Source of the DNA: Convolutriloba macropyga
Lineage: Eukaryota
Assembly (NCBI RefSeq): GCF_964194025.1
Contig: NC_134474.1
Coordinates: 44,888,001 to 44,952,000, forward strand
Direction of reading: 5' to 3'
Length of the DNA: 64,000 bases
This document shows positions 1 through 64,000 of this stretch, piece by piece. Below the pieces are notes generated by a model that was not told the DNA's origin, did no database searches, and saw nothing but the letters and a program-made list of their open reading frames with translations. A program made the position numbers and the translations under genes. How positions within the stretch are numbered: the stretch's first letter is position 1; each line of letters begins with the position of its first letter.

Positions 1-149
1 TTTGTTTAATTTTGCTATTTCTTAAGTATTGTTATATAATCACAATAATGACAGGCCGTGTTGGCATTGAAAAGAGTCCCAATCAAACTTACATAAAGGT
101 TTGAGTCATGTTTTTTGTGTTAAGTGGCTTCAAGAACCTTTTTATGGAA

Positions 150-431
150 TATTTGCGTTGTCTGACCCATTTGACTTTTCGTCTTCAAAAACGGGATAAA
201 GAGGTGAATAGATCAACCCCCCCCCCCAATCCCCACGCCTGCACATCCTTCAGGCCGTAAAGAAGTTGTCGCGTGCACCCCCACCCCGCTGCGGCCACTT
301 CAATTGAGCTAACGCTAGCCTCACTAAACCGTAGCTAGTTGCTGAACTAAACCGTAGCTAGCTACTGACGAAGCCAACCGCTGGCTGGTCGTTTGAGAGC
401 AATTCGCGCGATGTTAATCGGTTATGTTTTT
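150..431 (+). mobile_element. Helentron/HINE-like element family 1, 3' end
   Basis: 3' subTIR gtttgagagcaatt (391-404), then hairpin cgat-gtta-atcg and ggttatgttt. Body shared with 32250-32555 and 34180-34333. Confidence 0.6.
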
Positions 432-1200
432 GTAGTTGTTAGTTTTTCTGATTATACTCTCATTTATGAGAAATCCCATGCACGTTCTTGTAAAGTGAAC
501 ATTACTCTATATTGGTTTTATGTTCTAATTGATCTTTTTATCACTTCGACAGTTTTCATATTTGTTAGTTTTTGATACTACACAATGTGTTTTTTTGTTG
601 TTGAATTTTCTCCTTGTCCTTTTAATTACGGGTCCCATTAATGTTCAATTGAGACCCATATGAACATTTATAATCCTTTCAGTCGACAGCTAATAACATT
701 AATGAGTTCAATGCTGAGTGATTTCGTAAATTGTTTATAAATGTTGGAGTTTTGTCCGTATTTGTTATGTTATATGACTTAGTTGAACCAACGACGGGTC
801 CCATGACTTCCTAAGAAGTTATAAGATTGCAACAAGTATTTTTTGTTAAATGCTAGTTTTTTAAAACCTGACTTTCGATATTATTTGTCTTTAATTAATT
901 CCTCGGATTTTACCTCTGACACCCTTTTTTTCATTTTTTTGACGACAAGTTACCTAGTCGCACTAGAGAAAGGTGCCGTACTCTTTCTGAAAAATGAAGT
1001 GAAGTGATTGAAAAGTGAAATGGTGTTGAGTAGATTTTATGTGATTCTTTTTGGCTTGGTTTTTAAGTATTTTCAATTGCTCTCAAACGAATTTTGCTTG
1101 ACTCTTTTGCGCTTTTGTTCTGGAATGTTCTTTGAATTCTTGAATGACTGTTTGACACTTTAATGCTTCATTTTTGAGTGATCTTAGTTGCTCTCAATCT

Positions 1201-1578
1201 GAAATAAATTTAGTTGGTTAAAGGGATTGTGACTGAATAGAGATCAAAGCTTTTATTGCTGAGTTGTTAAGATGTCAGGATGCCAACTTGATTTCCAGGT
1301 TTGAAACTCAACGGAGAAATTTTTTTGCACCCCTAAAACATTTCTAAGCGACTCCTCTTTATTAAATTGCGTCCGATTGTCGTTCGGGGGTAGCTCTTCC
1401 GACTTCAGTCGCTTTGTTTGAAAATATTAATTACGGCAAAAATTCAATATCTATTTAAGCATCGGGGTTGAAACCTGACCTGGACCTCCAGGTTGGTAGC
1501 CTGACATCTTAACCACCCAGCTACAAATATTCTGATTCGCTTTCGCCGTAATGCCAAGGCGACAAGGCATTTTATTTC
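1201..1578. repeat. diverged inverted repeat with tRNA-like (Gly-like) motif in each arm
   Basis: gttaagatgtcagg (1266-1279) is the exact reverse complement of 1500-1513. The minus arm reads gtagctgggtggttaagatgtcagg-ctaccaa-cctgg...ggtttcaaccccg, with A-box, anticodon arm and B-box-like parts. Confidence 0.55.
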
Positions 1579-1689
1579 TTTTATTAGTTTCAGTTTTTAT
1601 CAAAATTTACTCAAATCAATTACTTTCAATCAGGATTTGAATTTTTGAAAGTTGCCTATCTCCTCCTCCTCCTTTTGTAGACAATTAAC

Positions 1690-1770
1690 CTAACGAAAAT
1701 TGTAGATGAACAGGGTCGGAACATTATGTGCAAAAGCACGTACCAAGCCTCCTTTCTTGTGGCTCGATAT
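1690..1770 (+). mobile_element. HINE-like family 2, 3' end
   Basis: gatgaacagggtcggaacatt (subTIR 1713-1723), similar to 26697-26760. Confidence 0.5.
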
Positions 1771-3880
1771 AAATATGTTCACTGGTGTATGTTTTTGTGG
1801 TATATGAATGTTTAAGATGTCATTATACATGTATGAGTATTAAGAGATAAGTGTCCGCTGCAAAAATCCCAGATAAACAACAGATTTGTTCTGATCAATC
1901 CTCGGTTTAACTCTTGCATTCCAGAAGAGCAATTTTAAACGTTTGTCAATGAACTTAATTTTAAAGGTTCGCCAATGAACGTGATGACCTATTTTTTAAG
2001 CTCTGGCTTTCTAATGACGCAATTTTGGAGGATTGGAAACTTGCCTAGTGTTACAGCTTAGCAGATGTTTTGTTCAATATCAAAATTGCGAATTTAAGCC
2101 TTTCGCTTGCTGCTACTGGTTCTGCTCTTCTAATCTGCACGATCAACAGATGCGAGTGTGAATACTGTTTTGCTAAAAATTTTCCATTCTTAAAGAAATC
2201 TTAGGTGCCCAGTTGGCTCGAGAAATTTGTAATAACAATCGACAAGTCATTGCGAAAAGCAAAACAGTAATCACTTCAGCCTTGTAGTTTCCAATATTCT
2301 GCAATATTCCCTAAGTTTTTTTCGTATTTCAAACTTTGCAAATTTGCTATAAGAGACTATTTGGATCCTTCCATGCCGACACATTTACCGACCCTCCTTG
2401 TTTGCTTTTATGGGACTTTCATCCAGCTTTCAAGTGTGGCGGTTTTGGTCGTGTGGCGGATCTGTGCTTTTGTATGTGAGCTTTTGGCTATGTGTCACAT
2501 GTTTATTTGTTTCCAACTGACTTTTTTGAATAGGTTTTGTTCGACCAGGAACCTTGGACTAGTGGATAAAATTTTGTTTCTTAACGCTCTAATTCGATTT
2601 AGAAGCTACTGGACTGCTTGTTTATTGTTTGAGAAATAAAACAGCCGCCGTTTTGTTTCGCTTTGCAAGTTACGCATGATCATGACATGGAATGATGCAA
2701 CACAATTCTTAGTTTTTATTATAAAGACGAAACTAACGCTACTATCTGTTAGAATCACGTGAATGTCCTCCGATTTCAAAATGTCCTCTAAATTTGATAT
2801 TGTTTGATTAGTTCTAAATACTATCAATCAGAAAATATAAACGAGTTTCTAGACGAAGGACAGGTGTTTTGCTCAAGCTTTCTTGATATAAATAATGAAT
2901 ATGGTGCCTTTTTGCTATGAAAATTGAACTCAGAATTTATAATCAAATTTCTTAATTAGTTGCCTTTTTGTGCAATTGATATTAGTCATTTTTTTTCTGA
3001 GACTGATGTTATCTCTGTAGCTATTGTAAGATCTTTCTGGCGCTTTGCAGTGCTGTTAGCTAGCTGTATATGAAAAGCAGTAGGCTTATTAGCTCTGATT
3101 AATTTAATTTCCCCTTCCATTTGTGGGACCGTCTCCCCTGAGACAGATCTCACTCCCGAATTTAGTGAAATTGGACGTTTCCAATTAAGTCACGAGTGTA
3201 GTTAAATGTGTTCATCTCTCCCCAAAATGCCACTCGGTATGAACACTTGAGTTTGTTCACGTGGTTGACTAGGTATGCCTAATTTGCATATCTAATTTAA
3301 CAACCAATTTAAATTCTGATTAGATTCTTCTTTTCCCGAGAAGGCAGGCCGAGATTTACTGGCTGAGATTACAATTTACGGCCAGTTGGGAAAAAATTCT
3401 CCCTCCTTGTGGTACTTGAGAACAATCGTAAGCAATGAGTTGTAGCTCCGTTAGATGAAGTGGTGATCATAAATGGTGCATAAAATTCCGTGATTGCTGT
3501 TTTTGATGTTCAATGCACAACTCTTCAAGACCGGTTGCTTCTCGTGTAACATTTTCACCAGACTTTTTGACCATTTGTGCTCGAATTATTTGATTAACTA
3601 GATGGAAAACAATTAAAAAAAAGAACGCTAGAAGTTCTGAATGGTTTTAGATAATTTTTAATTGATATAAACTTTAAAAGTTCATAAATTTCAAAATGGT
3701 AATTGGCCAAGAAAAGAGTTGTGTCAAGAGTTTCACATTTCGTCGATATACAACTTAAGCTGTGTAGCCTAAGAGCGAATGTATTTTGCAAAGTTATAAT
3801 AGAAGAGTAATTGCGTGATCATGACTACGAATACTCATGCTTTTCGTCCAAAACCGACTTGCTTGTATATGTTGTTTTAG

Positions 3881-4083
3881 GGTAATGACCAGAACAGGTT
3901 TGAACTGGCAGCATATGCCCTGAACCCAGACGTGAAAGTGATTGCCCCGTGGAGAATGCCAGAATTCTTCAACCGATTCCAGGGCAGACCAGACCTGCTC
4001 AAATACGCAGCCGAGAAGGGTATCCCGGTTGATGCTACACCCAGTGAGCCCTACTCCATCGATGACAATCTCATGCATATTAG
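3881..4083 (+). CDS. ASS1: argininosuccinate synthase, internal exon (203 nt)
   Basis: ttttag| [67 protein letters not shown](S) |gtacgt. Matches the ASS GNDQVRFE...KVIAPWR...NLMHIS region. Ends in phase 2 (AG). Confidence 0.97.
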
Positions 4084-4116
4084 GTACGTGTACTCAATTT
4101 TGAAAAAGAAATTTTT

Positions 4117-4465
4117 TGTTCCGACCCTCTTAGTGGGGGGGGGGGGGGGGGACTATATAGTGAGCTGGATTTTTTTGCTCTGTCAATTTTCGGCGATCGA
4201 TATATTCATCGTGCAGAGCTGTGAATGATATTATTATAAAGCCCTGCAGTGTAGAATATATAGTTAAAAAGATTTTTCCCCAGGCGTTATGGAGGTTTGA
4301 AGTTACGTGAAAATTTGCCTGATTTCCGGTGTTTTTTTCATCTTCCGTAATTATTGCTCAATTTTGCTAATTTTTTGACGATTGACATTTTTATCGTAGA
4401 GAGTAGTGGGCGGAATCATTATAGAACTCATTAAGCGTAGAATAATAAATTAAAGAGTTTTTTTT
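4117..4465 (+). mobile_element. HINE-like family 2, 5' part
   Basis: Starts tgttccgaccc, then a hairpin/G-run and actatat, as at 23289. An inverted homologue lies near 17130-17220. Confidence 0.55.
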
Positions 4466-5522
4466 ATAGCTGTGAAGCTGTAAGCTGAGCGGAGCTATAT
4501 TGCGGTGCTCTTGGTTTTTTTGTAGCTGCGAAGCTGTAAGCTGGACGGAGCTTTATTGCGGTGTTCTTGGTTTTACAATTCAAAGATTTTTCAATTCAAA
4601 GAATTTGAATTGTATTGGGGCGATGTCTTTTTTTTAAGATCTGTTTGCACGTTTTCATAATTTTTGATGTCAAATTGGACTAGTGATTTTGGTCACGCCG
4701 AAACAGGAAGTGGAGTGAAAAAGCGAGTGGTTTTGAGGCGTGAAATTTTTAAACTCTAATTTTAAAGTAGAGTGAGAAAACGGTGTTTGAACAAAAATTC
4801 GCTCTCTCGCTAGTGGTTTTTTGTTCACATGCGGCAATTTCACTTTAATTTTTACAGTTTTTTCCACTTTTTTGTATCGGGTTTGTTTCTATATGGTTAT
4901 CGCAATCCATTCATAAGTCATTCTAGGCCATTTTTTTTACCGGATTTTTTAGTGGTTTTCCCAATTCACTCTTAGTCCATTCTAGGTCTAGTTTTCGCTA
5001 ATTCAATCAAAAATCTCTGAATTGTACGTCAGGACTTGTCCGGCTTTGTTTTTTTCGTCGTCTAACGCTCTTTTTCGTTTTATATTTGTTCACACAGCAA
5101 AGCTGAAGTCTTCTTCCGCTGAATTTTCTGCATGACTTCTTCCTCTAATTAACGGCATTTGCGCGCGTGACGTCATTTCTCTCTCTCTCTCTCCCCCTCT
5201 AGCAAAGGTTTTTTGCGTGATTAGATTTTGATCATAAGTGACTCACCTCACTCAATAAAATGACTTTTCCACTTTAAAATTTAAGTTTATTTTGAATTAG
5301 TTTAAGGTCAAAGGAACTCATATATGAAATAAAGGTCCATAATGAAAAGGATTCTGCGCAATGAATTTTAACAAGCTTTATTAATTTATCGCTGGATTTT
5401 TTTACATAGCTTTTTGAGCGGCGTCAATAGCTTTTCAACTTATATCTGTAACTTTCTATCTCTATCATACGGCACGCAATTCTATTCTTTCGCAGCTATT
5501 CCGTTAATCTGCCGGCTATGTT
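4466..5522 (+). mobile_element. HINE-like family 4 element (nested)
   Basis: 5' atagctg(t/c)gaa (duplicated at 4466 and 4522). 3' ttcgcagctat (5489-5499), then a weak hairpin and ggctatgtt. T-rich flanks. Confidence 0.6.
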
Positions 5523-6327
5523 CTTGAATTTCTACCTCTTCGGAGTGTTATCGAGGTTTAAGTTGTTCTGAACATTTTAACTGTTTGTTCACTTTCTCAA
5601 AACGTTTTGTCAAAATTTTGTTAATTTGTTCTGGAACCAAGTTTGAAGTAATTATTGTTAACGGAAAATTCTATTAATAATAACTTTTCTTAATATCACT
5701 AAAAACAAGTTGATTCGCGTTTTGTTTTTTGAGGCTTAAACTAATTTGATGGGTCGCTGTTTTCAGAATTATTACTTGTTTTAGTAGAATGTATCGTGAT
5801 TTTTTTTTGTTTTCGGCCTCTTTTTTGTTGTTTTGTCTTATTGGGTCGTTTTTCTGACAGATCCCATCAATATACTAGCAAATTAGAACTGAATTATTTT
5901 TAGTAATTTCAGTTTTCATCTGTCAATCATCAATCAGGCTTTGATATGTTTTCGCAATTTAACGCCATTAATTTTCAATGAGAAAGATAGTTTTCTAAGT
6001 TTTCCGCTTTTCGTTTTTAATATAGCGTATGTAAGTTCATATGTTTTACCCACTGACAAAAGTAGTTGGTATTGTAAAGATTTTACTAGTCAAGTCATTA
6101 TTTTATTCATTTCCTTGTTGCAATTCGCGACCGGTCCTGCCTTTTTACTTTTAATTTTGCATCGTCCTCCTGAATTAATGTTCACGTCTTCTCAGCAAGC
6201 AACAATCTAGATACTTATTAAGCAGGATTTTTCAAAGACATCATTTTTTGGATTTGCAATAGATTTGGAATTCAGAATATAGTTTGGCAAAATTAGGCGT
6301 TTACGCGATAATTTTTCGCTGCTTGTG

Positions 6328-7951
6328 AAATATATCAGTTGATTTCTTTTTGTTCAACCATATTTTTATTCAGTATAATTTTTGTCCATTCTGGTGAAAT
6401 GAAAAATTGACCTCAAAGGTATACACATCTGTCTGTAGGTGAGAATCCATCATGTAATATTGAGGATCCAATACCCTGTTTTATTTTGAAAGTTTTCTTT
6501 GTACTTCATAGAAAAGGTAATTTAGCCATGATTTTCAATGAGCAGGATCGGAAATTTTATTCCAACGCAAAATTGCGGAGTTTTCTCGTACACAAATTTT
6601 TGATAACAAGGTCTATTGGTGATATGCGTTTGCTGATAATTTTCCAACCTTTAATATTCCAACGGAGTTCTTAAAATTGAAAAAAATATAAGCTGTTGGT
6701 CCTACATGTACATCCTACATTTGCACTCAACGTTTTAATAATTGAAACAGTTCCTTATTTTGAATAATTCTGAACAATTTCATTGCTAAAAAATTTTGAA
6801 CCAGTTTTTGTATAATTTAATATCCGTAAATTAGGGGTTGATTTATGATGAAATATCTATTATTCGTTGTGGTGAAACATAAAATTTATATAGGGCATTA
6901 TTGTTTTAACGGTGAAATTGAAAAGTTGCAAGAATCTTCGAAGATTTTGAAGTCACTTGTAAGTTTCGAAGCTAATTGGCAGTTTGACTTACGCATAAGT
7001 TGCTCGAACTCATAAAATCTGATATTTAAGCGTTTGTTTCAGAGAAAATATAAAACGCCCTTCCATATAAATTCAAAATATTGAAGCAAAATCTTTTCTC
7101 AAGTCTTAAATTCTTGAACAACCAAGGCACAGACCAATAGAGACAAATGCTGCCATTTCATTGCAAGGTTTGTCTTCAGACATGCAATTGTTTTGTTGAA
7201 AGGGGTAGACTTCTAAATACAGTTATACCAGTCAACTTCATAGCTCCTCTGTCCTGTTTTTGGTTTAAATATATCAGCTGATTTCTTTTTGTTCAACCGT
7301 ATTTTTATTTATTATAATTTTTGGCCATTCTGGTGAAATAAAAGATTGACCTCAATGGTATACACATCTGTCTGTAGGTGAGATTTCATCATGTAGTATT
7401 GAGGATCCAATACCCTGTTTTATATTGAAAGTTTTCTTTGTACTTCATAGAAAAAATAATTAAGTCATGAATTTCAATGAGCCGGATCGGAAATTTTGTT
7501 CTAACGCAAAATTTTGTTCTTATTTATGATGAAATATCTATTATTCGTCGTGGTGAAACATAAAATATATATATGGAATTTTTGTTTTAACGGTGAAATT
7601 GAAAAGTTGCAAGAATCTTCAAAGATTTTGAAGTCACTTGGAAATTTTGCAGCTAATTGGCAGTGTGACTTACGCATAAGTTGCTCAAACTCATAAAATT
7701 TGATATTGAAGCGTTTGTTTCAGAGGAAATATAAAGCGCCCTTCCAAATAAATTCAAAATATTGAAATAAAATCTTTTCTCTTGAATTCTTGAACAACAA
7801 GTCTTAAATTCTTGAACAACCAAGGCACAGTCCAATGGAGACAAATGCTGCCATTTCATTGCAAGGTTTGTTTTCAGACATGCAATTGTTTTGATGAAAG
7901 GGGTAGACTTCTAAATACAATTATAATGGTCAATTTCATAGTTCCTCTGTC
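6328..7951. repeat. tandem duplication (~930 bp plus an internally deleted ~680-bp copy)
   Basis: 6328-7254 recurs at 7268-7951, without the equivalent of ~6575-6840. Confidence 0.85.
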
Positions 7952-10479
7952 TTCTTTAAATAACCTGACCTGTATTTGGCAAAAAGCAATCTTTTATTTT
8001 TCACAAAAATGGGCGGTGTCTCAGTTAATCAAGCCGCGATCAACAGTCGCTTTTCCGCATTTGCGGGCTGAAAACAAACCACACTAACAACACAACCAAA
8101 GGGATTAAAAGCTGTTGGTAGTGATTAATTCCGGGTCGTAAAAAGCACATTACAGCCCGTATAAAGTCAGAGAGAGAACATTTATTTGCTGGGGATTTCA
8201 CTTAATCAGTCTTGCACAACACTGCCTCGTAAGATGATTAGTTTTGAATGCTTTCAAGCTACGTCATCAACGCTGTTGGAGCTCCAAAAGGCTGAATGGA
8301 ACGTGAACAGAAATTAGGAAAAAATAATTATATACAGCGTCACCAAAAAGTGGTCACATGTTTTTGTGAGCGTATTCGGTTGAAAGATTAAGAAAAACAA
8401 TTTGTTTACCGTTTTGTTTGCGGGAGACCGGTGCCTTTTGTTTAGATCAAAAGTGGCAATTAGGAAAAGATCAGCTTATTAGGCAGATTAACTCCTTTGA
8501 ACATCTGAGTTGGGTCTTTGAATACAAACTGGGCAGGAAAAGGCAAATTGCGTGCTTTGTTTTTGAATAGGCTGAAGCAAAGTAGACAAAACGCTAATCT
8601 ATCGTCTCCTGACTTCGCTTAATAGTTTAGAAATCTTTTAGTTCTTTCAAAGGAGCGCCATCTTTGTGTTGGTAATGTGCCTTGAGTTAACAAACTAATG
8701 CATCAAGTTCCAATTTATTTTGAAAATTGTGTTTTCAATTGTTTATTAATTGCTATCCAACGAGGTTTGAAGCACTTATTGTAGTCGTGTTTTTAATGCA
8801 AAATGTTTAACCGTTTTTAAATGACTTTTTTTGAACTTGACTTTTTCTATTTTCGTCATCTAAAATTGCTCTCTCATTCACAAGTTGCTGAAATCAAATG
8901 GTTGTCTTTTGCTACTAAAAGTCAATTGAAGAATTCGCCGAAACTGGTTTCATCTTTCCTGTTTAAATTTAAATAAAGTTCACTTCATGGCTGTTTGTGC
9001 ACACGGGTTTTTCTCCAGCTTCATTTTTTCTGCAGTGTTTCCCTGTTGGAATTGTAAGGTTCTCCTAAAGAAATTTTCTTCTTCTTGAAATTTTTAATGC
9101 AAATGATATGTGGGATGCTCTTATTTAGAATCAGCAGTGGTAACTTTCTCCAAGGAGTTTTTGTTTTTAGTGCGATGTGAAAACTGCTGCGAAGACTATA
9201 AAAACTCAGATTGAAGTTCTTAAATTGACTATATTTCCAAGGACCTTGTTTTCGATTTCATCGTCTTGAATAATTATGTCCACTCTCTTTGTGGAAGCAA
9301 AGTATTGGACTTAATTGAGATATTAGCTACTATAATTTTAATCTATTTTATAATATTTATCGGACCATTAATTAATAGCTATCGCTTTACCTTATGATCT
9401 GTAAAGTCTTTTTATGAGTAATGAAAATGAATATTTTCATGCAGCTTTAGACTAATTTAAAACGTGCTTCAACTTTTGCATGTTTTCATGATTGTTCGAG
9501 AGAGCATTTGAGAATTAATTGATTTTACTTTGAGCTGTGATGCTTAAGAGACGTATTTTATTTCGTCTGTACATCAATCAGTCGGTTGTTTTTTTTTCAG
9601 AATATGAACTTTGGATCATTGAAACATTATTGGTAAGGGACTTGTACAGCGATAGCTTTGAAAGTTAAAACCAAAGGCCTTAAGAAGATAAGCTACAATT
9701 GAGCGCAGCAATAAAGGCATTCAATCTACCCAATTTTATCTGCTTAAATCTTGAAAGCGAATCTTATCTCCCTACCCTGCGTGGCCCTAATTTGGTAACC
9801 TTTTTTCTCGCCCTGTTGGGCTGAAAGAGCTTTCGCTTCCTTTATCAAACAGAGAGGGAAGTTAAGGCTGCGTGGCGTCTTCCAATCTTTGAATCTTATC
9901 ATCTCTGCCTCCACGTGAAATGAAATCACGCCTAGTCAATGCTAACTTCACAATTTGTTCATGTTTTTTCTCCTACGTAACTTGGGTTGTGCTAACTCGA
10001 AGCCTCAGTTCGTTGTTGAGGTTTACTGAATATAGAAGTGCAATGAGTTGACTATCTAGTGTTCAGGTATCATGAGTTGACTATCTAGTGTTCATAATTG
10101 ATTGTGGTCTTTTTTGACCATCCGGGTTGATGGTCATACGAAATTTTAGGTGAATGTACAATGACATATCATTCCTTGATACGAGTTGTGAAGCCGTGTT
10201 TTTCTTTCAGTTTTACTTTTTACTCAATCGGGTTTTTCTGCAGGCTCTGAATTCGTCCTTTAAGAGGTGACTAAACTTTTTTTGACAAATTACCGCAACC
10301 AATTTTTGTTCCAAACATTTAAATTAATAATATAACTGAAAGGTTAAAATTTAAATGCCTTCAGAATAAACAGAATTATATAGAAATAATAAAGATTATA
10401 CATCAATCTACTATTGCACTTTTGGTTATTGATTCATATTACCCATTAAGATGTTCGTTCCTTTATGTAAAAATGGAAA

Positions 10480-13400
10480 CCGATTGATATTTATTGTCTC
10501 TATAGTATACTGTCATTCTGACATTGCAAGAACTCTTGAAATTCGTTTGAAAAGTAGTTTTTCTTTATCGCTCTTACATTAAAAACTAACTAATACAACT
10601 TTTGCATGCTCATCAAAATAAAAGTTCCTTTATTCTGCTTAGTATGCTTTTGCGTTCTTATTATCAGTGGTTTTGTCAGTTTAATCTTTTGTAATTTTGG
10701 TTGGTTTGCACTTCTTTTAAAGGTTTCAGATGTACCTCGCTGACTCAATTCTATGTGAAGTTTCATCAGAATCAACTTCGAAGTAATTAATTCAGCTGTT
10801 AGGAGGGTGATTTAAGAATATCACGGCAATGAACATACATACTTACGACGCAACTAACACACTTTTATGTCCCAATTAATCTGTCCATTTATACGCTATA
10901 TATTCCTTGCTAACAATGTTATAACAATGGAAACTCCACTGAATGAAAGGTAAGCGAGCACTGAGGATTTGAAAAATTGTAGTCTTCTTTCCAAAGGTAT
11001 ATGATTTTTTACCAGATATAGTGAGCGAATAGCAGCCGCCATTTTTCTTAGAACTACGTTTAGAATTACTGAAAATGACAATTTGGTGTCAAGGTGTATC
11101 TCTAATTAACGACAGCCCTCATCAGATTTTCCCATTTAAAGTAACTTTCGGTTCTAATTCATCTCTGGTAGAGAAAAAACTAGCTTTGTTTTATAAGTTT
11201 TTAAAGTTGATTTTACTTCAAGTACATGAGTGTCTCCAGTAAAATACTTTCAATTTTGCTTGCAGTTTTTTCTCCTGTTTCGTATCCTTATAATTTACTA
11301 GTGCCGTCTGCAAATTGTACAGTCTCATTTAAGTTTGATTTTTTTTTGCGAGAAATTGTTCACTTATAAAAGAAAAATTAATGGTCCTATAACAGTGCCT
11401 CGCGGCACGCCATGACTAACAGAATTTTTCAGACATCCGGGAGATTGTAACGCACTGTTACGTTTTCCTGAAAAGATTAATGAATTACCTCTTCGCCTTT
11501 TCAGAAAGATTTTTGTGCGAGGTTGAATTGAATGCTTTTGCAAGGTCTAAGAGAGTTGCTGCGGTGTTTTTTCCGTTTTCCATGTTTTCTATTACTGTCT
11601 TAGTGAAAAACAACACTGCATCTGTTAGCAATGTTTTGTTGGATTCCAAACTAATTGTTCTCATTGATGTAATTCATCATTTTCGTTAGCACTAGTTTCT
11701 AGAAAAATTTAGCGAATGTTGGTAAGACCGATGTTGGTCGATAGTTGCTTATTTGTGTAGTTGAACCTTTTTAAAGAATTGGTGACATGCGTGTATTAGA
11801 ATACTTGGAAAAATACTCTTTTGAATGTTATCAATAAATTTTAAATGCCTATTTGTGCCAGTTGCATGTTTTCCTGTTTTTAGAGCCCACGCATTGACAT
11901 CCTTGACCCGGCGATTTAGTGTTGTCTAAGTTGTCAATGGCTTGACTCTAAAGTTGCATTTTTCAGATAGTTCTCGAGGTTTTGTATATTTAGAGGAACA
12001 ATATCACCATAATGGTCGCCCATTTCCCCAATCCTTGTACTGGAGGCATTGCAATCTGTTTCAATTTCAAACACGTTAACACCTGTTTTGTGGTTTCCTA
12101 ATTTTTTATTGATGATATTTTATTTCTGCTTAAATGTCCGATCGCTCAAAAAATCAGGAGGGTATTTTTACCGTGCCTCATCTAGTCTTCAATTCACTAG
12201 GTTACGGCATTTTTTGAACTATTGGAAAATTACATAGGTTTCAGAGACTTTGTATTGATTTTGCAAATGATATTCGGCTAATAATTTTTGGGTTCTGATC
12301 TGCACAGATTTTTATGGGTGCATGTTGTTCAAGTACAATTTCAAAATTCATTAAATTTGTGAACATTCCATTGCAATTTTCATATTGGTACATAGTACGG
12401 CAATCCGCAACAGCCAAATCCCTATTGAGTTTTGCCCCCGAAAAACATTTCCTGTTTCTTTTTAAACAATAACCATCTTCGTTTCTCTCAATGAAATATA
12501 GTTTACTCTGATAAAATATGATCTTATGGTCAACAGCAATTGGAGGTGATCAAATTTTTTGTCCTACGATTTGATTTTTTGACAAAGCAGTGATCGATAC
12601 GCAATCAATTGGTTTTGCTGATGCGTGTAGAAGTGTTCTTATTTGTAGCGTTTGATGCCGGACATGTAAAAGTATCAAGCATTCCTTTCTCTTTTCGTTG
12701 ATTTGGTCAGAATTGTAGTGACCAATTAGAAGAGTATTGTCTGTTATTGAATTTGCAGTAGATACTAAAGCATTTTTAATTGGATTGTACGAACTGTTCA
12801 CCAAACATTTATTTTTCAGAGGTTCATGAATTTCAAGCCACATTCATTCAAAGATACTGGTGTTAGCGATCTCAAATTCTTTCCATCGTTTAACATTGAA
12901 GTGTTTAGGAATCCAAATTCCAGCATCACAACTTCTCTGTATTCCAGTTTGTTTTGAGCGAGCGTTTTGTAAGAAAAGATTTTCTTTGCTAATATTGACA
13001 TAAGTGTCTTGCTGTTCGGTAATCCAAGTTTCAATTACTATAAAGATTTTTTTGAATCTATTTAATGAAGTAAATGCTCCGAACTTTTTTAAATGCTACG
13101 CCCAATATTAAAAAAATGTTCAAACACAACTCTGTGATGGATCGAGTACTTTGTGAAAAATCGAAGACTTGGAAGTTTTGATGGGAACAGGATTTTCTTC
13201 AACATCACCGCAAAGTAGATGTTTTTCCTTTTGATTTATACGTTGTCCAAACATTTCATATTTTTGTATTCAGTTTTTTGTTCGAAGATTTGGCAAACCA
13301 TGGCGGCTTAAAGTAGATAGTTACAATATTTTTTACCCAGAGGTTGATTTCGTTGCAGCCAACACAAGCCATTGCGTCTGTATTTTTTAACCACCTGAAG
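10480..13400 (-). mobile_element. decayed LINE (APE-RT) inside the ASS1 intron
   Basis: Minus-strand remnants SNYRPTSVL (~11725-11750), LLDLAKAF (~11530-11553), HGVPRGTVIGP (~11383-11414), VQFADGT (~11301-11320) and LRKMAAAIRSLYLVKNHIP. Many stops and frameshifts; ends approximate. Confidence 0.85.
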
Positions 13401-13499
13401 TAATCAGTAGTTCATTTGTTGTCTTCGAGTCTAAGTTAGCATTTTTGTCGCCTGTGCTTCCACCACTTATTTTTAGTACCAAAATCGGTTGCAATTACC

Positions 13500-13636
13500 G
13501 CAAATTCGTTGCAAATGGTATTGAAAAACGTTGCAAATGATGGCGAAAAACTTTGCAAATGATAGTAGAAAACCGTTGCAAATGATAGTGAAAAAAGTTG
13601 CAAGTGATAGTGAAAAACGTTGCAAATGATAGCGAA
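13500..13636. repeat. 22-bp minisatellite, ~6 copies
   Basis: Unit is approximately gaaaaacgttgcaaatgatagt. Confidence 0.9.
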
Positions 13637-14161
13637 ATCCTTTTCAAAAGAATGCCAAGCCGCTGACTGTACATTTGCATCGATTGTTGTTTTTCGGTTG
13701 GATTTGTTGAAAGCCATTAAAAAGCCTTGATAGATGACGCTGCGTTTAATTTATGAAACAAAGCGTGTATCAATTACACTGTCGCTTTCTGTTTATACGG
13801 TGGTAAAATTTAACTTCATTTGATACAGACGTCTTATAAACAGATCATGCCCGCGTGGTCAGTTAAGGGTTCGCTTGAAAGTACATGTTATTACTCGCTC
13901 TAAAACAATATTTGTAGCAATTAATCAGGTTGGCTCGGTCTTTTTATTCAATTTTTTGCTCGAGAGACTTTTACGAGGCCGTAGTCGGCTCATGCATATT
14001 GAATTTGTCTGCTTCGAGTTTTTTGTGCGCTCTTTTCTTGATGTCTGGATCAGTTAAAAGTAAAGGCAAAAGCTAAAGGCGAGGTCCTCATTAAAAGACA
14101 GTGCCCGGAATGTGTGGTTCTAATTTGATAAAGAAAACTAATTAATTGCTCTGAAATGAAG

Positions 14162-17100
14162 TTAGAAAATATTTTGCGGTCTTTTTTTGCGATTTTTCGC
14201 TTGACCTTTTTTTCTGACCCTTCGGACTTTTCGTCCTCAAAAACGGGATAAACTTTCAGCAAAAAAGTGCCAAAGTCAAAAGGCATCAGTTAAAACACGT
14301 AACGAATAAAAAATGGTTGCTTCACAAGAATTTGGATGGGACCTGCCACAAATAAGACTAATTTACAAGTTGGCAAAAAGAATAACTAAACGGACAAAGT
14401 TCAAAAATACACTGATATTTTTGAAAACAATTGTATTTGAAGTCACTAAAAACATAAGATGTCAACTGAAGGTATTAAATAAGTTCACTTATCCCTCTTA
14501 GGAATGTAGGAGGCCATTGAGACCTTTCATTATTCAGATTGATTGTCCTACGAGTACAAAAAGAACGACAAATCAAGTGAAAATCAAATCGAAACATTAA
14601 ATATGCTTAGCTGGGCTTCTTTTCAACACAGTGGGACCTGTCGTCAATGTGATAATGTGACATCATACCAGAATATAACCACATATATCGGCAAAAATCC
14701 AAAAATCACAGTTTTTAAACTCGTTGTTTCACAACATTCTTATTAACTTGAAGTCATATAAAACCAATAGAAATGGTCAACAGAATAAATGTTGTGTTGC
14801 TACGAAGAGTATAAGAACTGCCAGTAATTAAACTGATCTACAAGTTGACCAAAATAAGATAAAGAAATTGGCAAAGTTCAAAAGTTCCACTGATGTTTTT
14901 TAAAACGAAAATTCTAAATCATGAGAAACCTTAGCTATCAAGGGTAAGCATCGGAAAAGTTCACTTATAATTCATTCGATTATATCAAGATTAAGAAGCC
15001 AGTGATTAATGAGCCTAAGACATAAGACTATAAAGTACATTAATTGCTGGCAAAATTCATTGAAAGCTTACGAAACATTGTCAAAGCCATGGAAGCCTTG
15101 AGTTTTTGTCTGAAGCCGTTATTTAACTTCATTTCGCCTCAGTTGAAGATAGAGCGGATCTGTCATTAATTAAGCCTTAATACCAATAGAAATGGTCAAC
15201 AGAATAAATGTTGTGTTGCTACGAAGAGTATAAGAACTGCCAGTAATTAAACTGATCTACAAGTTGACCAAAATAAGATAAAGAAATTGGCAAAGTTCAA
15301 AAGTTCCACTGATGTTTTTTAAAACGAAAATTCTAAATCATGAGAAACCTTAGCTATCAAGGGTAAGCATCGGAAAAGTTCACTTATAATTCATTCGATT
15401 ATATCAAGATTAAGAAGCCAGTGATTAATGAGCCTAAGACATAAGACTATAAAGTACATTAATTGCTGGCAAAATTCATTGAAAGCTTACGAAACATTGT
15501 CAAAGCCATGGAAGCCTTGAGTTTTTGTCTGAAGCCGTTATTTAACTTCATTTCGCCTCAGTTGAAGATAGAGCGGATCTGTCATTAATTAAGCCTTAAT
15601 ACCAATAGAAATGGTCAACAGAATAAATGTTGTGTTGCTACGAAGAGTATAAGAACTGCCAGTAATTAAACTGATCTACAAGTTGACCAAAATAAGATAA
15701 AGAAATTGGCAAAGTTCAAAAGTTCCACTGATGTTTTTTAAAACGAAAATTCTAAATCATGAGAAACCTTAGCTATCAAGGGTAAGCATCGGAAAAGTTC
15801 ACTTATAATTCATTCGATTATATCAAGATTAAGAAGCCAGTGATTAATGAGCCTAAGACATAAGACTATAAAGTACATTAATTGCTGGCAAAATTCATTG
15901 AAAGCTTACGAAACATTGTCAAAGCCATGGAAGCCTTGAGTTTTTGTCTGAAGCCGTTATTTAACTTCATTTCGCCTCAGTTGAAGATAGAGCGGATCTG
16001 TCATTAATTAAGCCTTAATACCAATAGAAATGGTCAACAGAATAAATGTTGTGTTGCTACGAAGAGTATAAGAACTGCCAGTAATTAAACTGATCTACAA
16101 GTTGACCAAAATAAGATAAAGAAATTGGCAAAGTTCAAAAGTTCCACTGATGTTTTTTAAAACGAAAATTCTAAATCATGAGAAACCTTAGCTATCAAGG
16201 GTAAGCATCGGAAAAGTTCACTTATAATTCATTCGATTATATCAAGATTAAGAAGCCAGTGATTAATGAGCCTAAGACATAAGACTATAAAGTACATTAA
16301 TTGCTGGCAAAATTATTGAAAGCTTACGAAACATTGTCAAAGCCATGTAATCCTTGAGTTTTTGTCTGAAGCCGTTATTTAACTTCATTTCGCCTCAGTT
16401 GAAGATAGAGCGGATCTGTCATTAATTAAGCCTTAATATGAAAGTTAACTTTTCTCTAACTGACAAAGAAGAAACATAAAATGCAAAACTATTTTAAAAT
16501 CGTTTTTGATTGTAAAATTCCTCGATGAGACAATAAGTAGCATTGCTACCGCTGCTCGTCTATTATAAACACGGAATTTGTCACATCTTAGCATGTTTTT
16601 TAATTTGGCGAAAGGATCTTACTATATCAACAATAGATTACGCATTTGGTTTAATTTTAAATTAAATTAGCGAAAAGGCGCACAATTTTAATTCCAGAAC
16701 TTTCTCTTAGGAAGCAGAAGTAGAAATAACCACTATCTGATTTTAGAACGAGTTCGTTGGCAGTTTTTGTTCTATACTTCAGGCGAATGTGGACAAAGTG
16801 GGATGAAGATGTATTTTTCTTGCCATTTTTCATGAATTTTCTGATTTTTCAACAATTTACCAAATTTTCAGCCCAAAAATTTGTTTCAAATATCCAGCAA
16901 ACCTACTCCAAAGGCAGTAACACTATCGCTAGATATTTGATCATATATCTTAAAGCAAAATTGATAAAAATTTGAGCAAAAAATAAGGAAAATGTGAGTC
17001 CTAAAACTACGGTAGGTCAGCCGAATGTTCACACAACTTCAAACCCCAATAACTCCTCGGACGAAGACGAAATTCATTTTTTGTTTATTTAGATATTCTA

Positions 17101-19309
17101 CGTTTGAAAGGCTTTCTAATGATACCTCTCTCTGCGATGAATATATCGATCGGTCAAAATAGACTGATCGATATATTCAAACAAAAAACAGTTGATCATA
17201 TAGTTGAAGTGGGGTCGGAAGAACTAGGAGCGTCAAATATATATTTTTTTAAAAGTTTTTAGGATAGCAATTCGAGGTCCAGGATTACAATTTTTTGAAT
17301 AAAAAGAATTGGAGCTCATAAATTTTTTTCCGTATTTCCTGCTATTGTCCGCCAAACCTTGATTAGAAATTATTTTGCGGTCTTTTTTGCGATTTTTTGC
17401 TTGACCTTTTTTTCTGACCCTTCGGACTTTTCGTCCTCAAAAACGAGATAAACTTTCAGCAAAAAAGTGCCAAAGTCAAAAGGCATCAGTTAAAAGACGT
17501 AACGAATAAAAAAGGGTTGCTTCACAAGAATTTGGATGGGATCTGCCACAAATAAGACTAATTTACAAGTTGGCAAAAAGAATAACTAAACGGACAAAGT
17601 TCAAAAATACACTGATATTTTTTTAAAACAATTGTATTTGAAGTCACTAAAAACATAAGATGTCAACTGAAGGTATTAAATAAGTTCACTTATCCCTCTT
17701 AGGAATGTAGGAGGCCATTGAGACCTTTCATTATTCAGATTGATTGTCCTACGAGTACAAAAAGAACGACAAATCAAGTGAAAATCAAATCGAAACATTA
17801 TATATGCTTAGCTGGGCTTCTTTTCAACACAGTGGGACCTGTCGTCAATGTGATAATGTGACATCATAACAGAATATAACCACATATATCGGCAAAAATC
17901 CCAGTTTTTAAACTCGTTGTATCACAACATTCTTATTAACTTGAAGTCATATGAAACCAATAGAAATGGTCAACAGAATAAATGTTGTGTTGCTACGAAG
18001 AGTATAAGAACTGCCAGTAATTAAACTGATCTACAAGTTGACCAAAATAAGATAAAGAAATTGGCAAAGTTCAAAAGTTCCACTGATGTTTTTTAAAACG
18101 GAAATTCTAAATCATAAGAAACCTTAGCTATCAAGGGTAAGCATCGGAAAAGTTCACTTATAATTCATTTGATTATATCAAGATTAAGAAGCCAGTGATT
18201 TATGAGCCTAAGACATAAGACTATAAAGTACATTAATTGCTGGCAAAATTCATTGAAAGCTTACGAAACATTGTCAAAGCCATAGAAGCCTTGAGTTTTT
18301 GTCTGAAACCAATATTTAACTTCATTGCGCCTCAGTTGAAGGTAGAGCGGATCTGTCATTAATTAGGCCTTAATATGAAAGTTAACTTTTCTCTAACTGA
18401 CATAGAAGAAACATAAAATGCAAAACTATTTTAAAATCGTTTTTGATTGTAAAATTCCTCGATGAGACAATAAGTAGCATTGCTACCGCTGCTCGTCTAT
18501 TATAAACACGGAATTTGTCACATCTTAGCATGTTTTTTAATTTGGCGAAAGGATCTTACTATATCAACAATAGATTACGCATTTGGTTTAATTTTAAATT
18601 AAATTAGCGAAAAGGCGCACAATTTTAATTCCAGAACTTTCTCTTAGGAAGCAGAAGTAGAAATAACCACTATCTGATTTTAGAACGACTTCGTTGGCAG
18701 TTTTTGTTCTATACTTCAGGCGAATATGGACAAAGTGGGATAAAGATGTATTTTTCTTGCCATTTTTCATGAATTTCCTGATTTTTCAACAATTTTTACC
18801 GAATTTTCAGCCCAAAAATTTGTTTCAAATATCCAGCAAACCTACTCTATCTCTAAGGATAAAGGCAGTAACACTATCGCTAGATATTTGATCATATATT
18901 TTAAAGCAAAATTGATAAAAATTTGAGCAAAAAATAAGGAAAATGTGAGTCCTAAAACTACGGTAGGTCAACCGAATGTTCACACAATTTCAAACCCCAT
19001 TAACTCCTCGGACGAAGACGAATTTCATTTTTTTTTTTGTTTTTTAGATATTCTACGTTTGACAGGCTTTCTAATGATACCTCTCTCTGTGATGAATATA
19101 TCGATCGGTCAAAATAGACTGAACAAAAAAACAGTTGATCATATAGTTGAAATGGGGTCGGAAGAACTAGGAGTGTCAATTATATATTTTTTTGAAAGTT
19201 TTTAGGATAGAGCAATTCGAGGTCCAGGATTACAATTTTTTGAATAAAAAGAATTGGAGCTCATAATTTTCTTTCCGTATTTCCTGCTATTGTCCGCCAA
19301 ACCTTGATT
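14162..19309. repeat. two tandem copies of a ~1.95-kb unit
   Basis: 14162-17362 and 17363-19309 are co-linear. The first is longer because of an internal array. The region starts in a family 1 HINE-like 5' end (14144). Confidence 0.92.
14763..16438. repeat. 419-bp tandem array, 4 near-identical copies
   Basis: accaatagaaatggtcaac at 14763, 15182, 15601 and 16020. Single copy in the second unit (~17956-18374). Confidence 0.97.
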
Positions 19310-20872
19310 CATTTTCAAATATCTTTGAACCCAATGGCCGGGTTATTTCCAAAACAGTCCTGGAGCAAAAATTTTGGGGGGCCACCTTTTTGGTATAGTA
19401 GATAAATTATATACTTAAAATTTAACCCCTCAATAATTTTTACCTCCATTTTTCTTGATATCGTTGTTTTGTCAGTTTGTGTTTTCTGAAAAGCTTGTTT
19501 TAAAAATCCGAAAAATAAGATATTTTCAAAAAGTGAAATGCCGTTATTTTCACTAATAACAAATAAAGAGTTTCTGTTTGTGTCTGCATACTTATGGAGT
19601 CTGATCTCAAAATTGATTACACCTGCAAATTTTGAGATTTTGCTAAAATTTTTTATTTTTTTGATGGTCTTATCCGGAAATTGGAATATCGATTTATACT
19701 GTTATGATGAAAATGGTTTTTGGAAGGACCAATTTATGTTTTTGACTTTTATTTAGTTTGAAAGATTACAAAATACCATGCTTTCTACTTAAGCAATACC
19801 ACTGATGGTGAATATATAAAAGGGCGTATTTTGTTCACGCTAAATTTAACTGCCGATTGCTTATTTTGATCCCTCTGCGCATAAAAGGATTACTCTACGC
19901 CTACGTTCTTTACCTCCCCCATCAAGCACCAGTCTATTTTGTGAACAATCAGAAATAACAAAGACATCTTGAATAGTGTTGTGAGCTTTTGCTGGTAATT
20001 TCACAACCTGGATACATGAAAGACGTGCAATTTATCCCACAGCTTTTTAGGGAAAAATTGCTTACTAGTTGGTAGCTACATGGTGTTAGTTACTTAGGGG
20101 GAATTGTTAAACGCCCTGAAAATCTTAATCTAGCCTGCCTTTTGCCCCTAATCGCCACTTTTCCTTTGAATAGTGACTGGAGAATAAAAAGACTGGCAAA
20201 GGTCAATTAAGAGCATTGTATGTGCGAACGGGATTAATGCCTTAATCTCTCTTTCAATGCGCCCTCTCAACGAAATCTTTCATTTAGAGAGGTAGAATTT
20301 TGTTTGGTTCTGTTAATAAAACTATGCATTCGCTTATACTTTTCCGTGTGCGAAGTCACTATCAATGGAGCCATATTTATTATTTAATAATCCGGTGCAG
20401 ATTGTTTTTATGGTATCCTGCCAAAAATTGGCCTAATTTCTTTATATGTGTGGTGATCTGCAAGCGATCAAATAAGTGACATGGCATTAAGCAGCAAATT
20501 ATTGGAAAAATAGTCGTAGCCGTCTTTTTTTTGACCCGGTTTTGAAGTGTGTGCTCTATTGATCAATTGGTTTAATCGATGTTTTGACGGTAACTTTTTG
20601 CAATCATAATAAGGGGGTAGTATAAGCATGGATAACTCTGAAAATCGACCAGTACGTGATTGAATCAGCGTGTCTTACATGCAAGCCTAGTGTGCTAAGC
20701 ATTACACTGGTCTTAAACTCTACTTGGGGCATCTATGCGCCCTTCTCACGTTGTTTCTCGCTCCGCAATGCTTCTTGTCATTCTAGCCAAGTTTATGTTG
20801 AACAAGTCGAGATTCTGGTGTACAGATAACATTTGTTCTCTCAACTTTCTAACATAATGTTGGATTTTACAG

Positions 20873-20903
20873 TATGGAGTCGGGTCCCTTGGAAGACCCA
20901 AAT
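20873..20903 (+). CDS. ASS1: ASS1 31-nt exon, variant A (S-MESGPLEDPN)
   Basis: ttttacag|T ATG GAG TCG GGT CCC TTG GAA GAC CCA AAT|gtaagt. Completes the Ser codon from the previous exon and ends in phase 0. Equivalent to human SYEAGILENPK. Confidence 0.93.
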
Positions 20904-22219
20904 GTAAGTACAACTACATACATCCCTGTCTCTCTCATCCTCCTCTCTGTAGTGATGAGCAGCTTCTTTTATATAAACTTGTATTATCTTGTATTTTAAT
21001 GAAATAACTTTATAGTGAGGTATGAAATGAGCATAGCCGTATGTTTTAACTGCATCCTGATTCCTGATGCAACTGTCATGTGTGTTAGCAGCTTAGTTTG
21101 GTGACAGGTGTGATTGGGTGCATCTTTATTAGTCATCTATGGGCCTTTGAATTAACTTTCCTAGTTAAATGAGACTTTAGTTTGGTTACCTTCTGTTACG
21201 ACACGCGCTGTCACAGCACATTACCCAACGCCAAAATATACCCAATATTTTAACCTGATGTCGACATTACCAGAACGGCTGTTTGGCATGATAATAATAA
21301 CCAAGTGAGATAATGTTGAATGTAAAACGAAAAATTATGTTTACAAGTTTTAAATGTAAGACTAGCATATCTGGCGATGGCTCGCGGGCCAAGGCCATGC
21401 GCACAGTGCCGGCCCGTGCGACTTCATATGAAACGATTACAAGCGAACATGTGATTAAATTGTCCGCTAAACTTTGATGAAACCTGCCTGTAATATCGAC
21501 TGCTAATTTGTAATCGGATCATTGAGAGAAATGATCAAAGGAAATAAATTGGGTATTATAGCATTGGGAATTTTGGCATTGAGTAATTTTTTATGTAACC
21601 GACGCACGATAGGTTAGCGTGTTACTTAGTCATCAGAAGTTCTATCGTTTGATACCTGGAGTTTCCATGTAACTGCCACATATATCATGCTGAACTATAA
21701 ATTGCAGCATTTTTTAATTATCAACAGTACTTATTTACACCTTCTAACAAGTGAATCGATATGAGAAACAAGCTAGTTAAGTTGAAAAAGTATGTCGGCC
21801 CTGCATCCTTTTCCTCAGTTGAAAAAAAGTGCCGAAAATTGGAGTTTATATATTTATATGAGCTAATAGTGTGGTATTTGTGTGTGCTCCTTGTAATGGA
21901 TAGTCCTATTTGCTTAAAACTATTGAAAAAAAACTATAATGAGTACAATAACGCGCGTATTATGTTATTAGTTTGTTCACACAGGGAAAGGTTATCAGAA
22001 TTGTTAGATTAGTAGTGGTAGTTTGGTTATGTTGGAGGGATCTTTTACTCCCCCCCCGGTACCTTATGCACCTGTCATTACATAGTATACACTTGTGTTA
22101 ATGGGTGATTAAAAATAATTTGCACCCACTAAGCCTCGGAGGATACTGAAACAGAAAAGATGTTATGTTGATGATTTGAAGTAGCTATTATTTGCAATAG
22201 TGTTCTGTCCTCTTCTTAG

Positions 22220-22250
22220 CATGGAATCGGGCGCCTTGGAAAGGCCAAAT
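22220..22250 (+). CDS. ASS1: ASS1 31-nt exon, variant B (S-MESGALERPN)
   Basis: ctcttcttag|C ATG GAA TCG GGC GCC TTG GAA AGG CCA AAT|gtgagt. Same length and phases as variant A, with canonical splice sites. Confidence 0.88.
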
Positions 22251-23151
22251 GTGAGTGCATGATAACACACGAAATTAAACCCAACCTAATCGCAACCACT
22301 AACTAGAAATCGCCATAATTAATCAACTCAAAGATTTTGGCATCACTTCGTTCGCGAGAAGAATCTTGATAGGCCAGACGATGAAATTTTTTGTGCTTAT
22401 TTCAAAAAAATCAAGGCAGAGAAAGGATGTCAAGGTCTTATTTTGTTTGGTCTAGATAACCGAATTTGGATTGCACGTTTTTGTTTCTCCTTTTTATTCA
22501 TAAAACTTGAACTGAACAAAATAATCTGTTTGATGATAACTCCCTTTTTTCCTCTGTCTGTGACTGATATTGAAAGGATTACTAACTCAGTTATCGAGAC
22601 TTGTCTGCTCCCCGAAGCAAAAGAAGCGGTTCCTTTGCCAAAGAGGATGTAGGTCGCTGCGAGATATCTAACCAATATAAATTCATCCTCTACTCTGCTT
22701 CATGCTCACGGCTGAGCGGTTCTCAATGTTGAAATGAAAAAAAAAAGAAATATTGAATTCGAGTTTCAGCACTAAATAGTTAATTTAAACAATAGCACGG
22801 CATTTAAGTACCGTTTATTTTTCATTTACTAGAAAATGATTTGACGAGTTTGAAGAGAAACAGTATGAAGGTTTCAACGCAACCACCGTCTAACAAACAT
22901 TTAAAAAATTAAAAGGCCCACCATAATGCACATAGCCTATGCTCGCGCTCGGAATTTTAACCCCATCGCGTTTCACAGGTTATCTCAATACTATTGTAGT
23001 TCACATCTAGACTGCTAATGAACCCAAGTTATCTTTGACAGCTTCAGCTTTTTGGGACAGTAATATTGTTTTGACGATTGCATGATCTCTACTGTGTCAT
23101 TGTGACGAGCTCAATAAGCGTGCGAGAATTTGTATTTGGACTGTTTTTCAG

Positions 23152-23242
23152 GAAGAGCCTCCAAAGTCAACGTACAAATACACGACCAACCCTCTCGAAG
23201 CACCTGACATGCCTACAAAACTCGAGATTGAGTTCTCTCAAG
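23152..23242 (+). CDS. ASS1: ASS1 exon (91 nt)
   Basis: ttttcag|EEPPKSTYKYTTNPLEAPDMPTKLEIEFSQ(G)|gtatgt. Aligns to human [31 protein letters not shown]. Confidence 0.94.
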
Positions 23243-23340
23243 GTATGTGTTCCCACTCTAATTGATGTTTTCCAGTTCTGCGCATAATTGTTCCGACCCA
23301 CTTTAGTGGGGGGAGAAACTATATACTCAACTAGGTTTTT

Positions 23341-24275
23341 AATAGCCGCCCTCATCTTCTCAGCCGGCTATTATAGCGCTCCTAATTTTTTTACAATTCA
23401 AAGAATTTGAATTGTATTGGGGCGCTGTCTTTTTTTTTAAGATCTGTTCACACATTTTATGATTTTTGAAGTCAAATTGGAGTAGTGATTTTGGTCACGC
23501 CGAAACAGGAAGTGGAGCGAAAAAGCGAGTGGTTTTGCGGCGTGAATTGTTTTCGCTCCAAATTTAAAGTAGAGTGAGAAAACGGTGTTTGAACAAAAAT
23601 TGGCTTTCTCGCTAGTGGTTTTTTGTTCACATGCGGCAATTTGACTTTGATTTTTACTGTTTTTTCGTTTTTTTTTGGATCGGATTTTTTTCTAAATGGT
23701 TTTACCAATCCATTCATAGTCCGTTCTAGGTCTAGTTTTCTGTTTAGTCAATGAAAATTCTTTGAATTGTACGTCAGGACTTGTCCTGCTATGTTTTTTA
23801 CTTCGTCGAACTTTTCGCTTTACCATTTTTCCGCTTTTTCAGCATTTTGCGTGAAATCTTTTTGACATTTTTAGGCTAGTTTCTCTCTTCTCTCATTCTG
23901 CTAAAAGTGAATTTGAACATCAGCTGCTCAGCAAAGCATTTCAAAATGAACAGAGTCAGAATAAAAAATGAAGTCAGAAATAGAAACGGGATAAACCCAT
24001 AAAGCCCAATTTTAGATGCCCGCTATTTGAACGTCGTTCCTACAAGTCTTAGTTACCATCTCTTATGCTTATTGGTATTGATAGTAGCCCCTGTAGCCTC
24101 TCTCTAAGAAACAGAAGTATGTTCAACTACGAAATGCCGTCAAAATAAATCGGACTTAACAAATATTTTTGTACAAAAATCTTTTTTTTTTTCGATATCT
24201 TCTATTCTTTCAATCCCAATCATGCTTATTGGAATCAACGGCGGCTATTTTCTGGCAATCTGCCGGGTATGTTTT
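23341..24275 (+). mobile_element. HINE-like family 3 element (nested)
   Basis: 5' aatagccgcc with internal inverted repeat cggctatt. 3' ggcggctatt (24240-24249), hairpin ctggca-atc-tgccgg, then gtatgtttt. Inserted in a T-run. Confidence 0.7.
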
Positions 24276-24506
24276 AAAGTTTTTTTGTTTTTCTAAATGT
24301 TATATGCAGAACAGGACAATTAAATCAAGAAATAATAGTGACTGTTCCAATTGGCTTCCTGAGGAGTTTCAAGGAAACCTATCTAGTTTACTTAGTCGAA
24401 AGCTTGTCTTTTTGATTTTAAAAATTGCTTGTTTTCAATATGAACAGTGGTTTGTTGTGTTGCACATTTTTCTCCTTTTTAATCAACTTAACGCTTAATG
24501 TTAGCA

Positions 24507-26065
24507 ATGACAGGTCGCATTGACTTTTTAATATATTAGAATTTTCGAATATTAGAATATCAGAATTGCCGTTTTTCAGTAATGGCGTTTTCAGTTTTTT
24601 TTTAAAATTTTTGGCTATTCTTTTCCCTGCCACATTATTGGCGTTTTAAAAGCAGGCATAATGTATCATATCATGTATTAGTGGATCGATTATGATTTTA
24701 ACGGCTTGGACACCGTCACCTAGCAGAATTGAATGGAATTTAATGTTTTGTCTTGTTTGTCGTGTTTTTTTTCGTATAAAAAATTCTGGTTGACTGCAGT
24801 TTTTGGCAGCTTCCTAGGCAAGAAAAAAACACTTTTTTACTAATTTCAGATAATACCTAAATTGTTCCACGACTTTGATATCAAATGTTTTTTAAAAAAA
24901 TGAACTTATGTTTTTTAAACTAATCTTTGCTGCTATTTTTTGTCTGCAAGTAACGAGTGTCCTTAATTACAGGTTGCATGTCACATGTTTGAGTAATATA
25001 CTGAATAGCAGAATTGAAAATATCTAATGTTTTAGTGCCTTGCTTTTTGATTTAACGGCTTCGATACTTATTTTTCGCGATATTTTTTTTATACTGGTCT
25101 TTGATTGTTGTTTTTATTAGCCTATGATATATTCTGAATAATCAAAGATCTCGATGCCTTTCTTTGGAGCAATTGAGTAAATAATGGAATTTATTGATTT
25201 CAGTCGACAGCTATTTTTCTACGACTGGGAAAAACATCTATAAAAGTCTTTCCTTTTTTGATCAACTTGTAGCTTGAGGGCAGGAATGACAGGTCGCATT
25301 GACTTTTTTAATAAATTGAATGTTGAACTCAATGCCGTCTTTGTGTTTTAAGTAGTGGCTTTTCCAGTTTTCGGCTTTAAAACTTACGAGTCACATAAAA
25401 TATTTTCATTTTTCCCAAGTTTCAGGTTCTTCTTTGTCATGTCGCGTTATTGTGAGGTCAGATAAATTTTTGGTGTTTAAAAGGGAGGCATATTGGAACA
25501 TATCATGTATTTCAGTGGATGAATTATGGTTTTAAGGGCTTCGACACCGTCGCCTAGCGGAATTTATTGGAATTTATTGTTTTGTCTTTGTTTGCCGTAT
25601 TTTTTGTTTTCGTATAAAAAATTCTGGTTAACTGCAGGTCTTGGCACCGACCTATGCCAGAACAAAGAAATTTTTTTACTGATAATACCAAATTTTTACA
25701 TGAATTTGAAACCTAAATATTTTAAGAAAAATAAACATGTATTTTTTTAAACTTTGATCTTTGCTGCTTTTTTTTGGCTGCTTTTTAACTAGTCTCAATA
25801 ACTACAGGTTGCATATCACATGATTGATGTTGAAGAATACCAGAGTTGAGCATAAATAATGTTTTAGTACCTTGCTTTTTCATTTAACGGCTTCGAAATT
25901 TGTTTTTCACGAAAATTCTTTTCAATTTTTTTTCATGTCTGTATTTGTCGTTCTTTTTGTAGTCTGTGATATATTCTGAATAATGAAAGATCTCAATGCT
26001 TTTCTTCGGAGCAATTGAGTAAATAATTGAATTTATTGATTTCAGTTGACAGCTATTTTTTTACG
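24507..26065. repeat. diverged ~780-bp tandem duplication
   Basis: atgacaggtcgcattgacttttt at 24507 and 25287; co-linear to cagctattttt. Confidence 0.8.
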
Positions 26066-26718
26066 AATTGGAAATGAATTAATTTCGTTTTTTTTTTTTT
26101 TTCAAACTTTGCCCCTTTTGTTCTTTTTTATCTAGTTGTTGGATGGTCTCATTATTCAGAGGATACATATCACATTATTTGTGTTAAAAAATGCGCATAG
26201 ACGTAAGTAAAATTCCTGATAATGACAGATCTCAACAATTAATTCATATAGAGGTATGATTGAACATAAACCTATTTAAAGATTTCAGTTGATATTTTAT
26301 GGTTTTCCTTTTTTGAACTCATCTGTTTTCAAAAAAAAATCAACCTATTTTTAAACTTTGGTTTTTTTTCTTTTTATCTACTTGATACCGAGTCTCATAA
26401 AGCTTTTTCTATTGACGTAACAAATATTTCTTGGAAACTTAGGTTTATTTTCACTCTTTTATGACCTTATTATTATTTTTTTTCAATAATTTGTTGTTAA
26501 TTGGTTTTGTTGTCTGGTCTCCTTAGTTTTAATAATGGCAGGTCTCATCGGCCTTCTAATGTAGCAATTTTACTTTACGAAATATTATAGGTTGGAGGCA
26601 ATTTTTTGGTCATACATTATATAGTTTTGAACAGTGCTTGTATTTTTGAAAGTTTTCGCGCTCTTTAATTTGGTAGACACTTACGCCAAAAATCTGGATG
26701 AACGGGGTCGGAACATTG

Positions 26719-28252
26719 TGCGAACAATTAGCGAGCCTCAGTGTTGCTCTATTAGATATTTTGCAATAGCCACGAGTAATATTGAGTTCTCTTAATTCTT
26801 TGGTTTATCTCTCGAATGAAGTGTGAAGCAATTATTAATTGCTCTCAAACAAAGTTAAGGTAATTTTTTTAGCCTGTGGTCTTTTTATGCAATTTCTTGA
26901 CTAATTTTGTTTGTCTGAGCCATTTGACTGTTGGTTCTCAACACAGGATAAACATGTAGGGCTCGGAGGGCATTCAGATCTCTTTAAAGTCGTACGCCTA
27001 AACAGTCTCTAAGAATGCGATTCACCAAAACTTTTGCGGAGACAATTTTTATGGTGTGAAGGCCGGTTCTTTATCTTGAAATATTGAACCCCGCTCAATC
27101 GCCCCTGACACACACACACATACACACACACACATTCACCGCCCAACACACCCCCAGTCCACCTGGTGGTTTTTAACCCCCTCTAGTCCAATATTAGAAT
27201 GTAATTGAATTATTGTCGTCAAGTTTCCGTTCATTTAAAAATTTTTAAAATTACTATAGTAGTATATAATAGGCTGTATTAATATTATTTGAATTCCCTT
27301 GGTGAACCTATGGACTTAACAGAATATGGGGCCCCCGTCTGTAAATTGAAAAAGAAAGTCGGCCGGCGAGAGTCGGTTTATGTGTTGTTCTTGTGCCTCA
27401 ATTGTTTCTTATTTTAGCTCTAAGGCGAGGGTGTTTTTAAAGTTTATGATGATTTTGATGTTTCACCGTTCCTTAGAATCCTCAAATGTTAGGAAAATTT
27501 TAGAGCGAATCAAGCTTAAGGTAGATAGTTTGAATTAATTGTTTGATGATACAAAAATTCATAAATTTGGAGAAAATGATTAATTTCTTAATTTCATTTT
27601 CTACAGGCGGATTTAAACGTCTGAACGTGAAAAGTCCGAACTTGTATTATTGTTGTAAAAGATTATAAAAAATTATGCCTTTATTTTTATGTGAAATTAG
27701 CAGTCGTAGTACTTTATTAATTTTATAGGAGATCACAGCTCTAGTGTGCTGCATTTCCTGTGCTGCTACACAGTTGATTTCATGCATTAGATTATAAAAA
27801 AGTCGATTAGCGAACGATTAGCGAGCCTCAGTGTTGCTCTAATGGATATTTTGCAATAGCCACTAGTAATATTGAGTTCTCTTAATTCTTTGGTTTATCT
27901 CTCGAATGAAGTGTGAAGCAATTATTAATTGCTCTCAAACAAAATTAAGGTAATTTTTTTAGCCTGTGGTCTTTTTATGCGATTTCTGGACTAATTTTGT
28001 TTGTCTGAGCCATTTGACTGTTGGTCCTCAATACAGGATAAACATGTATTTCTACAGGCAGATTTAAACGTCTGAACGTGAAAAGTCCGAACTTGAATTA
28101 TTGTTCTAAAAGATTATAAAAAATTATGCCTTTATTTTTATGTGAAATTAGCATTCGTAGTATTTTAATAATTTTATAGAGATCACAGCTCTAGTGTGCT
28201 GCATTTCCTGTGCTGCTACACAGTTGACTTCATGCATTAGATTATAAAAAAA
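26719..28252. repeat. tandem duplication with an internally deleted second copy
   Basis: 26719-27802 recurs at 27810-28252, lacking the equivalent of ~26959-27597. Confidence 0.85.
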
Positions 28253-28788
28253 GTCTTCAGTGGTTTCTCTAACAAAATTTCTCTAGTTTTCAGTGATTTT
28301 CTCTAACAAAAAAAAAATTTTATTCAATCATTTATTTGACGCTGATCAGTAGAGTAATCTTAGTTGCTGGTTTGAAAGAGCTTTTTTGCTATGAGCCTTC
28401 ATCAAGTTAACCACTATCAGATGTCTGCCTCTATTAAGTTCGATAAACGCTTAATAGTGTGCCAGCCTCCTTGTTTTTGCGCTAAATTTATGACTTCTTA
28501 GTTTTTTTTCATTTAAAACTATTGTCTAAGTAGTCTTTATGCGTGCGGTCATTGTCCGGTAAGGTAAAATCACGATTTGTTAGCTATAATTTGCTCTCAA
28601 ACAAAGTTTGTATTAATGATTTGTTTTCTAAGGCAATTTATTGGGGTTTTATGGCAATTGTGTTATTAGTTTTGAATAGCCGCCCTCATATCAGCTAGCT
28701 ATTATAGTGGGCTTTTTTTTTTACAATTCAAAGAATTTGACTTGTATTGGGGCGCTGATCTTAACAGATCATGTGTAATACGTTGCAG

Positions 28789-28941
28789 GAATTCCGGTGA
28801 AAGTGGTCAATTTGGACGAGCCAGAGAAGGTGTACGATAAGGCCCTGGATCTGTTCATGTACCTGAATGAGGTGGGAGGCAAGAATGCCATCGGAAGAGT
28901 TGACATTGTCGAGAACCGATTCATCGGAATGAAATCTAGAG
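28789..28941 (+). CDS. ASS1: ASS1 exon (153 nt)
   Basis: ttgcag|(G)[50 protein letters not shown](G)|gtaagt. Contains the diagnostic [14 protein letters not shown]. Confidence 0.97.
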
Positions 28942-29344
28942 GTAAGTTTTAGTTGCATTGTAAAAGTAAGTTATTCCCTTCTACTGAGATATTCCTTATT
29001 TTTGTCTAAATAATTTTTTTTCGTATGAAGTGATTAATGTGTATCTACGACTGTGCTTCATGGTGGGATTTTTTCCTTTTTGAGTCAACTTTTTTTCTTG
29101 GCCTTATTTCTAATTGAATTAAAAATGGTTAAAGGGTACTTCATACTTTCTAAGAGATGTTACTTTATCTCGATTAACTATTGCGAGCAGAGATCTGTGC
29201 TCAGTCATATTCTAGTATTTGGATTGCATGTGTGATCTGATATCAGATGAACATTTTCATGACGCATGCTGAAATCGGAGCTGTTCTCGTGCCGACTAGA
29301 TTTTATTACTGGTCTCTGCAGCACTATAAAATAGCATGCTTTAG

Positions 29345-29476
29345 GTGTGTACGAGACGCCTGCAGCCACAATTCTCTACCACGCTCACTTGGACCTGGAG
29401 CTGTTCTGCGTAGACAAGGAGGTGTACAGAATCAAGTCATACCTCTCGGCCAAGTTTGCTGAACAAGTCTACAACG
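29345..29476 (+). CDS. ASS1: ASS1 exon (132 nt)
   Basis: tttag|(G)[43 protein letters not shown](G)|gtaagt. Confidence 0.97.
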
Positions 29477-29965
29477 GTAAGTACAACTCACTACATCAGC
29501 TGCTCTATCTAGCCTTCGCAGACCAGTTGAATGAGATTTTGTCTGTCACATCACAGCAGTGACCATTGAGAACTCACAAAACTTGGATAATTATGTAAAT
29601 ATGTTTTCCAAGTGGTTTTGTACATCAACAAATAAAGGATTTGTAGTGTTTGGTGGATAAAGAATTATGTATGAAGACCTCTTCAACAGAAGTTATATTT
29701 TTCGTGAAATGTGATAAATCATCAGAATGGTATACGCTTATTTAGCACTTGAGGCTAAATTTTGTGTTTTTAGTAACACGAAATAGTTAATTTCAAAGTG
29801 GAAGACAATTGACCTGATGTTTGTTTGCATTAATATGCAATCCATTATTCAATGAAAAGCTGTTGCAAAGATTGTAACCAAATATGCGGATTGCTGGGAT
29901 AGAACCGGAATGCACATGAAAACCCAAAAATGCATCGTAATAGTAGTAGTTGAGTTAATATTTAG

Positions 29966-30188
29966 GCTTCTGGTACAGCCCCGAGTGTGAGTTTGTACGA
30001 CACTGTATTGACAAGACACAGGAGGTTGTAGAGGGCAAGGTTAGAGTGATGCTATACAAGGGTGGCTGCCACATTCTGGGCAGAGAGTCCCCTCTTAGTG
30101 TGTACAATGAGAGTCTAGTCAGCATGGACGTCAAGGGAGACTACGAGCCCAGTGACGCCGACGGATTCATCAAGATCAATGCACTCAG
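29966..30188 (+). CDS. ASS1: ASS1 exon (223 nt)
   Basis: tttag|(G)[73 protein letters not shown](R)|gtttga. Confidence 0.96.
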
Positions 30189-30666
30189 GTTTGAATCTGC
30201 TCAGCTACGAACGCCAGTAATGTTATCAACGAATGAAATGATCAACGACTATAAAAGGCCCTGTGTGTACCTTTCAAACAAACGTTTTGCTTTCCCCTCA
30301 CTCAAGCTATGAATGATTCCTGCCTGCGGGACTGCTCTAGCGGTATCTGCTATCAATAGTTAAAGTTTCTTTTAAATATTGGAGTCACAACTTGAGGACA
30401 ACTGCAAAAGTGTTGAATCTAACTTTACAAAGGCAGCTCAAAATGTGAAATTGTGGTAACTGTTTCCATTATAAAGGTGTAAACATCAATTGATCTTAGA
30501 GGATCATAATCGACGAGGAAAAGACACTTCCAAATTTTGTCTTCAATTATATTTTATAAGGTGGTCAATTGTCTCATGATTTTATCAGATTTTTCAGCAT
30601 GTTGCAGTATTTGATTTCGCAGATCTCAATGGCCGAGTGTCCCGATTATTGAGTTACTTATTTCAG

Positions 30667-30745
30667 GCTTAGAGAATACTGCAGAATTGCCAGAAAGTGT
30701 GACAAGATCGAACAAGTTGGGCTGAGGCCATCTGCGAAGAAATAG
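30667..30745 (+). CDS. ASS1: ASS1 terminal coding exon
   Basis: tttcag|(R)LREYCRIARKCDKIEQVGLRPSAKK*. Compare human RLKEYHRL; phase is consistent with the previous exon. Confidence 0.88.
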
Positions 30746-31262
30746 AGAACACATCAGGTCCACAGGGACGAGATGCGCCTACAAGAACACAGACCCTAAA
30801 TATAATGGAATGCAAACTATATAAAAGAATACGAGCTTCAGATTGCGCAGAATCAGAAACGGAGATTTGAGATTTGGTATCAATTTAATTTACAGAGGTC
30901 ACAAGAGCTAGAAAAATGTCGCAATAGTAATATGCTCAACTAATTACATCTCATTTGTTTGTATCCAATCTTTGTTTGATTATATCCTTGATCCAATTAC
31001 ATTACACGTGCTATGCTATTTCGTAATCAATAATTGCCAATTGCTATTCTAGATCCACAATCCCTATCGTAACCTGTTTCTCTATTCTAGCGGCTGAGCC
31101 GCCATGATCTAGTGTACAGTTTGTAGAAGCTTTGTATCTTTTCTCTAGTTATTATCACTGTTTTTATGAAGTAATGGCGAGGCTAACGGGCGCATCTATC
31201 AATCATTTTTGTGCAGTGAACATTCGAGTCACTTTGTCATCAGTTTCAATATGATTTTTTTG

Positions 31263-31268
31263 AATAAA
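31263..31268 (+). terminator. candidate polyadenylation signal of ASS1
   Basis: AATAAA about 520 nt after the stop codon, followed by GT-rich sequence. No transcript data. Confidence 0.45.
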
Positions 31269-32173
31269 AGCTAATGTAGTAAGTGAATGTCAATGTCGAA
31301 GCACATTCTGTCGTCTAATGTCTTGAATGAACCTTTTGCTCTTGCTTTGGTGCTTTTGAAGTTTCATGAACCGCCGAATTACGTATCGTAGAAGCTATCG
31401 CCATAAATTAACTCTTGCTGGTTCTGGTATATGGTGAGCAAGTATAAACGTGGGATCTATGTCTGGTGCACAATTTGCTGCTAGATGTGTGTGCTATAGT
31501 AGTGGTACCTTGTGTCTCTTTGTCTGATTAGCCAGCTAGTTGCTACATGGAAAATAAAATATTACAGAGATTTTGTGACATTGTAACCTTCTGATTTTTG
31601 TTTTTGATCTTGTATTCTACCCAGTCAATATATATGCATTCTAAACGCAGTTTTTCAAAACCAGAGAAGTCAGGAGTGCATTACTAGGGAAGTAAATCAG
31701 CGTAACAAATACTACCTAGTGAGCAGTTGTCGGTGAATTCTGGTTTACGACTTTATAAATAGCCGCCGTCAGCCTCTCAGCGGCTTTTATTGAGGAGCTC
31801 TCCTTTAAACCATCCAAGAATTCGATTATATTGGTGCTCTGCCTTTTTGGCAGATGTTTTCACACATTTTTAATATATTTTTTAGCTGTATATGTCATTA
31901 ACGCGAAGTTAAACACTCAAAATGATATCAATGTTAACCACTCTTTCCTAGTTTCTAGAATTTTTTTAGTTTTCCGGCCTTCAGAGCAAAATGAATCAGT
32001 GGCTTGAAGATTGGCTACTGAATGGCTGGGAGAAAGACAAGATTTCCCTATAATTTCCATGTTTTGACAATTTTTGCCTTTTTCCGAGTTTTTGATCTTC
32101 AGGGGCGAGTGAAACTCTTCTAGGTGTTGATAAGATGTTACTTTTTGTTTCGAGTTTCAATGGAGTGCTTTTT

Positions 32174-34333
32174 AATTGCTCTCAAACGAATTTTGTAGCA
32201 ATTATATTAGTCCTGTCGGTCTGTTTTTATGCGATTTTTCGCTTGACCGATTTTTCGTCTGACGCTTTTGACTTTTCGTCCTCAAAAACGGGATAAACAG
32301 GTAGCGCCCAGCGGGCATTATGTGCTCTTAGAGCCTTTCAGCTCTGTTTCCGCTCTAACTGTTTTGGAGACTCATACTTATACTTATGGTGTGATGGGCG
32401 GTTCTTTGAGGTTGAAGACACCCCCACTGTTGACCCCCCCCCCACCGCGCTGTTGCCCCCCCCCCATCCCAGTGTTGCACACCCCAATCAGCCCCGGGTG
32501 CATCCTCCCCCCTCCTTCCCTCGCCTGGCTAGCTACTGACGAACAACCGCTAGCTAAAAACGCAAATTTATACTATTTTGCAATTTTTTTCAAGCTTTTT
32601 GAAAATTTTCGACATTTTTTGATTTTTATCAGCCCTAGGTGTCAAGGAACCTACTTTAGGTTTTTAAAGTAGGTTACTGCGTAGTTTCTAGTTGTATTGT
32701 AATGGTTTCAACTTTTTACCATCACGAATTTTAGCTTTTTTTTGACAAAACGTGCAATTTTTCTTAAATTTTTTGATATTTTTTTTCTTATTCAGGTCTT
32801 TCCAGACCCAGGGGCCAGAAAACATCCTATGGGGTTCGATAATAAGTTACTGACAAATTTTTAATGGTAATGGAATAGTTTTTCAACTTTTTAATGTCAC
32901 AATTTTCAGCAATTTTTTGATAAAACTTGCTTTTTTTCAAGATTTTTTTAAAATTTTTTGTCTTTTTTTTAGATTTTTAGCCTTAAAAGCCAAGGAACCT
33001 CCTCTAGGGTTAGAAAATATTTTTGTGAATAATTTTTATATTAACTGGAATGTCTTGCAATATTTTATCATCACGAATTTTAGCATTTTTTTGATATTTT
33101 TAGCCATTTTTTTCCAATTTTTTAACATTTATTGTCATTATTCTGAGCCTCACGATTTTTTGATTTTTTGAGCCTCAAGGGTCAAAAAAGCCTCGATTAG
33201 GGTTTGATAATAAGTTATTGGAAAATTTTTGTTCGTCATGAATTTATTTTCAACTTTTTATTTTCAAGTTTTAGCAATTTTTAAAAAAAATTTGCACTTT
33301 TTTTTGAAGTTTTTTGAAATTTTTTGTCATTTTTTAAGTTTCTCTAGTCTCAAGTGCCACGGAATTTCCTCTAGGGTTTGATAATCTGTTTCTGCATAGT
33401 TTATAGATGTATTGAAATGTTCAAGATTTTAACACGAATTTAAGCAACTTTTAAAAATATATGCAGTTTTTCATGTTATTTAAATTTTTTCCAGCCAGAG
33501 GCCCTGGGACCTCCTCCAAGGTTTGATAATAAGCTGCTGCATAGTTTCTAGAGTTAATGGGATTGTGATCAACATTTTTTATGACTCCACTTTTAGTAAT
33601 ATTTAAAACTTTTAGTTTTAAAGTAATTAAATTTAAAATTTTTGGAAAATTTTTGTTCCAAGTCTATGGATCTTTGAGCCAGTGAAACCATTTCAGGCTT
33701 GAAGCAGGGATACTGGATAGTCTCTTGAGACAATGAAATGGTTCTAAAGATTTTAATGTCTTGAATTTTTGTAAGATTTTGTTAAAATTTTCCAAATTTT
33801 TCAATTTTTCCTTTTCTGAGTTTAACGACCATTACTGGTCAACGAAACTTTTCAAGTCTCGGAAATGGGTTACTTGACAGAACGTTCGAGACAAAAAATG
33901 GTTTTCATTTTTTTTCGGAGTTCAAAATTTTTTTAATTTTGCCTTTTTCAGTTTTTTTCTATATGATTTATTTATTAATAAGGATAGAAAACTTGTTGCA
34001 GTGTCGAATCCCATCATGGAAGATATTCCTGTCTCCTCTCTCTTTCAGTTGGGGTTCCTTTCCTTCTATTTCTCGTTCACCTTTTATCTCTCTCTCTCTC
34101 TCTCCATTATTAATTGCTCTCAAAAGCAATTTGTAGCAAATATATTAATCCTGTTCCTCCTTTATGCAATGTTTCGGTTTGCCGATTTTTCGTCTGAGTA
34201 ATTTGACTTTCGTATTCAGAAACGGGATAGAGAGGTAGCGCCCTGAAGACACTAAACCGTGACTAGCTGTTGACGAAGCCAACCGCTCGCCGGTCGTTTG
34301 AGAGCAATTCGCCCGACGTTAGTCGGTTATGTT
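32174..34333 (+). mobile_element. HINE-like family 1 elements with an internal diverged ~175-bp tandem repeat
   Basis: 5' aattgctctcaaac...agcaatt (32174; again 34112). 3' gtttgagagcaatt (34296-34309) with hairpin ccgac-gtta-gtcgg. A motif like gccaaggaacctcctctagggtttgataataag recurs near 32640, 32815, 32990, 33180, 33355 and 33500. Confidence 0.65.
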
Positions 34334-34892
34334 CAAGATATTTGCATCCAAAATTTTTGCAATTTTTCGATTAAAGCTTCAATTTTTATGTGTTTTGAAA
34401 ATTATCATTTTTTGAGAATATCGATTATTAAAACCTTTTTTAAGGCTTGAAAATGGCTTACCTGGTAGTTTCTGGAGACAGAGAAATAGCTCTGAAGGTT
34501 AGAAGTTATACGATTTTTGGCGACTGCAATAAAATTTGCCTTTTCATTTTTGTCTTCAAAAATTTCATTTTTGAGTTAATCGTTCTTGAAGCACCAGTTA
34601 AACCTTTTTAGGGCCTGCAGATGGATAACTGGACAGTTTCTAGAGACTAAAAAAATTCTAGGGCGGTTCTGAACATATTGATATCACGAAATTTAGCAAC
34701 GTACTAAATTTTAAATTTTTAATCTATTGAAAGTCATTTTTCTATCATTTGTTGGCACTGAACCCCTTTGAACCATGTGCGTGGGTTAGGGAGTGGAATT
34801 GATAACGTTTGGTTGTGAGTTTTGTCCGGTATATCAGTTAGTATTTCAATCAATTCTTTTGATTGTTTCAGGACTGCTATGTTTTTTTTATG

Positions 34893-35292
34893 TAGCCTCC
34901 GCGAGCCTCGCAACGGCTATTATTTAGGCGCTCTCCTTTTTCATTTCGCTTTAACTTTTGGTCACATTCTTACTTTTACATGTCACGCAATTTAGTATAT
35001 ATGGTCAAGGTCAAAAGAGCAAAACCGAACGAAAGGGGATAAGTCGAAGTGCATTAGGTGATCAAAGTCCATTAAAGCTATTTCTAGCTGTCATTAGTAT
35101 TGTGCTTAATAGCCGACAGCTTAGAAGCTGAAACAAATATAATTTAGAATCTAACTGAAAATGGACACCAATTTAGAAAACTTCTTAGCAATAAATTCTT
35201 TCAATTTTTATCTCTTATTCTGTTTCAATTCCGATATCCCACAAACGGGTCAACAGAGGCTATTTTTCGGAAATATGATGGCTATGTTTTTT
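34893..35292 (+). mobile_element. short HINE-like element related to family 3
   Basis: 5' tagcctc...cggctatt; 3' gaggctatt...ggctatgtttt. Confidence 0.5.
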
Positions 35293-36378
35293 GATGTGAA
35301 ACATTTTGTCGAAATGCCTTCTTAAAAACTAAGTGGTTGAATCAGTCTGCTGAACAAAATTGAACAGGAGAGAACAATTTTTCTCTTCATGCAGCATGTT
35401 CGAAGGAGCTAGAGAAATTAGGTGTGGAAACTTTTTTCTAAGCAGGCAAAATTTTGTTCAAATGCGCATTTTTAAAGCCACTTTTTGTTCGCTCAGCAAT
35501 TTTGCGTTCCTATCTACTAAGTTTTCTCGTTTTCATTTGCAATGGTGATTTAGCAGCGTGTGTTATCAGTTTCTAGTCAATATTCATTTTTGTTTTGTCT
35601 GAGTGCCAGTAAGCAGCAAGAATGTACTTATTTTTCAGCGATGGCACTACAAAAGTTTGGGAAGATTTATCAAATTTTCTCAGTCTGCTTCAATTTTCAT
35701 CATCTCTCTTTTTTTAACCAGTGTGTCAATATTTTTAATTTTCCCTTGTCAGACGTCGCCAACTAACTTATTTTTGTTAAGTTGAGTTGCAGGAGACGAT
35801 TTTGTGCTAAACTCAACTGGGTTTATGATTTTGTCCAGTCGTCTTCTGTTTCAGTAACTTTTTTGTGATTTACCATTAGATGTATTAGGTTTTATCTAGC
35901 TTTGAAACGGATGGGAAAGATTTGTCCTGTTTTTTTGTCAATGTTTGCATTATACATTAGATTTTCACTCTTTCAACTATAAATTTTGGTTGCAACGATA
36001 AATAATTTGAACTCGTAGACTTTGATTTTGTTATTCAATGCGTCAACATTTTCACATCTGTGCACACCATCAAATACTGATCATTGTTTTTTCAAGCCCT
36101 GAGTTTGGTTTTAATCGTCATGGCATTTGATTTTTTATCATCAAAGTTCAAGGAAATTTAAGATGTGAAGATCGGAACTTTATAGTACCAAATAATTAAT
36201 TGTACAATAGAAAAAAATGTTATCACTGAAATGTGTTTTTAGAGACTTTCAGAAGCAAGGCCAGAGCAAGATAATTCTCTAAATGTTCTCCACATTTATT
36301 TTAAGAAAATGTGGTTAAGTTTGCTTTACGTTAGTGCAATTGTTCGTCTTTGTTTCTGTTTCTGGCAACGTTTTCTCT

Positions 36379-36530
36379 NNNNNNNNNNNNNNNNNNNNNN
36401 NNNNNNNNNNNNNNNNNNNNNNNNNNNNNNNNNNNNNNNNNNNNNNNNNNNNNNNNNNNNNNNNNNNNNNNNNNNNNNNNNNNNNNNNNNNNNNNNNNNN
36501 NNNNNNNNNNNNNNNNNNNNNNNNNNNNNN
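36379..36530. other. assembly gap (152 N)
   Basis: Run of N. Confidence 1.
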
Positions 36531-36815
36531 TTCTCCTGGTTCTCGCATCTCTAAGTTGCAATTACAGCTGCCAATACTAATCAAATTAGCTTGTTTTGTT
36601 GATAACTTTTTCTAAAAGAAAGAATTATTTCCTTTGCTTTTTCAATCCTAATCAAAATCATGGAAGTCATTTGCTGCTAAAATTTGATAATCTTTTTTTA
36701 AATAGCTGGGATAGTTGACAGTAGTTGTTAAGATAGGCGTGTTATTGTTGGGGCACCATGGTATTGGTTTCCTTTTTCATTTTTAAGGAAGATTTTGTTG
36801 TTGAGGCCACGAAAA

Positions 36816-39800
36816 CATACTAGGCAAAAAACGATTCGTTTGTAGAAGATTTCTCTCATACCATGAAATACAACCTATGAGCTGAAACATCTTGGTATCC
36901 ACCAGTTCGGTCTTAATAGAACTATTTATTCGAGTATTCACCCCTCCTCTTTATAATTTTTCTTTGAATATCAGTGACAAATCGGCAGTTTCTTTATCTT
37001 ACGAATACAATAACATACAGAAACAAAACACTAGCATTTCCAGAAGGAGCGTCTGCTCCGACTTCTTACCTGGACTGACACAGGAAATGAGTGAACTGAA
37101 ATTTAATGATGGCAGATCTCCTTTCGAGACTTGCGTTTCAATAAAACCGTTTCATTCCGATAAAAACTCCTTATAAAGTCTCAGCATTGGAGCACGATAT
37201 AGTCATGTCCAAAAAAGATACTTGTAAATGAGTTCAAACTAGGAGAAAATGGTGTGTGGTACTTAGACAGCCGTGTACCAAATAAAAATTGTTGTAATGA
37301 GCTCTCTGATCTTTCACTCTTTTGCAATGATATATCATTTTATTCACATAAACTAAATCTACCGCCATCTGTGGAACTTAATTTTTCACACACTATCTTT
37401 TTAAAACGTTATCTCATTAATCGCTTTCGAATTCAGTTGTTCTTTCTGATCTTTTTTGAGCAAGATCATCGTCAGATTGGTGAAGTCATTGCAAGTGCAT
37501 GCCACCATTTAGAATATTAGATTTGCACATACAGCAATCCCTTTTGATGTGTAATAATATATTTGCAACCGCCAATACAGTTCAACTTAAAGCTCAATAG
37601 TTCGCTGGCAATTGCTCCAACATTTTTTTGAAAATCAATTAGCGCAGTCAAAGAAGGAATCAGCATGTTCACTACTTAGAATAGAACCATTGTGGTAGAA
37701 AGCCTCTTGGAAAAATCTGTTTCATTGGGAACACTAATTTGGGGCATGTTATCAGACGAAGGAATATCTGTAGACAAACTCCGAGAAGATTCTCTCAAGT
37801 AACCCTACCCAATGAACCCATTTACAAATCTAAGCTAAACAAGATTCCCACCCAAAAGGAGTTGGATTGTATGATTCGAAACGAACAGCTAAAAGAAACT
37901 AACTTCGTTAAGAAATGGAGGCAGTGGAGTTCCTGTGTGAAGAAAATCCATGAAAGTGTGATGAAGCTGTTTGAATCCCCTATTTATTTTAAGAATGGAA
38001 TGTCAAAATTTCTGCGCGATAGATAATCTATTTTTGACATTGACAAACTGACGACTCGAGAGTTGTTCAAAAAATTTGATCAAATCTTCGTTAATGAAAA
38101 ACATAACTTTTGAGCGTTCTTTTTTGTAACCCGTAAGCAAATGAAAAATAAACCTGTTGGAAAATTCTATGGGGCACTTGTGGAGTTTTTACTCAATTGC
38201 GATCTTCTTTAAGAAAGATTCTCGTGTTGAGGCCGTGAAAACCGGTAGTAATCTAATTTTTCAACTCACTCAAACGCCTCCTCTCTCGGATCTTTGATCA
38301 TACTAGGCTAAAAACGATTCGTTTGTAGAAGTTATCTCTCATACCATGAAATACAACCTATGAGCTAAATCATCTTGGGATCAACCAGTTCGGTCTTAAG
38401 AGAACTATTTATTCGAGTATTCACCCCTCCTCCTTATAATTGTTCTTTGGATAAAAGTGACAAATCGGCAGTTTCTTTATCTTACGAATACAATAACATA
38501 CAGAAAAAAAAACTAGCATTTCCAGAGGGAGCGTCTGCTCTGTCTTCTTACCTGGACTGACACAGGAAATGACTGAACTGAAATTTAATGATGGCAGATC
38601 TCCTTTCGAGATTTGCGTTTCAATAAAACCGTTTCATTCCGATAAAAAAATCCTTATAAAGTCTCAGCATTGGAGCACGATATAGTCAAGTCCAAAAAAA
38701 GATACTTGTAAATGAGTTCAAACTAGGAGAAAATGGTGTGTGGTACTTAGACAGCCGTGTACCAAAAAAAAATTGTTGTGATGAGCCCTCTGATCTTTCA
38801 CTCTTTTGCAATGATATATCATTTTATTCACATAACCTAAATCTACCGCCATCTGTGGAACTTAATTTTTCACACACTATCTTTTTAAAACGTTATCTCA
38901 TTAATCGCTTTTGAATTCAGTTGTTTTTTCTGATCGTTTTTGAGCAAGATCATCGTCAGATTGGTGAAGTCATTGCAAGTACATGACACCATTTAGAATA
39001 TTAGAATTGCACATTCAGCAATACCTTTTGATGTGTAATAATACATTTGCAACCTTGAATACAGTTCAACTAAAAGCTCAATAGTTCGCTGGCAATTGCT
39101 CCAACATTTTTTTGAAAATCAATTAGCGCAGTCAAAGAAGGAATCAGCATGTTCACTACTTAGAATAGAACCATTGTGGTAGAAAGCCTCTTATAAAAAT
39201 CCGTTTCTTTGGGAACACTAATTTGGGGCATGTTATCAGACGAAGGAATATCTGTAGACAAACTCCGAGAAGATTCTCTCAAGTAACCCTACCCAATGAA
39301 CCCATTTACAAATCTAAGCTGAACAAGAGTCCCACCCAAAAGGAGTTGGATTGTAAGATTCGAAACGAACAGCTAAAAGAAACTAACTTCGTTAAGAAAT
39401 GGAGGCAGTGGAGTTCCTGTGTGAAGAAAATCCATGAAAGTGTGATGAAGCTGTTTGAATCCCCTATTTATTTTAAGAATGGAATGTCAAAATTTCTGCG
39501 CGATAGATAATCTATTTTTGACATTGACAAACTGACGACTCGAGAGTTGTTCAAAAAAATTTGATTAAATCTTCGTTAATGAAAAACATAACTTTTGAGC
39601 GTTCTTTTTTGTAGTCCGTAAGCAAATGAAAGGTAAACCTGTTGGAAAATTCTATGGGGCACTTGTGGAGTTTTTACTCAATTGCGATCTTCTTCAAGAA
39701 AGATTCTCGTGTTGAGGCCGTGAAAGCCGGTAGTAATCTAATTTTTCAACTCACTCAAACGCCTCCTCTCTCGGATCTTTGAGCATACAAGGCTAAAAAC

Positions 39801-42800
39801 GATTCGTTTGTAGAAGTTATCTCTCATACCATGAAATACAACCTATGAGCTAAATCATCTTGGGATCAACCAGTTCGGTCTTAAGAGAACTATATTTATT
39901 CGAGTATTCACCCCTCCTCCTTATAATTGTTCTTTGAATAAAAGTGACAAATCGGCAGTTTCTTTATCTTACGAATACAATAACATACAGAAACAAAACA
40001 CTAGCATTTCCAGAGGGAGCGTCTGCTCTGACTTCTTACCTGGACTGACACAGGAAATGAGTGAACTGAAATTTAATGATGGCAGATCTCCTTTCGAGAT
40101 TTGCGTTTCAATAAAACCGTTTCATTCCGATAAAAAAATCCTTATAAAGTCTCAGCATTGGAGCACGATATAGTCAAGTCCAAAAAAAGATACTTGTAAA
40201 TGAGTTCAAACTAGGAGAAAATGGTGTGTGGTACTTAGACAGCCGTGTACCAATCAAAAATTGTTGTAATGAGCCCTCTGATCTTTCACTCTTTTGCAGT
40301 GATATATCATTTTATTCACATAACCTAAATCTACCGCCATCTGTGGAACTTAATTTTTCACACACTATCTTTTTAAAACGTTATCTCATTAATCGCTTTT
40401 GAATTCAGTTGTTTTTTCTGATCGTTTTTGAGCAAGATCATCGTCAGATTGGTGAAGTCATTGCAAGTACATGACACCATTTAGAATATTAGAATTGCAC
40501 ATTCAGCAATACCTTTTGATGTGTAATAATACATTTGCAACCTTGAATACAGTTCAACTAAAAGCTCAATAGTTCGCTGGCAATTGCTCCAACATTTTTT
40601 TGAAAATCAATTAGCGCAGTCAAAGAAGGAATCAGCATGTTCACTACTTAGAATAGAACCATTGTGGTAGAAAGCCTCTTATAAAAATCCGTTTCTTTGG
40701 GAACACTAATTTGGGGCATGTTATCAGACGAAGGAATATCTGTAGACAAACTCCGAGAAGATTCTCTCAAGTAACCCTACCCAATGAACCCATTTACAAA
40801 TCTAAGCTGAACAAGAGTCCCACCCAAAAGGAGTTGGATTGTAAGATTCGAAACGAACAGCTAAAAGAAACTAACTTCGTTAAGAAATGGAGGCAGTGGA
40901 GTTTCTGTGTGAAGAAAATCCATGAAAGTGTGATGAAGCTGTTTGAATCCCCTATTTATTTTAAGAATGGAATGTCAAAATTTCTGCGCGATAGATCATC
41001 TATTTTTGACATTGACAAACTGACGACTCGAGAGTTGTTCAAAAAAATTGATTAAATCTTTGTTAAGGAAAAACATAACTTTTGAGCGTTCTTTTTTGTA
41101 ACCCGTAAGCAAATGAAAGGTAAACCTGTTGGAAAATTCTATGGGGCACTTGTGGAGTTTTTACTCAATTGCGATCTTCTTTAAGAAAGATTCTCGTGTT
41201 GAGGCCGTGAAAGCCGGTAGTAATCTAATTTTTCAACTCACTCAAACGCCTCCTCTCTCGGATCTTTGAGCATACAAGGCTAAAAACGATTCGTTTGTAG
41301 AAGTTATCTCTCATACCATGAAATACAACCTATGAGCTAAATCATCTTGGGATCAACCAGTTCGGTCTTAAGAGAACTATATTTATTCGAGTATTCACCC
41401 CTCCTCCTTATAATTGTTCTTTGAATAAAAGTGACAAATCGGCAGTTTCTTTATCTTACGAATACAATAACATACAGAAACAAAACACTAGCATTTTCAG
41501 AGGGAGCGTCTGCTCTGACTTCTTACCTGGACTGACACAGGAAATGAGTGAACTGAAATTTAATGATGGCAGATCTCCTTTCGAGATTTGCGTTTCAATA
41601 AAACCGTTTCATTCCGATAAAAAAATCCTTATAAAGTCTCAGCATTGGAGCACGATATAGTCAAGTCCAAAAAAAGATACTTGTAAATGAGTTCAAACTA
41701 GGAGAAAATGGTGTGTGGTACTTAGACAGCCGTGTACCAAATAAAAACTGTTGTAATGAGCCCTCTGATCTTTCACTCTTTTGCAATGATATATCATTTT
41801 ATTCACATAACCTAAATCTACCGCCATCTGTGGAACTTAATTTTTCACACACTATCTTTTTAAAACGTTATCTCATTAATCGTTTTTGAATTCAGTTGTT
41901 TTTTCTGATCGTTTTTGAGCAAGATCATCGTCAGATTGGTGAAGTCATTGCAAGTACATGCCACTATTTAGAATATTAGAATTGCACATTCAGCAATTCC
42001 TTTTGATGTGTAATAATACATTTGCAACCTTGAATACAGTTCAACTTAAAGCTCAATAGTTCGCTGGCAATTGCTCCAACATTTTTTTGAAAATCAATTA
42101 GCGCAGTCAAAGAAGGAATCAGCATGTTCACTACTTAGAATAGAACCATTGTGGTAGAAAGCCTCTTATAAAAATCCGTTTCTTTGGGAACACTAATTTG
42201 GGGCATGTTATCAGACGAAGGAATATCTGTAGACAAACTCCGAGAAGATTCTCTCAAGTAACCCTACCCAATGAACCCATTTACAAATCTAAGCTGAACA
42301 AGAGTCCCACCCAAAAGGAGTTGGATTGTAAGATTCGAAACGAACAGCTAAAAGAAACTAACTTCGTTAAGAAATGGAGGCAGTGGAGTTTCTGTGTGAA
42401 GAAAATCCATGAAAGTGTGATGAAGCTGTTTGAATCCCCTATTTATTTTAAGAATGGAATGTCAAAATTTCTGCGCGATAGATCATCTATTTTTGACATT
42501 GACAAACTGACGACTCGAGAGTTGTTCAAAAAATTTGATTAAATCTTTGTTAAGGAAAAACATAACTTTTGAGCGTTCTTTTTTGTAACCCGTAAGCAAA
42601 TGAAAGGTAAACCTGTTGGAAAATTCTATGGGGCACTTGTGGAGTTTTTACTCAATTGCGATCTTCTTTAAGAAAGATTCTCGTGTTGAGGCCGTGAAAG
42701 CCGGTAGTAATCTAATTTTTCAACTCACTCAAACGCCTCCTCTCTCGGATCTTTGAGCATACAAGGCTAAAAACGATTCGTTTGTAGAAGTTATCTCTCA

Positions 42801-45800
42801 TACCATGAAATACAACCTATGAGCTAAATCATCTTGGGATCAACCAGTTCGGTCTTAAGAGAACTATATTTATTCGAGTATTCACCCCTCCTCCTTATAA
42901 TTGTTTTTTGAATAAAAGTGACAAATCGGCAGTTTCTTTATCTTACGAATACAATAACATACAGAAACAAAACACTAGCATTTCCAGAGGGAGCGTCTGC
43001 TCTGACTTCTTACCTGGACTGACACAGGAAATGAGTGAACTGAAATTTAATGATGGCAGATCTCCTTTCGAGATTTGCGTTTCAATAAAACCGTTTCATT
43101 CCGATAAAAAAATCCTTATAAAGTCTCAGCATTGGAGCACGATATAGTCAAGTCCAAAAAAAGATACTTGTAAATGAGTTCAAACTAGGAGAAAATGGTG
43201 TGTGGTACTTAGACAGCCGTGTACCAATCAAAAATTGTTGTAATGAGCCCTCTGATCCTTCACTCTTTTGCAATGATATATCATTTTATTCACATAACCT
43301 AAATCTACCGCCATCTGTGGAACTTAATTTTTCACACACTATCTTTTTAAAACGTTATCTCATTAATCGCTTTTGAATTCAGTTGTTCTTTCTGATCGTT
43401 TTTGAGCAAGATCATCGTCAGATTGGTGAAGTCATTGCAAGTACATGCCACTATTTAGAATATTAGAATTGCACATTCAGCAATCCCTTTTGATGTGTAA
43501 TGATACATTTGCAACCTTGAATACAGTTCAACTTAAAGCTCAATAGTTCGCTGGCAATTGCTCCAACATTTTTTTGAAAATCAATTAGCGCAGTCAAAGA
43601 AGGAATCAGCATGTTCACTACTTAGAATAGAACCATTGTGTTAGAAAGCCTCTTATAAAAATCCGTTTCTTTGGGAACACTAATTTGGGGCATGTTATCA
43701 GACGAAGGAATATCTGTAGACAAACTCCGAGAAGATTCTCTCAAGTAACCCTACCCAATGAACCCATTTACAAATCTAAGCTGAACAAGAGTCCCACCCA
43801 AAAGGAGTTGGATTGTAAGATTCGAAACGAACAGCTAAAAGAAACTAACTTCGTTAAGAAATGGAGGCAGTGGAGTTTCTGTGTGAAGAAAATCCATGAA
43901 AGTGTGATGAAGCTGTTTGAATCCCCTATTTATTTTAAGAATGGAATGTCAAAATTTCTGCGCGATAGATCATCTATTTTTGACATTGACAAACTGACGA
44001 CTCGAGAGTTGTTCAAAAAATTTGATTAAATCTTTGTTAAGGAAAAACATAACTTTTGAGCGTTCTTTTTTGTAACCCGTAAGCAAATGAAAGGTAAACC
44101 TGTTGGAAAATTCTATGGGGCACTTGTGGAGTTTTTACTCAATTGCGATCTTCTTTAAGAAAGATTCTCGTGTTGAGGCCGTGAAAGCCGGTAGTAATCT
44201 AATTTTTCAACTCACTCAAACGCCTCCTCTCTCGGATCTTTGAGCATACAAGGCTAAAAACGATTCGTTTGTAGAAGTTATCTCTCATACCATGAAATAC
44301 AACCTATGAGCTAAATCATCTTGGGATCAACCAGTTCGGTCTTAAGAGAACTATATTTATTCGAGTATTCACCCCTCCTCCTTATAATTGTTCTTTGAAT
44401 AAAAGTGACAAATCGGCAGTTTCTTTATCTTACGAATACAATAACATACAGAAACAAAACACTAGCATTTCCAGAGGGAGCGTCTGCTCTGACTTCTTAC
44501 CTGGACTGACACAGGAAATGAGTGAACTGAAATTTAATGATGGCAGATCTCCTTTCGAGATTTGCGTTTCAATAAAACCGTTTCATTCCGATAAAAAAAT
44601 CCTTATAAAGTCTCAGCATTGGAGCACGATATAGTCAAGTCCAAAAAAAGATACTTGTAAATGAGTTCAAACTAGGAGAAAATGGTGTGTGGTACTTAGA
44701 CAGCCGTGTACCAAATAAAAATTGTTGTAATGAGCCCTCTGATCTTTCACTCTTTTGCAATGATATATCATTTTATTCACATTACCTAAATCTACCGCCA
44801 TCTGTGGAACTTAATTTTTCACACACTATCTTTTTAAAACGTTATCTCATTAATCGCTTTTGAATTCAGTTGTTCTTTCTGATCGTTTTTGAGCAAGATC
44901 ATCGTCAGATTGGTGAAGTCATTGCAAGTACATGCCACCATTTAGAATATTAGAATTGCACATTCAGCAATCCCTTTTGATGTGTAATAATACATTTGCA
45001 ACCTTGAATACAGTTCAACTAAAAGCTCAATAGTTCGCTGGCAATTGCTCCAACATTTTTTTGAAAATCAATTAGCGCAGTCAAAGAAGGAATCAGCATG
45101 TTCACTACTTAGAATAAAACCATTGTGGTAGAAAGCTTCTTATAAAAATCCGTTTCATTGGGAACACTAATTTGGGGCATGTTATCAGACGAAGGAATAT
45201 CTGTAGACAAACTCCGAGAAGATTCTCTCAAGTAACCCTACCCAATGAACCCATTTATAAATCTAAGCTAAACAAGAGTCCCACCCAAAAGGAGTTTGAT
45301 TGTAAGATTCGAAACGAACAGCTAAAAGAAACTAACTTCGTTAAAAAATGGAGGCAGTGGAGTTCCTGTGTGAAGAAAATCCATGAAAGTGTGATGAAGC
45401 TGTTTGAATCCCCTATTTATTTTAAGAATGGAATGTCAAAATTTCTGCGCGATAGATCATCTTTTTTTGACATTGACAAACTGACGACTCGAGAGTTGTT
45501 CAAAAAAATTTGATTAAATTTTCGTTAATGAAAAACATAACTTTTGAGCGTTCTTTTTTGTAACCCGTAAGCAAATGAAAGGTAAACCTGTTGGAAAATT
45601 CTATGGGGCACTTGTGGAGTTTTTACTCAATTGCGATCTTCTTTAAGAAAGATTCTCGTGTTGAGGCCGTGAAAGCCGGTAGTAATCTAATTTTTGAACT
45701 CACTCAAACGCCTCCTCTCTCGGATCTTTGAGCATACAAGGCTAAAAACGATTCGTTTGTAGAAGTTTTCTCTCATACCATGAAATACAACCTATGAGCT

Positions 45801-48800
45801 AAATCATCTTGGGATCAACCAGATCGGTCTTAAGAGAACTATTTATTCGAGTATTCACCCCTCCTCCTTATAATTGTTCTTTGAATAAAAGACACAAATC
45901 GGCAATTTCTTTATCTTACGAATACAATAACATACAGAAACAAAACACTAGCATTTCCATAAGGAGCGTCTGCTCCGACTTCTTACCTGGACTGACAGAG
46001 GAAATGAGTGAACTGAAATTTAATGATGGCAGATCTCCTTTCGAGATTTGCGTTTCAATAAAACCGTTTCATTCCGATAAAAAAATCTTTATAAAGTCTC
46101 AGCATTGGAGCACGATATAGTCAAGTACAAAAAAAGATACTTGTAAATGAGTTCAAACTAGGAGAAAATGGTGTTTGGTACTTAGACAGCCGTGTACCAA
46201 ATAAAAATTGTTGTAATGAGCCCTCTGATCTTTCACTCTTTTGCAATGATATATCATTTTATTCACATAACCTAAATCTACCGCCATCTGTGGAACTTAA
46301 TTTTTCACACACTATCTTTTTATAACGTTATCTCATTAATCGCTTTTGAATTCAGTTGTTCTTTCTGATCTTTTTTGAGCAAGATCATCGTCAGATTGGT
46401 GAAGTCATTGCAAGTACATGCCACCATTTAGAATATTAGAATTGCACATTCAGCAATCCCTTTTGATGTGTAATAATACTTTTGCAACCTTGAATACAGT
46501 TCAACTAAAAGCTCAATAGTCCGCTGGCAATTGCTCCAACATTTTTTTGAAAATCAATTAGCGCAGTCAAAGAAGGAATCAGCATGTTCACTACTTAGAA
46601 TAGAACCATTGTGGTAGAAAGCCTCTTGGAAAAATCCGTTTCATTGGGAACACTAATTTGGGGCATGTTATCAGACGAAAGAATATCTGTAGACAAACTC
46701 CGAGAAGATTCTCTCAAGTAACCCTACCTAATGAACCCATTTACAAATCAAAGCTAAACAAGAGTCCCACCCAAAAGGAGTTGGATTGTAAGATTCGAAA
46801 CGAACAGCTAAAAGAAACTAACTTCGTTAAGAAATGGAGGCAGTGGAGTTCCTGTGTGAAGAAAATCCATGAAAGTGTGATGAAGCTGTTTGAATCCCCT
46901 ATTTATTTTAAGAATGGAATGTCAAAATTTCTGCGCGATAGATCATCTATTTTTGACATTGACAAACTGACGACTCGAGAGTTGTTCAAAAAAATTTGAT
47001 TAAATCTTCGTTAATGAAAAACATAACTTTTGAGCGTTCTTTTTTGTAACCCGTAAGCAAATGAAAGGTAAACCTGTTGGAAAATTCTATGGGGCACTTG
47101 TGGAGTTTTTACTCAATTGCGATCTTCTTCAAGAAAGATTCTCGTGTTGAGGGCGTGAAAGCCGGTAGTAACCTAATTTTTCAACTCACTCAAACGCCTC
47201 CTCTCTCGGATCTTTGAGCATACAAGGCTAAAAACGATTCGTTTGTAAAAGTTATCTCTCATACCATGAAATACAACCTATGAGCTAAATCATCTTGGGA
47301 TCAACCAGTTCGGTCTTAAGAGAACTATTTATTCGAGTATTCACCCCTCCTCCTTATAATTGTTCTTTGAATAAAAGTGACGAATCGGCAGTTTCTTTAT
47401 CTTACGAATACAATAACATACAGAAACAAAACACTAGCATTTCCAGAAGGAGCGTCTGCTCCGACTTCTTACCTGGACTGACACAGGAAATTAGTGAACT
47501 GAAATTTAAGGATGGCTGATCTCCTTTCGAGATTTGCGTTTCAATAAAACCGTTTCATTCCGACAAAAAGAATCTTTATAAAGTCTCAGCATTGGAGCAC
47601 GATATAGTCAAGTCCAAAAAAGATACTTGTAAATGAGTTCAAACTAGGAGAAAATGGTGTGTGGTACTAAGACAGCCGTGTACCAAATAAAAATTGTTGT
47701 AATGAGCCCTCTGATCTTTCACTCCTTTGCAATGATATATCATTTTATTCACATAACCTAAATCTACCGCCATCTGTGGAACTTAATTTTTCACACACAA
47801 TCTTTTTATAACGTTATCTCATTAATCGCTTTTGAATTCAGTTGTTCTTTCTGATCTTTTTTGAGCAAGATCATCGTCAGATTGGTGAAGTCATTGCAAG
47901 TACATGCCACCATTTAGAATATTAGAATTGCACATTCAGCAATCCCTTTTGATGTGTAATAATACTTTTGCAACCTTGAATACAGTTCAACTAAAAGCTC
48001 AATAGTCCGCTGGCAATTGCTCCAACATTTTTTTGAAAATCAATTAGCGCAGTCAAAGAAAGAATCAGCATGTTCACTACTTAGAATAGAACCATTGTGG
48101 TAGAAAGCCTCTTGGAAAAATCCGTTTCATTGGGAACACTAATTTGGGGCATGTTATCAGACGAAAGAATATCTGTAGACAAACTCCGAGAAGATTCTCT
48201 CAAGTAACCCTACCTAATGAACCCATTTACAAATCAAAGCTAAACAAGAGTCCCACCCAAAAGGAGTTGGATTGTAAGATTCGAAACGAACAGCTAAAAG
48301 AAACTAACTTCGTTAAGAAATGGAGGCAGTGGAGTTCCTGTGTGAAGAAAATCCATGAAAGTGTGATGAAGCTGTTTGAATCCCCTATTTATTTTAAGAA
48401 TGGAATCTCAAAATTTCTGCGCGATAGATCATCTATTTTTGACATTGACAAACTGACGACTCGAGAGTTGTTCAAAAAAATTTGATTAAATCTTCGTTAA
48501 TGAAAAACATAACTTTTGAGCGTTCTTTTTTGTAACCCGTAAGCAAATGAAAGGTAAACCTGTTGGAAAATTCTATGGGGCACTTGTGGAGTTTTTACTC
48601 AATTGCGATCTTCTTCAAGAAAGATTCTCGTGTTGAGGCCGTGAAAGCCGGTAGTAACCTAATTTTTCAACTCACTCAAACGCCTCCTCTCTCGGATCTT
48701 TGAGCATACAAGGCTAAAAACGATTCGTTTGTAAAAGTTATCTCTCATACCATGAAATACAACCTATGAGCTAAATCATCTTGGGATCAACCAGTTCGGT

Positions 48801-50326
48801 CTTAAGAGAACTATTTATTCGAGTATTCACCCCTCCTCCTTATAATTGTTCTTTGAATAAAAGTGACGAATCGGCAGTTTCTTTATCTTACGAATACAAT
48901 AACATACAGAAACAAAACACTAGCATTTCCAGAAGGAGCGTCTGCTCCGACTTCTTACCTGGACTGACACAGGAAATTAGTGAACTGAAATTTAAGGATG
49001 GCTGATCTCCTTTCGAGATTTGCGTTTCAATAAAACCGTTTCATTCCGACAAAAAGAATCTTTATAAAGTCTCAGCATTGGAGCACGATATAGTCAAGTC
49101 CAAAAAAGATACTTGTAAATGAGTTCAAACTAGGAGAAAATGGTGTGTGGTACTAAGACAGCCGTGTACCAAATAAAAATTGTTGTAATGAGCCCTCTGA
49201 TCTTTCACTCCTTTGCAATGATATATCATTTTATTCACATAACCTAAATTTACCTCCATCCGTGGAACTTAATATTTCACACACTGTCTTTTTAAAACGT
49301 TATCTCATTAATCGTTTTTGAATTCAGTTGTTCTTTCTGATCTTTTTTGAGCAAGATCATCGTCAGATTGGTGAAGTCATTGCAAGTACATGCCACCATT
49401 TAGAATATTAGAATTGCACATTCAGCAATCCCGTTCCATGTGTAATAATACATTTGCAACCGCGAATACAGTTCAACTAAAAGCTCAATAGTTCGCTGGC
49501 AATTGCTCCAACATTTTTTTGAATATCAATTAGCGTGTTCACTACTTAGAATAGAACCATTGTGGTAGAAAGCCTCTTGGAAATATCCACTTCATTGGGA
49601 ACACTAATTTGGGGCATGTTATCAGACGAAGGAATATCTGTTGACAAACTCCGAGAAGATCCTCTCAAGTAACCCTACCTAATGAACCCATTTACAAATC
49701 AAAGCTAAACAAGAGTCCCACCCAAAAGGAGTTGGATTGTAGGATTCGAAACGAACAGCTAAAAGAAACTAACTTCGTTAAGAAATGGAGGCAGTGGAGT
49801 TCCTGTGTGAAGAAAATCCATGAAAGTGTGATGAAGCTGTTTCAATCCCATATCTTAGTTTAATAATGGAATGTCGAAATTTCTGTGCGATAGATCATGT
49901 ATTTTTGACATTGACAAACTGACAGCTCGAGAGCTGTTCGAAAAGTTTTTATGAAATCTTCTTTAATGAAAAACAAAACTTTTGAGCGTTCTTTTTGTAA
50001 CCCGCAAGCAAATGAAAGGTAAACCTGTTGGAAAATTCTATGGGGCACTTGTGGAGTTTTTTTCTCAATTGCTATCTTCTTTAAGGAAGATTCTCGTGTT
50101 GAGGCCGTGAAAGGCGTTAGTAACCTAATTTTTCAACTCTCTCAAACGCCTCCTCTCTCGGATCTTTGAGCATACAAGGCTAAAAACGATTCGTTTGTAG
50201 AAGTTTTCTCTCATACCATGAAATACAACCTATGAGCTAAATCATCTTGGGATCAACCAGTTCGGTCTTAAGAGAACTGTTTATTCGAGTTTTCACCCCT
50301 CCTCCTTATAATTGTTCTTTGAATAT
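36816..50326. repeat. macrosatellite: ~9.1 tandem copies of a ~1486-bp unit
   Basis: Equivalent positions at 37739, 39223, 40711, 42198, 43685, 45172, 46658, 48144 and ~49609. Confidence 0.98.
37665..38210 (+). pseudogene. decayed gag-like fragment (probable Ty3/Gypsy), present in every array unit
   Basis: Frameshifted LLRIEPLW*KAS...WEH, QVTLPNEPIY, IRNEQL, NITFER-FFVTRKQMKNKPVGKFYGALVEFLLNCD. The RKQ...F...L...C pattern resembles retrotransposon Gag and is co-linear with 63070-63590. Confidence 0.6.
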
Positions 50327-50784
50327 CGATCAAAATACCTCGGTTTACTTTGAGGGGTAAATATTCAAGCAAGTTGCTATTTGATTTTAGACAAGTCGTT
50401 TACCAACTCTGTCTTAGTTTAGATTAAGACAAGACATTTAAAATTAAATGGAGTGGCTGAACTCAAATCACAAAACTAAGAGAATGACCAGGTCAGAGTA
50501 GACATTGATGAACAACAATAAAAGTAGTCGTTAATATATGGTCTAAAATATACTTGCTGATTATCATATCTGGCAGATATAGTTAATTCGGGATCTCAAG
50601 TTATGACAAAATTTGATCAGAATTTTTATCATATTTTAATAGATTTGATTTTTTTTTTCTTTTTTGTATTACGGTTTTGTTTTAAGATAATCCTAAATTA
50701 GTGGAGGCGTGTTTTGTCTGATGAGTAGTTGGATGGCATTTAAGTGGACTTCCACTTCGAGTCGTTTCCGGAATTCTTCCGGCG

Positions 50785-51320
50785 ATGTTTTTTTTAAGAT
50801 TTGTGCACACATTTTCATGATTTTTGAAGTCAAATTGGAGTAGTGATTTTGGTTCACGCCGAAATAGGAAGTGGAGCGAAAAAGCGAATGGTTTTTGTGG
50901 CATGAACTTTTCGCACTAATTTAAAGTAGAGTGAGAAAACGGTGTTTGAACAAAAATTCGCGTTCTCGCTAGTGGTTTTTGTTCACATGCGGCAATTTCA
51001 CGTTGACTTTAACTGTATTTTTTTCGATTATTCGGATCAGATTTTTTTTTATAAATGGTTTTTCCAATCCATTCATAGTTCATTCTAGGCCTTGTTTTTT
51101 GTTTGAACCAAATTTCCATTTCTCGCTAGTGGTTTTTTTGTTCAACTGCGGCATTTTGACATTGATTTTCAGTTTTTTTAAAAAAATTGTGTTCTGATTT
51201 TTTTGAAATAGTTTTTCCAATTCACTCATAGTACGTTCTAGGTCTGGTTTTTGTTAAGTCAATGAAAATTCTTTGAATTGTTCGTCAGGACTTGTCCTGC
51301 TATGTTTTTTTAATTCGTCG
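50785..51320 (+). repeat. third copy of the internal module shared with the elements at 4466 and 23341
   Basis: gtcaaattggagtagtgattttgg...aggaagtggag...cgtcaggacttgtcc also at ~4630-5060 and ~23430-23810. Confidence 0.85.
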
Positions 51321-51828
51321 TCTCCATAGATGACTTCTTGGAATTTACTTTTTCAATTTCAGTGACAAAACGTGGCAACAATTCTTTACCTTAAAAATCT
51401 CCTCAGAAACTTTCCTTTTTGGACTCTCATTTAGACTGTAAGCTTTTCAGACAGAGAAAGCTTTCTGACAGCTTTTGGTTTAGACCAAGAAATTGTTGAT
51501 ACAATAATTTTTTGTCCTGCTCCACCAGCCGGAACAAATGGGCTTCAAAATCCTTTCATTTGTTGAATTTTCGACAGAGTTAGACTTTTATGATTTTGGT
51601 GATCTCCCGATTTCTAATGTGACCAGTTTCTGTTGTGACCACTCAATCCGAGACAAGTAGTTTTGACATTGCTCTGTTGGATGACAGGAAGACACACACA
51701 GGAAATTGAAGAGTGCAAACTGGTCAAGCTTAAAAGAAGACATCGTCAAAGAAGAGATCAAAAAGATTTAACTTTGATTTTACACTCAGCTTAATTTAGA
51801 CATTTTTGTGGTTCTTTTTTCATTTGAA

Positions 51829-52086
51829 TCATTAGTTACTTCTACAAGTAAATATTTAGTTCCCAGCCCTCCTCATTTAATAGTTATGATTTAGTGCCAT
51901 TTAGCTAGGATTTAGTACCCTTGACAACTTTAGTTTATACTTCCATTGATCAGTACAATTCTGATGTGCTCTGAATTTAGTTTCAAGGTCAAGATTTAGC
52001 GTATTTGAGGTGTTTCTTTCAATTTCACAAAGTTCCTTTTCGAATAAAAAGGTCAGATAGATATATTGCTTTCAAAAATCAGAATT
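51829..52086. repeat. 258-bp inverted repeat, left arm
   Basis: Reverse complement of 53512-53769; no mismatch seen by eye. Confidence 0.95.
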
Positions 52087-53511
52087 TAAACAGATCTCTC
52101 AAATTTATAAGTTTTTCTCTCAAGAAAATGTCTAGAATTTTCCAGTTTAACAGAAAATCAATGTTCAATTTGAGGTCCCTTTTAATTTGTTAATTTTTTG
52201 TTTGATTGAAATGCCTTGATTTGCCAGTTGAATGAAAATTCGAAGTTTTAAATCAAACCTCTCTCAGTTTTGTATATTTCCCATCCGATGGAAATGTCTA
52301 GATTTATCCAGCATAGATTTTCAAAGTTGAGACTCTTTTTGATGTATTTATTGGATGTTTATTGGATGAAATTCGCTTTCGGTGGAAATTTTTAGATTCA
52401 TCAATTTTAAACTAAAACCAAATTTTACCTTCCGAGAAAATGTGCAGATACATTAATTTTCCACCAATTTCTATTAATTTCATGTTTTTGTATTTGGTGG
52501 TGTTGGTATGGTAGGGTATTGTAATGGAGGTTAAGGATCGAACATTTCAACCCCTTCTATGTTAGTACTGCAACTTACGGGAGGGGAGACAGTTGCAGTT
52601 GCTTTACCCTCCATTTGTTTGGCTTGAAGTGGGGGGTCTCCAGGCTAGCAAGCTTTTAACCTGTTTGTTGCAAGATCCAACATGAGAAGTAAATATTCAA
52701 AGCTCTTTCACATCTTGCTGCCATCGGTTTGAATTGAGCATCCTCCCGCTTCTTTTTTGCTTTTTTCGACTTTTTTAAAGTCGTTTTTTGTAAAAGTAAA
52801 GGTCGGTTCTCCTGACAGATGGTTATGTATTTCATTCCCTTAGGATGACCATTAACAATTCTTTGACAACTCTTGTACGCATCATACTTTTCATTGACTT
52901 TTATTAATATATGAGGTACCTTATGCAGCCCAGTGCTTAATATTTTCAATAACAGTCTGTCCTGTTAAACTTATTGCAAGGTTATGGAGTGCGATTGATT
53001 AAATGGATATTTAACTCTTCCATAAGACAACGTTTTTTCAGGGAATTTGAAACGATACCTTTTTATTTATTTTGTAGCCTTAGGAGGTGCCCATCATCAC
53101 CAATTCCCCTGGTTTAGCTTTCTGTTTTTTTTTCGGAGAAGTTTTCCTCATCTATTTTTTTCGTTACTTTAGCAATTGCATCATGATCCCCTGTGTAATA
53201 CTGAGGTGTTTTTGACAGCTGTTTTGACCTACCGAGTTTTCCTCTATTCCACGAAATTTTTCAGACGCAGCCATCAGTAAAGAAAATATTTCTGCAGACG
53301 GATGTTTTGTCGCTAGCCTTTGTCTGTAGCTCATCTCTTTCGACTTGCTCTGCTGAATATTTAGTTACGAAATAACTTTTGAGACCATCAGTCTATTAGT
53401 TTTGTATTCAACTGTCCCATTTGCAATTAAGATTTTTATTGCATCAGTTAAGTGTTTCAGAAGTGTGGCTTTACTATAATAATTTATTATAATAATAATA
53501 ATAATAATAAT

Positions 53512-53769
53512 AATTCTGATTTTTGAAAGCAATATATCTATCTGACCTTTTTATTCGAAAAGGAACTTTGTGAAATTGAAAGAAACACCTCAAATACGCT
53601 AAATCTTGACCTTGAAACTAAATTCAGAGCACATCAGAATTGTACTGATCAATGGAAGTATAAACTAAAGTTGTCAAGGGTACTAAATCCTAGCTAAATG
53701 GCACTAAATCATAACTATTAAATGAGGAGGGCTGGGAACTAAATATTTACTTGTAGAAGTAACTAATGA
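53512..53769. repeat. 258-bp inverted repeat, right arm (between (AAT)n and the LINE 5' end)
   Basis: Reverse complement of 51829-52086. Confidence 0.95.
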
Positions 53770-54093
53770 CACTATAAGTAACAAAATTGCACGTGCTATG
53801 AAATTGAGTTGCTGAATTGATGGATTCTTAAACCTGAAAATTGAGTAGTTTTTTTTTTCAATAAAATTTACACACCTTGGTTACCATCTGTTTCGTGGAG
53901 TGCAAGTGGAGTGTAGTTTATTTTGGGTCTACGGGGGCTAACCGAAGTGCTTATCAGTTCCCCGGTGAGATCGTACCTATTCTTTGTCCAAGTTTTTGGG
54001 GTGTTCTCTCCCCCCCCAAAGTTTTCTGGGGCGGTTTGCCTGTGAAAACAACTGAAACTATTCCCCGACGCCCATTTTTATGCAATTCTCAAG

Positions 54094-55023
54094 ATGACAA
54101 AAAACAAAAAAGCGAAACCTAATGCGCATATCAGTTTATTAGATTTTCCCTGCGGATCCTGTCAGAAAAATTGTGATAGCTTTTGTGTACAGTGTTCAAA
54201 CTGCAAAACGTGGTTTCATGATTCGTGCTCAAATTTACCAAACAGCATTTTGGCAGTTTTGGGAAAAATTAAGGGCATAAGTTGGTCTTGTGAAAATTGC
54301 GAGCAAAAAGGTCAACTTCCAGTAACAAAAGCCGATATTGATTCTTTGTCGGATAATATTCATTCACTTAATGCACAAATTCAACAAGAATTGTCTGAAA
54401 TCAGAAATGATATTTACCAATTGAAACAAAACTCTTGCGAAGCTAAAATTGAGCCGCTTCAAAATGAAATCAAAGACTCAAAGAGCAGCGTGGGTTCTCT
54501 GAAGCAAAATAGCCAACCAAAACCTCAATATAATCAACAATCGGAAAACCACATGAGCGACAAATTAATAATTTTTGGAATACAGGAGAATCAAGACCAG
54601 ATTTCGAGAATTGAAGCAATGAATACAGACAAAAAACAAGTAGCATCTATTTTCGAACAAATAATGGGACTGAAAGATGTCGTAATTCATGACTGCTTCA
54701 GATTAGGGAAACTCGTTAACGAGAAGAACAGGCCTGTTGTAGTGAAAATTGATAATGCGTGGACTTTCAGAACGATCTTCTTATCTGTTTCAAAGTTAAA
54801 AGGTTCGGGATTTGTCATAAAAAAATTTCTCTCCGTTGAGGACTACAAAAAGGAAAAAACACTATATCAGCGGAAGACAAATCTGATAAACAATTTTGGC
54901 TACGAAAAACACAGTTTCTCCATTAAAGGTCAAGAGTTATTTTATAAGGGAAAAGTTATCGCTGAAAATTTTAACCCGAATAGTATGCAATCCTCTACAG
55001 ATCAAAACGTCCATACGTCCTGA
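54094..55023 (+). CDS. LINE ORF1 (PHD finger, coiled coil, L1-transposase-like RRM region)
   Basis: CGSC...CVQCSNCKTWFHDSC...WSCENC (C4HC3); LIIFGIQE; FRLGK...RPVVVK. Confidence 0.92.
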   Translation: MTKNKKAKPNAHISLLDFPCGSCQKNCDSFCVQCSNCKTWFHDSCSNLPNSILAVLGKIKGISWSCENCEQKGQLPVTKADIDSLSDNIHSLNAQIQQELSEIRNDIYQLKQNSCEAKIEPLQNEIKDSKSSVGSLKQNSQPKPQYNQQSENHMSDKLIIFGIQENQDQISRIEAMNTDKKQVASIFEQIMGLKDVVIHDCFRLGKLVNEKNRPVVVKIDNAWTFRTIFLSVSKLKGSGFVIKKFLSVEDYKKEKTLYQRKTNLINNFGYEKHSFSIKGQELFYKGKVIAENFNPNSMQSSTDQNVHTS

Positions 55024-57864
55024 CTACCAGCCATCAAAATCTCGTCCTTAAACTGTAGATCCTTGCTGAATATTAATCGAAGAATTAGCCTTGATATTCA
55101 TCTCAAAGTTCATAAACCCGATATTATCTGTCTGAGTGAAACGTGGTTTGATTCGAGAGTTGATGACACATGTGTCTTCATTTCAAACTTTTATAGCGTA
55201 GTTAGTAGAATTGATCGATGTAATGGTAGCCATGGAGGAGTTGTTATTGGTATGAAAACAGAAATTAATGTTCACAGTGAAACAATCCAAGCTAAATCTC
55301 CTGTTGACTTTGCAACTTCGGCTCTCTTTTGCAATTTAGAGCAGGCAATAATTGTTATAAATGTTTACAATCCACCTCATGAATCGCCTTATCGCTTAGA
55401 AGTAAAATTGTTTGATACTTACTTACACGAAATTATTAGTTCGGCTCATGAAAAAGTTCTTAAAAACAATTTAGATCTCATCAATGTGCTCATAGTAGGT
55501 GATGTAAACCTTCCTGGAATTGATTGGAGTCTCCTGAGCAGTAATAATGCCTATGAAAAAACATTTTGCCAGGTTTTTCGGAAATACGGATTTTGCTCTC
55601 TCATAGAGGACAAAAACGTTGAAAATGATTGCTTTCTTGCGGTTTTCCCTGACACTATTTCTTTTGCTCATATCCATGCAACGTTTTCCGATCACCCAAT
55701 GATTAGCGCTGAAGTAAATTTTTCTAGCAGCCAGGTTGAGAAATCAAAATCAGTTTATTCTTTCCGAAAAGCGAATCTTCCCAAAATTGCTGAAAGATTC
55801 AGTTACTTTGATGCCTCAGCTGGAGATATAAACCACACACTTCAACATTTTTATGATGAAATCAACTTTTGCTGTATGGCCTTTATTCCTCGGAAAACGA
55901 GAAGGCGAAGGGAAGCTCCTTACTACTTTTCGTCTCATTCCATTCACGCAGAAAATGTTCTAAATACAGCTCGACGACGTCAAAAAGATAAGAACATAAT
56001 TGAAAGGCTTGAAAAGAATTTAGCTGATTCACTTTAACTAGATAAGACAGTATATCTGAACTCTTTCGCAGGTTTAACTCTGACAGAAGTTTTTCAAAAT
56101 CTTAAGAGCTTTCGTCGTATTCCTGATCTGCCCACTAAGATGAAGTTTGCTGGAAACAGTATTTCTGGACCGTTGAAAATTGCCAATGCTTTCAATCAAC
56201 ATTTTGCATCTGTTTTCAGAGAGGATACGAGCCCTCTTTCAGTGCCACTCGCTTCAGCAGACCCCACAATTTGTCTAGAAGATATGTATTTCACTAACAG
56301 TGAAGTAAAATCAATGATCTTTAGTTGTCATTCGGGTTCTGAGTCCTACGATAAATTGCAGCCAATCTTATTGAAAACGTTTTCACCTGCCATTGTCCCA
56401 GTTGTTACTGAGATATTTAACAAAATTATAATTCAGCAAGAATTTCCAAAGAGCTGGAAGAAAGCAATAATTAAACCCCTGCATAAAAAAGAGTCGAGAA
56501 TTGACATAGAAAATTACAGACCAGTGTCAATGTTGTGCGCGCTTTCCCTAATTTTCGAGAAATTACTGTATAGAAAATTTAGGGATCGTTTATGGAAAAA
56601 TTTAGACAATCGCCAGCACGGTTTCAGGACCAAGCATTCTACTATCACTCAATTGATCCAGTATTGTGAAAAAATTTTTCGTTGTTTGAATGCTAAAGAG
56701 TCTGCTTTAAGCGTTTATCTCGATATTGCAAAAGCGTTCGATACAATTAATCACAATGCAATTTTGTTGAAGCTTACGCATTTTGGATTTGATAACCAAT
56801 TTCTCAAGTTTTTTGCAGATTATTTGTCAAATAGAACGCAGTGCGTGTTTGTTAAAGATGATTATTCGTCAGAGTTAGCTGTTACGAGTGGTGGTCCACA
56901 GGGTTCAGTGTTTGCGGTTTTTATGTTTGCTGTGTACATTAATGACCTTCCATCTCTAATGGAGAACAGCACATATCTTTTCGCCGATGACACAAAAATT
57001 TTTGGAAGTCAAATGAATTTATTTTCACTACAAAATGATTTAAACAAAGCAATTAAATGGTCAAAAGAAAACAGAATGCAATTCAACAATGCAAAGTTTG
57101 AAGCTATATGTTTTGATGTAAAAAAGTTAGATCAGTGTAGTGTCCACTTGTATGCAGACGATACAGAAATTACATGCAAATCTTCGGTGAATGATCTTGG
57201 TGTAGTAATTACTAATAACTTGAAATGGGACAGTCATATCAATCAGCGGCTGTCAAAGGCACAACAAAAGCTTTTTTTCTTGAAGAGAAACGTTCCCTTT
57301 TCTACAAATACGAAAGTAAAAGTAAGTTTATACAAAAGTTACATTTTATCAATTCTCCTGTACGCGTCAAATGTATGGTTCTCGAATTGGCCAAATTGCA
57401 GAAAACTCGAAAAGATGCAAAGACGAGCGCTCAAGTGGGCTTTGAATAAGAAATTTTTTACAGATAGTGACTACAATCAGAGCCTCATTTACAACAATTT
57501 GTTGCCGATCAGTTTTCTTTTGGTTCGAAATGATCTTCTTATGCTGAACAAAATTTACAACTGTGATACTGCCCTTAAGTTTGATGATTATTGGAAAGTT
57601 TTCAAGGGACCACGCAGTAACCGTTCTGCAGCAAAACAATTTTTGAAGACCAATTTTAATTGGACGAAATCAGTCAAATTCGAAGAGTATTTTGTCTTGA
57701 GAGTTGTGAAATATGCAAATGTTCTCTCTCAGCGAAATGACATCTCAACTTTTGACTGGACATGTCCAACAGTGTTATTTCGGAAACAGCTGAACTCGCT
57801 GTTGAAATTAAAGGCTTTGAACTTTAAATACTATCAGTATCCTGTTAATTGGTCCTGTTTCTAA
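55024..57864 (+). CDS. LINE ORF2 (AP endonuclease plus reverse transcriptase), one internal TAA at 56035-56037
   Basis: In frame with ORF1. Motifs ISSLNCRSL, ICLSETW, GDVN, SDHP (APE); NYRPVS, QHGFR, LDIAKAFD, PQGS, FADD (RT). Confidence 0.92.
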
Positions 57865-58670
57865 TTAGTTAACAAAGTGATTCCCGCATCGCGGGTACCA
57901 AGTCAATTTAATAATAATAATAATAATAATTGTTTTTAACTTTGATTTTAAAATTCTGTACGACTGTTTTTCAACTTATTGCAAGTAGGCCGCTTGTTGA
58001 TTGAACCGGCTACGCTGTTGTGTTCTACATCCAAGTAAACTTTATATAAATTGTTGCTTTTAAGAAATGAATCAAATAATGTATGACAGAAATGTTGCGT
58101 CAATAAGTTTTTCTGATGAACGTTTTCTGCATTATACTGTTTACGCTAAAAAGTTATGAATTTTCCTCCTGAGAAATAAAACTTGAAAATTTTCACATAG
58201 TTTCGTTTGTTTTCAAATGAAAACTTTTTTACTGATGTTGTTTTCAATTCTTCCACTAATTTCAAAAAAAGTTTTTAACGTTGCGTCATTGACTCAGTCA
58301 AAGAAACGAGTTTGAGACATAATTTCACTGGGCAAATTAAAAATATACTGGATTAATTTCTGACTAAAAACATTTATGTTTAAAAAATTTCTAAATAAGT
58401 CTTGCTCGATGTATACATTTTACTGATAATGGCCCCAAAAAGCTTCTCAAAGGAAAACTTCCTGAACTCATTGAAAAGGCTTGTCACTATTAGAGCGCAA
58501 CTTTACCGAACAACTGAAATTGAGCAGGCTGACACAATTTGTTATTAATTATTCAATACCATCGTTATCCTATTTTTTACATTGGATGCGTTTGTGCACT
58601 TGTTGGCCTATCAAAGAATACTTTTAGCCCATATTATAGTTGTTATTATCATCCGATGTCTTACGCGCTT

Positions 58671-61035
58671 TTATTATTATTATTACTAATAAGTTGACTT
58701 GATACCCCCGATACGGGAATCACTTTGTTAATTGATTAAAAGAACAGGACCAATTTACAGTATACTGATAGTACTTAAAATTGACAGCCTTTAATTTCAA
58801 ACGAGAGTTCAACTGTTTTCGAAATAACACTGTTGGACATGTTCACTCAAAAGTTGAGATGTCATTTTGCTGGTAAGAACATTTGCAAATCTCACAACTC
58901 TCAAAACAAAATAATCTTCCAATTGGACTAATTTTGTCCAATTCAAATTTGTCCCCAAAAACTGTTGTGCTACAGAACGGTTAATGCATGGTCACCTAAA
59001 AACTTTCCAACAAAATCAAACTTAAGGGCAGTAACAGAGTTGCAAATTTTGATCAGCATAAGAAGATCATTTTGAACCAAAAGAAAACTGATTGGCAACA
59101 AAATGTGGTAAATGAGGCTCTGATTGTAGTAACTATCGGTAAAAAATATCTCATTCAAAGCCCACTTAAGCTCTCGTCTTTGCATTTTTTCTAGTTTTCT
59201 GCAACTTGACCATTTTGAGAACCATACACTTGACGCGTAAAGGAGAATTGATATTATATAATTTTGGTATAAACTTACTTTTACTTTGGTATGTGCAGAA
59301 AAGTGAACGTTTTTATTCATGAAAAAAATTTTCTGTTGTGCCTTCGATAGCTGCTGATTGATATGACTGACCCATTTCAACTTATTAGTTACAATTATAC
59401 CAAGATCATCCACCGAAGATTTATGAGTAATTTTTGTATCATATGCATACAAGTGGACACTACACTGTTCTGTTTTGCCACTTTGAATTCCAACCTGTTT
59501 TTTTTAATCATTTGATAAACTTGTTTACATCATTTTGTAGCAAAAATATAACCATTTGACTTTCAATAACTTTTGTGTCATCGTCAGAAAAGAAATGCGC
59601 TGTTCTTCATCAGAGATGGAAGGTCGATAGTGTACACAGCGGACTTAAAAACCGCAAACACTGAACGCTTTGGACCACCACTAGTAACAGTTAACTCTGA
59701 CGAATACTCATCTTTAGCACATACGCACTATGTTCTCTTAGATAAATAATATGCAAAAAACTTGAGAACTTTGTTTTCCGATCCAAAATGCATTAGCTGC
59801 AACAAAATTGCATTGTGATTCATTGTATCGAAAGCCTTTGCAGTATCGAGATAAATGCTTTTGCAAATTCTGTAGCATTTAAACAACGAAAGCTTTTGCC
59901 ACAGTACTCGAGCATTTGAGTGATTGTAGAAAGCTTGGTCCTATAACCTTGCTGGCGTTTGTCTAAATTTTTCAATAAACGATCCTTAAAATTCTTCTAC
60001 AAAAATTTCTCGAAAAATAAGGAATGCGCGCACAAAATTGGCACTGGTCTGAAATTTTTTATGTCAGTTCTCGACTGCTTTTTATGCATAGGTTTTATTG
60101 TTTTCTTCCTGCTCTTTAGAAACTCTTGCTCAACGATATTTTTTTTAAATATCTCAGTTACAACTGGAACAATGGCAGCTGAAAAAGTTTTCAATAAAAT
60201 TGGCTGCAATTCATCATATGACTCAGTACCCGAATGACAACTTAGGATCATTGACTTCACTTCAATTTTAAATAGCTTTTACATATCTTTCAGGTAAAAT
60301 ACATATCTTTTAGACAAATTGTGGGGTCTGTTGAAGCAAGAGGCACTGAAAGAGGGCCCGTGTTTTCTTTGAAAACAGATGCGAAAAATTGATTGAAAAA
60401 ACTGGCAATTTTCAACGATCCAGTAATAATGTTTCCACCAAAGTTCATCTTAGTGGCCAGATTTGGAATGAGATGACAGCTCTTAAATTTTTTTGAAACG
60501 TTTTTGTCAAAGTGAAACCTGCAAAGAAATTCAGATATACTGTTTTATTTAATTCAAGTGAAGCAGCTAATTTTTTCTCAAGTCTTTCAATTATGTTTTT
60601 ATCGATGTTTCTAACGTCGTATGGCTGTATTTAAAAAACTCTCTGCGTAAATAGAACGAGACAAAATGTAACAGGGAGCTTCCTTTCGCCTTCTAGTTTT
60701 CCGAGGAATAAAGGCCATACAAGTTTAGTTTATATCTGAAGCTGAGGCACCAACGTAACTGAATCTTTCAGCAAATTTGGGAAGATCCGCGTTTCGGAAA
60801 GAGTAAATTGATTTTGAATGCTCAACCTGGCTGCTCGAAAAATTCACTTCAGCGCTAATCATTGGGTTATTGGAAAATGTCGAGTGGATCTGAGCAAAAG
60901 ATTTAGTGTCAGAAAAATTGCAAGTATTCAATCATTTTTTTATGATTTAGTCCTCTATGAGAGAACAAAAGTCGTTTTTTTGAAAAACCTGGCAAAATCT
61001 GGCAGGATCCGCAGGGAAAATTTAAAAAACTGATG
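58671..61035 (-). mobile_element. older degenerate copy of the same LINE family, internally deleted
   Basis: Same 3' end and (AAT)n tail on the minus strand; ORF fragments align to ORF2. Near 60998 it jumps from the ~55565 equivalent to the ~54165 equivalent. Confidence 0.93.
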
Positions 61036-61202
61036 TGGGAAACTTGAGAAAAAAATTACGTATCCGTTTCCGTTTTTCCTATTTTTCATAGCAACTAAAC
61101 TCCAGGGTAAAGCTGTCATATGCAATATTTTCACGGCAGAGAGTGGATGAGAAGCTTTTGCTTATCATAATTTATCAAGGTTAATGAATCAAGGCTAAAT
61201 AT

Positions 61203-61653
61203 TGCAGAGAATGAACGTGGATAGTGATTAAATCATGGAAAAATTCAATTTTGAATTATGAAATTGGATAGTGAATAGATCTTTTCTAATAGATGAATCG
61301 TTATTTTTACACGCAGCTATAAGGGCAGCATCGTTTGCATCAGATTCACAAAATGCAGAGAATGAACGTGGATAGTGAATAAATCATGGATTAATTCAAT
61401 TGTGAATAATGAAATTGGATAGTGAATAGATCTTTCTAATAGATGAATCGTTATTTTTACACACAGCTATAAGGCCAGCATCGTTTGCATCAGTTTTACA
61501 AAATGCAGAGAATGAACGTGGATATTGAATAAATCATGGAATAATTCAATTGTGAATAACGAAATTGGATAGTGAATAGATCTTTCTAATAGATGAATTG
61601 TTAATTTTACACGCAACTATAAGGCCAGCATCGTTTGCATCAGTTTTACAAAA
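61203..61653. repeat. ~150-bp tandem repeat, 3 copies
   Basis: tgcagagaatgaacgtggata at 61203, 61354 and 61504. Confidence 0.93.
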
Positions 61654-63069
61654 TTTCTCTTTTGAGTTTTTCCCCTTAGCTTTTGTTTTTCGGCGGAAAT
61701 CACATTTAAAACACTGATCATAATTTATTCCTCTACTAACAGCTTTAAAAATGATTGTTTTATTTTCTGTTGACAATTTGCTACCGTTGTCTTGTGTGTT
61801 AAAATTGTTTAATCTTAGATTTTTACAAATAGTTTATTTTTTCTATAACAAAGAACTGGTGGGTTTTTCTCTCTATTATGGCAACTCAATATAATTATTG
61901 CAGAACGTTGTCATTGATATAATTTGAAACCTCGTCGAGGGTAGAGTGTTTTAATTAAGATTTTTAGCTGGATGGTTTCCTGTGTTACTTTCTTCCCAGT
62001 TTTTGGCATTTAAAGTTTTGCGAATAATCAGAGTGTTTCAACAACGCGTGATATATTGTTGTGCGTTTTTTTCGTCAATCATTTTCTATCTTTCACCTGA
62101 ACATGTGGAACTTTAAATTTTGTCCTTTGATGGCGCTAAAAATGACCACTTTCAAACACATTTTGTTCTATTTGGCAATTTAAGATTTTTTTTTCCATTT
62201 TCTCCATCGGAAGAGCAATTTCAAAGTAACAGACCTCAATGAAATGAATGGCAATTTTTTTCAGTATCCGGGATGCCATCATGGCTCTAGACAATTTCCA
62301 ACTCATTTTGAAGCTAAATCTGATTAAATGTAAGCTAACTCCATTCTTTCTTGTGGAATTCCGATATTTTAGCCAAAACATTGCGAAGTGTTTGAAGATA
62401 CTGAACAATCATACATTTTGTCCGTAAACAATCAGAGTTACCTAAAATTTTGATGTTTATTAGTATGTTTATGAGTCCGCAAGTATGAAACTTTCGCTCA
62501 TTTTGCTCTTGTTTAGCTTATTCTCGAAATATTAACTCTATTTTGTCATTTTGAGATTTTACGTGCAATTTTTGCACCAATCGCTGCTATTCAACTAATA
62601 GATCGGAAAAACAATTTTTCCTAGCTGTTGAAAATTAATGTTATATTGGGAAAACTGATCAAAAAGTTAAACTTTTTTGATACGGTTGTTGTACATTCAT
62701 ACAATTGTACTAACTAATGGGAGATCGTCTTCACCAATTTATGTTTGTCGATCAAATCTTTTAGTTGACCATTTTGTTTAGCAACTTTCTCAATTTGAAT
62801 GTCTTTCTTATGTATCAGCTGCCTTCTCTAGTAGCCCCGAAGTGATTATTTTGGCCTCGCAAACGTGTCGCGAATGCAAATTCGATAAGACATAGTGGAT
62901 TTGCAACTCTAACACATATCAGTAGAAAAATCGATAGATTAATCCCATTTTATTTCTGCATTTTGCAATCGAACACATAAAATCTAAAGTTCCATAATGG
63001 AACTTACCAACAATATGCGCTAACTACAACAAACTATTGCATAGTGGAGTCAGCATCGTAAGATACCAA

Positions 63070-63590
63070 ATGATTGCTCGTAGGTATTGAACAGTTTTGG
63101 GAAAAATGCACTCTTGAAACTCCAATTCGTTGGGAAAGCTTGAAAATCAACCTCAAACTTACCGTACTCACTAAACTGCGAATATATATTTTACTCATAA
63201 AACTAGGATTTTTATTAATACTTCTTTAGTTGAACCCCCGACAAAAGTATCTCTCCAACTGAACTCATATATGAAATATATGTGGAAAACAGAATAGCTC
63301 AATCTAAACGAGATCGCAAAATTAAAAATGAGCTGCTTTAAAATCCCTTGCTCAACGATTGTCAGAAGATATAAGCAACTGGTGTTTTTTGTGAAGATGA
63401 ATCTTGAAAATTATGCAACACTAAAGCCGTCTCTCTTTCGTATCTAAGTCATGGAGCAGAAAGACGAATGAGGTTTTGTTCAAATGATTATAACTGCGAA
63501 ACCGGTAAGATAAAACCTTGATAACTGTGGACACTATTCGACGAACAAATTTTTCGTTAGACAACGAAACATAACATCATATCATCGTTG
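63070..63590 (+). pseudogene. decayed gag-like fragment, homologous to the macrosatellite unit
   Basis: GIEQFWEKCTLETPIRWES...EPPTKVSL...ELIYE...QSKRDRKIKNELL...CQKI*ATGVFC...KAVSLSYLSHGAE...FVRQRNIT, with stops and frameshifts. Confidence 0.6.
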
Positions 63591-64000
63591 TGTAATCTAA
63601 ACCAAGAAACAGTGGTGATGTGCGCATAATCAAAGCCCTTTTGATTTTAGTTGACTGAATTCACTTGTCTTTGTTTTGCACCGAAGTTATCTTCAACGTT
63701 TCTGTAGCTTTTTACTCAATTTTTTATCATCATATTAGCTTAATTTTTTGAACTTAATGTCTGCTGGCTCTTGACAATTATATTGCCGTGCAGTTAAAAT
63801 TTTGTAACATTTAACTTGGAGGATAATTCGGGTTGCTTGATTTCGTACCTGTTTCCGGAGATTGTGTTGTTTTTGCTATCTTTTGTCCTCGTTGATTGTG
63901 CAATTTTTTCTACTGTATTGAATAACACCACTCGATAACTCGGTTTTTAACAAAATTGGTTTTTGTTTTATACAGATTTCTTTTTCGAGAAAAAAGTTGA

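Follow-up and report, generated by a model that had tools for sequence, protein, structure and literature searches.

We report that a 31-nt exon of an argininosuccinate synthase (ASS) gene occurs as two tandem copies, exon A and exon B, in the 64,000-nt stretch of genomic DNA analysed here (the window), and that either copy by itself leaves the reading frame of the enzyme open. We favour, as rather likely, the explanation that this exon underwent a tandem duplication whose two products persist as alternative coding exons, with A as the default and B as a minor or condition-specific form. Taken together, the two exons probably constitute a conserved mutually exclusive pair, in which the use of B is what we infer.

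The ASS gene, of which the window holds a part, lies on the + strand. Upstream of the twin exons, a constitutive exon at 3881-4083 (GNDQNRFEL...DDNLMHI, followed by the AG of the Ser189 codon; donor AG/gtacgt, phase 2) matches residues 123-189 of the human ASS chain (PDB 2nz2) with E=6.9e-29. Downstream of them follow a constitutive exon at 23152-23242, which is entered in phase 0 and encodes EEPPKSTYKYTTNPLEAPDMPTKLEIEFSQ plus G, and exons at 28789-28941 (beginning IPVKVV), 29345-29476 (ending EQVYN) and 29966-30188 (FWYSPECEF...GFIKINAL; donor AG/gtttga), all on the + strand; the end at 23242 is a small correction to an earlier note on this DNA. Relatives of the C-terminal ASS exon carry PF20979, the ASS families being PF00764 and PF20979, and by its sequence the gene is a clear orthologue of human ASS1. 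The 31-nt exon covers the equivalent of human residues Ser189 (from its third codon base) to Lys199. In human ASS1 citrulline is bound by Ser189 and Glu191 (PMC13289927), and both the A form and the B form encode this serine and this glutamate, as they do Gly193, Leu195 and Pro198. The placement of the segment at the S189/E191 citrulline site, proposed in the earlier note, thus stands, as the segment follows Ser189 and includes Glu191.

Exon A (20873-20903, + strand, 31 nt) reads TATGGAGTCGGGTCCCTTGGAAGACCCAAAT between an acceptor ttacag and a donor gtaagt and encodes (S)MESGPLEDPN, and exon B (22220-22250, + strand, 31 nt) reads CATGGAATCGGGCGCCTTGGAAAGGCCAAAT between tcttag and gtgagt and encodes (S)MESGALERPN. 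They are of equal length, have AG/GT splice sites and are identical at 24 of 31 nt, a match that none of 200 shuffles of the intron reached. The pattern of splice sites plus conserved codons occurs twice in the window against an expectation of 0.00, and no third copy was found there on either strand. The 1316-nt intron between A and B (20904-22219, + strand) bears no similarity to the other flanks; in blastn comparison the likeness of the two copies spans 39 nt only, that is, the exon and the splice consensus, and the flanks match at random level. The copies are homologous, stand in tandem and have the same splice phases, which are the structural features of a mutually exclusive pair. The splice signals of B are strong, and no U12-type splice sites were found. 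In all these respects the earlier description was accurate: two canonical, same-phase 31-nt exons 1316 nt apart, unlike flanking introns, and three synonymous differences between the copies (AGT/AGC, GAG/GAA and GGT/GGC). The peptides of interest for proteomics are MESGPLEDPNEEPPK and MESGALERPNEEPPK.

Eight public runs come from one study of the same organism, and we compared four of them, of which X1, X5 and X6 behave as DNA and X7 as RNA. In X1 (0 differences) and in X5 a single DNA contig spans both exons, X6 has two contigs that each cover one of the twin exons, and an independent assembly contig (L001), which is 96-98% identical to the window and represents another haplotype or individual, spans A and B in the same arrangement. 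Exon A is identical in the L001 haplotype, and the sole polymorphism in B is a synonymous A/G at 22226. With a genome heterozygosity of about 1-2%, one might suspect an assembly duplication or two alleles collapsed side by side; because the contigs of X1, X5 and L001 each carry both exons in the same arrangement, the pair is real DNA, this artefact is ruled out, and with the pair present in a second species as well (see below) we regard it as having virtually no chance of being correct.

Several repeats and structural variants lie in and around the gene. A repeat at about 21428-21609, inside the intron between A and B, reaches up to ~400 times single-copy DNA depth (16987 against ~40 in X6). 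A palindromic element of about 53 nt at 23339-23392 (ttaatagccg...cggctattat...) has a DNA depth of 10^5-10^6 in the three DNA runs, where single-copy sequence has ~5-40, and so must exist in tens of thousands of copies; it is plentiful in RNA as well (depth 6725), and the ~400-nt stretch beside it (23393-23793) is absent from the other haplotype (L001). An element of the form gttccgaccc..ttagtgggggg..actatata is found at 4118-4160 and 23290-23325, ~35-50 nt 3' of two ASS donors, and its first copy includes a run of 18 G at 4135-4152. A run of 8 C lies at 22050-22057, ~160 nt 5' of B, and varies in length between haplotypes (+CCCCC in X5). An Rfam scan of 20000-24500 gave no match. Just 3' of ASS, L001:14844-16241 contains a 465-aa ORF with a faint DNA_pol_B_2 match, which suggests a Maverick/Polinton-type element, and it is here that good alignment of the two haplotypes ends; in the window, 32173-34331 (~2.1 kb) is absent from L001. 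Further along lie an assembly gap or masked stretch (36379-36530), an array of at least 8 copies of a ~1487-nt unit (~36900-50200; near-identical ORFs at 39169, 40657, 42144, 43631, 45118, 46604 and 48090), whose period is above 500 and thus beyond the reporting range of TRF, and a LINE (54046-57861) in which single stops divide three successive long ORFs of the same frame (325, 337 and 608 aa). By eye, the first of these has a Cys/His zinc-finger-like motif, the second is endonuclease-like and the third reverse-transcriptase-like.

In silico splicing gives an open frame with A only and with B only. Inclusion of both creates a TGA precisely where exon 23152 is joined, omission of both shifts the frame and leads to a stop after 34 codons, and B with its retained intron reaches a stop after three codons. 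Since the frame is open only with A alone or with B alone, exactly one copy is needed to make ASS, just as the earlier note had reasoned.

Scanning a metagenome contig collection with a degenerate DNA pattern for the exon led to a second tandem pair, on the minus strand of a 1193-nt contig with 39% GC (JAAUXW010310868.1, hereafter L007). Its copy 1 (31 nt) reads TATGGAATCTGGATCTCTGGAAGACCCCAAC between ttgcag and gtgagt (codons T ATG GAA TCT GGA TCT CTG GAA GAC CCC AAC) and encodes (S)MESGSLEDPN; its copy 2 (31 nt) reads CATGGAATCCGGAACCCTAGAAAACCCTAGT between tgctag and gtgagt (codons C ATG GAA TCC GGA ACC CTA GAA AAC CCT AGT) and encodes (S)MESGTLENPS. Copy 2 did not match the search pattern and so was observed independently of it. 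As in the window, the AGT-Ser copy (starting with T) comes first and the AGC-Ser copy (starting with C) second, and in both cases Asp occupies position 197 in the first copy; copy 1 is the counterpart of A and copy 2 that of B. All four exons encode Met at the position of human Tyr190, which is Tyr in human and the other ASS sequences compared and His in one alphaproteobacterial sequence. The copies in L007 are separated by an intron of 349 nt, and the L007 introns cannot be aligned to the window, where only exon A plus ~15 nt aligns (80%). Both L007 copies have intact frames and AG/GT sites, on one relative's 1.2-kb contig that holds no other ASS exon. Judged from these features, a second, diverged species has kept the pair, and conservation of B, which had been set as a test beforehand, is borne out in this one relative by the intact second copy. 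The other metagenome match, L006, was rejected as chance (GC 53%, no acceptor), and the same exon pattern had no match in prokaryotic genome and viral collections.

The substitutions that separate the copies are in keeping with coding constraint. Between A and B there are 3 synonymous and 2 replacement codons (P=0.016 for 2 or fewer replacements and no stop under random substitution), between A and copy 1 of L007 6 synonymous and 1 replacement (P=0.0002 for 1 or fewer replacements), and between B and copy 2 of L007 4 synonymous and 3 replacement (P=0.023 for 3 or fewer replacements and no stop), with all six sensitive positions unchanged in this last comparison (P=0.007). Eight of the 11 residues are identical in all four exons (S189, M190, E191, S192, G193, L195, E196 and P198 in human numbering), and the copies vary at 194, 197 and 199; A and B themselves differ by Pro/Ala at human I194 and Asp/Arg at human N197. 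These positions can be compared with a scan of 2,193 variants of human ASS1, in which most substitutions of Ser189 and Glu191 abolish function and G193, L195 and P198 are moderately sensitive (PMC13289927). The same scan gave 0.99 for N197D, 0.96 for N197K and 0.96-1.02 across all six N197 variants that were assayed, with I194 variants at 0.80-1.02 and K199 variants at 0.90-1.06 (PMC13289927). Thus, S189, E191, G193, L195 and P198 are invariant across the copies and lose function in the human scan, and 194, 197 and 199 are variable across the copies and tolerant in it. Because the changes are mostly synonymous and the replacements are confined to tolerant positions, both copies look protein-coding and old, the pattern being that expected if both were translated within a working ASS. 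An old duplication with both copies under selection, as put forward in the earlier note, accordingly agrees with the L007 pair and with the substitution pattern. The same note had further envisaged a PKM-like switch between isoenzymes differing near the active site. The P/A and D/R differences themselves are there; an active-site switch is not supported, because 194 and 197 tolerate mutation in the human enzyme, and a strong effect of these differences on catalysis is unlikely. The human scan relied on yeast complementation, which would miss subtle kinetic or regulatory effects.

RNA evidence comes from one run of one sample (X7), in the form of Logan assembled contigs, which can show the presence of a form, not its absence. 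X7 has one joint, 20903->23152 (GT..AG), at a depth of ~2073; the sequence attached 5' of A is the end of exon 3881-4083, exon 23152-23242 has a depth of ~1950 (1948), and beyond 23242 the loose end matches the beginning of exon 28789. From this joint and the attached sequences, the dominant product is an mRNA that joins the upstream exon, A and the next exon. Of the two forms whose junctions had been predicted, the A form was thereby recovered, and for B no joint into 22220 or out of 22250 (22250->23152 included) is present among the X7 contigs, which discard minor forms; since such contigs drop minor paths of equal length, absence of the B form cannot be concluded. Joints for double inclusion (20903->22220) or skipping (4083->23152) are likewise not listed in the assembled contigs of this one run. 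The depth of the A joint (2073) is not below that of the downstream exon (1948), which limits B to at most a few percent there, and B is at most a minor form in the X7 sample. RNA containing B is nevertheless present, in low-depth (~10x) X7 contigs on the + strand (22227-23181) that start inside B and run through the B donor into exon 23152; this RNA is ~0.5% as deep as the mRNA and unspliced at the B donor. No X7 contigs fall on 22156-22226, and depth is 4.5 in the intron just after A and ~0-2 over 21200-22226. Coverage rises from ~0 to ~10 a few bases into B, as might be expected if the B acceptor were used now and then. The contig start at 22227 is one base after the heterozygous synonymous site 22226 A/G. 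A search of the protein database with a 59-aa B-junction peptide returned no B-type fragment, and exact look-ups of two intronic ORFs, made for further RNA contigs across B, had no match.

How B contributes to the gene could be read in other ways. B might be a regulatory poison or decoy exon that, when spliced after A or with its intron retained, introduces a stop and leads to degradation, so tuning ASS output. The immediate TGA of the A + B product, the stop three codons into the retained intron, the strong splice signals of B and the fact that the only B-containing RNA is unspliced at the B donor, at ~0.5% of mRNA depth, all speak for this. Such a function needs a length and splice sites, not codons; yet B shares 9 of 11 residues with A, keeps all function-critical residues in common with copy 2 of L007 through synonymous changes, and has replacements only where the human scan is tolerant. 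A poison exon brings a stop by its own inclusion and is conserved at the nucleotide level; B alone is in frame, only the A + B combination yields a stop, and conservation follows the codons, with synonymous changes. We therefore consider a regulatory role of B unlikely; were B regulatory and not coding, it would be an example of a coding-looking decoy exon that controls enzyme dosage.

A duplication relic, that is, an unused pseudo-exon kept by chance, would account for the absence of a mature B junction from the contigs of one RNA data set and of a B-type fragment from the protein database, but it would have to explain how the flanks diverged to random level while the B exon, its frame and both splice sites stayed intact, how a second copy survives intact in a species with introns that cannot be aligned, and why the substitutions are non-random; on these grounds it appears quite improbable. 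The prospects are no better for the idea that the B acceptor marks an internal start, by way of a spliced leader or an internal promoter, with the ATG at B bases 2-4 opening an N-terminally truncated ASS that lacks the nucleotide-binding domain. RNA coverage does begin abruptly inside B with none upstream, and a Met opens all four exon copies at the human Tyr190 position. However, none of the contigs carries a leader sequence, the contig start coincides with the heterozygous site 22226, which is enough on its own to break the assembly graph, and a start at B leaves the retained 31-nt length and the donor site unexplained, making this reading very improbable.

Returning to a pair of alternative coding exons, we propose that the 31-nt ASS exon was duplicated in tandem long ago and that splicing takes exactly one of the two retained copies, A by default, with B taking its place in certain cell types, stages or conditions. 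Products that carry both copies or neither would be truncated, and nonsense-mediated decay would probably clear them, such that exclusivity may be enforced by the reading frame together with decay. The inter-copy introns of 1316 and 349 nt give no sign of steric exclusion, and competing RNA pairing between intron ends, as evaluated with RNAduplex, is no better than in shuffles (z -1.5 to +1.2). The inverted repeats found look like chance and are not common to both species. G:C pairing across the 18-kb intron is conceivable, with duplex energies not above shuffles. The two enzyme forms would differ at the surface-tolerant positions 194 (Pro/Ala) and 197 (Asp/Arg) and share unchanged substrate-critical residues, and any difference between them may be subtle, such as a change of surface charge beside the citrulline pocket.

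A more far-reaching possibility, which we offer tentatively, is that B gives rise to a genuine isoenzyme, specific to a tissue or condition, with its Ala194/Arg197 surface beside the citrulline pocket. If so, this surface would alter the affinity for substrate or the binding of a partner, for instance argininosuccinate lyase or nitric oxide synthase. A single ASS gene could in that case supply two arginine pathways, with an arrangement retained since before the split of two distant invertebrate lineages. The usual view of ASS is that of a housekeeping enzyme with one form, active in arginine, urea and nitric oxide metabolism. The pair lends itself to a simple test, with two differing residues, a well-studied fold and a full human mutational map.

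Alternative or mutually exclusive exons for this part of ASS did not turn up in full-text literature searches. Among other eukaryote ASS loci, the segment is single-copy within a larger exon in L002, L008 and L009; L003 has one copy, of which the 5' intron alone is shared with the window and likewise interrupts the Ser189 codon in phase 2; most of L004 is masked, and L005 and L010 are without the segment. From this single-copy state, both the micro-exon and its duplication appear confined to the lineage shared by the animal of the window and the L007 organism. The intron after residue 199 is not shared with L003 (L003:1-60), a distant eukaryote, and introns are absent from both sides of the segment in two compact AT-rich genomes (L002:9583-9888; L008:4373-4729). 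Searched alone against the protein database, the C-terminal exon had no close relative; in a representative protein search it matched the same species at 100% and then sequences of at most 76% identity.

Among known systems, exons 9 and 10 of PKM are likewise adjacent and homologous, and their common length is not divisible by three, so that one must be chosen, which gives the PKM1 and PKM2 isoenzymes. The PKM exons are 167 nt long and differ at 22 residues that make up an allosteric pocket, and their regulators are known; in contrast, the ASS exons are 31 nt long and differ at two residues, with no isoform difference or regulator on record. With pairs of the FGFR2 IIIb/IIIc type the ASS pair shares equal length and phase, a stop upon double inclusion or skipping, and an origin by tandem duplication, but it does so at micro-exon scale and with exclusivity and use of the second exon that are, for ASS, predicted. 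COQ2, with its a-form and e-form in annelids, molluscs, nematodes and flatworms, resembles the ASS pair as another metabolic enzyme with tandem homologous exons; its a and e exons are mutually exclusive, change few residues near the substrate site and are kept across invertebrate lineages, and the choice between them controls rhodoquinone versus ubiquinone synthesis (10.1101/2024.06.25.600561). For COQ2 both forms occur in transcripts and the switch is demonstrated, whereas for ASS only A is seen in mRNA and the differing residues sit at positions that are tolerant in human ASS1. Alternative exons that swap the strand following the citrulline-binding serine would add ASS to PKM and COQ2 as metabolic enzymes diversified by splicing.

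What the first reader, a model, noticed from the sequence alone, without database searches (positions are those of the whole stretch)
55000..55070. LINE ORF1 and ORF2 joined in frame by a single TGA-CTA: probable programmed stop-codon readthrough
Seen: ...ACG TCC TGA CTA CCA GCC ATC AAA ATC TCG TCC TTA AAC TGT AGA TCC TTG. ORF2 starts at the codon right after the ORF1 stop, in the same frame. The first endonuclease motif (ISSLNCRSL) comes 5 codons later, and the first in-frame ATG (GMKTE) lies downstream of the LSETW motif. AUG initiation would therefore truncate the endonuclease. Established: UGA-CUA is a known leaky-stop context (alphavirus nsP3/4, several animal genes), whereas L1 and SART1 ORF2 use reinitiation or coupling. 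Inference: a Gag-Pol-like ~1250-aa PHD-ORF1-APE-RT fusion made at low ratio by readthrough.
Basis: partly seen in the sequence, partly recalled or inferred. Interest (0 to 1): 0.85.

Follow-up and report, generated by a model that had tools for sequence, protein, structure and literature searches.

The report
LINE clade with conserved leaky stop
A young jumping gene (LINE) in this invertebrate genome joins its two genes in one reading frame through a single UGA-CUA "leaky stop". The same six letters are kept in at least 14 very different sister families, so the enzyme is probably made as a rare fusion to the RNA-binding protein, as retroviruses make Gag-Pol.

Summary
ORF1 (309 codons) ends in TGA at 55021-55023. 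ORF2 (APE endonuclease plus reverse transcriptase, 946 codons) continues in the same frame from CTA at 55024. The first in-frame ATG is codon 77, after two catalytic endonuclease motifs.

- TGA-CTA is identical in 30/30 copies of this family (88-100% identical).
- Seven fetched copies have both ORFs intact around that TGA.
- 77 junctions from this genome fall into 14 families. TGA is kept in 76 and CTA in 76, always in frame with no spacer.
- ORF1 proteins are only 18-29% identical, and the flanking bases are not conserved.
- Nine loci from seven other assemblies show TGA-CTA (6), TGA-CTC (2) or TGG-CTA (1, decayed).

CTA is the element's rarest Leu codon (6.8%), so the constraint acts on the RNA.

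No downstream structure, Rfam match, 2A peptide or in-frame sense TGA was found.

Programmed UGA-CUA readthrough giving a 1256-aa ORF1p-ORF2p fusion is the best explanation (about 0.75). It is untested: no RNA or translation data exist.

The window copy is dead (private TAA at 56035-56037).

Eight other first-reader notes flagged the same junction elsewhere in this genome.

The parts
53785..57935 (+). Full-length copy of a young LINE family, about 4.15 kb. It is 99.3-99.6% identical to other full-length copies in the genome.
   Evidence: The 5' end at 53785-53793 and the 3' end at 57926-57933 are shared by full-length copies. Other copies are 5'-truncated at variable points.
53785..54093 (+). 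5' UTR, about 310 nt. It includes a variable poly-C tract near 54009.
   Evidence: length variants at 54009.
54094..55020 (+). ORF1, 309 codons. It has an N-terminal PHD finger (residues 20-69, 54151-54300), a heptad-rich middle part, and a C-terminal L1-ORF1p-like RRM+CTD (residues about 145-309, 54526-55020).
   Evidence: Pfam PHD E 1.6e-5. The C-terminal profile hits L1 ORF1p chains 2ldy_A (6.4e-5) and 2w7a_A (6.2e-4). The model (pLDDT 82) best matches the human L1 ORF1p trimer 2yko_A, E 5e-6.
55021..55026 (+). TGA-CTA: the ORF1 stop codon plus the first ORF2 codon. This is the proposed readthrough signal.
   Evidence: Identical in 30/30 family copies. TGA in 76/77 and CTA in 76/77 junctions from 14 families. 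It is the only conserved island between unconserved flanks.
55024..57861 (+). ORF2, 946 codons in intact copies. The APE endonuclease begins at about residue 7 and RVT_1 covers residues 488-695 (about 56485-57108). There is no in-frame ATG before codon 77.
56035..56037 (+). Private TAA nonsense codon (GAA in the other copies) that truncates ORF2 of the window copy.
   Evidence: GAA in 28 of the other 29 copies. Only L021 shares TAA.
57862..57864 (+). TAA stop of ORF2.
57865..57935 (+). Short 3' UTR with a small G+C hairpin (57883-57895) followed by an (AAT)n tail (about 57910-57931).
   Evidence: Read directly. Depth falls to single-copy level just beyond.
58671..61037 (-). Second, older copy of a related subfamily (81.6% identical). 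An internal deletion removes the ORF1-ORF2 junction.

Best explanation
This is a recently active APE-type LINE of the L2/CR1 lineage. Its ORF1 protein is of the 'PHD + L1-like coiled coil/RRM/CTD' kind.

ORF1 and ORF2 form one continuous reading frame interrupted only by UGA, which is followed by CUA. Most ribosomes probably stop at UGA and release ORF1p, the abundant RNA-coating protein. A small share, of the order of one to a few per cent by analogy with measured UGA-CUA contexts, would insert an amino acid at UGA and continue. That would make a 1256-aa ORF1p-APE-RT fusion. This fixes a high ORF1p:ORF2p ratio, as Gag:Gag-Pol does. It would also tether the enzyme to the ORF1p-coated RNA that encoded it, through the ORF1p part.

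Shown here: the anatomy, the conservation of the hexamer and the frame, and the lack of any AUG start.

Inferred: that readthrough occurs, its rate, and that the fusion is the active form.
For: 1. The junction is as described, and an AUG start would cut the endonuclease.
2. It is not a private mutation. TGACTACCAG is found in 30/30 copies at 88-100% identity. Seven copies have intact ORF1 + TGA + intact 946-codon ORF2.
3. Deep conservation within the genome. 77 junctions fall into 14 families. TGA is kept in 76 and CTA in 76, all in frame with no spacer. The codons on both sides differ between families, and ORF1 C-terminal domains are 18-29% identical.
4. Conservation outside the genome. Nine loci from seven other assemblies show 6 TGA-CTA, 2 TGA-CTC and 1 TGG-CTA, the last in a decayed copy. 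Three of them have at most 65% DNA identity or no DNA match in this genome.
5. The constraint acts on nucleotides. CTA is the rarest of six Leu codons in the element, 8/117.
6. The linker from the stop to the catalytic Asn varies from 9 to 16 codons. Over 154 codons in 14 families it has 0 stops in frame 0, against 16 and 4 in the other frames. Eleven of the 14 have no in-frame ATG there.
7. TGA is a genuine stop here. The 1255 sense codons hold 16 TGG and 0 in-frame TGA, against 34 and 60 TGA out of frame.
8. UGA-CUA is an experimentally established readthrough context. Alone it gives 1.5%, rising to about 31% with CUAG plus flanks, and 12 nt on the 3' side suffice (PMC4132726).
9. N-terminal additions to APE-RT are tolerated in this lineage. 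Relatives encode single-ORF 2A-PHD-APE-RT proteins (PMC3708506).
10. A neighbouring CR1-like element with an esterase ORF1 has the ordinary layout: a 50-nt spacer, another frame and its own ATG. The junction is therefore specific to this clade.
Against: - There is no direct evidence of translation. No RNA run holds the element, and the four runs found look like DNA unitigs.
- In this family the base after CUA is C, not the G of the strongest CUAG motif. Only about a third of families have G.
- No stimulatory structure lies downstream. MFE z-scores are mostly above 0.
- Three of 14 families have an in-frame AUG one to seven codons before the catalytic Asn, so an alternative start is possible there.
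- Human L1 shows that a LINE ORF2 can be started without its AUG after ORF1 termination (Alisch et al. 2006, cited in PMC5972666).
- The element has no protease, so the enzyme would have to work as a fusion. That is unproven.
Confidence: 0.75

Rival explanations
1. Termination-reinitiation, or another AUG-independent start. Ribosomes finish ORF1 at UGA and a fraction resume at or just after the next codon, giving free ORF2p and no fusion, as proposed for human L1.
For: - There is precedent in LINEs: L1 ORF2 translation does not depend on its AUG, and SART1 couples ORF1 and ORF2 through UAAUG (PMC5972666, PMC3708506).
- A zero spacer suits coupling.
- Three of 14 families have an in-frame AUG just before the catalytic Asn.
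Against: - This model does not predict strict conservation of UGA over UAA/UAG, nor of CUA. CUA is two changes away from AUG and is the rarest Leu codon.
- There is no AUG in 11 of 14 families.
- There is no downstream structure like that of SART1.
- The frame is open right up to the stop in every family.
Confidence: 0.15
2. The UGA is removed or redefined by another route: A-to-I editing to UGG, selenocysteine insertion, splicing across the stop, or a host genetic code in which UGA is a sense codon.
For: Decayed copies carry TGG at the site (L053, L108), so Trp there is at least a one-step neighbour. One gene caller read the TGA as W.
Against: - There is no local double-stranded structure for ADAR.
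- Rfam finds no SECIS or any other family in the element.
- No conserved splice signals flank the stop, because the flanks are unconserved.
- There are 0 in-frame TGA among 1255 sense codons against 16 TGG. TGA also appears as a disrupting stop in decayed copies.
- All intact copies keep TGA rather than TGG.
Confidence: 0.04
3. ORF2 is not translated from these elements at all. The stop is a tolerated defect and the copies are moved in trans by another LINE.
For: The window copy is itself dead. The genome holds many related families that could supply proteins.
Against: - Seven of the young copies fetched keep an uninterrupted 946-codon ORF2 directly after the TGA. The frame is open through the linker in all families. 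Neither is expected without selection for translation.
- The same arrangement is kept in families as distant as 18-29% ORF1 identity and in other organisms.
Confidence: 0.03

Closest known systems
UGA-CUA(G) stop-codon readthrough signals: alphavirus nsP3/nsP4, and vertebrate OPRL1, OPRK1, AQP4, MAPK10 and MDH1 (Loughran et al. 2014, PMC4132726)
   Same: UGA is followed directly by CUA. The motif is conserved at the nucleotide level while the flanks vary. No downstream structure is needed. The downstream frame is coding.
   Different: - Here the signal lies between the two genes of a LINE, not in a virus replicase or at the end of a host gene.
- The extension is a 946-aa enzyme, not a short tail.
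- The +7 base is C in this family, and G in only some sister families.
- Readthrough has not been measured.
Gag-Pol by stop-codon readthrough in gammaretroviruses (MuLV) and some LTR retrotransposons. This comparison rests on my own knowledge and was not read here.
   Same: The logic is the same. An abundant nucleic-acid-binding structural protein and a rare fusion carrying the reverse transcriptase come from one frame interrupted by one stop.
   Different: MuLV uses UAG plus a pseudoknot, and a protease frees Pol. This element has UGA-CUA, no structure and no protease domain. It also replicates by target-primed reverse transcription.
LINE ORF2 expression by termination-reinitiation: human L1, and SART1 with UAAUG
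   Same: A bicistronic LINE RNA with ORF2 made far more rarely than ORF1. In SART1 the stop and the start are adjacent.
   Different: There is no AUG at or near the stop, no downstream structure, and the frame and the UGA-CUA hexamer are strictly conserved.
L2/CR1-lineage LINEs with type IIC ORF1, that is PHD + Tnp22-like CC-RRM-CTD: L2 subgroup 6 and CR1 subgroup 5 of Metcalfe & Casane 2014 (PMC4120745)
   Same: The ORF1 architecture is the same, and so are the APE-RT ORF2, the 3' hairpin and the microsatellite tail.
   Different: That paper does not mention the ORF1 stop, the frame or readthrough. Assignment to L2 or CR1 by RT phylogeny was not done here.
2A-peptide LINEs of the Rex1, L2, Crack, CR1 and Ingi clades (Odon et al. 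2013, PMC3708506)
   Same: These are the nearest ORF2 relatives by sequence after the PHD-ORF1 elements. They also use translational recoding, and they carry a PHD finger fused N-terminally to APE-RT.
   Different: They have a single ORF with NPGP ribosome skipping. This element has no NPGP and has a separate ORF1 closed by UGA.

Membership tests
UGA-CUA(G) readthrough signal class | The stop codon is UGA. | tested here: met
   TGA in 30/30 family copies, in 76/77 junctions from 14 families, and in 8/9 loci from other assemblies.
UGA-CUA(G) readthrough signal class | CUA lies immediately 3' of the stop and is conserved at the nucleotide level. | tested here: met
   CTA in 76/77 junctions. It is the rarest Leu codon of the element, 6.8%. 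Two outside loci have CTC instead.
UGA-CUA(G) readthrough signal class | G at +7, completing the full CUAG motif. | tested here: not met
   This family has CUA-C. About a third of sister families have CUA-G. PMC4132726 reports that UGA-CUA alone still gives 1.5%.
UGA-CUA(G) readthrough signal class | The downstream frame is open and coding from the stop onward. | tested here: met
   There are 0 stops in frame 0 over 154 linker codons in 14 families, against 16 and 4 in the other frames. The APE domain starts at about residue 7.
UGA-CUA(G) readthrough signal class | Measured readthrough product. | not testable with these tools
   No RNA, ribosome-profiling or proteome data were available.
APE-type LINE, L2/CR1 lineage, ORF1 type IIC | ORF2 has an APE endonuclease and a reverse transcriptase. 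| tested here: met
   RVT_1 scores 85.7-89.3 bits. Exo_endo_phos and Exo_endo_phos_2 match, just below the curated cut-offs. Homologues carry the same domains.
APE-type LINE, L2/CR1 lineage, ORF1 type IIC | ORF1 has an N-terminal PHD finger and an L1-like RRM+CTD. | tested here: met
   PHD scores 25.2 bits, above the cut-off of 24. The profile hits L1 ORF1p. The model's best structural match is 2yko_A, E 5e-6.
APE-type LINE, L2/CR1 lineage, ORF1 type IIC | Genomic copies are 5'-truncated and share a common 3' end and tail. | tested here: met
   Variable 5' ends, depth rising towards the 3' end, and an (AAT)n tail.
APE-type LINE, L2/CR1 lineage, ORF1 type IIC | Placement inside the L2 or CR1 clade by RT phylogeny with reference elements. 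| not tested
   No reference LINE set was available. The lineage is inferred from ORF1 type and from relatives named in PMC3708506 and PMC4120745.
Termination-reinitiation LINEs (SART1 type) | An AUG overlaps or adjoins the ORF1 stop. | tested here: not met
   No ATG in any frame between the stop and the catalytic Asn in this family, and none in frame in 11 of 14 families.
Termination-reinitiation LINEs (SART1 type) | A stimulatory RNA structure lies next to the stop-start site. | tested here: not met
   MFE z-scores for +1..+60, +1..+120 and -60..-1 are mostly above 0 in 15 representatives.
Gammaretrovirus-type Gag-Pol readthrough | UAG stop with a pseudoknot about 8 nt downstream. | tested here: not met
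   The stop is UGA, there is no stable downstream fold, and Rfam finds nothing.
2A-peptide LINEs | An NPGP skipping motif upstream of APE. | tested here: not met
   No NPGP or NPG in ORF1 or ORF2.

The most novel reading that the evidence does not exclude
A large clade of L2/CR1-lineage LINEs makes its endonuclease-reverse transcriptase only as an ORF1p-ORF2p fusion, through programmed UGA-CUA readthrough. The clade is sizeable: the ORF1 profile finds 5098 protein clusters at E<=1e-3, and the same junction occurs in several organisms. This would be the first Gag-Pol-type expression strategy for non-LTR retrotransposons. It would give a built-in physical basis for cis-preference, because the enzyme is tethered through ORF1p to its own RNA.
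Probability: 0.6. Interest if true: 0.82.

Novelty: new variant of a known kind. Interest (0 to 1): 0.72.

Why it matters
How LINEs translate ORF2 from a bicistronic RNA is a long-standing open question. The known answers are unconventional reinitiation (L1, SART1) and 2A skipping.

This clade appears to use a third route, borrowed in logic from retroviruses: a leaky stop that sets the ORF1p:ORF2p ratio and yields a fusion. The signal is only six bases, is invariant across very diverse families, and needs no structure. That makes the hypothesis directly testable with a short reporter.

If true, it gives:
- a natural system to study ORF1p-ORF2p coupling and cis-preference;
- a new, abundant class of UGA-CUA readthrough sites in invertebrate genomes;
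- a practical rule for annotating these elements, because gene callers now split them or start ORF2 at wrong codons.

Tried and rejected
- Private nonsense mutation in a single ORF: rejected.
- Downstream stimulatory stem-loop or pseudoknot: looked for in 15 representatives, none found. Rfam was empty.
- 2A peptide: absent.
- UGA as a sense codon in the host: rejected, with 0 in-frame TGA against 16 TGG.
- RNA evidence: the only four runs holding the sequence are of unrecorded kind and behave like DNA unitigs of a repeat. They say nothing about expression, editing or splicing. No variant at 55021-55026 appeared among the 40 best-supported differences listed; 168 more were not shown.
- ORF1 word-index search: found only the same family. 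The exhaustive profile search was needed.
- Taxa of the outside assemblies: could not be learned, because no names are attached. One sample, ERZ25071359, carries a family nearly identical to one in this genome, so it is a close relative and not independent.
- L105, an ORF2 homologue from another assembly, has TAA before an ATG-less APE but no recognisable ORF1. It was left uninterpreted.
- Eight literature searches found no paper in the held library describing ORF1-ORF2 readthrough in a LINE. Subscription journals and Repbase notes are not covered, so prior mention cannot be excluded.
Full report
**1. The observation**

- ORF1 runs from ATG 54094 to TGA 55021-55023, 309 codons.
- The next codon, CTA at 55024, opens a frame that reads LPAIKISSLNCRSL... 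and then ...LSETW....
- That frame carries Exo_endo_phos and RVT_1 matches and ends at TAA 57862-57864.
- The first in-frame Met of ORF2 is codon 77. There is no ATG in any frame between the stop and the catalytic Asn codon.
- In an intact sister copy the endonuclease profile match starts at ORF2 residue 10, profile position 4. An AUG start would therefore remove the N-terminal catalytic motifs.

**2. The element**

Comparison with other genomic copies puts the full-length element at about 53785-57935. Its parts are:
- a 5' UTR of about 310 nt;
- ORF1 and ORF2;
- a 70-nt 3' UTR with a small G+C hairpin and an (AAT)n tail.

Many copies are 5'-truncated at different points. Contig depth rises about tenfold towards the 3' end. 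Both are typical of a LINE. Full-length copies are 99.3-99.6% identical to the window copy, so the family is very young.

ORF1p has three parts:
- an N-terminal PHD finger;
- a heptad-rich middle part;
- a C-terminal domain whose profile matches L1 ORF1p RRM chains (2ldy_A 6.4e-5, 2w7a_A 6.2e-4).

The AlphaFold model of that C-terminal domain (pLDDT 82) has the human L1 ORF1p trimer as its best structural match (2yko_A, E 5e-6, RRM+CTD). This is the 'type IIC' ORF1 that Metcalfe & Casane describe for L2 subgroup 6 and CR1 subgroup 5 (PMC4120745).

**3. Is the stop private?**

No.
- A DNA search of the whole genome returned 40 matches. In the 30 fetched loci (88-100% identical) the ten bases TGACTACCAG are identical in every one.
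- By contrast, the TAA at 56035 is GAA in 28 of the 29 other copies. That stop is the private, inactivating mutation of this copy.
- Among 20 longer loci, seven copies have an intact 309-codon ORF1, the TGA, and an uninterrupted 946-codon ORF2.

The functional architecture of the family is therefore ORF1-TGA-ORF2 in one frame with no spacer.

**4. Depth of conservation**

The best ORF2 homologue outside the family is 32% identical and comes from another assembly. It also has a PHD-ORF1 ending in TGA, followed in frame by CTC and an ATG-less endonuclease.

Using that ORF1 as a query in the window's genome gave 146 matches from 1543 candidates. I fetched 52 of them, and 47 gave a readable junction. 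Together with the 30 family copies, the 77 junctions cluster into 14 families at 75% identity or more.
- TGA is present in 76 of 77. The exception is TGG in one decayed copy.
- CTA is present in 76 of 77. The exception is ATA in one decayed copy.
- ORF2 always follows in the same frame, apart from obviously frameshifted relics.
- Anchored on the stop, TGACTA is the only conserved island. The preceding codon differs between families (TCC, TGG, AAC, GAT, CTA, TCA, CAC, TTT...). So does the second ORF2 codon (CCA, AAT, GGT, GAA, AGA, AAC, TCC, ACC, CAA).
- ORF1 C-terminal domains of these families are 18-29% identical to the window's.

Nine loci from seven other assemblies or runs give six TGA-CTA, two TGA-CTC and one TGG-CTA, the last in a truncated copy. 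Three of these loci have at most 65% DNA identity or no DNA match in this genome. One sample clearly comes from a close relative.

The ORF1 profile finds 5098 protein clusters at E<=1e-3 in the 1.84-billion-protein library. Nearly all of the best 150 end where ORF1 ends. The few that run on have W or C at the junction followed by L. Where the DNA was checked, these are a TGG mutant and a TGA read as Trp by the gene caller.

**5. Why this points to readthrough**

- The constraint acts on the RNA, not the protein. CTA is the rarest of the six Leu codons in the element, 8 of 117, yet it is almost the only codon seen at +1.
- The stop is always UGA, never UAA or UAG, although ORF2 ends in TAA.
- The linker between the stop and the catalytic Asn varies in length (9-16 codons) and in sequence. 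Over 154 codons in 14 families it contains no frame-0 stop, against 16 and 4 in the other frames. Eleven of the 14 have no in-frame ATG there. The reading frame is therefore kept open right up to the stop.
- UGA followed by CUA is an experimentally defined leaky context. Loughran et al. report 1.5% for UGA-CUA alone and up to about 31% with CUAG plus flanking codons. They also report a strong preference for UGA and no need for more than 12 nt downstream (PMC4132726).

A reinitiation site predicts none of these nucleotide-level constraints. CUA differs from AUG at two positions.

**6. Rivals**

- Termination-reinitiation or another AUG-independent start remains possible. There is precedent in L1 and SART1, and three families have an AUG just before the Asn. 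I give it about 0.15.
- Editing, selenocysteine, splicing or a variant genetic code are unlikely. There is no local structure and no Rfam match. The flanks are unconserved. The 1255 sense codons hold no in-frame TGA but 16 TGG, with 34 and 60 TGA out of frame.
- Untranslated ORF2 with mobilisation in trans does not fit the many intact 946-codon ORFs.

MFE z-scores for 60 and 120 nt downstream are mostly positive in 15 representatives.

**7. What is known and what is new**

The parts are known:
- the LINE lineage and ORF1 type (PMC4120745);
- the UGA-CUA motif (PMC4132726);
- Gag-Pol readthrough in retroviruses (my own knowledge);
- recoding by 2A peptides in sister LINEs (PMC3708506). Those sister elements appear among the ORF2 homologues as single-ORF 2A-PHD-APE-RT proteins.

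A neighbouring CR1-like element with an esterase ORF1 has the ordinary layout of spacer, other frame and own ATG.

Eight full-text searches found no paper describing readthrough between ORF1 and ORF2 of a LINE. Older or subscription literature and Repbase notes are not covered.

I therefore rate this a new variant of a known kind.

**8. Earlier notes of the scan**

Eight first-reader notes on other windows of this genome report the same TGA-CTA junction. None was shown with a follow-up. They agree with what I measured genome-wide, but they are not independent evidence.

**9. Limits**

- There are no expression or translation data.
- The taxa of the outside assemblies are unknown.
- The clade was not placed by RT phylogeny.
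- Families within one genome share ancestry, so the counts are not independent trials. The argument rests on saturation of the flanks against invariance of six bases.

Noticed in passing
window 56035-56037: A private GAA>TAA nonsense mutation truncates ORF2 of the window copy at codon 338. One other, older copy (L021) has TAA at the same codon, probably independently.
   Followed up: yes
window 58671-61037 (minus strand): A second, tail-to-tail LINE copy of a related subfamily, 81.6% identical. An internal deletion joins ORF1 codon ~25 to mid-APE (element 54167-55562 missing).
   Followed up: partly
window 57883-57931: The 3' end has a 13-nt G+C hairpin followed by (AAT)7. This would suit targeting of, or priming on, AAT microsatellites.
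   Followed up: no
P0003, P0010, P0026, P0036: More distant ORF2 relatives are single-ORF proteins with an N-terminal 2A-like D(V/I)ExNPGP motif, then one or two PHD fingers, then APE-RT. The same lineage thus uses two different recoding devices in different families.
   Followed up: partly
L109:1201-2025, and P0001 and P0002: Automatic gene callers mis-handle these elements. One read the junction TGA as Trp (a table-4-like call). Others start ORF2 at internal TTG or GTG codons, cutting off the catalytic Asn.
   Followed up: yes
window 54009; L001:384-506: The 5' UTR is length-polymorphic between copies. There is a poly-C tract varying by 2-5 C and a 123-bp tandem duplication of 53860-53982 in one copy.
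   Followed up: no
G000:C10:19733533-19736582: Two copies of the family lie about 2.65 kb apart in the same orientation (L047 shows two junctions). This suggests a tandem or segmentally duplicated truncated element.
   Followed up: no
L104:1404-5308 (other assembly): A CR1-like element with an SGNH/esterase-type ORF1. Its ORF2 has its own ATG, 50 nt downstream and in another frame. It served as a contrast to the TGA-CTA clade.
   Followed up: partly
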